Below are positions 1-64,000 of a stretch of DNA of 64,000 nt, piece after piece; positions within the stretch are counted from its first letter, which is position 1; every line of letters begins with the position of its first letter. The notes beneath the pieces were generated by a model. The model worked only from the letters and a program-made list of their open reading frames with translations, made no database searches and was not told the origin of the DNA. The translations under genes and the position numbers were made by a program. The DNA comes from Eledone cirrhosa. Lineage: Eukaryota. Location: the NCBI GenBank assembly GCA_964016885.1, contig OZ024742.1:208196001-208260000 (forward strand), written 5' to 3'.

Positions 1-787
1 CTGTTTTCATTTCTGTGCAGGTGTCTTTCCGGCACCTAAGTCAGAGAAATTCATTGTATATATTGATAAGCCACAAAAATAAACACAATAGATTGTTCAC
101 GACATGCACTTTACATAGTTATAAGTATATCATTTGCTTCATACATATGCACATTATGTTTATAATCACATTTACAACAGAATGATAATCAATCATATAA
201 GAGTGCTGCATTATTTACAACTTACATAATTACGAATGTAATGAAATCAATTATGTAAAATAAAATTACATTGATGATTATCTTTCTCATAACGATAGTG
301 GTCTTCTCAACACATGTGCCGTACCGCTAAAACAATTTGTCCAATTCTTGCAGTGATGGTGAGCCAGCGATCATTCTAAAGTAATTTTCTGTTACCTTTT
401 TTTTTTATCATTTCTAGTACTCCTACAATCACGGGTATTGAGATGTCACAGATTTTTTTCAATTTCATAAAGCAAATCTACCTGTTCTGAGCCTGTCAAA
501 TTCTTTTTGCCGATCTCAAGGGATGTTCATATCTATCTTCATCATTAAGACGAGTAATGCACTGGGGTCAATTTACTCGATTTTCCCCTCCCCTAAAATT
601 GTTGTCCTCGTTGTTCAACGGTTGTTCAACGGATTGAAATACGTTTGTCATTAATATTTATGTTTCGAACGGGAAATAATATTTTAGTCTTTGCCCCAAA
701 GAAAGGACTCCCCATAATATTTGGGCCTTTTGGCCCAAATATTTTAACTTCGTGTGGTTAAAAGAAATTTGTTATCGAAAAAAAAAC

Positions 788-2334
788 ATGGCGGAGGCAC
801 GCCCCCCAACTTTGACTTTGCTGTCTTGCGACAGCGAGTCAAACTCTGAGTTTAATAACGCTACCCCTCCCCCAACCATTTTAAATTGTAACAACACATC
901 AGGCAATATCGCCAACACCAGCACCAACAACAGTGAGAACAAAAATGACAACAGCAGCAACAGCGAGATTACCAAAAATACTAAAAAAAAAAAACAGTCG
1001 TGAACAAGAACGACAACAGCACCAACAACAACTAGACCAAAACGAAAAACAACTGCAATAATGACAACACCAACAACAGAAATAACGACAACAAAGACAA
1101 CAATATCAACAACAGTGACAACCACAACAACAGCAAAAACAACAATAACAATAGCAGTAGCAACAATATCAACGAAAACAACAAGGAAATTAACACCACT
1201 AACGAGAACATAAACAGCGACTGCACTAACAGCAACAATACCAACTGCATCGAAAACAACAAGAACGGCGGCACGAAAGACAACAATTATAACAGCAACA
1301 GTGATAACAGCAACGACACCAACAAGAACAACGACAACAACAACAACGCAACCAATGATAAGGAGAACACTTTCGCTGCGGCAGCAGCCAAAAAGAGACC
1401 ATGCTTCAGCATGGACCTCTCGAGCAAAGATGAAAAGTTGACCCAGGCCTGGAAGCTCATCAAACAAGAGCAAACCTCGGCCAACTTAACTGTCCCGGTA
1501 GAAGCTATTGATATAGTGGAGCGCAGAACGGTACATTACAGATGTATGTCAGCAGAAACCAAGAGGGCAGCTTTAATTCCACAAGCAGATGTCGAAGTCG
1601 CGCTGTGGTGCATCAGGGATGACACCGAATATATAGCGAGGGGCAGACAATACGGCACCATTTCGGAGCTGTTTAAGTCAGAAGCCCTCGCTATGAAACA
1701 TGCTATGACCCCTTACAATACCAGCGAGGTCATAATGTCCCTCCCACATGGGAAAACGAACTTCGCATTCCCAGAATCCCACCAGGACTTGACATATGGT
1801 GGCATCTGGGATGTGTGATTGTGGAGGGGACGGATATCGTCCCGATAGAAGTGACAAGAACTGCCAGAGAGGATTGGTCCGAGGTTGACCTGGAGATACT
1901 TCTCCAAATCAGGTCGGAGAATGTCAAAAAGTCCCGGACCACATCCGTCTTCAGAATGGGACGGTCATTCACATTATGAACAAATACACACACAAACATC
2001 TGAAACCACATACACCGCACTCACAACAAACTCAGACACAACAGAAACAACACCATCAAAACCATCACCACCACAGCCACGCAAATAAATAAAATCACAC
2101 CAAAAAACATACAAAATGTTGTGCTCGTCAGGAGGGCCAATAAGGAACTGATGGCCCTCGTAGCACGAAGTGAAGAAATACAAAAAGAGGGGACATTTTT
2201 AAATCTAGCACATTTAGCGTGCCGAAAGATTTGTTTCTGGTGCGAATGTCTCTCGATTTATAGAAAGAGATACGAGACAGCTTTCCTCGTATGGAGGTTG
2301 AACCACCCGACGTTCACAAGAGCCCGGAAGGTAA
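788..2334 (+). pseudogene. Tx1 copy A ORF1, frameshifted
   Basis: Asn/Thr-rich N-terminus, a TFAAAAA motif matching SFAGIAK/SFAIVAK in B/C, and RRTVHYRC matching HCTVTYRT. Multiple frameshifts. Confidence 0.75.
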
Positions 2335-2367
2335 ATAAACCTTTCCTCTCTCTTTTAGCCTGCCAAC

Positions 2368-5300
2368 ATGGCCGTATTAAGAGTAGGAAGTTTAAATGTT
2401 CGAGGCCTGGGATCATCCTGGAAACAGGGTCACCTGTTCAACCACCTCAGGTCTCTAGAAATGGATGTAATTGCCATCGGCGAGACCAGGAATTCCGACG
2501 AGCCCCCCTTTTCGACGACTATCAGATCTTTGCCTCTGTTAGTCGGCCGGGAATGGAAGGTGGGGTGGCAGTGCCGTTTAGGAAAGGCCTGGATCACGAG
2601 GTAAGGTCGATCTTCCGGGACCCGGACGGTATGTTGGTGGTCTTAGACGTGAACAATAACGAAGGTGGTGCCTTTAGACTGGTGACCGTCTACGCCCAAC
2701 TGGCGCAGGACGGCAGGACTTCTTTAGACGCCTGGAAGCCTTTCTGGGTACGTCTCGCCCTTTACTGTTAGCGGAGGACTGGAACAGCATCTTAGACGCA
2801 CGCTGGGACAGTGTGGGAATATTTCATAGGAGCGGGGGGGAGGAGGTGCAAAAGCCTCAAGTACCTGATCAACCAATTCCAACTGCCTGACAGGTACTGA
2901 ATAGATTTCCCTAATGCGCCAGTGTGGACCTGGACCAACCGCATAGGGTCATCTAGATCGTGTATAGACAAGGTATTCATTAGGAAAATAGACTGAAATA
3001 GTGTTGGCTGTCCACGTTTTAAAATGGTTGCCTATTCAGATCGCAAGTTTGTGATCTGTATGATCGACCTAGATAAGACGCGTAGGTTAGGACATGGTTA
3101 CGGGAAGCTGAACATATCATTTCCGGCTTACAGGGACCGGGTCAACAATTTAGTTAATAAAAAGTTGACAGGGGGAGTCGTCAATAATAGATGGTGGTGG
3201 AGGGGGGGGGGGCTCTCAAAGGAGAGATTAGAGTAACTTCGATAGGGTTTAGCAAAGAAGTAGCGTTAAAGAAAAATAGAGAGGAGGGGGAGCTGGTAGA
3301 TAAGTTAGACGAGGCTATTTGTAATGGCATTGTAAGTGACGTACTAGTGACGAGAATGGCATTAGACCATTTCTTCAATGCGAAACACGAAGGTTGCATG
3401 GTCAGAGCTAAGGCGCGTGCTCTGAGAAACGGGGGAACCAAAGCTGATCCATGGGACCGTGGAACAGGCGCAGCGTGGTAATAAAATCACGATTTGGTCT
3501 TTGACTACCGAGACAGACACGAGCTAAACGATTACAAGCGGATGCGTGAGGCCTTTCGTCAACATTTTTCTCGGTTATTCGGGGAAGTGGCGGGTCAGAA
3601 ACGTTGGCGGATTTCAGTCCCTACCTCGATGGCTTGCCGCAACTCTCGATGGCCGACGCTGAGCGCTGCGAAAGAACGATTACATCAGCCGAAAAATAGG
3701 ATGCCCTTGTCAGCTGCATGAGGCGCAAGTCACCAGGTTTTGATGGTCTGCCCTACGAGCTTTACGTAAATATGCCAGACTTGTTCTCCGATCTCCTCGA
3801 AGTGCTCTACTGCAACTGGCAACAGAACGGGAGTATTCCCAGTTCTGTCAGCCGGGGCGTAGTGACGCTGATAAGCAAAGACGAGAAAAAGAAGGACATA
3901 TTAGACAATTTCAGGCCCATAATTCTGCTCAACACAGAGTTTAAGATTTGGACAAAGGTGTTAGCGAAGAGGTTGGTGCTTGACGTCATGGATTTGGTTG
4001 GGGAGGCGCAAACATGCGCAATCCAAACGAGGTCCATACACGGCAACTTCCACCTCATGCGATACATCATAGAGAAGGTAGGGTGTACACCTGGCTTCTG
4101 TGGGGCTCTGATAAATTTAGATCAATCGAAAGCATTTTATAGGGTCGATTATCGGTACCTGGAGGCTGTCCTCAAGGTAGCTGGCTTCGGCCCCGTCTTC
4201 AGAAGCTGGATCGCTGCAATGCACAGCGGCATCTGCTCGGTGGTCAAAGTTAAGGGTCACCTCTCGGAATCGTTTCAGATTTCCCGATCGATCCGTCAAG
4301 GGTGCCCTCTCTCCTCCCTTTTGTACGTATTGACTCTCGAGCCTTTACTGCGGAAGCTTGAGTTGTAGCAGGGCATCCCGCTCGAAACGGGATGCAGAAG
4401 GAATGTGTCAGTTTATGTGGACGACATCACCGTGATGGTGTCGCACAACTCGGAAATCGAGGTGGTCGGCAACTTATTGGAGGAATATGAAAGGTTGACA
4501 GAAGCAAAACTCAACCTGGAAAAGTCGGTGGGCTTGCAACTCGGCACGCGGAGAAGCAAGTCCATGCCGTCCAACAGCGTCGATTGGCGCCTGACAGACG
4601 GACCGGTGAAGTTGCTCGGGGTTTGGTTCGGGCCAGAACTCCAGCTGGATAACACTTGGGACTAGGTGACAGCAAGGGTAGCCAGTCTCACCCAGAAAAG
4701 GGCTGCGAGGAAGCTATAACTGAAAGGTCGGGCGGAGGTGGCGAACGCGTACATCGCGTCCGTCATCTACTACCGCCTGACCTTCGACCATTTCCTACGC
4801 TCGCGCATTGCCAACTTGGAACGGCTCCTTTTCAAATTCTTGTGGAGGGGTCAGGTTTAGTTGGTGAGGCGGTCCATCTGCTGCCAGCACCCTCTACGTG
4901 GAGGGCTTGGCATGCCGTGGCTAAAGATGCGCAGACACGCGCGGAGGCTGCGGCATCTCCAGATATTCTTCCTAAACAGTGAACAGGTGTGGTCGCCGTT
5001 TGTCAGACGGGCCTTTCCGCAGCTCGTCTCTTTGACTGAGCTGCAGTTGTGGGTCTAGAAGAAACCAAAACTGGGTCACTGGCATCTGGAATGTTGGCAG
5101 GCACTCACTGCCCTCTACCAGGTGGGGAATGCGGTCATTTGAACTTCCACTCTCGAGTTCTATAGAGGTTTAGATATACGCAAGTACGACGACGCACTCC
5201 GAGAGGCTCTGGGCGTCGACGGAGTCGAACTAAGCAGTCTGTTGCGGAGGACTTACGAGCCGGAGGGCACTGCCGGTTCGAGATAAACTCTACAAGCAGG

Positions 5301-5750
5301 GAACTGCAGTCAGACGGAACTGCCCGAGATGTGCGCAGATCGATGAAACCGTTCTGCTCGCACTTGTCCAGTGTCCGTGCATTACAGACTTGTGGAGTTA
5401 TGTCGAACAGCCGTTGTCGCGTGTAGAATGGATCCGGCTATCGGCCGAGTCCATAGTGAGGATCGAACCGCCGCCTTCTTTTGGCCAGGAAGGGCAGGCA
5501 ATTTTCCTCTGTCTGATGTCAGTAGCGAAATAGGTTGTATGGTGGACCATATTGAAAGGTGTGAAGACAGACACTTTTCTCTTCAGCCAATCCCTCATCA
5601 AATTTGTCAAGTTTCACATGGAAAGGAAGCTGAGGGTGGAGAGAGAAGTTCTGCCCCCCCCCCCCATCTACCTCCAGTACATTTGCTGAAAGGTGGGTAA
5701 ATGTGGCGAGAATGGCCCGTTGGAGAGGGCCTACTCTGATCATGCGCCTG
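2368..5750 (+). pseudogene. Tx1 copy A ORF2 (APE endonuclease, RT, zinc finger), many stops and frameshifts
   Basis: ORF pieces at 2368, 3191, 3718, 4405 and 4861 align by eye to the 1139-aa ORF at 57120-60539. Confidence 0.92.
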
Positions 5751-6008
5751 CAGGTGGGTAAATTTGAGAGGGAGAGGGGTGTCTTCCCGGGTGCTCCAGA
5801 AGTGTCGGGTAGTTCAGAATTGGTGGCTCACCTGAGTAAACGCTGGGTGGTCACCCCCCTACCTATTAGGGAATTTTCTTGTATTTTATTGTTACTTTGT
5901 TATTGCTATTTATATTGTTTACACGTTGTATAAGTATATGTAAACCCCCACTGTCCCAGTCTTTTTTATTGTCCCCTATATGTCGGCCCTTGTGGCCAAT
6001 AAATGAAA

Positions 6009-6010
<2 letters not shown>

Positions 6011-6048
<38 letters not shown>
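6011..6048. repeat. (ATT)n between the Tx1-A 3' end and the R4/Dong-like 3' end
   Basis: Direct reading. Confidence 0.98.
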
Positions 6049-6051
<3 letters not shown>

Positions 6052-6926
6052 AATTGCATTTATCTTTCTTTATGTTCATATGAGCTATCACCCAGTCACA
6101 ACCAGTGACCTCAAGAGAATACAAGGTCCGCCATGTTCAAGAAAGAACATATATACACACACATGCATCTTTAGGTGTTTAGACTTGTGATGTACTTATA
6201 TTGACAGAATCTTCCTTAGTATATGGGCAGTTCCCATTAGTACTATCTTTTGTATTTCTCCGATACGCGGGTATCCTAGGATTTGCGATAAGTAATCATT
6301 AGACCCCTTAGGTATCATTCCTAGAGCGCCTACAACCACTGGTATTGTTTTAGTTCTCAATTTCCACATTTTTCCAATTTCTATCTCCAGGTCCTTATAC
6401 TTGCTCAATTTTTCAAATGATTTTATAGATACATTCTTGTCTATTGGAACGGACATATCAATTAGCAGGCATACCCTCTTTTTAAAGTCCTTCAGTATTA
6501 TATCAGGTCTATTTGGATCTATTTTTCGGTCTGTTTCGATGCTAAAGTTCCACAAGATTGAGATGTGATCTTTTTCAAGTATGGGAGGTGGTTGATGCTC
6601 CCACCAATTCTTTTGATGGGGCAGGTCAAAATGCTTACACATTATCCAATGTATGTATTGTGCAGCTCTGTCATGCCTGTTTAGGTATTCGGTTGGAGCT
6701 ATAGGACTGCACATTGAAATTATATGATCAATCGTCTCAGGTTGTTTTTTACATACACGGCATAATGGGCTGCATTCATTTTTTATTATGTTGGCTTGGT
6801 AATTTTTTGTTGGCAGACACTGATCTTGTGCTGATATAATCAGTCCTTCAGTCTCCGATTTCAGTCCAGAGGATGCCAACACTTGATGGGTTACAGTTTT
6901 CTCAACATCAGGATTGTTAGCTCTTT
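6049..6926 (-). mobile_element. 5'-truncated R4/Dong-like RLE non-LTR retrotransposon, family D1
   Basis: ORF 6196-6882 has the CRVC..ETIDHIISMC knuckle, RHD, and NRPDI...LIDMSVP...EKLSKY (PD-(D/E)xK nuclease). (TAA)n on both sides of the sense strand. Confidence 0.9.
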
Positions 6927-6960
6927 TATTATTATTATTATTATTATTATTGTTGTTATT

Positions 6961-8383
6961 ACTCTTTGAGTCTCAGTCATTGATGTTAGTTAACTGGAAA
7001 GTTTGTTGAAATGAATATCAAGCCAATACCTGCAGCCTCAGATATTCAGGACGTATCGGAGAGTTCTTGCTGTTCCCAGCAAGTATGCCTTTTGAAGCTT
7101 TCCAAAAAGCGTGAAAGGGGCCAATTTTCTTTAACCATCCCTGGAAACTTTTTGCGATAGTCCCTAGTGCGCCTATGACAATCGGGATCACTTTGACTTC
7201 ATGGCAGTTCCAAATCCTTTTTACCTCCCACTTTAAGTCCTGGTATCGGTTAATTTTCTCCCTCTCCTTCTCTTGCACTCTCGTGTCGAATGGGCAGGCC
7301 ACATCCACAATCAGGCACGATCTTTTTTCCTTGTCCACAACCACCAGGTCAGGTTTATTGTGTTCCAGTTTCTTGTCCGTCTGTATCCTAAAATCCCACA
7401 GTACCTTCACCTGATCGTTTTCTATCACCGCCTCTGGCTTATGCTCATACCACTTCTCAGAATGTGGTAAATTGTTTACTTTGCATAGGTGCCAGTGGAT
7501 CACCCTGCCCATCACATCATGTCTCCAGCCCTTATAGTGAGTCTGGAATAGGTGTTTACACTCGGATACAATGTGAGCCACAGTCTCCTCTCTCTCTCTC
7601 CACAGATCCTGCACAGTGGGCTAGCCTCCTCTTTGTAAATATGGTGTTTCAACCACTTCGTTTTGAAGGCCTGCTCCTGCGCAGCCATTAATATTTCTTC
7701 TGTAGCCTTCTTAAGGTCTCCTCTTTTCAACCAGTTCCATGTCTGTGGATCTCTAAATTTAGTTTTCTCAAAGAAGGTACTATGAAGGGATTTTTCATGA
7801 AGGTTGCTCTTTCTCCTTGATGTTATTTCCTCCTTGGACATCCCTTGGCCTATTGTCCCTTCCATCAGTACAGTTCTGAGCATTGGCTCGTTACTGTCAG
7901 TCACGTATTTGTGTAGGTTGTTTTTCTCCATCTGAACACAGTCCTCTATGCTGATAAGACCTCTTCCACCCTCAGATCTCCTTAAGTAGAGTCTATCGAC
8001 ATCACTCCTCTTGTGGAACATGTTGTAGATAGTCAATAGCTTCCTAGTCTTCTTATCCATTTCTTTCTGTTCAGCAACATTCCATCTCAGAATTCCCGCA
8101 CTGTACCTAATAATAGACACAGCTCGTGAATTTACTGCACTTATGGCATTCCTACTGTTCAGATGTGACTTCAATACGCTCTTTACTCTCCGAATGTATT
8201 CAGTTCTTATCAATTCCTTCATTTTTTTGTTCTTGATGTCATCAGCCTCCAGAACGCCCAAATACTTGTATCCTTCTTCAGATTCAATTTCCTTTATCAT
8301 CTCACCCGTTGGTACCTGGATTCCGTTACTTCTGCTCAACTTACCCCTCTTCATCACAATGACTCCACACTTACTAATACCAA
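6961..8383 (-). mobile_element. 5'-truncated R4/Dong-like RLE element, family D2
   Basis: YKYLG, LYLRRSEGGRGL, AAQEQA, CRIC..ETVAHIVSEC, RHD, NKPDL..IVDVACP, EKINRY. One frameshift near 7590. (TAA)n flanks. Confidence 0.9.
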
Positions 8384-8396
8384 ATTATTATTATTA

Positions 8397-8428
<32 letters not shown>
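8384..8428. repeat. (ATT)n between the D2 5' end and the Tx1-B 5' end
   Basis: Direct reading. Confidence 0.97.
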
Positions 8429-8643
8429 GAATGCCATGGTTGACGGAGGCTCGGCTCTGTAAGGTATAGTAATTTTTAACCGTTAAAACAATTGTAAATT
8501 GTTTAAAACTTGAACCAAATTGTTGATAAAGACACCCTCCTCCTCGTGAGAGGGGTCTTTCTGTCCGTTATTTGGCCCTTCGGGGTTAAATAACCAGTTA
8601 TTGGGGTTTTGTACCCAAAATTTCATTTTAAACAAAAAACAAC

Positions 8644-10737
8644 ATGGCTACGAAAAATAAATTTCATACGTCACTCCCACTCATTCCGTCTTCTTCTTCC
8701 TCAATCATCACTACAGCAGAGAGAAGATTGTCTCTCTCCCTCCCTTCTTTCAATGTGTCTCTCTCCCTCCCTTCTCTTTCGCAAGTGACGAAAGAAAAGA
8801 AAAGTCTCGTGCAAAGCGTGCAAGGTTTCTCCACGACGACGACGACAGCGACGAAACAGGTGTGCGGGAAATACGAAAACCCAGTTCATTCGTCTGACGT
8901 CAGGAATAATAGCAGTAGCAGCCGTAATAACAACAGCAACAGTGACAATGAAAACAACAGTAGCAGCCGCAACAGCATCACCAGCAGCATAAACAACAAC
9001 AGCATTAGCAGCAGCAACACCAACAACAACCACAGCAACAGCGGCGGAGTCAGTAGTCGTAGTACCTGCAGCAACAACAAAAGTACCAGCAGCTCTGACG
9101 ACAACAACAACAGCAGAGAAAAACCAATCTCATTTGCAGGTATTGCGAAAAACTTGGAAACAATCCTCATAACAAATGAGGAATTAGAGGAAGCGAAGAA
9201 GATGGTTACAAAGAACGTACACCGAGCAATCTGCAAGGCAGCGGAAAAATTTTTCGAAACCCAAGAGCACTGTACGGTCACGTACCGTACAGTAAGTACA
9301 AAATCCCGTAGGATGGAAAGAGCCACAGAGGCCCAAATACAAAAAGCCTTGGGGTCTGTGTGGCAGCGGAAAACGCACATCACCCGAGGCAAAAAATATG
9401 CCACCGTAGACGTACTTTTTGCCACACCCCAGGAGGCAAAGGCCCAATCAGTAGTGACCCTAAGGAGCGAGGAAATGGTGTTGGTGCCCTCCTACTGCGG
9501 GCAAAAAATTGTGAGGGTCAAACTGACCCACGTCCCCCCCAGAATGACCCCTTCTTGGCTGGCCGCGTCTGTCCTCGTCGGAATCGAGGACAAAACAACT
9601 GTACTGCAAGTACAGAAAAAAGTAAGAGAAGATTGGGTCGGCTCCTCCATTGAGATGCTAATCCAAACCAACCAGGAGTGCATCGAAGCTATCCCGGATG
9701 TGATAGACTTCGATAACGGCACTCAACTGCCCATAAGTGTTGAGGGCAAACGCCCGAAATGCTTTCGCTGTGGATCGAAGACTCACCTCAGGGCCTTCTG
9801 CAACGAGAAGACCCTGAGAAAGAAGAAAACCCCCCTCCTTCCGAATCCGGCTCCACGGCTACCAGCAACAGGACAAGCGGCAACCAGGAACGATAGGTCC
9901 GTGGCACCCATACCCACTCCACGGAAATCAAAAACAGCAGCAGCAGTGGAAATATTAACAACAACAACAGCAATACCAAATGCAGCTGCAACAGAGACTC
10001 CAGTGCAAACATCACCAACAACAACAAGTGAAAGAGTGGAGCTGGTACCCCTCCCCGACCTCACAGAATCAGACATGGAGTGTGAGGTGGGAGAGGGATG
10101 GCAAAATGTCGCAAGAAGGCACAAACGCAGAAGCAGCGCATCGTCGCCTTTGAAAAGGGAGGAAAGAAATGAGAAAAGGGTAAAGTCTACTGCAAAGAGA
10201 CCCACAGCAGCAACACCACCAACACCATCACCACCCACACCAGCACCACCATCACCACTGGCGACAACCCCACCGCCAACAACACCTTCAACACCACCAC
10301 CACAAGCACCAACATCGCAAACACAACAAAACACACACACCCAGCAACAACGACAAGAAAATAGCAGAACCACACCCCACCCCCAGAAAATCAAATGCAC
10401 GGCAATAAACACACACAACAAGAAACTAATGACTTACATAATTGAACACACAGACATTTCACAACAGGACTACATAATACCAGCACCAATCAAAACGCCA
10501 ACTAACATAAGACTGCTAAAAATAGCACAGAAACAATACACAAACATTAAAACGAAATTCCCCAACGCATTTGGTGATTTCAGGGACCTAGGAGGAACCA
10601 TCAATCGAAGAGTATATTCAGACATTCTCTTAGAAGAGCCGACGACCAGCCGAAGGGACGATTCAACGGTCCCTTCACCAGACGATCAAGTGAAAAGGGA
10701 TGTAAAAACCATCCCTCCTCTACCAAAAGTACGGTAA
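8644..10737 (+). CDS. Tx1 ORF1 protein (697 aa), intact, with CCHC zinc knuckle
   Basis: Uninterrupted ORF with CFRCGSKTHLRAFC (CX2CX4HX4C) and Asn/Ser- and Pro/Thr-rich tracts, directly upstream of ORF2. Confidence 0.9.
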   Translation: MATKNKFHTSLPLIPSSSSSIITTAERRLSLSLPSFNVSLSLPSLSQVTKEKKSLVQSVQGFSTTTTTATKQVCGKYENPVHSSDVRNNSSSSRNNNSNSDNENNSSSRNSITSSINNNSISSSNTNNNHSNSGGVSSRSTCSNNKSTSSSDDNNNSREKPISFAGIAKNLETILITNEELEEAKKMVTKNVHRAICKAAEKFFETQEHCTVTYRTVSTKSRRMERATEAQIQKALGSVWQRKTHITRGKKYATVDVLFATPQEAKAQSVVTLRSEEMVLVPSYCGQKIVRVKLTHVPPRMTPSWLAASVLVGIEDKTTVLQVQKKVREDWVGSSIEMLIQTNQECIEAIPDVIDFDNGTQLPISVEGKRPKCFRCGSKTHLRAFCNEKTLRKKKTPLLPNPAPRLPATGQAATRNDRSVAPIPTPRKSKTAAAVEILTTTTAIPNAAATETPVQTSPTTTSERVELVPLPDLTESDMECEVGEGWQNVARRHKRRSSASSPLKREERNEKRVKSTAKRPTAATPPTPSPPTPAPPSPLATTPPPTTPSTPPPQAPTSQTQQNTHTQQQRQENSRTTPHPQKIKCTAINTHNKKLMTYIIEHTDISQQDYIIPAPIKTPTNIRLLKIAQKQYTNIKTKFPNAFGDFRDLGGTINRRVYSDILLEEPTTSRRDDSTVPSPDDQVKRDVKTIPPLPKVR

Positions 10738-10772
10738 GTGGTCTTTCCCATCTTTTCCACTCTATTTTAAAC

Positions 10773-13700
10773 ATGACCTCACTCAGAATAGGCAGCATAA
10801 ATGCGCGTGGTTTGGGGTCGTCATGGAAGCAGGGTCACCTGCTCAACGACCTCAGGTCACTAAACATAGATGTAGTGGCCATCAGCGAGACCAGAATCTC
10901 CGAAGCACGGGCCTTCGCACCGATCTTCGGCGGCTACGATGTGTACGCATCTCCCAGCCGTCCTGGATCGGGTGGAGGAGTTGCTGTGCTATTTCGGAGA
11001 GGTTTGGATCTCGCCATACGGGCCATCTTCCTGGACCCAGAGGGTAAGCTGGTGGTGCTGGACGTGACCAGCGGAGACGGGCAAGCTTTCAGGCTAGTGG
11101 CCGTCTATGCCCCGACAGGAGCAGGGCGGCCTGATTTCTTCCGGCGTCTGGAGACCTTTCTTGGAACGTCCCGCTCTTTAGTGTTAGTGGGCGACTGGAA
11201 CGGGATCTTAGATGCACGCTGGGACTGTGTGGGATTAGCGGATAGGGGTGGAGGGTGCAAGAGCCTCACCAACCTGCTCAGGCGTTTTGAACTGTCTGAC
11301 AGGTACCGATTGGATTTCCCGAATGTGCCAATGTGGACTTGGACAAACCGCATAGGGTCATCCAGATCATATCTAGATAGAGTATTTTGTACGGAAATAG
11401 ATAGGTCTAGCAGAGGCTGTCCACAATTCAAGATAGTCAGCTACACGGACCACAAATTCGTGACCTGTGTGCTTGACTTAGATAGGCTTCATAGACGAGG
11501 ACCCGGCTACTGGAAGCTAAACGCGTCCTTACCAGCGCGCAAGGCCTACAGAGACCGGATTAGCGAACTAGTTAAGCGGGCGTTGACGAGGGTCATCGTC
11601 AACAACAAGTGGTGGTTTGCTCTGAAAAGAGCGATTAGAATAGAATCGATTAGGTTTAGTAAGGCTTTAGCAATAGAGAAAAATAGAGCAGAGGGAGAAC
11701 TAGTTAGAAAATTAGACGAGGCGCTTAGCAAAGGCATTGCGACCGACGTGCTTGCGGCGAAATTGGCCCTTGACCAATTCTTCAATGCAAAGCACGAAGG
11801 CTGCGTTGTCAGAGCTAGGGTGCGTGCTCTCAGACACGAGGGGACGAAAGCCGTTCAATGGGCCCGAGTGGCGGAGGCGCGTCGTGGCAACAAAGCCACG
11901 ATCCGGTCTTTGGTGAACCACGACGGGCGCATGCTACTCGATCCCGGGCAAATGTGTGAAGCTTTTCAGCGACACTTCGCTCAGCTGTTCGGGGGCAGCG
12001 GTGGGCCGGGTAGAGGGATGGACTTTAGTGTCTACCTCGACGGACTGCCGCGGCTCTCGGCCACTGAGGCGAAGTGTTGCGAAAAGCCGATAACAGCCGC
12101 TGAAGTAAGGGAGGCAATGACTGGCTGCACAAGGGGTAAATCGCCTGGTTTGGATGGTCTGCCCTATAAACTTTACGTACAGATGCCAGACTTGTTCGGA
12201 GGCCTCTTGGCGGACGTCTACTGCAACTGGCAACAAAACGGGAGAATTCCCAGTTCTGTGAGCCGAGGAGCGGTGACACTGCTGAGAAAGGATCCGAACA
12301 AGGGGGATAACATAGAAAATTTCCGGCCCATAACTCTGCTAAACACAGAGTTTAAGATTTTGGCCAAGGTGCTAGCAAAGAGGTTGGCGCTTGTCGTTGG
12401 TGGTCTGGTATGAGAGGCGCAGACATGCGCCATTCCCGACAGATCCATCCACGACAACCTCCACCTCATGCGATACATCGTAGAGAGGGTAGCTAGGGAA
12501 CCTGGCACGGGTGGGTCCTTGATCAATTTAGATCAGTCGAAAGCTTTCGATAGGGTCGACCATCGTTACCTAGCGGCAGTCCTGAGGGCGGCTGGCTTTG
12601 GGCCCGTCTTCAGAGGCTGGATCGCTGCCATGCACAGCGACATCTGCTCTGTGGTGAGAGTGAACGGTCACCTGTCGGAACCGTTCAACATCATGCGCTC
12701 GGTCCGCCAAGGATGTCCCCTCTCGTCCCTCTTGTACGTATTGACTCTCGAGCCATTACAGCACAAACTGGAGACGTTGAGGGGAGTCCCGCGCGAACTA
12801 GGATGCGGAAGATCCGTGTCAGCATATGCGGACGATGTCACCGTAGTGGTGTCGAACGCCAAACACATCGAGGCGATCGGCACTACACTAAGAGAATACG
12901 AAGCGGTGACAGGAGCAATGATCAACCAGGAAAAGTCAGTGGGCCTGCAGCTCGGCACCTGGAGAGGCAGGTCCATGCCGTCCAACAGCGTTGTCGGACG
13001 CTGGACGGACGGACCGGTTAAATTGCTAGGGGTCTGGTTCGGTCCGGACCTCCAGACTGACAAAAACTGGGACGAGGTGACGAGCAGGGTGGCTTCTCTC
13101 ACCCAGAAATGGGCGGAGAGGAAGCTATCCCTGAAAGGTCGAGCGGAGGTGGCTAACGCGTACATCGCGTCTGTCATCTGCTACCGCCTGACCGTCGTAC
13201 CCTGTCCTAAGCCTCGCCTGACTGCGCTGGAGCGTTTGCTCTTTCGCTTTTTGTGGAAGGGACGTGCTCCGATGGTCAGGCGATCCATCTGTTGTCAACA
13301 CCCGCTACGTGGAGGGCTGGGCATGCCGTGGCTGATGATGCGCAGGCACGCGCTCAGGCTACGACATCTCCACCTCTTCCTCGACGGTGATCAGGTGTGG
13401 TCGCCGTTTGCTAGGCGCGTATTTCCGCAGCTCGTTTCCTTGACGGAGCTGCAGTCCTGGGTCAAGCGAAGACCGAGAGGGAGCGCCTGGAGACTGGAAT
13501 GTCTTCAGGCGCTCTCAGCCCTCGACCAATCGGGCAATGTGATCGGTGGAAACTCAACCTCGGCGTTCTATAGAGGATTAGTGGAGGGTAAGAGCGACGA
13601 CGTACTTGGGGAAACTCTAGGCGTCGACGAAAATCAACTAGCCAATCTCTTCGGAAGAACTTTCGGGCAGGGGCCTATGGACAACTTCCAGAAATCTCTG

Positions 13701-14185
13701 GCCTGGCAGTGCTACCGAGGAGCCTTGCCAGTTCGGGATAAACTCTACAGGCATGGAGGTGCCGTCAGCCGGGCATGTCCGAGATGCGGGCAGGGCGACG
13801 AAACCGTCCTGCACGCACTCGTCCAGTGTCCGAAAATTGCTGACTTTATGTCGAACACCTGCTGTCGCGTTTAGGACGGATCCGGCTATCATCTGAGTCC
13901 ATCGTGAGGATTGCCCCTCCCTCCTCCTTTAGCCGGGAAGGGCAGGCAGTTTTTATCTGTCTGGTGGCCATGGCGAAAGAGATAGTATGGTGGACACGTT
14001 TGAAAGGGCTGAAGACGAGCACTTACCGCTTCGGTGATGCTCTGATTGACTTTTTCAAATTTCATTTGAAAAGGAAAATCAGAGTAGAGAGGGAAGTGCT
14101 CTCTTCCCAGCATTTTGTTGAAAGATGGGTGAGAGAAGCAAGAATGGCCCGAGTGAATGGGCCTACTCTGAGTATATATCTGTAA
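10773..14185 (+). pseudogene. Tx1 copy B ORF2 (APE-RT-zf), inactivated by two lesions
   Basis: Nearly identical to the copy C ORF2 except TGA at 12411-12413 (GGA in C) and a 7-nt deletion near 13846. YADD present. Confidence 0.95.
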
Positions 14186-14444
14186 ATTAAAGGTGGAAAA
14201 CTGGGAGAGGGCACTTGCCTTGGTGGTCAGGGTCATTGTGGCTTTTTACTGGGCTTTCTCCACAAATGTCCCTCCGAAGTCTCCCCCCTATTGGGGAATT
14301 TTCCATTGTTATTTTCATTGTTATTTTTGTTACATCCTCTGTTTTTGTTTTTTACACGCAGAAATGCCCATTTGTACCGTTCTGCATTGTCCTGCACTGT
14401 CTTTAATGTCTACTTTATGTAAACCCTTGTGGTTAATAAAGAAA

Positions 14445-14446
<2 letters not shown>

Positions 14447-14476
<30 letters not shown>

Positions 14477-14485
14477 TTTATTATC
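14447..14485. repeat. (ATT)n at the Tx1-B 3' end
   Basis: Direct reading. Confidence 0.97.
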
Positions 14486-15171
14486 ATCAAGTACCTACTG
14501 CTGTATTTATTTTCAATAAATGATGATTACAACGACCAAGGTGAGAAGAGAGTTTAAGATCCATCATTAATATTTTCTCTCCACACACACGTTTGTGTGT
14601 TGATAATTGTTATAATATATTTTAAAGAAAGCAGGGAGGAAATGTGTATAAGCTAAGTTTAACCAGTTCTTATTGCCCACTATATCACAAAATTGTCATC
14701 TTGAAACATCAAACCGTGTAGTCTATGATACATCCTGCCCTCTCTAATGAAATGATTTTCCATTTTCTTCCACTTTTCTCTTCTTCCAGTTTTCAAAGAC
14801 CTCGCAAGATAATTTATTTCCTTATATAAACAGTAATCAACATATTTATCCATTTACTGTTGAATGTATAGTCTTGAATGTGATTAAAAGTGATTAAACC
14901 AGGCATCATAACATGACGACCAGCTATTTCTCAATGCAGCGAACTTGTCTATCTAACCCTTTATTTTTTCTCAGTGTGGTACGTGTGTATGTAATTTGGG
15001 GAAGGAGATCAATCGTATATATCGACGCCAGTATTTGAATAGTATATTGTTTTATCGAAAACAGAAGAATGGAGAACAAATCGATGTATATGAATATGTC
15101 CTTAGTATGTTAGAAGCTGGAACAAATAACGCAAATCATTTTGTCCGACACGAGTCTACCAAATATATTGA

Positions 15172-15290
15172 TTTCTACTTTAGTCACAAGGCCAGCGAGG
15201 TTTTGAGGAAAGGCAATGTAGATTAAATCAACCCCAGTACTTGACTGGTACTTTATCTTATCGAACACAAAAGTATAAATGGCAACGTTC
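15172..15290 (-). mobile_element. Degenerate SINE 3' fragment
   Basis: TTTCTACTTTAGTCACAAGGCCAGC...CTGGTACTTTATCTTATCGA matches the SINE at 46427. Confidence 0.65.
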
Positions 15291-15580
15291 GATTACAAGA
15301 TTACAATCGTTTTAACTTTGCTTCGTCATTGGTATTTATACATATAATCAATTCAATTGAGCAAACATTTCCGTATTAACACAAGGCCAGGGGATACAGT
15401 TGGAGGAACAGATGGCATCTTGTATGTTCATTTACACTACATTTAATATTCTTTTTATATACACAATTACTGGCTGTAAATCATGTGTTTGGTCCTCTTT
15501 ATATTGTTGTATGCAATGAACATCCATATTGGAATGGTTTCTACAGTAGCAAGAATGTTAAGGTTTTCATCCATATTTTG

Positions 15581-15944
15581 ACTAAACATGAAAAATATGC
15601 AAGGTCAAAAGAGCCACAGAATGTTATATTAAACCTTCAAAAGTGAGGGACTAGAGTTGTTACTAAAAAATACTGTAATCATTATCTATCGTACATTGTG
15701 TGGCATCCTTTAAAAAAATATCACAATAAATACATCTATGTTTAATAATATTACGTAATTATTTATAGCTGTTATTACATTAAACATAGATGTATTTATT
15801 GTGATATTTTATAAAGGATGCCACAGAATGTACGATAGATAATGATTACAATATTTTTTGAGTAACAACTCTAGTCCCACACTTTTGAAGGTTTATTATA
15901 ACATTCAGTGGCTCTTTTGAGCTTGCGCATTTTTCATGTCTAGT
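15581..15944. repeat. Long inverted repeat (arms ~165 bp, spacer ~32 bp), MITE/foldback-like
   Basis: 15581-15746 is the near reverse complement of 15779-15944. Confidence 0.9.
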
Positions 15945-16494
15945 TTTATATTTTTTAAGGCAACGCTTGTAATAACTCTAGTTAAACATGATATATATTA
16001 ATAATAAATTATCGTTGTAATTATATAATTGTTATTATAAATGATCTTATAAATATTAGTGTAAGATGTATAAAACTATTTTCAGACTTTTAATATAAAC
16101 AACTATAAAAAACAATTAATATTAAATCAATATATTATACATAATAGAAAACATAAAATAAATAAACAATATAAAAATAAAATATTTACATACAATTGCA
16201 ATTATCAGTCTATATAAATTGTCTTTATTCCCTGAGCAAATTAATGAGATTTGTTCTTATTGCACATAATTTGATGACTTTTTGGAGTGTATTAAAAGAA
16301 AACAACAATTTGTGATTAAATTGTTATCTTAAGCAACTCTCTTTTTAATAGTTGTTGGTTGAGCGAAATTGGAAAAGCCTATGAGCACATATTTTAAAAA
16401 AATACACAAAATACACATTTCCCTGTATTGTTGCAGCATTAGATAAAATAATTGAGCAATGTCGTGAGATTTTGCTCTTATTGCACATTAATTG

Positions 16495-16660
16495 TGTTTC
16501 TATTTTTCGGCACAAAGCCGTTACCGCAGTCCATTGCTGGTACTTTATTTTATCGAATTGGTAAGGATGAAAGGCAAAGTTAACCTCGGCGGGATTTGAA
16601 CTTAGAACGCAAAGGGCCATAACAATGCTGCAAAGCATGGTGTCTGACGCTCTACCAATA
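16495..16660 (-). mobile_element. tRNA-headed SINE (a second fragment lies at ~16808-16868)
   Basis: GTAAGGATGAAAGGCAAAGTTAACCTCGGCGGGATTTGAAC core shared with the other copies. Confidence 0.85.
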
Positions 16661-18589
16661 CTTGTGTTGAGCTGGTCACCAATTTGTGGTGGTCGTGCGT
16701 GGAGTAAAACAACAAGCGCTAGTCGAAATAGTATCAACAAAACATTTTTATTTGTCGAAGAACATATTTTCAATACAGTTTGTGAATGGGCATCTACTTA
16801 TAGTGACAGTGTATTACTGGTACTTTATTTTATCGACCCCGTAAGGATGAAAGGCAAAGTTAATACCGACAATAATGCAAATGTGTAATAGTGAAAATTT
16901 GCGCCTTTTCAATAATTTATCGTCTGCTCATGTTGCATTAAAGGGAAATAACTCGTCTCTCAACTGAATTTATACATTTTAACTGAAACATCAATATTAC
17001 ACATTCGATTTGAAATTTTTTTTTTACCGATCTCTCCGCTGGAGCTTAATCTATAAGTTTAGATGTGTGGCGACCGTTTTAGTAGAGAGACAGACAGACA
17101 ACCTCAGTTTTTTTTTATATATATACATATCAAAGATTTTTAAACGCGTGTGCGACAAATTTTTACAATGTGTTTAGAAAAATTATGTTTACAAAGATTT
17201 ACAAACAAAGTGCAGTTTGTATTACAATCGGAAATCTGCCTATACTCGATTGCAATATATAAAGAGGAACAATATACAAAGATATATTTCTTTATTTGGC
17301 ACAAGGGCGCACAGAAATGGGACATTACAGAACATGAATATACGCTATTTTGAATTGTTTAAAAATTGTTTACAAACAAAAATTTAGAATCGTTTTGTAC
17401 AAACGATAAAATAAAAAATATTTGTACAAACTTTTACGATAGACTTTCATCTTATCTATTGACCGCCTAACCCTAACCCTAACGTCAATATATTACATTT
17501 GTTTTTAAAATAGTTAATATAAATTTTTAAAAATCATATAACGACGAAATAACAAAAATAAATGAACTAGGAAAACAAACAAAAAAAACATGGTGGATGC
17601 TTTTGAGCAACACTTACTCTGATGGTTGAAAATTAGCCAATGGCATGTAATCACCACGGCCACGGCCAGACCTTGAAAAAGAAATTGACGATCTACACAT
17701 ATATGTTAGAACACTAAAAGTGACTAAAACATTCTGTTGTTAGTCACTTCGTGTCTAACAGATGTACAATAAATATAAGAGAAACAAGAGATCTCAAAAG
17801 TTACTCTGTATCAAAATGAAATACATTGTTTTATGTCTTAAAATACAAACAAACTTCATTTTCGGAGAAGGCATTATTCAATTCTTATAAACTATTTTAT
17901 TACAGACCCACTAACGTGACACTGCAGAGCGCCGGTATACTCTGTAACGTTTCTTTAATTAGTTTTGAAAGCTCCAGGACGTGCCAAACACAGATAGAAA
18001 ATATATGTTCTAGTGTTTTCTTAGTTAATGGTTTATTTTGTAATAATCCGACGATAGACAAGTAAACGTTATACGAGAAAGTCTGATTCATCAATGTTTA
18101 ATTTGTTATTGGTTCTTGGTATCAACATTTTTCGCTAAAAATATCGACTAAATCCACTTGAATTCAAACAGTTGACGCCATTACAAGTATAGATAAATTT
18201 ACTGAAAAAAAATTTTAGTCGACAAAATTAATCAAATTCCGTCTATCTAAAAATCACCACCGGGTTTAATCAGATCGTAAACGTCGCAAGTAAATGAGGA
18301 AATGTTCCGAGATAGAATAATCATATCAACGTAGACACACGTATATTCTTCTTTTAACATATATTCCATTTAACATACATATATACAAAATAACCCTCCA
18401 CACACACGCACAAACACACAATCATATATATATATATATATGTGTGTGTGTATGTGTGTGTCTGTGTGTCTTTCTGAAAGCGCAATCCGACTTACACGAA
18501 CTCAACGTTAGGCATATACAAATATGCGTATACAGAGACGCATATATACATAACTACAAACATATATGGTGTGTGTGTATCGAAGTTCC

Positions 18590-18617
18590 AATACATACAA
18601 ACACACACACACAGGCA

Positions 18618-18666
<49 letters not shown>

Positions 18667-18689
18667 ACACACACACACACACACAGGCA

Positions 18690-18770
<81 letters not shown>
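18590..18770. repeat. (CA)n/(TA)n compound microsatellite
   Basis: Direct reading. Confidence 0.97.
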
Positions 18771-18775
<5 letters not shown>

Positions 18776-18980
18776 TTGCAAGGTTTTTATATGAAATTGT
18801 GTGTTGAAACAGATATTTTTATACTTGGGGAGGGTCATAATGTTATAATATTGCCAGAATTAATAACAGAACACACTCACTGTTTGGTTTGGGTTTGTTT
18901 TCTCTTATGTATCTTTTATATCTCCATAGTTAATATATTTGGCAATCAATGTTTATCAACGGTTAAAAATACAGATATAA
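18770..18980. repeat. Unclassified dispersed repeat; second copy at ~48521-48740, and its end is inverted at ~19201-19252
   Basis: ATTTGTTTTGCAAGGTTTT...GAAATTGTGTGTTGAAACA is present at both loci. Confidence 0.75.
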
Positions 18981-18999
18981 ATATATATATATATATATA

Positions 19000-19099
<100 letters not shown>

Positions 19100-19367
19100 A
19101 TCCCGCTGTATTGTATTGTAAAGTCTACAACGGGAGGAAACATAATAGTACCACTTATAATGTTGTAGATGTGTGCCGAAAGAACTTTGATAGACTATAT
19201 TTATATCTGTATTTTTAACCGTTGGTCAAATAATGATAAGCATTGATTGCCAATGTGGGAGTGCAGGATAACCAGTATGAAAACTGCATATCCCCTGGCA
19301 CGAGGAGACGCATATAGCAAGGCACGCCTATGTTGTTCCGTGTACCTTCCACTTGTGCCTATATGGG

Positions 19368-19412
<45 letters not shown>

Positions 19413-20080
19413 TCAAGCTTGTGTGGATCTGCATGCATGTACATATGCCTCTGGGTGAGTGTGTACACATGTTTATTTATTTATTCATTATCTTTCACAC
19501 AATATGCAGTGAACAGGTATCTTGCTGGGTCCTAGCAACAATGTTTTGTATGAACATTTTCTTCATACATTTTTATCTACGGTTTTTAAAAACAATAACC
19601 TCATACCATAATTCCTCATTTCTATATATATATATTGTATACCTATTTCCATATACTAACCTCATACCATTCACATCCCCTCATTAATTCCTTATACTGC
19701 ATATCCCCTTTAACAATGTCTAAACACTACCCCATGACAAACTGATGACCAGCTTAAACGCCCTACCCCTAGTACAACACCGCATTCTTTCATCTCATAT
19801 CACGCACAGCCCTACAACTTCCACACCCCACACAGCACCTCCACCTCACCACGTAAACGCCGACATGTCTAGGGCAAGCCAAAACAGCACACCTCTCAAC
19901 TCACATCAATCATTGCTCCCCCCACCACTACCTCATCATTACGCTCCCCATCCTCCACCTATCATACATGCCAAAACATTCCTCATAATTAAACCACCAA
20001 TGAAAACAACATAAATTGACCAACATACGAACGTTAGACATTTATATGCGATATATATTTATTCTGTCATTACTACAAAA

Positions 20081-20210
20081 GAGGTCCGACGAGCTTTGGA
20101 TTCCAGAGTCTACCAGATCGATACAGATCGAACCTTGAGCTGATCAATAGCGCAACGCACGTCACCAATCAATAAACGGAATGAAGGCTTAACAAATCGT
20201 CTTTGGTTTT
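20081..20210 (+). mobile_element. Penelope/retrozyme-like LTR fragment with a mutated hammerhead core
   Basis: Homologous to the reverse complement of ~54305-54440. Core reads CCGACGA...GCAA instead of CTGATGA...GAAA. Confidence 0.65.
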
Positions 20211-20557
20211 CTGCTAGCATGTGTAGTGTGCATATTGTTATTATACACAAGTATATATACATGTAGATATGATACATCAAATAAAATCGTAATTGACAAT
20301 ATACACAGAAATTGAACGAAGACAGCGTTACACTGTCTTATGTAACCAGTAACGTAATCAATGATACATTTAAAACAAAAGACGATATTGCATATAAACT
20401 GCATTAAGAGAAAATTATCGACATAAATATATGAACGTTTATTTAAGCGATGGCTAACCGGAAGAGTTGACATTTCTAAATTTTAATGGAATGAATATTA
20501 AAATTAGCAACCAAATTATTTATATTTAATCAAGAATAACGAAATTTAGTAGATAAC

Positions 20558-20735
20558 TTGGCAGTATCGGTAGAGAGTCGAACACCATGCTTTAAAGCAT
20601 AGAGTTACGTCCCTTTATGATCTGAGTTCAAATCCCGCCGAGGTTAACTTTGCCTTTCATCCTTACGGGGTCGATAAAATAAAGTACCAGTAATAAACTG
20701 GGCTATTGCTGGACTTGGGCCAAAAGTAGAAACAA
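20558..20735 (+). mobile_element. tRNA-headed SINE
   Basis: A-box-like TGGCAGTATCGG, B-box-like GAGTTCAAATCC, conserved core, ends GTAGAAACA then ATTATT. Confidence 0.9.
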
Positions 20736-20848
20736 TTATTTATTCAAAGTAATCCAACTTATTTTACAAACGGGATAAAAAAAAAAAATTCTGGACGCTG
20801 TCCCGCACTCCTTACTTTATTATAGTTTATATATATATATATATATAT

Positions 20849-21125
20849 ATAGTATAAAAAAATTAAAAAAACGAAAAATCAGTGATGCCTCTGGACTCAG
20901 TTTATTGCGTGTTACAATTGTTTCGCCGGCAGGTAGCTCGAGACATGATCACTGTATGGATCTGGCTGATTCTACGGCTGCAGGTTCCTTCGGACACATG
21001 CAATTCTTTCGGAGCAAGTTTTCTCACTGAGATCATTTCTCGAGCTACCTGCCGGCGAAACAATTGTAACACGCAATAAACCGAGTCCAGATGCATCACT
21101 GATTTTTCGTTTTTTTGTATACTAT
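20849..21125. repeat. Inverted repeat with ~85-bp arms
   Basis: 20865-20950 is the near reverse complement of 21031-21116. Confidence 0.9.
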
Positions 21126-21207
21126 TCACACCCTGCTCTGTAGGAATATTGAGTGCTAATTTTGGCATACCGCCTATCGAAGCACCATAGCTACCATTAT
21201 ACACACG

Positions 21208-21279
<72 letters not shown>

Positions 21280-21358
21280 CCACGTGATAGTTCTTAACCA
21301 TTTTGAATTCAATTCTGGCTGGGATCATGGTAGAAGAAACTTAGTTCAGTCTGGGGTA

Positions 21359-21442
21359 TCTCCTGATGAGTTCCAAGCCTCGTGGATTTATCCAAGACCG
21401 GTTATATTCACAAAGCGGACCGAAACCACCGGTTGGTAGAGA
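21359..21442 (+). ncRNA. Type I hammerhead ribozyme motif
   Basis: TCTC-CTGATGA-stem II-GAAA-CCACCGGTTG-GTA-GAGA. Stem I TCTC/GAGA, stem III ACCA/TGGT, stem II imperfect. Confidence 0.7.
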
Positions 21443-21782
21443 CTATGAGAATTTTGGTAAAATTTATGTGCAGTTTTCTTCAAACTTCTATTTTGTACCT
21501 AATTCCGTGTAGTTAACTATTTGCCTAGTCAATTTCTACAGGCTAAAAGAAATAATTAGATAAGTGTTATATGGCTGTACATCGCGGAAAATAATCTGTA
21601 TTATTTGTCTATTATTTCTTCATAACTACATTTTAAACGTATAGCCTCGTTTAAATGATTTTTTATGTGGTTGATTTATACTGATTAGGAGAGGAAATAC
21701 TGTATATATTTTATCTAATGGTTCTTTGGACTTACATTTATATATATATATATATATTTATACATACATACACAAATGTCAA

Positions 21783-24770
21783 GTCAGGTCTCCGCCTGCT
21801 ACTAGTACCATGTAGCCAAGAACAGCCTGTTGCATGGTCGGGTGGTCGGTGACTAAACTGATTCCCACACCAGACATTGGTCTGTCATGGAGGATATGTG
21901 GAAACCCAGCAGCACAAAACCAAGAACTGCCAAAGGGCAGATCAACTCCACTGCGTCAACGGCCATCTACGCTAACTATTGATTGAATAGCCTCACCAAC
22001 CTGCAATTGGCCAAGCGTGGTAACTACAACCACACCCCTTGTAGACGTTAAACTACATGAAAATAACACATGTGATTATCGTAAATGTCCTGCTATCTTG
22101 TCTTGGCTTCTCAGTGGACACATAGCTGAGGGGAGAGAGTGGGTGCTATGTGTGTCACGCAAACACGTAGCATTGCCATCTTTATGTGCAGATATTTCTT
22201 TATAAAGGTTATGGTGATGGAGGAGTGGCAACATTTGCACACTCGACCCGTCGAAACATATGGGCGGCTCGAGTCTTATTCTAACGTCACTGCACTGTTA
22301 ACCAGGACAGCAATATGTTCCAGTAGAGACTTGAGATTCTGAGCATCCCTTGTTGGGGATGCACTGGTCACTCATACCAAATAGAAAGGGTCTTGAAAAG
22401 GTGATACAAACAAAGCCTTTTCAGTAAGACAACTCACCAGCAGCCTGTGGTTGGTTGTGGCTCATTATAGCAGGGCATAATAAGAGATACTATAACAAAA
22501 ATGTACAGAATGAATGTCGGTATTTGGAACATAAAGACACTTCTTGACAGCAGGATGTTCGATAATCCTGAACGTCGAACTGGTTTGATAGAAAAGGAAT
22601 TGGTGCGGTATGGTATTGATACATGACTGATTGGTGAGGATCATTTAACAGAATCCGTATTGGGTTATATCTTTTTTCTGGAAGGGCAAGCCTGGTCGAG
22701 AGACACGTTAGCAAGGTGTAGGTTTTGCCACTCGCACTGAGCTAACCAGCAATCTGGAGCAATCCTACGATGATAGAGACTGAATCATCGACCTTACTGC
22801 ACAACTGTTCTTTGACTATATTTTCCGTTTAGGCTCCGACTCTCTCCGGTACATAATGGCATTATATCAAGATCTTCGATCTGCCATTGCCAAACTCCCA
22901 AAAGTAGATACGATTCTTCTTTTTGATGATTTTAACGCCAGGATTCATAGGGATCACGTGACTTGTGAAGTTTTGGGGAAGTACGGTCTTGGAAGCATGA
23001 ATGGGAATCGACTGCACTTTCTTCAGCTGTGCATTGAATTTGAACCAATTATTTGCAACTCCTTTCCCACCAGATATATGTTCATAAGTTTACTTGGATT
23101 CACACAAGATCAAAATATATGCATATTCTGTCGTAAACGAGATCTTCGGATGTGTGCACTGTCCAGGATATGCGTCGTGCTGTGTGTGCGACATACTATG
23201 CTCTAGTATGTGGCAAGAAGGAATTTGGCATCAAACGTAAAATAAGATCTAATGGGACAAGGCGTAGATATGTCGAGATTGCAGGACCCCAGTGTCCGTA
23301 AGGAGCTGAGGAGGGCTTTAGAAGAAACAGAATTTGACGGCACATGTGATCGGTTTAAGACGGCAGTTTACAACTCTAGTGTTGGAATTGTAGGTTTTAT
23401 TGGTAAGAAACAGATCAAGAACTATTGAAAGCAAAAAATGATGCTCATCAAAAGTTCTTTAGATTGCTTCAGATAAAAATCGTCTGCCTTGCTTCAGTCC
23501 TTCAAGAATGCAAAATCTTTTCTCCAGTGCGGAATCCGATTGATTTATGTTATTTGGTCGAGTAGTCCCGTTCCTCAAGTCAGGATTGGTCCTGGTATTC
23601 TTGTTCAAGGGAAAAAGGAAAATTCGGTGTGTAACAACTATCGGGGAATATGCTTAACTAAGGCAGTGGGTAAAACATTTGCAAATCTTCTCCTAAATAG
23701 TTGATTTGCCCTCGAGTGATTCCGGAGAGGCAATGTGTCTTTAGGTTGGGCAGGGGCACAATGGACATGATATTCTCGGCTCGACAGATGCTGGAGATTT
23801 ATTCAGAAGACTGCGTGTCTTTGCTACCATATTTTATGTTGACCTCATCAACACTTTTGGCTCGCTGAATAGGGATACCCTGTGGACCATTCTTGGTAAG
23901 GTGGGATGCCGTCCGGATTTCCTGAGATTATTCAAACGGCTACATGACAGTATGAAAGGGGGTGGTAACTTCAATGGTTCTCTGTTTGAAACCATATGCA
24001 TCGACAATGGGAATAACCAAAGGGACATTCCAGCACAACTCTGTTCTCTATGTTCTTTGCCGTGACGTTTGCCCTTCAGAATTGCGATGTCGGCGTGTGT
24101 CTTCATTTCAGAAACTACCTGCTTTGAGCAAGGCACTTAAGGCGGATGGCAGATGAAAGGGTACGTTAGCGGATTTGATATGGACAGTTAATTCTTGATA
24201 AACGCTCCAGACACGAACACCAGAAACGTTGCAGGGTTGTTGTCAAAGGCAACCTGATGGCACTAGGTATAAGTGTTGAGGATTGGGAAAACGAGGCAAA
24301 GTGTAAATCTTGGAGAAGTCTGCATCATGATGGTTGTGATCGTTTTGAGGTAAAAAGAATGGAGCATTCGGTGTTTAAAGGAGCACGCAGTAAAGGTGAT
24401 TTAGGCTGAGTCCCAGAGGATATCTGGTCGGAGCAGGTCTGTAGCATCTGTGGAAAGGTTGTTCTTTCTGGGAACCGGGTTTAATAGTCATTTAAGTAGT
24501 CACAACAATCACCAGTCTGGGACCGATTATGTTGTGCTACATGCAAGGCTTGCGGGGGCATTTCTGTCAGTTTTGCAACAAAGCTTGAAGGCTTTCTGCT
24601 GAACCCCAGCAGTACATGAGAGTGCATAAGGAGTTACCCTTAAGACTGTCTGGGAGATCATCTGTAAAATATTATGAAAGAGCGAGGCGAGTTTGCGGAG
24701 TTATTTGCGAGTTCATGGCAGTTCAGCACAATTTTGAAGAGATGGCCCTCTTCTGTAAAGAAGTGGCAAT
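21783..24770 (+). mobile_element. Old, heavily degraded RTE-clade LINE
   Basis: Remnants NPERRTG, GYIF, DDFNARI, CNNYRGICL..AVGKTFA and FRLGRGTMDMIFSARQ, preceded by a 5'UTR. Confidence 0.8.
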
Positions 24771-24808
24771 TATTATATATATACATATATATATATATAT
24801 AATATATA

Positions 24809-25156
<348 letters not shown>

Positions 25157-25231
25157 TATATATATATTAATATATATATATATATATATACAATATTAAA
25201 TAAATGGAAACTATATTTATAAAACCATATT

Positions 25232-25297
25232 TATTTCATTATATATATTTCGGGGATATCATATTAACAATATGCTATGCCTTCCTCAGACAAAATA
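25232..25297 (-). ncRNA. Type I hammerhead ribozyme motif (CUGAGGA core)
   Basis: Minus strand reads TATTTTGT-CTGAGGA-AGGCATAGCATATT GTT AATATGATATCCCC-GAAA-TATAT-ATA-ATGAAATA. Confidence 0.62.
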
Positions 25298-25376
25298 CAA
25301 TATAAACAGTTTTATAGATAAATAGATTCGACATACCGTTATAACACCGACTTCCATTTGAAGAGGTTTAAACTGG

Positions 25377-25431
<55 letters not shown>

Positions 25432-25495
25432 TATATATATATATATATATATTAATATATATATATATATTAATATATATATATATATATATATA

Positions 25496-25611
<116 letters not shown>

Positions 25612-25980
25612 AAGTTATATTTAAAATTGTTGGGTTACAACTAGTAAATATTTATAACTGATATAAAAGCACTTGACAAATATTTGGAGTATATTTACAA
25701 TATTAAATAAATGGAAAACTATATTTATAAAACCATATTTATTTCATTATATATATTTCGGGGATATCATATTAACAATATGCATTTCTTCTTTTTCTTT
25801 TTTCTTCTTTTTCTTTTTCTACCTTCTCTTCGTTCTGTCTTTCTTTCTTTCTTTTTTTCCCTCTTTTCTTTCTCTCTTTCTTTCTCTCTGTATTTTCACT
25901 GCTAGCGTAAACCTCTCCAAATGAAGTTGAAGTTTATTACGGTATGTCGAATATAATTATCTATAAAACTGTTTATATTG

Positions 25981-26046
25981 TATTTTGTCTGATGAAGGCA
26001 TAGCATATTGTTAATATGATATCCCCGAAATATATATAATGAAATA
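25981..26046 (+). ncRNA. Type I hammerhead ribozyme motif (CUGAUGA core)
   Basis: 8-bp stem I TATTTTGT/ATGAAATA (two G-U pairs), long imperfect stem II, GAAA, palindromic AT stem III, AUA cleavage triplet. Confidence 0.65.
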
Positions 26047-26150
26047 AATATGGTTTTATAAATATAGTTTTCCATTTATTTAATATTGTATATATATATA
26101 TATATATATTAATATATATGTATATATATATATATATTAATATATATATA

Positions 26151-26246
<96 letters not shown>

Positions 26247-26565
26247 TATATATATTAATATATTTATATATATATATATATATATATTAATATATTTATA
26301 TATATATATTAATATATTTATATATATATATTAATATATATATATATATATTTCAACCGTTGACGTTGTCTTTTTTCCGGGTATGTCAATATTTATTTAT
26401 AAAACAAATCTCTATTTTATCTGATTTAAGAGCACCATAATTTACCTTGGCCGCCCTTGGAATATATATTTTTAAAAATATATATATATAATAAAATAAT
26501 TATGGTTTTATCAATATAGTTTACATTTATTAATATATTTTATATATTAATATATATATATATTA

Positions 26566-27250
26566 ATTTGTATCTACCGTTCCATCCGTAGATTTTATGG
26601 GCTTTACCAGGGTAGAATTCTATCGCCTATTATCTGACATAATTTATTATGTGCCTTCTCTCATAGCTGTGATTTATAATGAGTTCGGTCTCTCTTCCTT
26701 GAGCTCCCTTGATCATAGGGGACCTATTGTGAATTTCTAACTTCATATAATAATTTGACGTATTTGGGCTCCTAATTTATTAATTAATACAGTTGAATCT
26801 TTGTGGCTATGGACTGCAATTTTTAGCGACCTAATACTGTTTTCAAGCTGCCCTGGGCTAACCCGTATGCACTTCCTGTTCGTTGGAACTATGTGCTTCT
26901 GGTGATTACTTATATTATCTCGCTCTTCCTTTAGTATGTGAGGTTCATAAGAAGCAGGTACAGTTGTTGAAAACCTCCTGCGAGTATTATGATTCTTCGC
27001 ATTTTTCATAGCAATACATAAAATATATATGTATATATATATGTATGTGTTGTATATATTATGCCAATATATGTGTGTTTATATATATAGCGTATATCTT
27101 ATGTCCAGGTGTATATCGTTATAGTGGAGCTATGTGTATTTTGATTATTAATTTGTATTTACCGTTCCATCTGTAGTTTTTATAAGCTTTACCAGGGTAG
27201 AATTCTATCCCCTATTATCCGACCTAATTTATTGTTATGTGCCTTCCCTC
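26566..27250. repeat. ~95-bp direct repeat pair (26566-26662 and 27151-27250)
   Basis: TACCGTTCCATC...TTTACCAGGGTAGAATTCTATC occurs twice. Confidence 0.8.
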
Positions 27251-27259
27251 GTTGCTTTG

Positions 27260-27442
<183 letters not shown>

Positions 27443-27444
27443 TG

Positions 27445-27476
<32 letters not shown>

Positions 27477-28256
27477 AAACTGAAGTTGTCTGTGTGTGTG
27501 TGTGTCCTAATTTTGGCAAAGCCTATACTAATCCACATTTCTAGTTCCATTTATATATTCCTTGTGGTCTAAAGATATTAACTGCAGCTTTTATTTCTCA
27601 ATTTTCTGTCGTGAAAGGCGTTTTTTCACTAACATTTTAAGCCCTTTTTGTCAGTTAGTTCGGAAATGTTGTCTACAATGTTCAACAGAGACACCACTTT
27701 AGTATTTTGAAAGAGTTACCTCTCTTTATAGACTATATTAGCCCTACTTAATAGTACATCCCTTGAAATTGTTGATGGTCACCCCAATAGTAACTCCGAA
27801 GCGTTCGGCATCCGATATAACAGTTCGGTCTATATCAGATTGGGTGGATTTTTGTAACCTTAAAAGTATCCAACTAAATTCCTTCATGCTCTCCACCACT
27901 GCAGTCCCACATAGTTACTGCTCTGTAACTGTTGCTGTCATTGTACCATAGCACATGTTCGGTTTGTCGAATGTCTTTTTACTTAACCCTATCGTGTTGG
28001 CTTTCGTGGGTTGAACATTTTACTCTCGGGCACCCAATTAAGTTCAACCCCTGGTAATCTACGACGAGTTTTTTTTATAAGCACAAAATGTAGACACCAA
28101 CCCCAGGCTGAGGTATTCCGTACTTCTCTGTACTGTTTCAGAAAGGAGGGATAAACATGCCAATCTATGTTTAGAAGCCCGAGTAATGCCGGGCCATTCT
28201 GCTACTATATGTATATATTTATATGTGTTTGTTTGTGTCTGCGTATGTTTATCTGT

Positions 28257-28303
<47 letters not shown>

Positions 28304-28742
28304 TATATGTGAGTGTGTATGTGTGTGTGTGTAAAGGTTGCGCGATAGTAAAATTGTTCAATGTCCACTGATATCTACGATTAATCAATTTTCTTCCTCT
28401 CGCATTATCAACTCATTTCTATTCTTATAACGCAGTGTTCTTTGAATTTGTTCTTATCTCTCCGGAGTTCCTTACTTGTCGAAGAAATTTGACGAATTCA
28501 CAACATTATCTACAACACAACCTACTTCCGCCATGTTTTACCTTTTCTTTCGTAACGCTGGAATCGACATGGTTACAAGGCGTAAACTTATTGAAAATAT
28601 CTTCATAACGCTTCATACGTATGCATGTATCTATGCGTATGAGCATGAGTTTACACGTATATATATATACACGTGTAAACTCATACTCACATGCATACAT
28701 ACATACATACACACACGCACATATATATATATATATATACAC

Positions 28743-29060
28743 TCAAATGCGAGCGACAAAAGACCAGACGGTATGACTATGTTCCCGTTCCGCGGTGCCA
28801 AAACCGTCGACTGGGATGCCACTTGCAGCGACACTTTCTCCAGTCGCAACCTGGTGCAGTCTGCACGCCGGGCTGAGGAGGCCAAACTCTCAAAGTACCG
28901 GTCGTTCTCTGACAGGTTCGTGGTCGTGCCCTTGTAAGTGGAGACTTCTGGTCTGCTTGGCCCTATGGCTACCTCCCTATTCACCACCATCTTCCTTACC
29001 ATCCGCCGGGGCTGTGGGGAGGCCAGCACGTGGGACACCATTTGCTTACCATACGGATTA
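28743..29060 (+). mobile_element. CRE-clade-like RLE endonuclease 3' fragment
   Basis: DKRPDGMTMFPFRGAKTVDWDATCSDTF...AEEAKLSKY...VPL*VETSG matches the RPDG..WD.T..K..KY pattern of CRE-type elements. Confidence 0.72.
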
Positions 29061-29449
29061 ATAGGCAAAGTTATAAAGTATTGTACATAAAATAACTTAA
29101 ATAATAGAGTTTAGGGAATAGAACTTGGTAGCGGTAACTGATCACTTTCTTCTGTCCATAGGTAGAGTTTAGCGAAGTACCTAAGCTATTATTTATTTGT
29201 ATGTATGTATGTACATATATGTATTCTGTATGTATAGTGTATGTACATGTATATGTATATGTATTTGTACATATATGTGTTCTGTATGTACATGTATGTA
29301 TATATACATATACATATACTATACATATATGTACATACATACCAATGTGTCCGTGTATATTTATATATATATATGTGTGTACATATATATATAAGTATAT
29401 TTATATATATATATATGTGTACATATATATATAAAATATATATACATAT

Positions 29450-30202
29450 ATATAAGTATGTACACGTACATACATATATGTATACAGACGTACAGTATTA
29501 TGTATATATATATACATACATGCACACATATATATATGTACGTATGAATTTACCGAACATTTATTATAATGCTCGGTGTGTTTGTAAACAAACATCACGA
29601 ATTAAGCCGTACAGTGTTTAGCAACCATCGTTGCCCTTTTGTTCAACACTGACAAAGGAACGATGTACTAGTCTCAAGCTTATTAGCTATCGTATACCTT
29701 CCGTATACCTTCCTGTCAGCTTATTGAACGTCTGAAAGTATATACTTTCCTTATGCATATTAAAGGCTGAGCAGCCCAATTTGCATATCGAGTGAGTTAA
29801 TGGGCCGGGCGTACTAAGAGTGCGAAATGAAATTTCGTTTCATTGTTTACGTTTATCGTTTTCGGTGCGCCCGGCCGATTAACTCATTCGATATGCAAAT
29901 TAGGCTGCTCAGCTGTTAATATGCATAAGGAAAGTATATACTTTCTGACCTTCAATCATCTGGCAGGTTCGTATACGATGCTCACGATAGCTAATAAGCT
30001 TGAAACTAATACGATGGTTGCTAAACACTGTACGGTTTAATTCGGGATGTCTGTTTACAAACACACCGAGCATTATAATAAATGTTCGGTAAATCCATAC
30101 ATACATATATATATATATATATATGTGTGCATGTATGTATATATATATACATACAACTGTACGTCTGTATACATATATGTATGTACGTGTACATACTTAT
30201 AT
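29450..30202. repeat. Large imperfect palindrome (arms ~340-365 bp)
   Basis: TTTACCGAACATTTATTATAATGCTCGGTGTGTTTGTAAAC (~29549) recurs reversed at ~30053-30093. The flanking microsatellite is mirrored too. Confidence 0.9.
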
Positions 30203-30330
30203 TTAAGTAACGGCCGTACTAAGTGTGAGAAATGAAATTTCGTTTCATTTTTCCGTCTATATATATATATATACACACACACACATAGATACATTATTAT
30301 GTATATACATATATGTATGTGTATGCATAC

Positions 30331-30427
<97 letters not shown>

Positions 30428-32278
30428 GTACTTGTCTGAGTGCGTGTGTGTAAGTACACATCACGTTCACACAAGCAAATACATTGCTCGTTTATCATAT
30501 TTATTTTCTTTTCATTTCCTTTATTTTTATTTCATTTGTGTTTTTATTTCGTTTTTGTTTTCTCTTTTCGTATCCGGGAACAAGAATAATCTCGGTAACA
30601 TTTCTTAGAGCATCGCTTTATATAACCGTCATCCATATCTATGATCGGCGTAGCATACATATTTATTTTCTACCTATCAGCCTGCTAACTTGCAGCTTTC
30701 TTTGTTTATCAGACTCAATATATTCGTTCGTGTGTCCAGTTCTATTCTGTTTCTTCGATGCTTTCGAAAAAGACAGAAATAGAAAGGAATGACAAAAGAA
30801 AGAAAATACGTCGGAAGAGATGAAGACACGAAAAACCTGATGCTAGGAGAGAAGTTATTGTAGAGAACAGCGAATGACATTAATGCTGTTAAATAAAACA
30901 TTTACAGAAGGATTATTTATATGTGTGATGTCGGCAACGATGTTTTAGTGTTTATACGGGTTTTCGTAAAGCTGCCAAGAGTATTTGATATATTTGTGTT
31001 TTTATTGGAATCTTTGAGATTATTGCCAAAATATTCGACCTGTTTGATACATTCAGCTTGTTTCTGGCTTTATTTAATCCGAATTCACATGTTAAATATC
31101 TGTGTTATTTCATATTGCACTCTGCCCTCGTCCTCTCACTTGTCTGTTTTATAGCCGGTATTATTGCTCTTGTCGTTTTTATTGTGGATGTTGTCATCAC
31201 TGTCGTCGTTGTTGAATGCTGTTACTCGAAATCAGAAGGATATTATACAACACGGCGTCGCAGCTTAAAGACAGTACAGCGCCGCACATACATCCAATAT
31301 CCTCTAAGCAGCTAGTTGTAGGTCAAGGTCAATTGAAGGTTAAGGCGATTCGACCCTTCATCTAAGTCTTCAATTCTTCTATTTGATAATCAAGCGTTGG
31401 GTGACATGACTGTTCCATTTGCCTATCTTTTGCAAACACTCCGCTTTACTTAGATCTTTATTGCCTCTGGAGAAATCATAGCATTAAAACCGCCTTTTTT
31501 TTTCATTTTACTAATCTTGATATTTCATACCAAAGCGAGTAACAAACAACATGAGAAGTTTCGATATAGCGATATCAATTTAGAATCTTACTTGGAAATG
31601 TTTATTCTTAGTTCGTTATTACTGCGGCGAAGCTTCATAGACGTTGTTTTTCACGTTTATTAAAAAAATCCTATTGATCGTATCAATTCATGAATGCAGC
31701 AAAAAGAACGAGTCACCGAAGGTGTCTCTTGGTAGTTGTTCGGCATGGTGGAACAATAAAATCACTTTCAAATGAAACCTTATTTTCTAAATAAAAGGAC
31801 GTATTGGTTATTGAATTCCTAAATAAATAATGCCAGAAGTAAAGTGAGACGCCACGGTTTGGAATTTTCTTCAAACGATAAAGACTTGATACATTTATGA
31901 ATCACATCCTGTCGCTTTACGGACTACAAAAGCAGCAGCGGCAGCAATTGTAGCAGCAGGAATATATCTCTATATTACTAAAAGTCTGTGATTGCTTGCT
32001 TGCTTGTCTGCAATGCAATACAGCCCAAAGGGCGCTTAATGGGAAAATACTTTGAAAAGAAGTTGACCCTGAAATGGAAATACAAATGGAATAAAACAAG
32101 TTTGGCGTAAATCGAAGCCCGGATTCCCCAGATATGAGGTTTTCTGGTTACCTTCATAAACAGAGAAAGAGAAGGATAGATAAAAAGAGATAGTGGTTGC
32201 GAGAGAGTAGATTGAAAGAGACACATAGAGAGATGGAGAGTAGACAGAGAAAGAGAATGGAAGAGAGAGAGCTGTGTG

Positions 32279-32362
<84 letters not shown>

Positions 32363-33230
32363 AGTAACAGCCGTACTAAGAGTGAGAAATGAAATTTCGT
32401 TTCATTTTTTCCGTTTATATATATATATATATTATCCAATACGTCCTCACATGATCATATTTAAATATTTTAGGATTTGAATTATGGTATTTGGTTTTCG
32501 AATAACTGAATAGATGCGCTCTCGTTAAAGCGTCCTCACTGATGGTTGAGCATGAAGATGAAAAGTTGGATTTATTCCATTGATCATTTCATAAATCATG
32601 TCTGTAACAGAACTTTTCAAAATGATTCTAACAGGAAATCTTAGTTATACACAATATACTTAACAGGGTGGAATATATAATTTTTCTCTGATAACAGAAA
32701 TAAAATGTGTTTGATGATAAGATAGTTATGTATAGGATAGTAACAGGAATTATTTTTCCGTCGCGACGTTTCGCCAGTTCTTACATAATACAAAAAACTG
32801 GACTGTAATTTCAGAACATTCTGACTGGTTCAGTATAACAAGAAGCCATCGATCGGCATTTATTGTTGATGTAGCTGCTTCTGTTATGTCTGTCCATTGT
32901 TGTTGTTGATGATGTTGTTGTTATTGTTATTGTTATTGTTAGTGGTCTTGTTATTTGTGTTATTGAAGCTTCTATTGTCGAGGGTCAGAAGATGAAACGT
33001 TGAGGTTGTTTGCGTTATTTTTGTAGACGATGTTATTAATGTCGTTTGGCATGAGAAGCGAGCAATCACTACAGCTACAACAACCAAAATAAGGCAATCA
33101 GCAGCAGCAGCACCACCCCCACCACCACCACCATCGCCATCACCACCACCACATCCACATCATCATCAAAGCCAAGAAAAAGATAACAACAGTAATAGTG
33201 TACATTATCTCAGTAATGAAACAACGAAGG

Positions 33231-33273
<43 letters not shown>

Positions 33274-33313
33274 TGCTCGCAGTTATCGAGTATGGCCATT
33301 GCACGAGGAGAAA

Positions 33314-33421
<108 letters not shown>

Positions 33422-33459
33422 TAATAAATAAATAAAAAAGAAAATAAAATTAAAAAAAT

Positions 33460-33490
<31 letters not shown>

Positions 33491-34093
33491 ATATACATAC
33501 ATACACACACATATATATACACACGCACATATACATTAATAAAAAAAAAATAATAATAATAACAATAATAATAATAACGACAACAACAACAATAATAATA
33601 TACATATACATACATACATACATACATACATACATACATACATACATACATACATACATACATACATACATGAGAATAAAATCCAATAACTGACTTTATT
33701 AGATTTACTAATTTTAGAAAATATTGCAGTTTCTCAATGGCCGACGTGACTACGGCAAATATATTGAACGGAATCGTCATCTATATCATGATCTAGAAAT
33801 AATACCACCGCTGGCGCAATTGTCCGTCTGTCTGCTACTAACGTCAGCACGCAATACAGCATCAATTACCCCTACAACGGCACCTAGAGCTATCGACGCT
33901 ATCAATATAACGGACACCAATATATAATTTGGCATCATCACTATCATCACCATCAACTTCATTACCATCATCTTCATCATCGCCCTCCTCCACCTCTACC
34001 TCCCCTCCTTCTAATCATCATCATCATCATCATTATCATCATCATCATCATCATCAATATCGACACCATCAGGTTTCACTCCCATGTAGATGA

Positions 34094-34094
<1 letters not shown>

Positions 34095-34173
<79 letters not shown>
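34095..34173. repeat. (CTA)n microsatellite; compound (CAA)(CTA)(TAA) tract at ~34480-34625
   Basis: Direct reading. Confidence 0.95.
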
Positions 34174-34175
<2 letters not shown>

Positions 34176-34521
34176 AAGTAATTTTCAATTTTATACAGAT
34201 GTAAATGTGTGTAGAGGTATGTGCTATGAACGCTACGCTATTATATAAGCGTGTTTATTTGAATAATTACTACAGAGCAGATATGGAAGCAAATATAATT
34301 ATCAACGAGGAAGGCTCTATGTAGTTCCACGACCTGTTAGAAATACATCAGAAAAGTATTTTAAATTCCTCTATATATTCATAGACACAGAAAAAGTGAT
34401 AAATGACCAATGTAACTTTTGTTAAATACTACACATATTCAGTGAAATGTGCATTTACTCAAGTACAACTGGATCGAGGAATACTACTACTGCTATTACA
34501 ACAACAACAACAACAACAACA

Positions 34522-34608
<87 letters not shown>

Positions 34609-35231
34609 ACCACTACTACTACTACTATCATACACATAATCACCGTTATCTTTATTGACTTTATTAACCCGAGATTATAAATACTATGTATTTATATTCC
34701 AGCCAGGAAAGCTGGAGTCAAAATGATTAGATTGATATATATAAAGAGACACGTCAAAAATGACCTCAATGGATGGATACTAGTACACGAATTATATAAC
34801 AACTCTTGCTATTCAGTCAATTTTGTAGCCAAGGAAACCATACGCATGATGAATCGATAATTTTACATATAGAGATAGGAAATCAAGACGAACATGTTAA
34901 TATTGCTGACCTCAGCTCCAGACTGTTCAAGACTGTAGGAGCGATTTGTGTTTTTAGTCATCGCATATATTATTGTTGTTTATAGGTTTTACATGTTTAT
35001 ATACATAAATTCCCACTGTCCCTGTCTATTGCATTGTCCCTGTATGTAGCCCCTCGTGATTATTATTATTATTTTTATTATTATTATTATTATTATTATT
35101 AGTAGTAGTAGTAGTAGTTTTAGTATTAGTATTGGTAGTAGTAGCATTAGTAATACTCGTATTGTTTTTAATATTTTAATATTATCTTGTAATATATACG
35201 TATATATATACATAAACACACATACACACAT

Positions 35232-35269
<38 letters not shown>

Positions 35270-35286
35270 GTGTGCGTGTGTGTGAT

Positions 35287-35317
<31 letters not shown>

Positions 35318-35414
35318 TGGAATAAGAAATTTCTAATTTCTGCCGGACCGGCAACCGCTCTTTCAAACCAGTTCCTGTACACGGCTAAGTATTCTATAAG
35401 TCTCTAGCTGTGTC

Positions 35415-35503
35415 ATTCTCGATAAAAGCACTGGATATGTAGTCCTGATGATTTCTAACAAGAATGAAACGCGTAGATTACTTCCCTTGCTTTTATCGAG
35501 AAT
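35415..35503 (+). ncRNA. Type I hammerhead ribozyme with extended stem I
   Basis: GTAGTC-CTGATGA-TTTCT AACA AGAAT-GAAA-CGC-GTA-GATTAC, plus a perfect 16-bp outer helix ATTCTCGATAAAAGCA/TGCTTTTATCGAGAAT. Confidence 0.85.
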
Positions 35504-35603
35504 CTAATTGTAATACGTGACGTATTCTATTCTATAGCGATTAGGTCTTCAAAATGTTTATTATAAACATACAGAATATTTTCGAATATTCTATGTCTAT
35601 ATT

Positions 35604-35648
<45 letters not shown>

Positions 35649-38600
35649 TATATACAGTAATAATAAATACAAAGAGACCAATATATATAAGAGATGTGAC
35701 TCAATTATTTGATAGCACGGCAATTACACAAACAAATTTTATATAGAAGTCCAGAAAAGACAAGCCGAATAACTATGCTGCAATAAAACCAACATATATA
35801 CCAAAAACTTAACAGATTCAAAATATTTGAAACCAGTTTATGTAACATACTGTAACAGTGATAATAGTCGAGATTGCATAATAGGAAAGAATATTATCCG
35901 TTTTTGACATCCGTTTTAAGACGTAATATTGCGATGTCAGAGCATTTGGATGTTAATATCTACTTTGTCATCAGGCATACAATCCGGTATATATTATATA
36001 GCCATAAACTCTAATTGTGTATAAATTTACACACACACACACACACACACAGACTCACACACACATTAACACACAAAAACAACAGCAAATATAAGAGGAT
36101 TAATTGTGTATGTATTTGATTCTGTGTCTGTGTATGTACTGTATGTGAGAGAAATGCGTATATGCAAACGTATGATTAACTTAGGAGAGGAAATTATAAA
36201 AATGGAGAAATATTGATTGAAAGACAAAATATATATTATTTTTAAAATCAGTCTGAAGCGTTTAAGGCAATATAACCGGTTTTTGTATCTGTTTGTAGTC
36301 TCACAAAGTTTAGAAAATAGTATATCATAGCTGTTATATAGCGCATTTGACCAGGGAGCCTCACTCCTTCGAACTCTCGTTTATGAAAGTACGTAATATA
36401 TATCAGATAGTCTGACCAGTTTAATTGTACGGTAATAAACTAAACATTTCAATCTAAATGATATAGTTTATATCAATACTTGTTTCCAATCTCACTAAAG
36501 GAACTAAAATGAGAGTTGGTGTTAAAGATATATCATATGCTTTGGTTATGAACTAATCTTTCAAGTGAATAAGTTGAAATTTACTTTCTATATTAAACTT
36601 TTATCCTTTCAAAGCGACTAAGGAAACATATGTGCCTCCCTCTTCTCTTTTGAAGATTTTCAATTTCATAAACATAAGTAAGTTTGTATTTAAATGTCTT
36701 AGACGACACCCCTAAAAGGGTCATCGAATTGATTCGCAAAGATTCACTCATCAACACCAGCAGTTGCATATATATTTGTTGTTGCTACAGCTTACAGCTG
36801 CTTAGGTTTTTCCGGCCTTCTACGAAACTGTATCTCATAGAAGGTATGACGCTTCTTTTATTGATATGGGCCCCACTACTATCATATCAAGATTTTTCCG
36901 ATGATAAGAATCGGAAGGGATATCACAAGGCCAACGCTCTAACAGTTTCACCGATCCACCGACCTAGACTGCTAGTGTATTTAACAACCCCAAAAGGAAG
37001 AAAAGAAAAGTTAACACCAGGAATCCTCTCTACCGCTACCTCAACAACCTATTCTCCTCTGAATCAACTAGATTCATATCATTTCAATTAGAGGACTCTT
37101 GCTGTTTCATCAACTAAATTCCACGATGAACAAGTAAATTATTAAAATTTTATTGAACGGATTTTAACCGGAAATATAAAATCTACAAAGAAATGCAGGG
37201 TAACAGCCCAACACCATCGGTAATCACCATCATTTTAATTAATGTAATATTTTCTTCCTGAATCTGTACACTTTTCTTTACATATGGCTTCCTGCATCGA
37301 TCTCACAAATTCTGAAGGACGTTTCAAATTAATGTGATATGTTGCGCGTTTCTGATAAAATTATAAGGAAAGAAAAGAAAAAAGTCAAGTGAAAACCAAA
37401 TTTAGGTTTGTAAATAGGATCCGTATGATTTGGAGAATATTTCACCATTCTCAAGTTCCAAAGATATTTCATATCTTTATTTTCTTTTATATAGTGTTTA
37501 TACCGGTATCAGTTCTTTGTTTAAATATAAGGCTATAGCTTTGTTTAAAACTATCCGTGTGTGTTACTTGTTTATATATTTAGATGTTAACTTGGATATA
37601 ATATGTAGCATTGATCTTGATCTTCTTGCTTGTTTGTTAGTACATTTTTTTCTGTATTTTCGAATCAGGAGGAAGTGAGTACAATATGTTTATTCATTTT
37701 CTGGAATGTCTCCATACGAGTGCCACTAAGATTTTATGTTTGATATCATTCTGGAGTTATGTTCTAGTTATTTTCTCTCTAAATGTGGATGTTATCATCG
37801 AAACGACTTAGTGTCAAGTGACTGATTGATGACAATAACAACAATAATTGCAACAAACATTTACATACAGTACTCCCACCACCAAACCACCATTATCAAC
37901 CTACTCCTCTCCTCCCCCTTCTCATCCCCCTCCTCCTCATGCTACTACTACTACCACTACTACTACCACTACTACTACTACTACTACTACTGCTACTTCA
38001 GTAATATATAGTTATAAGTGTGGGTGGTGTTATAGGCTACAAACGCTATTACAATAAAAGTGTTTATTTAAGAAATAACAACAAAGCAGAAGTCAAAGTA
38101 TATTGCATTAGATAGTTTTATTTTTCGAATGCGAAAGCAGAGAATAATGACGATGACGGTTCTATCTGGCTGCTCGACCTATTAGAAATATGTCATAAAT
38201 TCCTTTCAAATCACCCCACTACATATTAGATGAAGACACAATTGACAATATCATCAAGGGCTCTCTAAAAATAGGAGAAAGACTGATTACACAATCAGGA
38301 TTAATTTTGGTCTAAACAACATCAGCAACGATAAATACATCAGTGCACAACATGGTAGCAAATTACAACTTTCTTTTATACAAATCCATATATCCATTAT
38401 TTTGAATTTTCAGACACCATAGAAGCAAACATTGAAATACTGCAAATCTAAGGCTGTGAGACAACCGAACTACTATTATCGAGATGGATTCTACCGAGTC
38501 ATTAGACTTGCTAGAGATAACAACTAAATTTTCCTCAAATTCCTCCAAGCAAATGGGTTATGGTTCAGGTAAGGGCTATGATTAGTGGTTAGAATTGGGG

Positions 38601-38898
38601 ATTGGGTTAAAATTTAGGGTTAATGTTAAGATTAGGGTTAGCGTTAATTTGGCATAATTTCTGATAGAAAGTGGGATTATTCATGTTTGAAATATCTTTG
38701 ATTATGTGCCTTTTCAATCATGGCTGACCCTGGAAGCTACAACAGCAACAATAGGTGGGATAAATGTAAGAACAAATAAGTGTGCCGTTACATGGCCGCG
38801 CAATCTCAAGTGGATAGTCACCAAAACTTCTTAAAAGTATTCATACCCATCCGTCTTATATAAGAACAGAATATATTAGATAACGAAAGGAACATTAC

Positions 38899-38969
38899 AG
38901 GGAATTGACTAGGATAGTCATAGCAAAAATATCCTGCACAATCAGGAGGACAACAATAACGGTTCCACA
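38899..38969 (-). CDS. Possible isolated 71-nt host exon (xWNRYCCPPDCAGYFCYDYPSQFP)
   Basis: TTTTTTTCGGTCTCAG acceptor and weak GTAATG donor around an open Cys-rich frame in non-repetitive DNA. No homology recognised. Confidence 0.2.
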
Positions 38970-39519
38970 CTGAGACCGAAAAAAAGTATATTTTAGTTGG
39001 ATACCCAATGTCCTGGAAACATCCCATCGTCTCGGAAACGAACACAACGCCATGCATAATGTATTAATAGATATAATTTAATACTGGCTGGTCTACATTG
39101 GAACACATTTGATTATAGCTCTATTTCATCAGATATGGATTAGAAATAAATGAAACCAACAATACATGGCTGACTACAATACGCATCTAGTCGCCAGAAA
39201 ATCGTCAAGGGTCAGAGTAAACTTTCAATATGGCCTATTTGAATAAAATCTAGAATTGGTGAATACGATTTTCCATTTTAGAAAACACACACACACACAC
39301 ACACGCGCGCACACACCCACACCCACACACACACACATACATACACACACACACACACGCATATATATATATATGGTGTGGGAATGATTTTAGATTATAA
39401 GCACGCTTAAACATTTTCTCTGCATATTGAATTGATAATACCAATTAATCGAAGTTTTTTGACTCACAATATGAGACATATATACATGCATTCATGAATA
39501 CATACATACATACGTACAT

Positions 39520-40276
39520 ATCGCGGTACTATCTACCTATGAGGCATGATGTAGTTGCCAAAACACAGTACAATGCAATTCGTAAAAAAGATAGCCCCGA
39601 TAAAAACACATTAAAAGCTACAGCAATGTGGAAGACATTCATGTACATAATATGAAAGAGTACTGGTGGAATGTTCCAGTAAAAACCCCAATAAAATGCA
39701 GGCATAACAGACCAGATATTATGATATGGAGCAGGGAGAAGAAGACATGCACAGTAGCGGAAATTAGCTGACCAGCAGATGCCAATATAATATCAAAGAT
39801 TAGTGAAAAGGAGAATATTTATGCAGAACTGATGAGAAATCTGCAGATACTCCACCCTGATTACACCTTCAGATTTATGCCTGTGATTATTGGGGCCCTG
39901 GGGTATGTTAGTAACTGCCTCAATACAAATCTTGAGAAGCTAGGCTTCACAGGAACAGAAAGAACACAACTAGTTAGGAAATTACAAGTACAATCCATTA
40001 ATGGAGCAGTAAAAAATATGTAAGACATTCCCAAAATTTTGCAATTTATAACTGCATATAGACATATACAGATGCAAAGCATATACACATGCTCACATAC
40101 AACTCAAAACATACACATCCACACATACAATAACATCCATATCCACACATGCATGCATACATACATACTTATCTAGTTGATGTTGTGTAAATTCCAATGA
40201 GAGAGTCTTGTGTCTATGTTAGAAACCGACTCTCGCTCTATTGGTAAAACTTCATTAAATTATAAAACTAGAAGAA
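39520..40276 (+). mobile_element. RLE (R4/NeSL-type) element 3' fragment, family D3 copy 1, in (CATA)n
   Basis: YYLPMRHD, HNRPDI, KENIYAELMRNL..PVIIGALG. Ends AGAAGAA then CATA. Confidence 0.88.
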
Positions 40277-40290
40277 CATAGATACATACA

Positions 40291-40898
40291 TGGTGGCTGC
40301 CAACTCGTTTTCGAGTACGGCCACTACTTTATATCCATGTAGGAGAACCCCTACCGATGCGCTGAACGAGTGTGACTTTTTAGTCCAGCCAGCGACTTGA
40401 AAACTCTGGTACAAACACTACACTTGTGACAATTACTGACACATAGTGCTGGGCCCATGGTACCATGTGACGACAAGTGCACAGAGATCTCCAGATATAA
40501 ACCAATGCCTGTGCCGTGAAGCTTTTATAGTGAGCAAAGGCACTGCACAAAGCCAGTCCCACTCTCTTAACCAAAATGATATTCACCAAAAAAAAGAACA
40601 AGTCAACATAATTGGATACCATCAGGGTTGCAGGTGTTATATCAGAGTTTTCCTTCTCCTAGAATTCTGCCTTGACAAAGGCTAAGGGGTCATCTCTCTC
40701 GGTGGTTTTGTATGGCCATTGAGTCTTAAGAGCTATTTTGCACTTTGACAGGTTTTGCTTTTAGTCCTGCAGGATGTCCAAAGTCATCCTCCTCACCAAA
40801 AAACCTTGGTGGAGTTGCCAGTTTAGTCACCAACGACCCGACCATGAGACAGATTGTACTGGGATACATGTTACCAGTAGCAGCAACTGGTGACCTGG
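40291..40898 (-). mobile_element. ~610-bp non-coding RTE-derived non-autonomous element, copy 1
   Basis: Reverse complement of 40810-40898 matches the 5' start of the RTE at 21783. A near-identical copy lies at 43316-43922. CATA repeats on both sides. Confidence 0.72.
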
Positions 40899-41014
40899 CA
40901 TACATACATACATAAAGACATGCATACATACATACATACATACATACATACATACATACATACATACATACATACATACATACATACATACATACATACA
41001 TACATACATACATA
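40899..41014. repeat. (CATA)n microsatellite
   Basis: Direct reading. Confidence 0.98.
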
Positions 41015-42430
41015 AAGAAAGATTCAGTCATCGGAACTCTCTGCGCAAAACAAAACAGTGGCTCACAATGTGTTTGCTGTGCCTGTCCTAACACCAACGT
41101 TTGGAATACTCAATTGGACGATAGACGAAATACAAGCATGTGATGTTAAAACTCGAAAAATCTTAAACAACACCGGAAACTTTCACATCGTATGTGACAT
41201 AGACCGCCTTTACTTGAAACGTAAGCGTAGGTGCCCGTCTCTCCAGCAAGTCTATCTGCATGAAATAGATAAGATCATGAGAGTTAGGAAGGAACTCCTC
41301 GGGAGATATTCCCTGTGTGATAATCAAAATCGCACACCCAGGGAAGTCGTTCAGCAGTATCGCAGTGAATCCATGGGTTAAAAACTGCATGCATATCAGC
41401 AAAAAATCATGCATGGATATGTTGACAGGAAGACCCAGAGTGAAAATAATATAGATAAGGAAAGTAGTCTATCTTGGACCAACAACCGCTATATTGGCTC
41501 CCACTTCGAAGGATACGCTTTTAAAATCCAAGTACAGGAAATTAACATCTGTCTCAAAAGAGATATGGATGCAGACAAAACACCTAGATGTGATAACAAG
41601 TACAGACTCTGAAGAATTAACATCGAAGATGTCATCTATGTCATCAGCAGCTGCCCAAAGATGCCATCGCGGTACTATCTACCTATGAGGCATGATGTAG
41701 TGGCCCAAACACTGTACAATGCAATCCGTAGAAAAGATAGCCCCGATAGTAAACACATTAAAATCTACAGCAATGTGGAAGACATCCATGTACATAATAT
41801 GAAAGAGTACTGGTGGAATGTTCCAGTAAAAACCCCAATAAAATGCAGGCATCACAGACCAGATGATATCATATGGGACAAGGAAAAAAGCATGCACAGT
41901 AGTGGAAATTAGCTGCCCAGCAAATGCCAATATAATAGCAAAGATTAGCGAAAAGGAAAATATTTATGCAGAACTGATGAGAAATCTGCAGATACTCCAC
42001 CCTGATTACACCTTCAGATTTATGCCTGTGATTATTGGGGCACTGGGGTATGTTAGTAACTGCTTCAATACAAATCTTGAGAAGCTGGGATTCACAGAAA
42101 CAGAAAGAACACAACTAGTTAGGAAATTACAAGTACAATCCATTAATGGAACAGTAAAAATATGTAAAACATTCCAAATATTGTGCATCTAATAATTGCA
42201 TATACACATTTACTGATACAAAGCCTATACATATGCACACATACAACTCAAACATACACATACACACATACGATAACATCCATATCTACACATGCACACA
42301 TGCAGTCATGCATACATAATCTACCTGGTTGATGCTGTGTAAATTCCAATGAGAGCGTCCTGTGTCTATGTTAGAAACCGACTCTCTCTCTCTATTGGTA
42401 AAACTTTGTGAAATTATAAAACCAGAAGAA
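41015..42430 (+). mobile_element. RLE element family D3 copy 2 (longest, 5'-truncated, degraded)
   Basis: AHNVFAVPVLTPTFGILNWT..DVKTRKIL..DIDRLYLKR, RHD, RPD, VVEISCP. Same 3' end as copies 1 and 3. Confidence 0.9.
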
Positions 42431-42577
42431 CATACATACATAAATACATACATACATGCATACATAAATACATACACACACACACATTCATGCATACATA
42501 CATGCTTAAATACATACATGCTTATATACATACATGCTTAAATAAATAGATCCATACATACAAACATATATGACGAT

Positions 42578-43011
42578 GGCTGCCCCCTCGTAATCTAGTA
42601 TAGCAATTGCCCGATATAACATTTGCCTTTCATCCTTACGGGGTCGATAAAATAAAGTACCAGTAATGTACTGGGTAATTTGCTGGTCTTGTGCCAATAG
42701 TAGAAACAATTATTGATACCTATCAAGTAATACTATCGTGCAATGCCTGTGCGAATATTTCTTTTTAAACTGATGAAAGACTGTGCACTGAGCCAATCCC
42801 ACTCTCTGAGCGACACCAGCTATAACCCGAAATGAAGAAAAGATAAACATCGTCGGTAACTACTGAGCTGCAGGTTTTATATCGGAGTTATCCCAGTTTC
42901 CTAAGTTGCCTTACCCTTGAAGAATGCCCGGACAAGGGTTAGCGGCTCTTCACTCCTAGTAGATTAACCGCGCGATCGGGTATCCAGCCGGATAATTTCC
43001 ATGGCTCCGTG
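42578..43011 (-). mobile_element. Diverged relative of the RTE-derived element, interrupted by a SINE 3' half (42622-42710, +)
   Basis: TGGCTGCC..CTCGT end, plus GCAATGCCTGTGC, CCCACTCTC and TGCAGGTTTTATATC blocks shared with 40291-40898. Confidence 0.6.
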
Positions 43012-43107
43012 CATATACATACACATACATACATGTATATAAATGTATACATATTTTTATATATATATATACATACACATGCATACATGTATATACATAT
43101 TTACACA

Positions 43108-43300
43108 TTTTTGGATGGCCGTGGGCTCTTATGGGCTCTTCCGCCTTTTGTCAGGTTTTGTTTTTTGTCCTGCAGGGTGTCCTAAATCACCATCCTCATC
43201 AAATAAAGTTGGTGGAGTTTCCAGTTTAGTCCCCGACGACCCGATTATGCGACAGAATGTACTGGGTGACATGTTACCAATAGCACTCATGGGTGACCCT
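43108..43300 (-). mobile_element. Partial copy of the RTE-derived element (head only)
   Basis: Aligns to ~40705-40898. Confidence 0.75.
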
Positions 43301-43315
43301 ACATACATACATACA

Positions 43316-43922
43316 TGGTGGCTGCCAACTCGTTTTCGAGTACGGCCACTACTTTATATCCATGTAGGAGAACCCCTACCGATGCGCTGAACGAGTGTGA
43401 CATTTTAGTCCAGCCAGCGACTTGAAAACTCTGGTACAAATACTACACCTGTGACAATTATTGACACATAATGCTGGGCGCATGGTACCATGTGACGACA
43501 AGTGCACAGAGATCTCCAGATATAAAGCAATGCCTGTGCCGTGAAGCTTTTATAGTGAGCAAAGGAACTGCACAAAGCCAGTCCCTCTCTCTTAACCAAG
43601 GTGATATTTACTAAAAAGAAGAACAAGTCAACATCATTGGATACCATCAGGGTTGCAGGTTTTATATCAGAGTTTTCCTTCTCCTAGAATTCTGCCTTGA
43701 CAAGGCTAAGGGGTCATCTCTCCCGGTGATTTTGGATGGCCATTGACTCTTAAGAGCTCCTTTGCCCTTTGACAGGTTTCGTTTTTAATCCTACAGGATG
43801 TCCAAAGTCACCCTCCTCACCAAGAAACCTTGGTGGGGTTGCCAGTTTAGTCGCCAACGACCCGACTATGAGACAGGTTGTCCTGGTATACATGTTACCA
43901 ATAGCACCAATTGGTGACCTGA
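43316..43922 (-). mobile_element. RTE-derived non-autonomous element, copy 2
   Basis: Colinear with 40291-40898. CATA flanks. Confidence 0.75.
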
Positions 43923-44007
43923 CATACATACATGCATACATACATACATACATACATACATACATACATACATACATACATACATACATACATACATACA
44001 TACATAC

Positions 44008-44477
44008 AAAGATTAGCGAAAAGGAGAATATTTATGCAGAACTGGTAAGAAATCTGCAGATACTCCACCCTGATTACACCTCCAGATGTATGCCTATGCT
44101 TATTGGGGCACTGGGGTATGTTAGTAACTGCCTCAATACAAATCTTGAGAAGCTAGGCTTCACAGGAACAGTAATACCACAACTAGTTAGGGAATTAGAA
44201 GTACAATCCATTAATGGGACATTAAAAATATGTAAAACGTTCCAAAAAGGTTGCATCTAATAACTGCATATACACATGTACCGATACAAAGCATGCACAC
44301 ATACAACTCAAAACATCCACATCCACACATACAATAACATCCACATCTACACATGCATGCATACATAATCTACCTAGTTGATTTTATGTAAATTCCAATG
44401 AGAGAGTCTTGTGTCTATGTTAGAAACCGACTCGCTCTCTATAGGCAAAAATTTGTGAAATTATAAAACCAGAAGAA
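44008..44477 (+). mobile_element. RLE element family D3 copy 3 (short 3' fragment)
   Basis: KISEKENIYAELVRNL...KICKTF*, with the same 3'UTR. Starts inside (CATA)n. Confidence 0.88.
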
Positions 44478-44904
44478 CATACAAACATACGTACATGTAT
44501 ATATGAGAATGTATACATGTCTTTACTACTTCTCGTCTATCGGAGCTATCTCTGTCTAAATGAACCATAAATGTCACTTCAAATCGGTAGGGATGTACTT
44601 GAGTTTCTTAAGGCGGAGTACGTGATAATAAATAACCAGTGTTTCTTGTGACTATCTTCTGAAGCATCATGGACATTCCTGGAATTGGCAAGGAAAGCAG
44701 AATTACAAACCATTTAATAGTATCATAAAACTGAAAATTCGTAAAATACATTGTTTGACGCATTTCTCAAATATAAGGAGGCAACTGTCAAAGTACAACA
44801 ATAATAATAATAATATATACAATGTAGTATTTTTATTCATATTCATTGGCATAATGCTGATCTTATTACCATTGGAGTATTTAATTGACTCTCTATAAAG
44901 TTAT

Positions 44905-45395
44905 GTAGCCTCAGAAAGACAATAATTTCCGCAGGATATTTCCTGTTCACAAAAGTGGTGTTTTCTGCTGGGGCTGATTCCAATAATATCAAGGTCTTTC
45001 TGGAGGTTCTCTGTCACCAACCCAAGTGCTTAAATCACAGATTTACCTTCATATTCCGCAGCCTTTCGATATCTGTTCTCATGGCTACACACTTTATGAT
45101 TTTCTGGTTTCAGTACCTTTTTCTCCGCCAGTTATATCTGACTTTGTAGTTTTAAGAACTGTATCTATTTGCATTGTAATGTGGCACAAGAGTTTCAAAG
45201 TCTGATCTTTTTAGACCATGTTTGGTTTATACTGAAACATTTTCTCAATGGTTGCAGACCCATATTTCTTGCATAAAGACTAATGGAGTTTTAAGCACCA
45301 TTTATCGTGACGTCTTTTATATTCTCCCCGTGCAAACATGCGACATATTCTGATAGTGTGTGTTAACCGTCTTCCCACATAACCTGCACTTACTC
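44905..45395 (-). mobile_element. Old R4/Dong-like 3' fragment
   Basis: Minus strand gives CRLCGK, EYKRRHDK, LCKKYG, ALGLVTENLQKDL and GNILRKLL remnants. Confidence 0.7.
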
Positions 45396-46426
45396 GTTTC
45401 ACTTAGATTATACATATTCCTTATTGCGTTTATGTTTAGCACTTGATTTTGAGCAGCTATTAATAAACTTATTGTCTGTCGTAAGATCACATTTTATCAA
45501 CCAATTCAAGGAATACGACGACGATGGCAAAATGTTAATGTCGATAGAGCGACGTAGATAATCTTGAGGTGTGTATTCCAGTTTGCTGCTAATGTCTTTG
45601 TTTTGACTTATTATTTCATAAAATAATACACAAGTCAATGGAGGAGGCTTGGAGGAATTGCCAAGGGGTAGGTCGTGATGTTTGGCTGTTTTCTTTTCGG
45701 CAATTTGTGTGCCGCATTTTTATTTCCACTAGAGATGCAAATCCCAAGATGCTCAGGGTCAAGTCACGATCACGGAACAATATCTTTCCATGAAACTACA
45801 TGGGTGGAAGACGATTGTGCCCCTCTCTTACTGTTGTCGAACGATGATAATGTCATGCAGCAAACATATAGAGTGCATAATACCACCGCCTATATGCTAC
45901 AAAAACACGTGACAGATTACACAGAGATACAGAAGCAAGTCTGTCTCATAGAGTTTCCCAAGCTCCAAAACATATACAGCAAAGTAACTGAATGCAACAA
46001 TATAAGCAATGGAAGCATATATGAATTCTATAGAAGAATCCTGTTATGCCTAATTGTGAAGTTACCACCAGAGAGCTAACTGTAATGGGCAATTTAGTTT
46101 GAAGGCTTTGTCAACTGTTACATCACAAAGTCTATGAAGGATTACCAATTACTGATATTTTATCCGGCTGGAAGAGACTCTATGCTCTTGGCCACTTACA
46201 ACAATATTTACAATTCGAAATAATTGAGACAAAATGTTAAGCAAAAAAAAAAAGCCCTCTAAAAATTGTAACACTCTCATGGTGGTAAGAGAGTAGAGCT
46301 TGTATCATATCAAAGTTTCCACCGTCATCAAATAAATTGCTTTGAAAATGTTGACTACCTCTTCATATTGTAATCAATCATCATGTGTGTGAAGAAGCGG
46401 GTAACAAGCATTATTTGATAAGTATT

Positions 46427-46610
46427 GGCGGTGGATTGGCAGTATCGGTAGAGGGTCGGACGCCATGCTTTCCAGCATAGTTACGTCCCTTTACGATCTG
46501 AGTTCAAATCCCGCCGAGGTTGACTTTGCCTTTCATCCTTACGGGGTCGATAAAATAAAGTACCAGTAATGCACTGGGTAATTGCTGGCTTTGTGCCTAA
46601 AGTAGAAACA
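46427..46610 (+). mobile_element. Full-length tRNA-headed SINE with a 17-bp target-site duplication
   Basis: ATTATTTGATAAGTATT at 46410-46426 and 46611-46627. A/B-box-like motifs. Core GCCTTTCATCCTTACGGGGTCGATAAAATAAAGTACCAG. Confidence 0.95.
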
Positions 46611-47144
46611 ATTATTTGATAAGTATTTGAAGAAATTTTACTTCAATTTTGTTGAAATTACATTTCTCCAATCAGACATTATGTAAACATCTATACAAGA
46701 TGTTTCTCTACGTCATTTTAACCTTCCTTGTTCTTCAATAAATTTCTTGCTATATTTTCTTCTCACAAATATGTTTTTCCAGATAAAATCTAGATATCAA
46801 TTTATTGGAAATCGGTCGTGATGGATAGCTTTAGTTATTGCTATATAAACAACTCTTTCTTGCATTATATAAAAGGTGGAGATGGCGAATTGCTCTCTAA
46901 TTTAAGTGTTTCAAATTATTAGTCATGGCCTTTTCATTTTCCTGTATTTGGAGGACAAATATTTGTGAGGATAAGGTCAGAAATACTTTTTCTTTTTTAA
47001 GAAAATAAAAATAATAATTCTGTCTATGAAGTATTATATAGAGAAGTTGATAATAAAGACTACAAACTTATTTCAAAAAGTTTCAATTGAAATAAATTCT
47101 AGATTAAACTACATATAATATCAAAAATAATATTCTTCGCTCAT

Positions 47145-47980
47145 TTATTCATGAGAAGGTCGTAAGGGCACACTCCTCAAACACTCATTCCAGCGAACCC
47201 TGTCAGAAGCAACCGTCTTTAACTGATCCAGCTGGATCCCCAAGCGAAACTAGCCACGATATTGTCTAACCATCTTGCTTGGGGTCTAGCCCTGCGTCTC
47301 CTGCCGGCGTGTTCTACCCGTAAAATATGTCCAGCGATTTTTCCTGAGGCATTCTAACCACATGCCCATAGTATCGGAGCTGAGATCTCTCAATTTGGGG
47401 AAGTGGTTCTACGAGGACTGACTCTCTGATCTCCGAGCTACGCACTCTATCGAATAACATTACTCCAAAGACCCTTCGGAGGAATCCAGTTTCGGCCGCT
47501 TTTATTCGCGATCGTATTCGATTCATGACCATAGGAAAGGGTTGGCACGAATACCGAATTGAAGATAACGAGCTTGGCGTTTAGGCCTACCTCCCTTCTT
47601 CTGATTACTAAACAATGACGCTCGCACATTACTGCACCAGCTTCTACAGTTCTTGCACTTAATTAAGCCTCCTGCATTCCATCATTCAAGAACACGGCCC
47701 CGAGATATTTCAACTTCTCTTTCTGTTTCTGGGGAACTTAATTTACATGTAGACTGCACTGCGCAGGCTTCCTTGAAAATATGAGCGTCTCAGCATTGAC
47801 ATGCGCAGCCGGGTTGGAAGTGGTAACATGGCTGGTGGGTAGAAAATCAGTCCGCTGGAATGTGCAGACGACATGGTGGTACTTAACTTGACAGAAGGTG
47901 ATCTTCGATTGATGCCGGAACGAATTGTCGGAACGAAAATCGGTGCTGCGAAAACTCAGACGCTCGTTCTCTCAAGGAAA
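47145..47980 (-). mobile_element. RTE (Expander/Rex3-like) 3' fragment with an inverted 5' segment (47810-47980, +)
   Basis: Minus strand: KYLG, FVPTLSYGHE, IKAAETGFLRR, SQLRYYGHVVRMP. Plus strand: ECADDMVV...TLVLSRK. Confidence 0.8.
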
Positions 47981-48847
47981 CAATATATCAAAGAGGAAAA
48001 AATCACCCTTAAAAAATTGATATATAGATATGTTTATCTATGGTTGTATAATTCTCGGATAGGAAAGTCAATGTTGTAATTGTCACTCACTTCTCCTTAA
48101 ACTTACTTTAGCTCATTGTTTTTTTGTGTCTTGTTCACTTTAGTATCATAAATAGTAATTATAATGAAATAAGGAAATAATTACAATCATTTATTATAAG
48201 CAGAGAGTGGTTTTGTAATCTGACAAATATATCATTTAAAACTCATTTAAAAGACATTCGTCCAAACTTATGGATGTCATTTTGATGGATTTGTTATTTA
48301 TTTTGTTAAACATTTCTGAAAAATATATTGAGTTTCGAAGCTAATTTTATTTAATAGAAATAAGGATTCTACTGGTATTTACTGAAAATAATATATTCTG
48401 TGTTGTGTAAAGGAGCAAATTATCTAAGAGTTTTATGGTGGGGTAGATAACATCATAAAAGATCTGTGAGTTTATATGTAAAATTTTAACTTTTTTCATG
48501 TAACAAATCGGGATCAATGAATTTGTTTTGCAAGGTTTTAGATAAGAAATTGTGTGTTGAAACAAATAGTGTTATATTTGGAGAGGGTCATGTTGTTATA
48601 ATATATAGTAAAATATATAGTAAAACACAATCATTGTTTGTCTGGGTTGGTTTTCGCTTTAGTATATTTTATGTATCTATAATTAATTCAGCTGGAAATC
48701 AATGATTATCATTCATTGACCAACCGTTAAACAGAATACAGTTACTCAGATTTCTCAGACAATTGTAGCATTATCACTGATATTATTGTTTCCTCCCGTT
48801 GCATTGCTGTAATGTTTTCTTATTCTATTTTTATTTATGTATTAATT

Positions 48848-48882
<35 letters not shown>

Positions 48883-49254
48883 TTGTTGTTTCTGTTTGCG
48901 CATGCGTTGGTGTGCGTGTTTTTGTTTGGTCTATGTTCGTATCTGAGTCTGTATGTTATGTCATTCTATCTTTGGTCACTAGTATGTGTTTACGTGTGGG
49001 TGTTGTTTTTGTGTCTGTGTATATCTATTTATATTTATCTTAGATCACTATTGTGTGTATGTGTATGGTTGTCATTATTCTTATTGTATGACAAATAGAT
49101 GATATTTACCTGATAAACTAACATATTCAATACAATAATAAGCAGGGGTTTTAAAGTTTCAATATTCGAATATTATAATTATTCATGTAACAAAGCATAA
49201 ACGTATCCAGATTTAAATGCTACGGCGTAGAATACTACTCCTGACTAGAAGGCA

Positions 49255-49440
49255 ATCGTTTGGAAAGAAAGGGGAAAGTTAATGAAACCAACCTCAGTGT
49301 GTTTCTGGTACTTTATGTTATCGAGCCCTTATGGATAAAAGTCAAATCTGACCATGGCGGTATTTTAACTCAGAACGTAAAATGTCGTAACAATATGCTA
49401 CAAAGCATGTTGTCCGATGCCTTAACGACACTGCCATTCC
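49255..49440 (-). mobile_element. Degenerate SINE
   Basis: CTGGTACTTTATGTTATCGA...ACTCAGAACG...AAAGCATG blocks. Confidence 0.65.
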
Positions 49441-50553
49441 ACAACTCTGAAAAGATTTCCACTATAATAAGGACTATTTCTGTAGATATAATCTAAGCTA
49501 GTATCTTGAACAAGTGCTAAAGAAGTAGGTAGCAGTTATTCATAGACAATTATAGTGTGAAAACAATGATTTCAAAGTATGACTAATTGAATCTTTTGTT
49601 CCCACCAACTAGCTTCATACATCTATATATAGCACATATAGTTCTCTATAATTGCAGCTAAAATGAGTTTCTCTTCAACCTGTCAATGATTTCTGAAAGG
49701 AATCAAAGAGAAGGTTACATGTCATTTCCACATATATATTCTCATCAAGTGAATTCGATTAACTCTCTCAATACTTTATCTATATTTAACATTCGAAGTA
49801 TTCTTTCGTATATGAATATACAGCGAGAGAAAAAAATATCAAGATCTAGATCTGTCTGTCACTTTACATAACTTGGTAAACTTTCTACTATTTCTTCTCC
49901 CCATCCCTACTCCGCTTCCTTATTATTAGAATCGTCATATTTATCATCATCACTCATAACATCAATTTAGTATATGATTTCTCTGCGGCCTTCAGCGAAG
50001 CTTGTAAGATAGATTTGAGAATAACTATATATGTGTTTAATAAATGAATTTATACTTAGTTTAATTTAAAAGAAATTTCTTAAAAGTTCAACAAAGTTTC
50101 TGCTAAATCTTCGAAATGTTCAGACAATTAATATATAAGTATATTTTTCCGCGCGTATATTAGCTACTTTAATAAAGGGAACTCGATACAACCAGCAATG
50201 AAAATTGAACTACAAACTAGATTGACTGGCTATTCACAGATACTATGGCATAGATGTTTTATATATAAACACACATAGCTGCACATTTACAACATTCATT
50301 TATTGCATACACACACATATCGCTTTCTTTTACAAGTTTCAGCCATTGGACAGCAAATAAGCTGGGATACTGTCTTCATGGGATTTTTACTCTAGCACAT
50401 CGGCACCCGTACCCGTTTGCGTCTTTGAGACTGATACTTATTTTATAGGTCTATATTATTTTAATTACAAACATTTGAGTTTCGCCCAACAACGGTATCA
50501 TACGAATTAACATTAAAATTAGGCACGAAACATGGATGGACACATAAACGCGC

Positions 50554-50703
<150 letters not shown>

Positions 50704-50769
50704 ATATATATATATTTATGTATATGTATAAATGTCATATGTTAGTTCCACAACAAATTAGAAGACCAT

Positions 50770-51100
50770 ACCCGAGGATACGCGTTTCACCGAGCGGATT
50801 TTAAACCCCATGTATGGCATCCATAGAGGATATTGATATTTTCCGCCTATTGGATAACAGCAAGTAGATCTGATTGAAGGCATGTCCAGTCTCCCATTTC
50901 ATTGGTGACCATCTGGAGGTTGCAATCATCTGCAAAGTTTCTTAAGTTACTGTGCTTGAGGACGTCGATAATGACATTGATATAAATAATGAAGAGAAGT
51001 GGCAAATAACTTAATGATATGAGATGTGAGTGAAATGGTTTGGTGATTCACTTCAAGACACTTGTTTCCCTTTTTGAAAACTGAGGCAACAGATTAGGAC
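50770..51100 (-). mobile_element. CR1/L2-like RT fragment
   Basis: Minus strand reads PLLFIIYINV...NFADDCNL. Confidence 0.65.
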
Positions 51101-51126
51101 AGAAATCTTTTAGGGATACTTATATA

Positions 51127-51186
<60 letters not shown>

Positions 51187-51759
51187 GTAGATTCCCGAGT
51201 TGTGTCGTGGTGTAACAACAATTATAAAAGGTACTCGATATAGAATGTAGAGATTTTTTATTATATATAGAAATTCCTTTTAGAGGCCAAGAACTGTTTC
51301 ATTTGTATGAAGTCATTTCTATGTATATTAAATATATATATATATATATACGCGCGCGCGTGTGTGTCTGTCTACCCGTCTCTACGCGTGTTTGTACAAA
51401 CATGTAAAAAGATATATTTATTTGACACATTATACGTAAAAACATAATACAAATATTTACGAACAATGATTTAGCTCAAATATATGACTCATATGTAATT
51501 ATTCCCATTTATAGATATACAATTAAATATTTTCGCCAAAATAACTAGCCACACAAATGTATGTATGCACGAACATTTTTGAATAAAGTAACACGCTGCA
51601 ATACATATACCATTTGTAGTTAAAGTCCTTTCGTGTCTGTTAAAAACTTAAATGTCTTGAAAATAACTATAGGTTTCACGCTATCTAATTCTATGCTCTG
51701 TTAAATTGGTTTTCTCTAGACTATATTTCAAAATCACCAAAATTAGCGTGACTAATAAA

Positions 51760-51760
51760 T

Positions 51761-51800
<40 letters not shown>

Positions 51801-51810
51801 GGTGCTGGTG

Positions 51811-51873
<63 letters not shown>

Positions 51874-51912
51874 TTGGTGGTAGAAGTAATAGTAGTAGTA
51901 GCAGTAGTAGTA
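51760..51912. repeat. (TAG)n/(TGG)n microsatellite
   Basis: Direct reading. Confidence 0.95.
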
Positions 51913-51939
51913 CAAGATTATTTGTGCCTGCTTGCACCG

Positions 51940-52710
51940 CAAATGCAAGAAAGAGGACTTATTTCCAAGTCAAGATTCATAGGCCTCCTTCTTTGCCCGG
52001 ATGGCATCTCTGACCGCTTGATTTAACCAAGCTCTCATCCTTCAACCCGGCGCAACACCAAGCCTCTTTCACCCGCAGCATTTAACAACTGAAGCAGAAA
52101 CTGCTGAGATAAACAAACCCCACTCTGTCTCAATGTCCCTAGTTTGCTCAGGGAGTTCTCTGAATTTGGATGCAATAGTATTTGCATACCTGATAATGAC
52201 TTCCTTATCTACCCTCTTCATCCTGTAGGTCGCACAGGACCTGCAAGTTCTGTAGGCTTCTTTACTTTAGTTAGTCTCAAACTGCAGATAAGTGCATGCG
52301 GATCGGTTGACAGCTCAGACACTCTCTTAAAAGCAACATCCAGCATCTAAGAGATCATAGACAATAACAAAATCAATTGATCTCTGTCCCCAATACCCCT
52401 TATACCATGTATATTTATGGATGTCTCTATGCTGGAAGAATGTGTTCACAATAGAGTTCATTGCTAGAACAGAGGTCTAATAATGTCTTTCCATTCATAT
52501 TTAGATCGGAGTCGCTATTATTTCGTATCACTCCTTTCCATTGTGAAATGGTCAGATCCAATATGTGACACAGTCTTAACTACAAGTAACGCTGCAGTGA
52601 CTTCAAGGAAGAGCCTGTATTCGAACTCCTTGTTTGGTGTACAAATTTGCACAACCCGAGAGACCTATCTTTCAGCATAACCTGCAAGAGGCAAATCCTC
52701 CCTCATTTTT
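51940..52710 (-). mobile_element. Degraded RTE-like APE endonuclease region
   Basis: Minus-strand remnants resembling MNSIVNTFFQH, SIDFVIVS, AELSTDPH and DIETEW. Confidence 0.55.
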
Positions 52711-52847
52711 GATTTAGAAATAAAGTACAATATTAAAAATGCCTTTTAATATACGCAACAAATGAAATTGTACACTTTAAATGTAATAAAACCTATACAC
52801 ACACGAACACGCACAGAGACATACACACATACACAGACATACACACA

Positions 52848-52911
<64 letters not shown>

Positions 52912-52914
<3 letters not shown>

Positions 52915-54145
52915 TTAGTTCTTAGTTCTTCCAGTCCCTTGTGGAACATTGGGCGACGAGCTTCCTCCACTTGATCCTGTCACTGGCGGCCTTTCTAGCA
53001 CCTCTCCAGGTAATTCCCATCTCCAGCAGGTCCTCCCTGAATGTGCTCCGCCATGTTTTTCGTGGTCTTCCCCGTTCTCTCCTGCCACCTTCTGGTACCC
53101 AATCCATGGCAATATGAGCAGGTCGATCTGTCGGCAAACGAAGGATGTGGCCCGCGAACCGCCGTCTCCTTTTCCGGACAATGTCCCTTAACCTCTCCAA
53201 TCCTGACCTCCTCATCACTTCCTCGTTGCTAACATGGTCTCTCCATGAAATGTTGAATATGGTCCAAATGCAATGATGGTGGAATACTCTTCCATGTCTC
53301 ACAGGCATATATCGCTGTTGGTACTACAATGGACATGTAAACACGGAATTTGACGGCGTTGCCGATGGAACACCTGGACCATACCGGACGGAGTCCCTGG
53401 AAGACCGCCGCTGCTTTTCCCAGCCTTGTGCGCACATCCACCTCAACATCCCATCGTCAGATCATGTTGCTATCAGTGCCAAGGAAGGTATTCTGCACAG
53501 TTATCCTGAACCAGCTAAGTGCAGATATAGATCGTCATCTCCGAGACGAACAGGCTGGCTTCCGCAGTGGAATGTCTTTTTCAGAGCAGATCTTCACTCT
53601 CCGAAATATCATTGAACAATGTCGAGAGTTCCACAAGTCCCTTGTTGTCAACTACATTGACTTCAGGAAAGCTTTCGACAGTGTTCATCGGGAGTCATTG
53701 TGGAAGATTGTAAGACTCTACGGTGTCCCAGGGAAATATATTAACACCTTCAGGTCGCTGTACCGACATTCCAGGTGCTGCGTTACGACAAAGGACGGAA
53801 ACACGGAAATGTTTGACATCTTGACGGGTGTTCGACAAGGCTGCATCCTTTCGCCTTTCCTTTTCCTCATTGTCATCGATTTTATCATGAAGAAGAAAAT
53901 GAGTGACCCTCGTTTTGGCATCAGTTGGGATGGAAGGAGATTAAGCGACCTGGACTTTGCCGATGACATTGCAGTGATAGGCCATTCCCAAGAAGACCTG
54001 CAAGAGATGACAAACGTTATAATTGGCAATGCAGAGAAAGTTGGCCTGCGCATCAGTTGTGAAAAAACCAAGACCGTGTCGACAGGTGACCCTCCAAATC
54101 CCCCTCTCATGGTTGGTCAGCGTAACATTGAATGTATAAACCATT

Positions 54146-54150
<5 letters not shown>
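52912..54150 (-). mobile_element. RTE-clade element with 5' inversion (3' part 52912-53455 on -, RT core 53460-54150 on +) inside (TA)n
   Basis: Minus strand: RTRLGKA..YACETW..RFAGHILR..RGRPRKTW with an (AAGAACT)n tail. Plus strand: EQAGFRSG, DFRKAFDSV, GVRQGCILSP, DFADD. Confidence 0.92.
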
Positions 54151-54195
<45 letters not shown>

Positions 54196-54351
54196 CCAGG
54201 GAGTGTAACGTGGAGTTACTGTAGGTTCACCCGGGTGAGAACTCGATGTTTAGGTTCACTTCAGTGTCGAGCTGTAGAGCTAGACTGGGTGTATTATAGT
54301 GAAATAAAATAACAAGGACGATTGGTTACTCCTTCATTACGTTTATTGGTT

Positions 54352-54437
54352 GGTGACGCGCGTTTCGCCACCGATCAGCTGACGGTTCGAACTGTATCGA
54401 TCTAGCTCGACACTGTAATCCACCGCTCATCAGACCC
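54352..54437 (-). ncRNA. Hammerhead ribozyme motif in a Penelope/retrozyme-like LTR
   Basis: Minus strand reads GGT-CTGATGA-GC..(long insert)..GC-GAAA-CGCGC-GTC-ACC. Palindromic stem III ACGCGCGT. Confidence 0.7.
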
Positions 54438-54443
54438 CTTACG

Positions 54444-54682
54444 ATGGATCCCAGACAATATTAATATACGTCTGGATTGGTCATCAGACAGAGATGTTAT
54501 GGATAAAAAATATGAAATGAGATTTAAAATCTGTTAAAAATTGGAAGTGAGGCTGGAAAAAAAACATTTCCAGCCTCACTTCCAATTTTTAACAGATTTT
54601 AAATCTCATTTCATATTTTTTATCCATAACATCTCTCTCTGATGACCAATGCAGACGTATATTAATATTGTCTGGGATCCAT
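54444..54682. repeat. Near-perfect palindrome (arms ~115 bp, loop under 10 nt)
   Basis: ATGGATCCCAGACAATATT...GGCTGGAAA pairs with TTTCCAGCC...AATATTGTCTGGGATCCAT. Confidence 0.95.
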
Positions 54683-54743
54683 ACACTTTTGGTAATGGGG
54701 TAGTTATATTTTGTGTTGTTCATTTACTAACTAACTATATATA

Positions 54744-54796
<53 letters not shown>

Positions 54797-54884
54797 ATGA
54801 GTTATATGCTATGTTGATAAATATTTGATAAATATTTCATAAATATTTGAGTATTACAACAAAAATAATAATAATAATAATAAT

Positions 54885-55029
54885 TGTTTCTACTTTAGGC
54901 ACAAGGCCAGCAAATTACCCAGTGCATTACTCGTACTTTATTTTATCGACCCCGTAAGGATGAAAGGCAAAGTCAACCTCGGCGGGATTTGAACTCAGAT
55001 GTTAAAGGGACGTAACTATGCTGGAAAGC

Positions 55030-55091
<62 letters not shown>

Positions 55092-55629
55092 CGTTTCTTT
55101 TTGCACAAGGCCAGCAATTATCCCAGTGTATTACTAGTACTTTATTTTATCGACCCCGTAAAGATGAAAGGCGAAGTCAACCTCGGTGGGATTTGAAATC
55201 AGATGGTAAAGGGACGTAACTATGCTGAAAAGCATAATAATAATAATAATAATAATAATAATTGTTTCTACTCTTTGCACAAGGCCAGCAATTATCCCAG
55301 TCTATTACTAGTACTTTATTTTATCGACACCGTAAGGATGAAAAGCAAAGTTAACCTCGGCGGGATTTGAATTCAGAATGGCAAGGGCCGTAACTCTATG
55401 CGTCAAAGTATGGCGTCCTACCCTCTACCAATACTGCCAATCCAATAATAATTGTTTCTACTTTTGGCACAAGGCCAGCAATTGCCATTACTGGTACTTT
55501 ATTTTATCGACCCCGTAAGGATGAAAGGCAAAGTTAACCTCAGCTGGATTTGAACTCAGATCATAAAGAGATAACGTAATTTTATTCTTCAAATGATGGT
55601 GTCCGACTCTCTACCGATACTGCCAATCC
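54885..55629 (-). mobile_element. Array of four SINE copies (54885-55031, 55092-55234, 55263-55444, 55453-55629) separated by (AAT)n
   Basis: Four reverse-complement matches to the 46427 SINE. The first two are 5'-truncated at the same point. Confidence 0.93.
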
Positions 55630-55640
55630 AATAATAATAA

Positions 55641-56825
55641 TAGTAGGAATGTCATAAGTGCAGTAAATTCCCGAGCTGTGTCTATTATTAGGTACAGTAC
55701 GAATTCGGAAATTGAATGTTGCTGAACAAAAAGAAATCGATAGGAAGACTAGGAAGCTATTGACTATCTACAACATGTTCCACAGGAGGAGTGATGTTGA
55801 TAGACTCTACTTAAGGATATCTGAAGGTGGAAGAGATCTTATCAGCATAGAGGACTGTGTTCAGATGGGGAAAAACACCATGTACAAATATGTGGCTGAT
55901 AGTAGGGAGCCAATGCTCAAAATCGTACTGAAGGAGAAGACAGTAGACCAGGGGAGGTGCAAGGAGGAAATAACAACAAGGAAGAAGAGCAACCTTCATG
56001 AAAAATCCCTTCGTAGCACTATCTTTAAGAAAACAGAATTTAGATAGCCACAGACATGGAACCGGTTAAAAAGAGGAGACCTTAAAAAAGCTACAAAAGG
56101 AATGGTAATGGCTGCGCAAGAGCAAGCTCTAAGAACGAAGTGGGTGAAAAACCATATTGACAAGAAGCAGGCTAGCTCACTGTGTAGGATCTGTGAAGGG
56201 AGAGAGGAGACTGTGGCTCACATTGTATCCGAGTGTAAACACCTAGCCCAGACTCACTATAAAGGCTGGAGACATGATGTGATGGGCAGGGTGATCCGCT
56301 GGAATCTATGCAAAGTAAACAATTTACCACATTCTGAGTGGTATGAGCATAAGCCAGAGTAGGTGATAGAAAACGATCAGGTGAAGGTGCTATGGGATAT
56401 GAGGATACAGGCGGACAAGAAATTAGAACGCAATAGGCTACACCTGGTGATTTTGGACAAGGAAAAAGATCGTGGTAGATTGTAGATGTAGCCTGCCCAT
56501 TTGACACGAGAGTGCAAGAAAAGGAGAGGGAGAAAATTAACCGATACCAGGATTTAAATTGGGAGTTTAAAAGGATTTGGAACTGCCATGAAATCAAGGT
56601 CGTCCCGATTGTCATAGGCGCACTAGGCACTACCTCAAAGAGTTTCCAATGACGGTTAAAGAAGATTAGTCCAGCCCCGCTTTTTGGAACACTTCAAAAG
56701 GCATGCTTACTGGGAACAGCAAGAACCCTCCGATATGTCCTGAATGTCTGAGGCTGCAGGTAGCGGCTTGATATTCATTTCAACAAACATTTCAGTTAAA
56801 TAACATCAATGACTGAGATTCAAAG
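55641..56825 (+). mobile_element. R4/Dong-like family D2, second 5'-truncated copy
   Basis: Colinear with the reverse complement of ~6962-8160. (AAT)n at both ends. Confidence 0.92.
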
Positions 56826-56834
56826 AATAATAAC

Positions 56835-56874
<40 letters not shown>

Positions 56875-57119
56875 TTTTCTTTATTAACCACAAGGGTTCA
56901 CATAAAGTAGACATTAAGGACAGTACAGGACAATACAGGACGGTACAAATGGGCATTTCTGCGTGTAAAAAAAACAGAGGTTGAAATAAAATAACAAAGA
57001 AAAAAATTCCCCAATAGGGGGGAGACTTCCAAGGGACATTTGTGGAGAAAGCCCATTAAAAGACCACAGTGGCCCTGACCACCAGGGCAAGTGCCATCTC
57101 CCAGTTTTCCACCTTTAAT

Positions 57120-60100
57120 TTACAGACACATACTCAGAGAAGGCCCATTCATTCGGGCCATACTTGCTTCTCTCACCCATCTTTCAACAAAATGCTGGGA
57201 AGAGAGCACTTCCCTCTCTACCCTGATTTTCCTTTTCAAATGAAATTTGAAAAAGTTAATCAGGGCATCACCGAAGAGGTAAGTGCTCGTCTTCAGCCCT
57301 TTCAAACGTGTCCACCATACTATCTCTTTCGCCATGGCCACCAGACAGATAAAAACTGCCTGCCCTTCCAGGCTAAAGGAAGGGGGCGGGGCAATCCTCA
57401 CGATGGACTCAGCTGATAGCTGGATAGGTCCTACACGTGACAGCAGGTGTTCGACATAAACCCACAAGTCAGCAATGCTCGGACACTGGACGAGTGCGTG
57501 CAGGACGGTTTCGTCGCCCTGCGCGCATCTCGGACATGCCCGGCTGACGGCACCTCCATGCCTGTAGAGTTTATCCCGAACTGGCAAAGCTCCTCGGTAG
57601 CACTGCCAGGCCAGGGATTTCTGGAAGTTGTCCATAGGCCCCGGCCCGAAAGTCCTTCCGAAGAGATTGGCTAGTTGATTTTCGTCGACGCCTAGAGTTT
57701 CTCCAAGTACGTCGTCGTTCTTCCCCTCCACTAATCCCCTATAGAACGCCAAGGTGGAGTTTCCACCGATCACATTGCCCGATTGGTCGAGGGCTGTGAG
57801 CGCCTGATGACATTCCAGCCTCCAAGCGCTCCCTCTCGGTCTTCGCTTGACCCAGGACTGCAGCTCCGTCAAGGAGACGAGCTGGGGAAAAACGTGTCTT
57901 GCAAACGGCGACCACACCTGATCACCGTCGAGGAAGAGGTGGAGATGTCGTAGCCTCAGCGCGTGTCTGCGCATCATCAGCCACGGCATGCCCAGCCCTC
58001 CACGTAGCGGGTGTTGACAGCAGATGGACCGCCTGACCATCGGAGCGCGTCCCTTCCACAAGAAGCGAAAGAGCAAACGCTCAAGCGCAGTCAGGCGGAG
58101 CTTAGGGCAAGGTACGACGGTCAGGCGGTAGTAGATGACGGATGCGATGTACGCATTCGCCACCTCCGCTCGACCTTTCAGGGATAGCTTCCTCTCGGCC
58201 CATTTCTGGGTGAGAGAAGCCACCCTGCTCGTCACCTCGTCCCAGTTTTTGTCCGTCTGGAGGTCTGGACCGAACCAGACCCCTAGCAATTTAACCGGTC
58301 CGTCCGTCCAGCGCCCGACGACGCTGTTGGACGGCATGGACCTGCCTCTCCAGGTGCCGAGCTGCAGGCCCACTGACTTTTCCTGGTTGATCATTGCTCC
58401 TGTCACCGCTTCGTATTCTCTTAGTGTAGTGCCGATCGCCTCGATGTGTTTGGCGTTCGACACCACTACGGTGACATCGTCGGCATATGCTGACACGGAT
58501 CTTCCGCATCCTAGTTGGCGCGGGACCCCCCTCAACGTCTCCAGTTTGTGCAGTAATGGCTCGAGAGTCAATACGTACAATAGGGACGAGAGGGGACATC
58601 CTTGGCGGACCGAGCGCATGATGTTGAACGGTTCCGAAAGGTGACCGTTCACTCTCACTACAGAGCAGATGTCGCTGTGCATGGCAGCGATCCAGCCTCT
58701 GAAGACGGGCCCAAAGCCAGCCGCCCTCAGGACTGCCGTTAGGTAACGATGGTCGACCCTATCGAAGGCTTTCGACTGATCTAAATTGATCAAAGACCCA
58801 CCCGTGCCAGGTTCCCTAGCTACCCTCTCTACGATGTATCGCATGAGGTGGAGGTTGTCGTGGATGGATCTGTCGGGAATGGCGCATGTCTGTGCCTCTC
58901 CCACCAGACCACCACCGACAAGCGCCAACCTCTTTGCTAGCCACTTGGCCAAAATCTTGAACTCTGTGTTTAGCAGAGTTATGGGCCTAAAATTATCTAT
59001 GTTATCCCCCTTGTTCGGATCCTTTCTCAGCAGCGCCACCGCTCCCCGGCTCACAGAGCTGGGAATTTTCCCGTTCTGTTGCCAGTTGCAGTAGACGTCC
59101 GCCAAGAGGCCTCCGAACAAGTTTGGCATTTGTTCGTAAAGTTCATAGGGCAGACCATCCAAACAAGGCGATTTACCCCTTGTGCAACTAGTCATTGCAT
59201 CCCGTACTTCAGCGGTTGTTATCGGCTTTTCGCAACACTCCGCCTCAGTGGCCGAAAGCCGCGGCAGTCCGTCGAGGTAGACACTAAAGTCCATCCCTCG
59301 GTCCGGCCCGCCACTGCCCCCGAACAGTTGAGCGAAGTGTCGCTGAAAAGCTTCACACATTTTCCCGGGATCGAGTAGCATGCGCCCGTCGTGGTCAACC
59401 AAAGACCGGATCATGGCTTTGTTGCCACGACGCGCCTCCGCCACTCGGGCCCATTGAACGGCTTTCGTCCCCTCGTGTCTGAGAGCACGCACCCTAGCTC
59501 TGACAACGCGGCCTTCGTGCTTTGCATTGAAGAATTGGTCAAGGGCCAATTTCGCCGCAAGTACGTCGGTCGCGATGCCTTTGCTAAGCGCCTCATCTAA
59601 TTTTCTAACTAATTCTCCCTCTGCTCTATTTTTCTCTATTGCTAAAGTCTTACTAAACCTAATGGACTCTATTCTAATTGCTCTTTTCAGAGCAAACCAC
59701 CACTTGTTGTTGACGATGGCCCCCGTCAACGCCCGCTTAACTAGTTCGCTAATCCGGTCTCTGTAGGCCTTGCGCGCTGGTAAGGACGCGTTTAACTTCC
59801 AGTAGCCGGGTCCTCGTCTATGAAGCCTATCTAAGTCAAGCACACAGATCACGAATTTGTGGTCCGTGTAGCTGACTATCTTGAATTGTGGACAGCCTAT
59901 GCTAGACCTATCTATTTCCCTACAAAATACTCTATCTAGATATGATCTGGATGACCCTATGCGATTTGTCCAAGTCCACATTGGTACATTCGGGAAATCC
60001 ATTCGGTACCTGTCAGACAGTTCAAAACGTCTGAGCAGGTTGGTGAGACTCTTGCACCCTCCTTCCCTATCCACTAATCCCACACAATCCCAGCGTGCAT

Positions 60101-60539
60101 CTAAGATCCCGTTCCAGTCGCCCACTAACACTAAAGAGCGGGACGTTCCAAGAAAGGTCTCCAGACGCCGGAAGAAATCAGGCCGCCCTGCTCCTGTCGG
60201 GGCATAGACGGCCACTAACCTGAAAGCTTGCCCGTCTCCGCTGGTCACGTCCAGCACCACCAACTTATCTTCTGGGTCCAGGAAGATGGCCCGTATGGCA
60301 AGATCCAAACCTCTCCGAAAAAGCACAGCAACTCCTCCCCCCGATCCCGGACGGCTGGGAGATGCGTACACATCGTAGCCGCCGAAGATCGGTGCGAAAG
60401 CCTGTGCTTCGGAGATTCTGGTCTCGCTGATGGCCACTACATCTATGTTTAGTGACCTGAGGTCGTTGAGCAGGTGGCCCTGCTTCCATGACGACCCCAA
60501 GCCACGCGCATTTATGCTGCCTCTTCTGAGTGAGGTCAT
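57120..60539 (-). CDS. Tx1 ORF2 polyprotein, 1139 aa, uninterrupted (APE endonuclease, reverse transcriptase, zinc finger)
   Basis: SINARGL, SET, GDWN, SYLDR, TDH (APE); RQGCPLS, YADD (RT); CPRC..HALVQC. Confidence 0.96.
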   Translation of the reverse strand: MTSLRRGSINARGLGSSWKQGHLLNDLRSLNIDVVAISETRISEAQAFAPIFGGYDVYASPSRPGSGGGVAVLFRRGLDLAIRAIFLDPEDKLVVLDVTSGDGQAFRLVAVYAPTGAGRPDFFRRLETFLGTSRSLVLVGDWNGILDARWDCVGLVDREGGCKSLTNLLRRFELSDRYRMDFPNVPMWTWTNRIGSSRSYLDRVFCREIDRSSIGCPQFKIVSYTDHKFVICVLDLDRLHRRGPGYWKLNASLPARKAYRDRISELVKRALTGAIVNNKWWFALKRAIRIESIRFSKTLAIEKNRAEGELVRKLDEALSKGIATDVLAAKLALDQFFNAKHEGRVVRARVRALRHEGTKAVQWARVAEARRGNKAMIRSLVDHDGRMLLDPGKMCEAFQRHFAQLFGGSGGPDRGMDFSVYLDGLPRLSATEAECCEKPITTAEVRDAMTSCTRGKSPCLDGLPYELYEQMPNLFGGLLADVYCNWQQNGKIPSSVSRGAVALLRKDPNKGDNIDNFRPITLLNTEFKILAKWLAKRLALVGGGLVGEAQTCAIPDRSIHDNLHLMRYIVERVAREPGTGGSLINLDQSKAFDRVDHRYLTAVLRAAGFGPVFRGWIAAMHSDICSVVRVNGHLSEPFNIMRSVRQGCPLSSLLYVLTLEPLLHKLETLRGVPRQLGCGRSVSAYADDVTVVVSNAKHIEAIGTTLREYEAVTGAMINQEKSVGLQLGTWRGRSMPSNSVVGRWTDGPVKLLGVWFGPDLQTDKNWDEVTSRVASLTQKWAERKLSLKGRAEVANAYIASVIYYRLTVVPCPKLRLTALERLLFRFLWKGRAPMVRRSICCQHPLRGGLGMPWLMMRRHALRLRHLHLFLDGDQVWSPFARHVFPQLVSLTELQSWVKRRPRGSAWRLECHQALTALDQSGNVIGGNSTLAFYRGLVEGKNDDVLGETLGVDENQLANLFGRTFGPGPMDNFQKSLAWQCYRGALPVRDKLYRHGGAVSRACPRCAQGDETVLHALVQCPSIADLWVYVEHLLSRVGPIQLSAESIVRIAPPPSFSLEGQAVFICLVAMAKEIVWWTRLKGLKTSTYLFGDALINFFKFHLKRKIRVEREVLSSQHFVERWVREASMARMNGPSLSMCL

Positions 60540-60573
60540 GTTGAAAAGGAGTGGAAAAGATGGGAAAGACCAC

Positions 60574-62560
60574 TTACCTTACTTCTCGTAGGGGAAGGAC
60601 GGCTTTTCCATCCTTTTCACTGCTTGTGGCCTCCTCAGGAAGGATGTCCTTATAAATCCTCCTGGAGAGTGCTTGTCGGAAGTCTCCGATGTCTTTGGGG
60701 AATTTTTGTTTTAGTGTCATGTACGTTTTCTGTGTGATGCGAGTGATTTGTATGTGTGGAGGTGGTGTGAATTGTGGGGTTGTTGTGTAGTCTTTTTCTG
60801 TGATGCTGGTGTTGTGTTGGATGTAGTGTAATAATTGCTTGTTGTTCAAATTTAATGCTGTGTAGTGTGTATCGTTTTGGTTGTTTTGTTTTGTTTGCGT
60901 TTGTTGTGGGTTTGTTTCTGTTTCGCATTTTGGTGACTTTTGTGGTGTAGGTGATGGTGGTGCTGGGGATAATGATGGTGATGGTGTTGGTGTTTGGGTT
61001 GATGGGGTTGGTGATGCTGGTGTCGATGGTGGCATATCTGTCCTAAATTTTTTGTTTCTTAGTTTATTTGTTTCCCTCTGTATTTTGTTTTTGTAGGGGG
61101 AAGGAAGAGAATTTTTTCTTTTTTGGTTTCTTTTTTTTTTCCGGATATCGTTTCCCACTCCTCGTCGTCACAATCTGTCTCCAGTTGTGATAGGCCGGGG
61201 AGTGGAAAATCCTCCACAGCCGTTAGTTTTGGTTGTGGTGTGGTGGATGGTGTAGGCGCTGGTGCTAGTTCTGAAGCGTTGGGTGGTGGTGGTGTTGGTT
61301 TTGCTGGTGGTGGTAGTGGTGTTGGTTTTGTTACTGTTGCTGGGGTTGTTGCTGTTATAGTTGCTTCTGTTGTTGCTGCTACAGTTGTTGCTGCCATCTC
61401 TGCTACTGGTGGTGTTGATGGTTGTGTCACTGGGGTGGGTAGGAGAGGTGGCCTCAACCTTTTAGCCTGAGGGCAGAAAGCCCTTAGGTGGGTTCCTTCA
61501 CCACAAACGACACACCTAGGTCTTCTGCCCTCGACAATTACAGTGAGGTGGCTGCCGTCAGTGAGGTCTATTACCTCTGGGATCTCCTCAATGCTTTTTT
61601 GGTCCGCTTGGATCAGGAGCTCCATCCCAGATCCGGACCAGTTTTCCTGCGTTTCTTTTGCTACTGCTATTATCTTCGTGTTGGCTTCGATGCCGGCGAG
61701 GACAGCCGCTATTAGCCAGGGAATTTCGATGGCCGGTGGAACGTGGGTCACCCTGATCTTTACGAGTCTCTGGCCACAATAGCTTGGGACGAATGTGAGG
61801 TCGTCACTTTTTAATGGGGCCATGGAGTGTTGTCTAGCCTCCTCTGGTGTTTCAAAGAACACATCCACGGTTCCATACTTTTGCCCACGTCTGATGTGGG
61901 TTTTTCTTGCCCACACATGTCCCAAACCTTTTTGGATTTGGGACTCGGATGCCCGTTCCACTCGGCGCGATTTTACATTTATTGTTCTATACGACACGGT
62001 GCACAGGCGCCGATGCTCCATTTTATTAGGTGGGGGTGAGGCTGACCCTGTACCCATCTTTCTTTACCATTTGTTTGGCATTTTCTAAATCTTCTTGAGT
62101 TACCGTGAACGCTTCGAATTGTTTTGCTACGATGGCGAAACTGAGGGTCGGTTTTATACTGTCATTGTTGTTGTTGTTGCTATCGTTAATATTAATTTTA
62201 GTTTCAGTTGTGGTGGTGGTGACGTCAGTCGTCTTTGGTGGGGAAGAGTCCATTTTGCTTGATTTCATTTCGACGTCACGAGTTAATTTATTTTTTTCTT
62301 CTTTTGTTTCTGTTGTCGCGGTGGTGGTGGTGGTGGTGGTTGTCGCGGTGGTGGTGGTGGTGGAGGGTTTAACACCTGCAGTCATTGGTAATGGCGGGAA
62401 ATGAATGTCTGCCTGAGACAAATTTAAAATATTGCTACTGCTTATATTTTGTTTTTTTTGTGTTGGCAAACGTAGTAACATTTACAATGGTGGTGTCGGT
62501 GTGAGGTGTAATTTTGTGAGGAAGGCTTTCAGCTGCTTCGTGCACAGGGGAATTAGCCAT
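60574..62560 (-). pseudogene. Tx1 copy C ORF1, about three frameshifts
   Basis: ATG at 62560. Pieces 62026-62481, 61059-62057 (CVVCGEGTHLRAFC knuckle) and 60574-61158. Two breaks lie near A-runs. Confidence 0.85.
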
Positions 62561-62831
62561 TTTTTTTTCAAAGAAATTTTTGGTTAATAATAAAAGTTAA
62601 AATTTTGGGCACAAGGTCCCAATCTTTTTGGGTGTCCTTTTCGGAAAACAATGTATGTGTGCTTATAAACAGTTTACAATAACATTTTCCATAAATGGCA
62701 ATTTTTAAACAAACGGAAATAACAAACCTTTGCGGAGCTCACGATAATACGATTTCCTACGTAGGTCGCCAATAATAATAATAATAATAATAATAATAGT
62801 AATAAATTGAAAATATATCACTATAACCATC

Positions 62832-62912
<81 letters not shown>

Positions 62913-62915
<3 letters not shown>

Positions 62916-63268
62916 TACCCTACTTACCCAGCTTCGCCCGGGTAAACAGATGATAAGAGAAGACAGGTAAAAGAGAAAATGACTGTATTGGATGTTTGTC
63001 TGGTTACAGTATGAGGCGAGTCCGTGGTGTCTGTGTGATATAAAAAAGAGTAAAAAAATATTCCAGATATACCAGATTCTTCCTTGTACCGTTTGTGCAT
63101 AGTATATGAACAATTCTAGGTGCTCCCACCTAGAATAGTGACCTCTATGAGATGGTTCATCTTCTGCTTGACTGTAAAATGTGTATCATTGCATAGACGT
63201 GGTTGTTCTATGTTTCTCAAAAGGATGAGGGAAGTTCCAATCTTTTATATGTAGATATAGATATAGAT
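62913..63268 (+). mobile_element. Possible non-autonomous Helitron/Helentron-like element
   Basis: Starts TACTA..TTACCCAGCTTCGCCCGGGTAA (subterminal hairpin) and ends TTTTATATGTAGATATAGAT. Resemblance only. Confidence 0.35.
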
Positions 63269-63647
63269 AATTAATATAAAAGATGTCTGTCAATGTAAAA
63301 AAAGGTCCCTATTTACTTGAAATTAAGCCAAATTAATATGGATATGGATAATATGCTTATCTATAAGTGGTCAGCTATAATAATAAAACAACAAATTATA
63401 TGACACACAAATTTATTCAGTAATTTCCAGGCTCTTAGCCACTGAGTAATAGACAGTCAATGTTGCCCAGAGTTCAACTCGGGGAGGTGGCCTAGTTTGA
63501 ACTCCAAATGGCGGATCCTTCTACTTCGAAAATAGAATCGATTTTCAATATTACTTTAGCCCTGGCCGGCCATAGGCACCAAACGTTTTTCCAGACTCAG
63601 CATATGATGAGGTTTTATTACCACCGCTATCAGAAGCGATAAATTTG

Positions 63648-63975
63648 AAGGCAATTTCTACCAATACTTGTTGGTTTTTATTGCTCATTATCGACAATAA
63701 ATGACATTGAACAGAAATGATAACTCTGGCAAAGCTCACAATACTGATCAAAGGACACCAATGTCTGAATCAACTACGTCGAATATTCATCGCAGTAAAG
63801 GCAATTTCTACCAATACTTGTTGGTATTTATTGCGCAACATAGCAGTGAAAGCAATTTTTACCAATACTTGTTTGTTTTTATTGACATTGAACATAAATG
63901 ATAACTCTGTCAAAGCTCACAATACTGATCAAAGGACACCAATGTCCGAATCATTTACATCGCTTATTGATCGCT
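63648..63975. repeat. Local tandem duplication with a nested subrepeat
   Basis: GCAATTTYTACCAATACTTGTT occurs three times. TGACATTGAACA..CAAAGCTCACAATACTGATCAAAGGACACCAATGTC occurs twice. Confidence 0.85.
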
Positions 63976-64000
63976 TAAAAATGTGCATACATCAGCTCAA

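Follow-up and report, generated by a model that had tools for sequence, protein, structure and literature searches.

How two unrelated classes of retrotransposon nuclease come to occupy one microsatellite while facing opposite ways is the question raised by a 64-kb stretch of Eledone cirrhosa DNA (the window), which was chosen for its ATT nesting pattern, so that enrichment figures taken from it are ascertained. Two hubs of this kind lie in the window. The first, at about 0.55–14.5 kb, combines L1/Tx1-type (APE) LINEs with 3′ fragments of R4/Dong-type (RLE) elements in the order Tx1-A (+), an (ATT)13 array (6011–6050, +) that is both the Tx1-A 3′ tail and the D1 3′ flank and thus forms a tail-to-tail junction, D1 (–), an ATT array (6928–6961, +) reaching from the D1 5′ end to the D2 3′ end, D2 (–), an (ATT)15 array (8384–8428, +) joining the 5′ ends of D2 and Tx1-B head-to-head, Tx1-B (+), and an ATT array (14447–14484, +) at the right edge. 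The second, at 54.9–62.8 kb, holds a Tx1 LINE, a Dong-type fragment and SINEs with ATT arrays between them, and reads on the minus strand as an array at the Tx1-C 5′ end (62771–62805, –), Tx1-C, an array (56826–56873, –) linking Tx1-C and D2′ by their 3′ ends, tail-to-tail, D2′ reversed, and four SINEs with an ATT end on each, beside which a further array (54864–54884) marks the other outer edge. Every internal hub junction is an ATT array. In their own reading sense Tx1 and the SINE read ATT, and all three Dong pieces (D1, D2 and D2′) read TAA.

These coordinates, covering every element and array, bear out the order and strands that a sequence-only reading had proposed for both hubs, as well as the ATT sense of Tx1 and SINE and the TAA sense of the RLE elements; the array at 62771–62805 was absent from it, and no element was recognised beyond that array. 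Its further claim that a single microsatellite grew into a 14-kb hub fits hub 2, where arrays stand at both outer edges, but not the left edge of hub 1, where there is no ATT array and Tx1-A comes after the decayed 3′ half of an old SINE of a long subfamily (about 546–640, +; it aligns to the SINE copies at 15170–15289 and 46540–46625). This old SINE forms the left edge of the hub and may have been its seed, and array nesting in hub 1 is demonstrable for 6011–14484 only. Across the whole window, 278 of 127,976 strand-positions come directly after 12 nt of correctly oriented ATT repeat, and outside both hubs 67 of 84,292 do, a background of 0.08–0.22% of positions for an array behind any given point. 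Nine of the ten hub LINE and SINE copies with a tabulated 5′ junction start right behind at least three units, the exception being Tx1-A.

Tx1-A (660–6010, +, 5′ end approximate) is a degraded L1/Tx1-type LINE with an RVT_1 domain, 74% identical to Tx1-B and Tx1-C and frameshifted throughout in its tblastn pieces. Tx1-B (8429–14446, +) is a young, near-full-length LINE with a 5′ UTR of about 215 nt, an open ORF1 and an ORF2 interrupted by a stop at 12411–12413 and a frameshift near 13847. Tx1-C (56874–62770, –) pairs a frameshifted ORF1 with an intact 1139-aa ORF2 (57120–60539), in which Pfam recognises Exo_endo_phos, RVT_1 and zf-RVT and whose top match among PDB structures is human L1 ORF2p (E 2e-49; R2 reaches 1e-18). 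Tx1-B and Tx1-C share 95% identity in ORF2, and their 5′ halves differ (64% over part of ORF1). Both ORF1s carry a CCHC knuckle of the form C-x2-C-x4-H-x4-C, and Pfam finds neither a Transposase_22 nor an RRM match in the Tx1 ORF1; a CCHC knuckle in place of Transposase_22 is the Tx1 type according to the accessible part of PMC5203782. With APE, RT and zinc finger in ORF2 and L1 as nearest relative, Tx1-C belongs to the L1/Tx1 group, assignment to the Tx1 clade being by architecture only. The closest named relatives of Tx1-C are Argonauta proteins (58–66% identity), and in a quick tree of 63 rows, among which there was no named Tx1 reference (Tx1L, Keno, Kibi, Koshi), it branches with one Argonauta protein and two unnamed proteins (SH-aLRT 99), which makes an octopod the likely host. 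The ESM Atlas returned generic RT/APE and C2H2 clusters only, without family names, none of the database matches bore a Tx1 name, and viral, prokaryote-genome and metagenome contigs yielded no further Tx1 loci.

The elements on the opposite strand are R4/Dong-type fragments. D1 (6051–6927, –), D2 (6962–8383, –) and D2′ (55643–56825, +) all lack the N-terminus and most of the RT. D1 and D2 are called 5′-truncated because contigs of other sequencing runs continue past their 5′ ends, by 624 letters for D1 (run X6) and by 342 letters for D2 (run X4), and D2′, likewise 5′-truncated, starts inside the coding region. All three copies have (TAA)n on their sense strand both at the 3′ end and at the 5′ junction. 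D2 represents a second family, about 62–64% identical to D1 in DNA over part of its length, and D2′ is 88% identical to D2, so the label D2 that had been applied in both hubs holds for related copies but not for one family at high identity. Restriction-like endonuclease motifs (CCHC, RH, PD..D, K..KY..L) are present in D1 and D2, the C..C, H, C, RH, PD, D and K..KY..L residues are invariant across D1, D2 and 17 relatives, and a D1/D2 profile matches R2-type structures only. Set beside the APE domains of Tx1, these motifs confirm that two unrelated nuclease classes share the same arrays.

To place the polarity of the Dong pieces, we used a D1-based alignment with which 80 metagenome loci were fetched, plus one from a viral collection. 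Fifty-one of the 80 were scored, the match having reached the C-terminus, and 29 were dropped; the first downstream repeat was sense TAA in 32, TTA in four and absent in four, with 11 too short, giving sense (TAA)n downstream of 32 of 40 informative loci. The 81 loci gave 86 R4-like pieces, 57 of them with at least 40 nt of upstream sequence, and no more than 80 nt from their 5′ breaks these 57 carried TAA in 35 cases, both repeats in two, TTA only in none and neither in 20. Many of these metagenome loci are not independent, being almost identical copies drawn from a small number of hosts. None of the 81 loci had an adjoining Tx1-like element, Tx1-C matching only their own RT, and weakly. These relatives indicate that the polarity of Dong is conserved across the family. 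According to the available text of PMC7998251, Dong targets (TAA)n in most insects, molluscs and cnidarians, and the part of PMC3812793 that we could consult reports the same targeting while classing Dong as APE, unlike PMC7998251; both sources, like the 32 of 40 loci, agree with the sequence-only reading that Dong (R4 clade) targets (TAA)n. The Dong target is known biology, and neither it nor the opposite polarity is new. The accessible part of PMC13282606 reports recent activity in O. vulgaris for both the abundant Dong-R4 (1129 copies) and L1-Tx1 (421 copies), and mentions the targets of neither.

The behaviour of Tx1 at the same repeat is less familiar. Four Tx1 3′ ends lie in the window, and each finishes in (ATT)n with no poly(A); the fourth belongs to a solitary Tx1-A-like 3′ stub (34970–35101, element 34970–35058, +) with an ATT tail and no array in front. 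Directly upstream of their 5′ ends, in matching sense, the two young copies, Tx1-B and Tx1-C, also have 11–15 ATT units, for which a 3′ tail by itself gives no account. Two of four copies (B and C, not A or the stub) thus have a 5′ array, a small and ascertained sample; the consulted portion of PMC4494074 calls a Tx1 microsatellite-specific when more than 20% of flanks lie on target. A candidate target-site duplication at Tx1-B was rejected, the shared stretch consisting of repeat and the element's own last bases only. It is likely that this octopod Tx1 lineage prefers (ATT)n, a judgement based on two junctions in a single, pattern-selected window. The targeting is not strict, because the Tx1 stub and eight of 12 SINE matches lie outside arrays. 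In the published literature that we searched (Repbase, Dfam, Kojima and Fujiwara 2004 and supplements lying outside the search), an (ATT)n-targeting Tx1 appears unreported.

The SINEs show how such an array can be occupied repeatedly. Octopus genomes contain the tRNA-derived SINEs OK, OR1 and OR2. Rfam gave no match at gathering score anywhere in the window, and the SINE pattern had no matches in viral contigs. A profile built from five copies found 12 matches in the window: four in hub 2 and eight solitary copies with at most short ATT tails. The four hub copies (54885–55031, 55092–55235, 55263–55443 and 55453–55629, all –) are nested at 54864–55642 in ATT arrays of 3–20 units, each with an ATT run behind it. 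The best match of every one is a solitary copy and not its hub neighbour: copy S4 is 97% identical to the solitary SINE at 46432 and 91% to its neighbour, and copy S1 is 92–96% identical to solitary copies and 85% to its neighbour. Tandem duplication was rejected on these grounds, and the four are separate insertions for the same reason.

A common 3′ hairpin plus tail is the classical signature of a stringent SINE/LINE pair. When the 3′ ends of the SINE and of Tx1 are aligned, both consist of a short stem, a CUUGU loop, an A-rich spacer, GAAA and ATT. In Tx1-A the hairpin (5985–5997, +) has a 4-bp stem and overlaps an AATAAA just before the array; its counterparts lie at 14422–14434 in Tx1-B and at 56886–56898 in Tx1-C. 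This shared hairpin was not part of the sequence-only reading. The last 30 nt of the SINE match Tx1-A, end-anchored, with p of 0.0005–0.028 in all seven copies tested; the match to Tx1-B is weaker (p 0.0005–0.36), that to Tx1-C is also less consistent, and none is seen in the stub at 34970. None of the seven copies reached p<0.15 against D1, D2 or D2′, and a Dong origin of the SINE tail was rejected (p>0.15). In the alignment of 12 3′ ends, the loop columns hardly vary and three of the four stem pairs are replaced at both positions (C-G in Tx1 versus G-C in the SINE; G-C in Tx1-A versus A-U in B and C), giving a stem covariation of 0.53 as compared with at most 0.10 in slid controls, and since motif and structure were designed after the sequences had been viewed and the rows are related, shuffle controls overstate the support. 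The composite motif, itself defined post hoc, occurs six times (three Tx1 ends, three SINE ends) versus a shuffle mean of 0.05, and the bare hairpin motif is not enriched (14 in the window versus a shuffle mean of 8 and maximum of 15). The hairpin is of ordinary stability (z –0.45 to –1.7), the predicted minimum free energy fold of the SINEs pairs its bases otherwise, and the shared stretch, found post hoc, is short at about 25 nt. Taken as a lead and not as proof, the alignment makes it likely that Tx1 mobilises the SINE through the common 3′ hairpin and ATT tail.

Such an octopod SINE–Tx1 partnership appears unreported in the literature searched, with Ohshima and Okada 1994, Repbase, Dfam and supplements outside that search. 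Tx1 is not among the 58 SINE/LINE pairs tabulated in PMC3747384, no Tx1 partner is given in the consulted main text of PMC5786205, and the partner of the octopus SINEs is unnamed in the accessible parts of PMC4758252, PMC4824008, PMC3531059, PMC8967140, PMC9115989 and PMC4640811.

Our preferred account, which we hold to be fairly probable, is that the hubs arose by separate insertions into one repeat, whose (TTA)n strand an R4/Dong family nicks and whose (AAT)n strand would be nicked by an octopod L1/Tx1 lineage together with the hairpin-sharing SINE. In the established scheme of target-primed reverse transcription, the cut strand serves as primer for cDNA synthesis at the RNA 3′ end, so that an (AUU)n-ended RNA uses the (AAT)n strand and a (UAA)n-ended RNA the (TTA)n strand. 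The strand choice of a family fixes its orientation, and two families using different strands necessarily lie head-to-head and tail-to-tail. Since orientation is fixed per family, opposite polarity in ATT arrays is one binary outcome; it is neither a repeated coincidence nor a sign of a special relationship. At the Tx1 3′ end an AATAAA stands about 6–7 nt upstream of the array, and RNA 3′ processing inside the repeat may give the (AUU)n end that could pair with the nicked strand. The Tx1 machinery would prefer an array but not require it. Each insertion would split the array and leave repeat on both sides, creating more targets and letting the hub grow; the proposal in the sequence-only reading that insertions regenerate their target is in keeping with the arrays flanking all internal junctions and with the separately inserted SINEs, the causal step being one that we infer. 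In hub 1 the likely order starts with the old SINE and Tx1-A, continues with D2 and D1 entering the Tx1-A tail, and closes with Tx1-B, because set against contigs of run X4 Tx1-B differs by about 1%, D1 by 3% and D2 by 5%, and Tx1-A is decayed, divergence from another run's contig being a rough age proxy only.

A rather unlikely alternative, which nevertheless explains part of the same data, makes Dong the sole true targeter: Tx1 and the SINE would merely carry an (ATT)n tail and insert by few-base microhomology at AT-rich sites, Dong would home into their tails, and Tx1-B and Tx1-C would stand behind arrays through weak bias and local insertion tolerance. The solitary stub and the eight of 12 SINE matches outside arrays are what such passive tails would give, as is the full-length solitary SINE at 46427–46616 (+), whose ordinary 17-bp target-site duplication merely begins with two ATT units, and microsatellite-type tails occur widely among LINEs, RTE included (accessible portions of PMC9115989 and PMC5786205). 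Passive tails account for 3′ arrays only, however, whereas Tx1-B and Tx1-C have their 11–15 units 5′ as well, four SINEs are stacked separately in one array, and no element was recognised beyond the Tx1-C 5′ array that could have supplied its repeat. Local duplication, recombination through arrays or mis-assembly in place of serial insertion is very unlikely. Two pairs of hub 2 SINEs do start at the same 5′ point (model position 34 for one, position 1–2 for the other), Tx1-B and Tx1-C are as close as 95% over ORF2, and no listed contig piece spans a hub. Twenty rows of sequencing runs, from 15 studies, cover part of 5700–14700, with five covering half or more; no RNA run is among those listed, which says nothing about expression. 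Against a copying process stand the best matches of the hub SINEs to solitary copies, the identity of only 62–88% among D1, D2 and D2′ and their unlike truncation points, the differing 5′ halves of Tx1-B and Tx1-C, and hubs that differ in order and content. No empty hub was seen among the 15 joints displayed of about 5,900 in the contigs of four runs, whose reads had been trimmed at the arrays with loss of the loose ends. Runs X4 and X6 leave the right flank uncovered, which carries no weight either way, and run X1, which agrees with both flanks at 0 differences, may be the source of the sequence and is then no independent witness.

A functional role of the opposed arrangement, selected or active, in supplying dsRNA or piRNA substrates through convergent transcription is in our view extremely improbable. 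The sequence-only reading had raised convergent tail-to-tail transcription. Two tail-to-tail junctions do exist (6010/6051 and 56825/56874), and there a Tx1 transcript running on past its AATAAA would lie antisense to the 3′ end of a Dong piece. All three Dong pieces, however, lack their 5′ part and, being 5′-truncated 3′ fragments, are likely without a promoter, so that no convergence would come from them, and the orientation follows from fixed family polarity with no need of selection; the suggestion thus found no support. One-way read-through from Tx1 is possible, at most.

A third hub (39520–44479), not mentioned in the sequence-only reading, has the layout of the ATT hubs but is built on (CATA)n and from other families. 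Truncated copies of an RLE family, E, lie between (CATA)n arrays at 39520–40277, 41015–42430 and 44009–44479 (all +); E is a distant RLE family with about 25–32% amino acid identity to relatives of the D fragments. On the other strand, and reading (ATGT)n, a short RTE-related element, F, is present at 40292–40898, 43109–43300 and 43317–43921 (all –) as two whole copies and one partial copy. Element F ends in a C2H2-like frame, and over its 5′ part it shares 73% identity with the opening of a decayed LINE (21.8–24.7 kb), a LINE that we take to be RTE-type on the basis of its motifs and of weak similarity in the RT. Opposite polarity of the RLE family and the other family is thus seen in two of two microsatellites, with a chance probability of 0.25, and one might hypothesise as a general rule that RLE families lie opposite the tails of APE families.

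Put together, these observations permit a wider and more tentative proposal, which we consider possible but doubtful as a whole: the abundant octopod SINE may be a passenger of an (ATT)n-homing Tx1 by way of the CUUGU hairpin, both may seed arrays across the genome that the unrelated Dong uses from the opposite strand, and the (CATA)n pair, with the RLE family on the A-rich and the RTE-related element on the T-rich strand, may hint at an RLE-opposite-APE rule. Were the (ATT)n preference and the SINE–Tx1 partnership to hold genome-wide, an A/T-only microsatellite would join the list of Tx1 targets. Tx1 would also become the candidate machinery behind a SINE in animals whose genomes are rich in SINEs (11.6% of the O. 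vulgaris genome, according to the consulted part of PMC13282606). Two unrelated endonucleases acting on opposite strands of one 3-bp repeat would offer a system for the evolution of target and strand choice, and the repeated insertions would help to explain why ATT microsatellite loci of these genomes are embedded in repeats and would offer one route to transposable element hotspots. What appears to be new here is the likely (ATT)n preference of Tx1 and the likely SINE–Tx1 tail, both from one window.

Two LINE families sharing a repeat have a precedent in SART and TRAS, which sit in insect telomeric (TTAGG)n in opposite orientations and nick opposite strands. Both of these are R1-clade APE elements at telomeres, whereas the pair described here combines APE with RLE in interstitial microsatellites. 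Dong, DongAg, DongBg and the ostracod Dong have in common with D1, D2 and D2′ an RT with a restriction-like endonuclease C-terminus, and like them show sense (TAA)n at both ends and 5′ truncation onto the array, with no substantial difference; family E is a more distant RLE with (CATA)n boundaries instead. The known microsatellite-specific Tx1 elements are Kibi in (TC)n, Koshi in (TTC)n and the crocodilian Tx1 in (TTCC)n/(TTTC)n, and, as far as the accessible portions of PMC4494074 and PMC3812793 describe them, they resemble the window Tx1 in having two ORFs, a CCHC ORF1 and an APE–RT–zinc finger ORF2, and in being flanked on either side by the microsatellite, always in one orientation. The targets described there are pyrimidine-rich on one strand and the hosts vertebrates, in contrast to (ATT)n in an octopod; the window Tx1 differs further in that its target overlaps Dong's from the other strand. 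The nearest parallel to the octopod pair is crocodilian SINEU and Tx1-Mar, in which, in the consulted text of PMC4494074, a SINE is likewise inferred to be mobilised by a Tx1 with a common target and imperfect specificity, 13–90% of SINEU copies lying at the target. There the case was argued from the common target, age and U1/U2-derived 5′ heads, whereas for the octopod SINE it is argued from the 3′ hairpin and tail.

Tx1-B(+) and Tx1-C(-), two of the three L1/Tx1-type LINEs in the window, are 95% identical in ORF2, but comparison of their 5′ parts (8429–10770 vs 60540–62770) revealed unrelated 5′ UTRs and ORF1s that match at 64% over part of their length only. Judged from sequence, this contrast suggests either exchange of a 5′ module or conversion of ORF2. 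Hairpins were predicted directly upstream of the ORF1 start in the 5′ UTRs of all three copies, at 700–790 in Tx1-A (z = -2.3), 8565–8640 in Tx1-B (z = -1.8), and 62560–62640 in Tx1-C (z = 0.3). One predicted hairpin in the Tx1-C 5′ UTR can be drawn with a loop resembling that of the Tx1 3′ hairpin.

A contig from sequencing run X1, which may be the window’s source, joins position 11554, within Tx1-B ORF2, to position 7239, within the 5′-truncated R4/Dong-type fragment D2, on the same strand and without an array between them. The joint, which has a side of 47 letters, perhaps represents a chimeric copy at another site in the genome.

A third hub (39520–44479) consists of an RLE family (E) interleaved with an RTE-related short element (F) of opposite sense among (CATA)n arrays, and these arrays bound both ends of each of the three RLE copies. 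The RLE family is distant from the Dong relatives (~25–32% amino acid identity) and has only two homologues, at 48–55%. It may be R4-like and target a tetranucleotide. The 5′ region of a decayed full-length LINE on the plus strand (21775–24770), which ends at a long (TA)n array and which we take from its motifs to be RTE-like, is related to element F.

An RT fragment on the plus strand (52931–54145; RVT_1, E = 3.7e-27) is preceded by sequence that resembles a reversed LINE 3′ end, and this arrangement may represent a 5′ inversion. Separately, a near-perfect inverted repeat (foldback) of about 120 bp lies immediately left of hub 2, at 54440–54680.

At the junction, the TAA run of some Dong relatives (loci L005, L073, L054, L074, and L058) switches to TTA, and copies in both orientations occur within L058, together indicating that such arrays are capable of local inversion. 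Distant relatives (~30%) in the Tx1-related protein clusters P0116 and P0194 occur in one limpet and one fish under closely spaced locus tags, as expected of elements packed in tandem target arrays.

Follow-up and report, generated by a model that had tools for sequence, protein, structure and literature searches.

SINE copies and Tx1-like LINEs of the octopod Eledone cirrhosa appear to end in a common 3′-terminal sequence that carries a conserved, predicted stem-loop. Both types of element lie in a stretch of 64,000 nucleotides (GenBank assembly GCA_964016885.1, contig OZ024742.1, positions 208,196,001 to 208,260,000 of the forward strand), called the window here; their positions are given in Table 1. 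Since the SINE has the same predicted hairpin and the same ATT neighbourhood as these LINEs, it likely uses their enzyme. An ATT-targeting Tx1-like lineage probably recognises the SINE hairpin stringently; this lineage is perhaps not the family of LINE copy C itself. Literature is cited by PMC number, in each case for the part of the text that was available.

Table 1. Elements and parts of elements in the window (positions are counted from its first nucleotide)
Feature	Position	Strand	Remarks
SINE copy, 184 bp	46427-46610	+	5′ boundary also marked by loose public-read ends before 46427
TSD, 5′ copy, 17 bp	46410-46426	+	starts with ATTATT
TSD, 3′ copy	46611-46627	+	
A-box-like element	46437-46448	+	tRNA-type Pol III promoter; presumed consensus
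B-box-like element	46500-46512	+	presumed consensus
Terminal stem-loop of the SINE tail	46586-46598	+	predicted; family loop CUUGU
Four head-to-tail SINE copies	54885-55632	-	(ATT)n between copies on the SINE sense strand
Dispersed SINE copy	20558-20734	+	followed by ATTATT; TSD not clear
SINE copy, 5′-truncated	42622-42708	+	followed by ATTATT; within a diverged relative of the 620-bp repeat
Older SINE copy	16494-16665	-	83-87% to the others; 3′ flank merely ATT-like
Older copy of the long-tail SINE subfamily	15171-15290	-	GAAATC end as in LINEs A and B
LINE copy A, L1 group (likely Tx1)	620-6010	+	decayed, 74% to C; predicted stem-loop 5985-5997, then (ATT)13; 5′ boundary approximate
LINE copy B, L1 group (likely Tx1)	8429-14446	+	predicted stem-loop 14422-14434; preceded and followed by (ATT)n
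LINE copy C, L1 group (likely Tx1)	56874-62770	-	predicted stem-loop 56898-56886; preceded and followed by (ATT)n
Short end D, LINE-type 3′ UTR	17286-17329	-	44 bp; profile E 3.7e-6; SINE-type right stem arm
End E, 5′-truncated A-like LINE end	34967-35058	+	stops within the hairpin, then (ATT)n
Dong/R4-like RLE LINE fragment	55639-56826	+	(AAT)n end; different, long hairpin
Decayed RTE-like LINE	22500-24768	+	ATTATT after the end; hairpin with 6-bp stem and AUGGCC loop

The SINE copy at 46427 and its relatives

The element at 46427 is best explained as one copy of a tRNA-type SINE that is very abundant. It fits the definition of a short (100–600 bp), non-coding and dispersed element with many copies, nine of which retain a 3′ end in the window. 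Its head contains matches to what we take to be the consensus sequences of an A-box and a B-box. The head (46427–46520) is predicted to form a rod-like fold (z −3.8), and neither ARAGORN nor Rfam gave a tRNA match to it. The SINE patterns had no match in viral, metagenome or prokaryote contigs.

The copy is flanked on both sides by ATTATTTGATAAGTATT, identical at 17 of 17 positions and the longest string common to the two flanks. This bears out the perfect 17-bp TSD with an ATTATT start that the first-pass annotation had described. Its further claim, that the ATT comes from the target, holds in part: ATTATT is present in the target, but the TSD is also compatible with an ATT tail on the RNA. 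A clean TSD was seen in one of five dispersed SINE copies, which counts against a pairing of the SINE with Tx1-like LINEs, and none was found for the copy at 42622–42708. The flank of the latter was compared with the 620-bp repeat described below, to serve as an empty-site control, and was dropped, as the relative is too diverged.

Another SINE copy (49233–49442, minus strand; in the self-comparison 49295–49442) has the same head and body (77%) joined to an unrelated 3′ part and is possibly a tail-swapped subfamily with a different partner LINE. More decayed SINE pieces or tails are located at 15385–15400 (−), 545–615 (+), 36917–37018 (−) and 15028–15161 (+); one of them retains the CUUGU stem via G-U pairs.

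L1-group LINEs in the window

By their protein sequences, LINE copies A–C can be assigned to the L1 group, with an APE endonuclease, a reverse transcriptase (RT) and a C-terminal zinc finger, and with L1 as closest relative. Pfam identified Exo_endo_phos, RVT_1 and zf-RVT in ORF2, and among solved structures human L1 ORF2p was closest (E 2e-49, residues 8–855), compared with 1e-18 for R2. The nearest named relatives of ORF2 come from Argonauta hians, with 72% identity over the RT region and 57% in another search. Copies B and C are 95% identical. ORF2 of copy C (57120–60539) is open and encodes 1139 aa with the complete APE-RT-zinc finger order, and its ORF1 is interrupted; in copy B it is ORF2 that is interrupted.

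The ORF1 of copies B and C contains a CX2CX4HX4C motif, the CCHC knuckle, and its atlas neighbours are CCHC/ZCCHC3-RBD clusters (0.91–0.93); a search of ORF1 for Transposase_22 gave no match. In animals other than mammals, an ORF1 of the CCHC type agrees with membership of the Tx1 clade (PMC5203782). None of three protein searches returned a match named Tx1, so that membership of this clade, which is suggested by ORF1 type and target, is likely, whereas the assignment to the L1 group is firmer.

An (ATT)n run directly follows copies A, B, C and end E and also precedes B and C, while end D lies outside an ATT array (thus four of five ends). As A, B, C and E abut such runs, B and C even on both sides, these LINEs insert into ATT runs.

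All three LINE copies contain a hairpin shortly upstream of the ORF1 start (715–742, +; 8568–8595, +; 62622–62604, −), with 12-bp stems in A and B. The corresponding loop region of copy C resembles the SINE tail at 17 of 25 positions; this look-alike in the 5′ UTR is at chance level for the window and was set aside.

A common 3′ tail of SINE and LINEs

The SINE and LINE ends quoted in the first-pass annotation are all present (SINE tails at 55453 on the minus strand and at 42685–42708, LINE A at 6010, LINE B at 14446). Each of them abuts ATT on the sense strand of the element, so the SINE does have the polarity of the Tx1-like LINEs, as had been stated. The claimed resemblance of the tails also held, and lies above chance: local alignment of the SINE tails at 55630, 55031 and 15288 with the ends of LINEs A–C gave shuffle p values of 0.006–0.087, below 0.05 in seven of the nine comparisons. 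The identity is modest, 13–16 of the last 25 bases, and the common stretch comprises only about 25 nt.

A closer match was found in end D. The same three SINE tails gave shuffle p values of 0.002–0.004 with it, and its 19 of 25 identical bases make it the top non-SINE match among 128,000 positions of the window. End D was also recovered by a profile for which only LINE ends (A, B, C and E) were used (E 3.7e-6). It combines upstream sequence of the LINE type with a right stem arm of the SINE type, and its left arm pairs at two of four positions. This composition suggests a further LINE family that is nearer to the SINE than A–C. The family of copy C may not be the partner, given that D fits the SINE better and that ORF1 of C is interrupted.

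A composite motif occurred 13 times in the window versus 0.43 times in 60 shuffles. This count is circular, because the motif was drawn from these same ends, and it is not used as support. Among 67 metagenome loci of distant L1-group relatives (best segments 19–48% identical), none had the hairpin motif near the LINE end, and one unrelated motif match was found in their 268,827 bases. The motif is therefore lineage-specific at best.

The predicted stem-loop

SINE and LINE ends have in common a predicted 4-bp stem with a CUUGU loop, 9–10 bases ahead of GAAA and the ATT junction, with an A-rich spacer in between. The stem arms differ between the lineages (GGCC/GGCC in A, AACC/GGTT in B and C, TGGC/GCCA in the SINE), and among 12 aligned ends three of the four pairs change on both sides between A, B/C and the SINE (G-C/A-U/U-A; G-C/A-U; C-G/G-C). 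Pairing was found in 80.9% of 47 cells, as opposed to 23–53% for slid controls on the same 12 ends. The covariation score was reached by 0 of 500 shuffles, and the count of doubly changed pairs by 169 of 500. RNAalifold, unprompted, predicted the same inner three pairs with a weak energy of −1.17 kcal/mol. In single-sequence folding the hairpin is the minimum free energy structure in A, B and C and in some of the SINE copies only. As the structure was read from these very sequences and just three lineages contribute, the covariation supports the stem-loop and does not prove it; B and C, moreover, are 95% identical. Pairing that is kept through double changes suggests ongoing selection on the structure in each of the three lineages.

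End E is without the right hairpin arm and yet sits in ATT; later deletion or internal priming may explain this. This end has a bearing on another reading of the data, in which the tail does derive from a Tx1-like LINE, but either the partner is an older or unseen D-type family, with A–C sharing only ancestry and target, or the RNA is recognised loosely and the match is historical. The better fit of D than of A–C, stems of the SINE and of B/C that differ at three of four pairs, and the fact that E inserted or survives without a full hairpin would all agree with this. The double changes speak against it, since they point to selection on the pairing, and we regard it as improbable. It overlaps with our preferred reading in the clade and differs in family and stringency.

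ATT junctions and tandem SINE copies

ATTAT follows seven of the nine SINE copies with a 3′ end, compared with a background of 0.32% per position. Of the 14 ATT/AAT arrays in the window, 11 abut the end of a SINE, a Tx1-like or a Dong-like element. Read on the sense strand of the element, the array is always ATT for SINE and Tx1-like LINEs and AAT for Dong-like LINEs. Five arrays (6011–6049, 6926–6961, 8384–8428, 55630–55641 and 56826–56873) are shared hubs, where Tx1-like LINEs or SINEs (ATT) stand back to back with Dong/R4-like LINEs (AAT).

Public RAD reads from four of the six listed runs were mapped to a 1.5-kb stretch around the SINE. In two runs, approximately 2% of the reads fell on this stretch (253,257 of 12,467,656 and 238,418 of 12,785,554), and the SINE received most of them. 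Three AATT sites, which were taken as the library cut site, show an accumulation of read ends; one of the sites consists of the end of the SINE and the following ATT. Of the plus-strand reads that cover 46590, 8546 of 12565 and 8733 of 11937 stop at 46613. These data show that ATT follows the majority of the sampled SINE copies, with a read-end peak that is biased by the library cut site. Loose read ends before 46427 are T/A-rich (agreement 0.44–0.46), and those behind 46578 belong to the abundant long-tail SINE subfamily.

Fifteen of 800 joints were listed. Among these, 13 run from 46614–46617 into nine different SINE starts on the same strand, and none is an empty-site joint. The listed joints are tandem SINE copies in the same orientation, linked through ATT. 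Contig pieces of two haplotype patterns both run into the SINE, and hence no insertion polymorphism was seen. In public contigs, a full copy is preceded by a duplicate of the initial ~40 bases of the head (46427–46467); two array copies of the window break off at this point too (about 46465).

Alternatively, the ATT might be just a repeat tail that belongs to the SINE, without preference for a target, and the arrays might have arisen by DNA duplication as in SINE-derived satellites. Two pairs of copies in the window array do have identical 5′ junctions, and SINE-derived tandem arrays are known in reptiles (PMC10702118). However, ATT is present on the 5′ side too, in the TSD at 46410 and in all four array copies; the similarity among the array copies (84–91%) does not exceed their similarity to dispersed copies (up to 97%); and the joints, as far as listed, use nine different 5′ starts. 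Such an origin of the ATT and of the arrays is highly improbable.

Other LINE types as possible partners

A comparison with the tails of other LINEs had been proposed in the first-pass annotation. Nine ends from this one window were tested (three Dong-like, three ACAT-flanked RLE and three RTE ends); they scored 7–14 of 25 against the SINE tail, well below end D, and their folds differ. This part of the comparison favours the Tx1-like LINEs, but for the flagged copy taken by itself the end of an ACAT-flanked RLE LINE (p = 0.028) outscores LINEs A–C (shuffle p ~0.13). The flagged copy differs from its family in the loop and the outer stem pair, and it has a T at 46590, where C is found in 90–96% of public reads.

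The main rival is the RTE-like LINE that ends at 24768, because the TSD starts of RTE-driven SINEs track the 3′ repeat (PMC6007223). The SINE would then be moved by an RTE family whose 3′ repeat is of the ATT type, the ATT would reflect microsatellite-tail pairing in the RTE style, and the likeness to Tx1-like LINEs would be chance or an old relic. This end reads GGCA followed by ATTATT, with the same ATT polarity as the SINE; among the LINEs of O. vulgaris, RTE forms the largest group (PMC13282606, supplement); and the T-rich loose ends upstream of the SINE fit the upstream T stretch of RTE insertions (PMC6007223). The match itself (12–14 of 25) has a shuffle p of 0.16–0.42, stem and loop are different, the other two RTE ends score 10–11 of 25, and both the covarying CUUGU stem-loop and end D would be left unexplained, which makes this partner unlikely.

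A Dong/R4-type LINE with a restriction-like endonuclease would be a second candidate, as Dong elements are TAA-microsatellite specialists, also in a snail (PMC3812793), and Dong-like fragments flank the SINE array. All three Dong-like ends, however, have AAT on the sense strand, opposite to the SINE, and score 7–11 of 25 (p 0.3–1.0). The ACAT-flanked RLE ends reach 11–12 of 25. Their 3′ UTR contains a look-alike of the SINE tail at 16 of 25 bases, but it is internal, ~50 nt upstream of the end, has a different fold, and belongs to a family found in ACAT, not ATT; nine window positions reach 16 of 25, so this similarity is near chance. We consider it very unlikely that an RLE LINE moves the SINE.

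The ACAT-flanked family has three ends in the window (39520–40277, 41020–42429 and 44007–44478), each followed by (ACAT)n. It encodes CCHC and PD..E-like motifs with a weak match to Dong-like proteins, and is likely an R4-like family that targets ACAT microsatellites. A 620-bp non-coding repeat (40280–40898 and 43310–43925, 94% between copies) has (ACAT)n on both sides, with a diverged relative at 42570–43010 and a fragment at 21780–21940; possibly, it is a non-autonomous partner of this LINE.

A possible route of SINE mobilisation

The first-pass annotation had proposed a target-biased Tx1/SINE pair. The pair is retained as the best explanation by way of the covarying stem-loop, end D and the SINE-ATT-SINE joints, but the Tx1 label is held less firmly. 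In such a pair, Pol III would transcribe the SINE RNA, and ORF2p would bind its stem-loop in trans instead of a poly(A) tail, which would amount to stringent recognition. Where an ATT(ATT) run begins on its left side, the APE endonuclease of ORF2 would nick the AAT strand, and target-primed reverse transcription would start at the nick, probably helped by pairing with a short AUU stretch in which the RNA may end. The TSD would result from another nick at a distance of about 17 bp. As the ATT start would be duplicated at each insertion, fresh landing sites would arise beside old copies and tandem arrays would grow. Instead of A, B or C, the driver may be a sister family whose end is of the D type.

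A wider reading is possible, although we hold it to be somewhat short of an even chance. The octopus SINE explosion may have been driven by an animal L1-group (Tx1) lineage that retained stringent RNA recognition, which would use a CUUGU stem-loop of 13 bases in place of poly(A) and insert only at ATT runs, and LINE and SINE would build their own landing pads, seeding ATT microsatellites and tandem SINE arrays. If true, this would be the first animal pair of a tRNA-type SINE and a Tx1 LINE with a common structured tail. A Tx1-like LINE that has a covarying 3′ stem-loop in common with the SINE would provide an animal test case for stringent RNA recognition as the ancestral state in the L1 group. 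It would also identify what powered a major expansion of repeats in cephalopods, and make a very small RNA signal, together with a microsatellite-directed endonuclease, available for study.

Comparison with known SINEs and LINEs

The tRNA-derived octopus SINEs OR1 and OR2 were reportedly described by Ohshima and Okada in 1994. OR1 and OR2 have been cited as CORE-SINEs (PMC4824008, PMC4758252), and octopus annotations contain tRNA-CORE and tRNA-Deu SINE classes (PMC8967140, PMC13282606). Like the SINE studied here, these are very abundant octopod SINEs of the tRNA type, and the available texts name no partner LINE for them. The present family may well be one already described, such as OR1 or OR2. 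In O. vulgaris, SINEs account for 11.7% of the assembly, most of them unclassified (PMC13282606), and octopus annotations contain L1-Tx1 families and abundant SINEs, unpaired in the text available (PMC13282606, PMC8967140). SINE partners in bivalves are CR1, CR1-Zenon, L2 and Nimb (PMC11481361, PMC4824008, PMC4758252), and the Ceph-SINEs of squid are RTE-related (PMC5786205).

Microsatellite targeting and SINE mobilisation have been published for Tx1 families (PMC4494074). The first-pass statement that Tx1 partners are rarely reported is right in that such pairing is seldom reported, but a Tx1-driven SINE has a precedent in the crocodilian SINEU and Tx1-Mar (Kojima 2015, PMC4494074), where, as here, a SINE and a Tx1 LINE have a common target preference. 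Tandem insertions of SINEU-3 sandwich the target duplication in the manner of the SINE-ATT-SINE joints (PMC4494074). SINEU elements differ in their snRNA heads and Mariner target, compared with a tRNA-type head and ATT repeats here, and for SINEU-1 no LINE with the same 3′ end was found (PMC4494074), whereas the predicted 3′ stem-loop described here is common to both partners. Kibi and Koshi are likewise APE-type Tx1 LINEs that insert into microsatellites with fixed polarity, but their targets are TC and TTC in fish, as opposed to ATT in an octopod, and the parts of the papers available mention no partner SINE (PMC4494074, PMC3812793). Dong (R4 clade) lands in the same class of microsatellite, and Dong-like copies share arrays with the elements studied here, but its restriction-like endonuclease, opposite polarity and unrelated tail set it apart from the Tx1-like LINEs and the SINE (PMC3812793).

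A common 3′ end of an L1-group LINE and a tRNA-type SINE is also known from ZmSINE2/3 and LINE1-1_ZM (maize and sorghum) and from SINEX-3_CR and L1-1_CR in Chlamydomonas (Ohshima 2013, PMC3747384). The hairpin of the monocot pair has compensatory changes and a conserved loop, as seems to be the case here (PMC3747384). In these plant and algal pairs, however, about 50–80 nt are shared, the loop is another one and the ends are poly(A) or poly(T), in contrast to ~25 nt in an animal, and no microsatellite target comparable to ATT is reported in the available text (PMC3747384). Table 1 of that paper contains no Tx1 pair and no mollusc pair (PMC3747384). The literature searches brought up neither an octopus SINE for which a Tx1 partner was reported nor an ATT-targeting Tx1; Repbase, SINEBase and subscription papers, which lay outside the search, may record it.

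Further repeats in the window

The window is repeat-dense animal DNA. MITE-like palindromic elements with long terminal inverted repeats are located at 15581–15944, 20865–21116, 54444–54682 and 29211–30431. An RTE-like insertion at 52920–54150 has its 3′ end on the minus strand and its RT part on the plus strand; the 5′ segment is inverted, as twin priming would produce.
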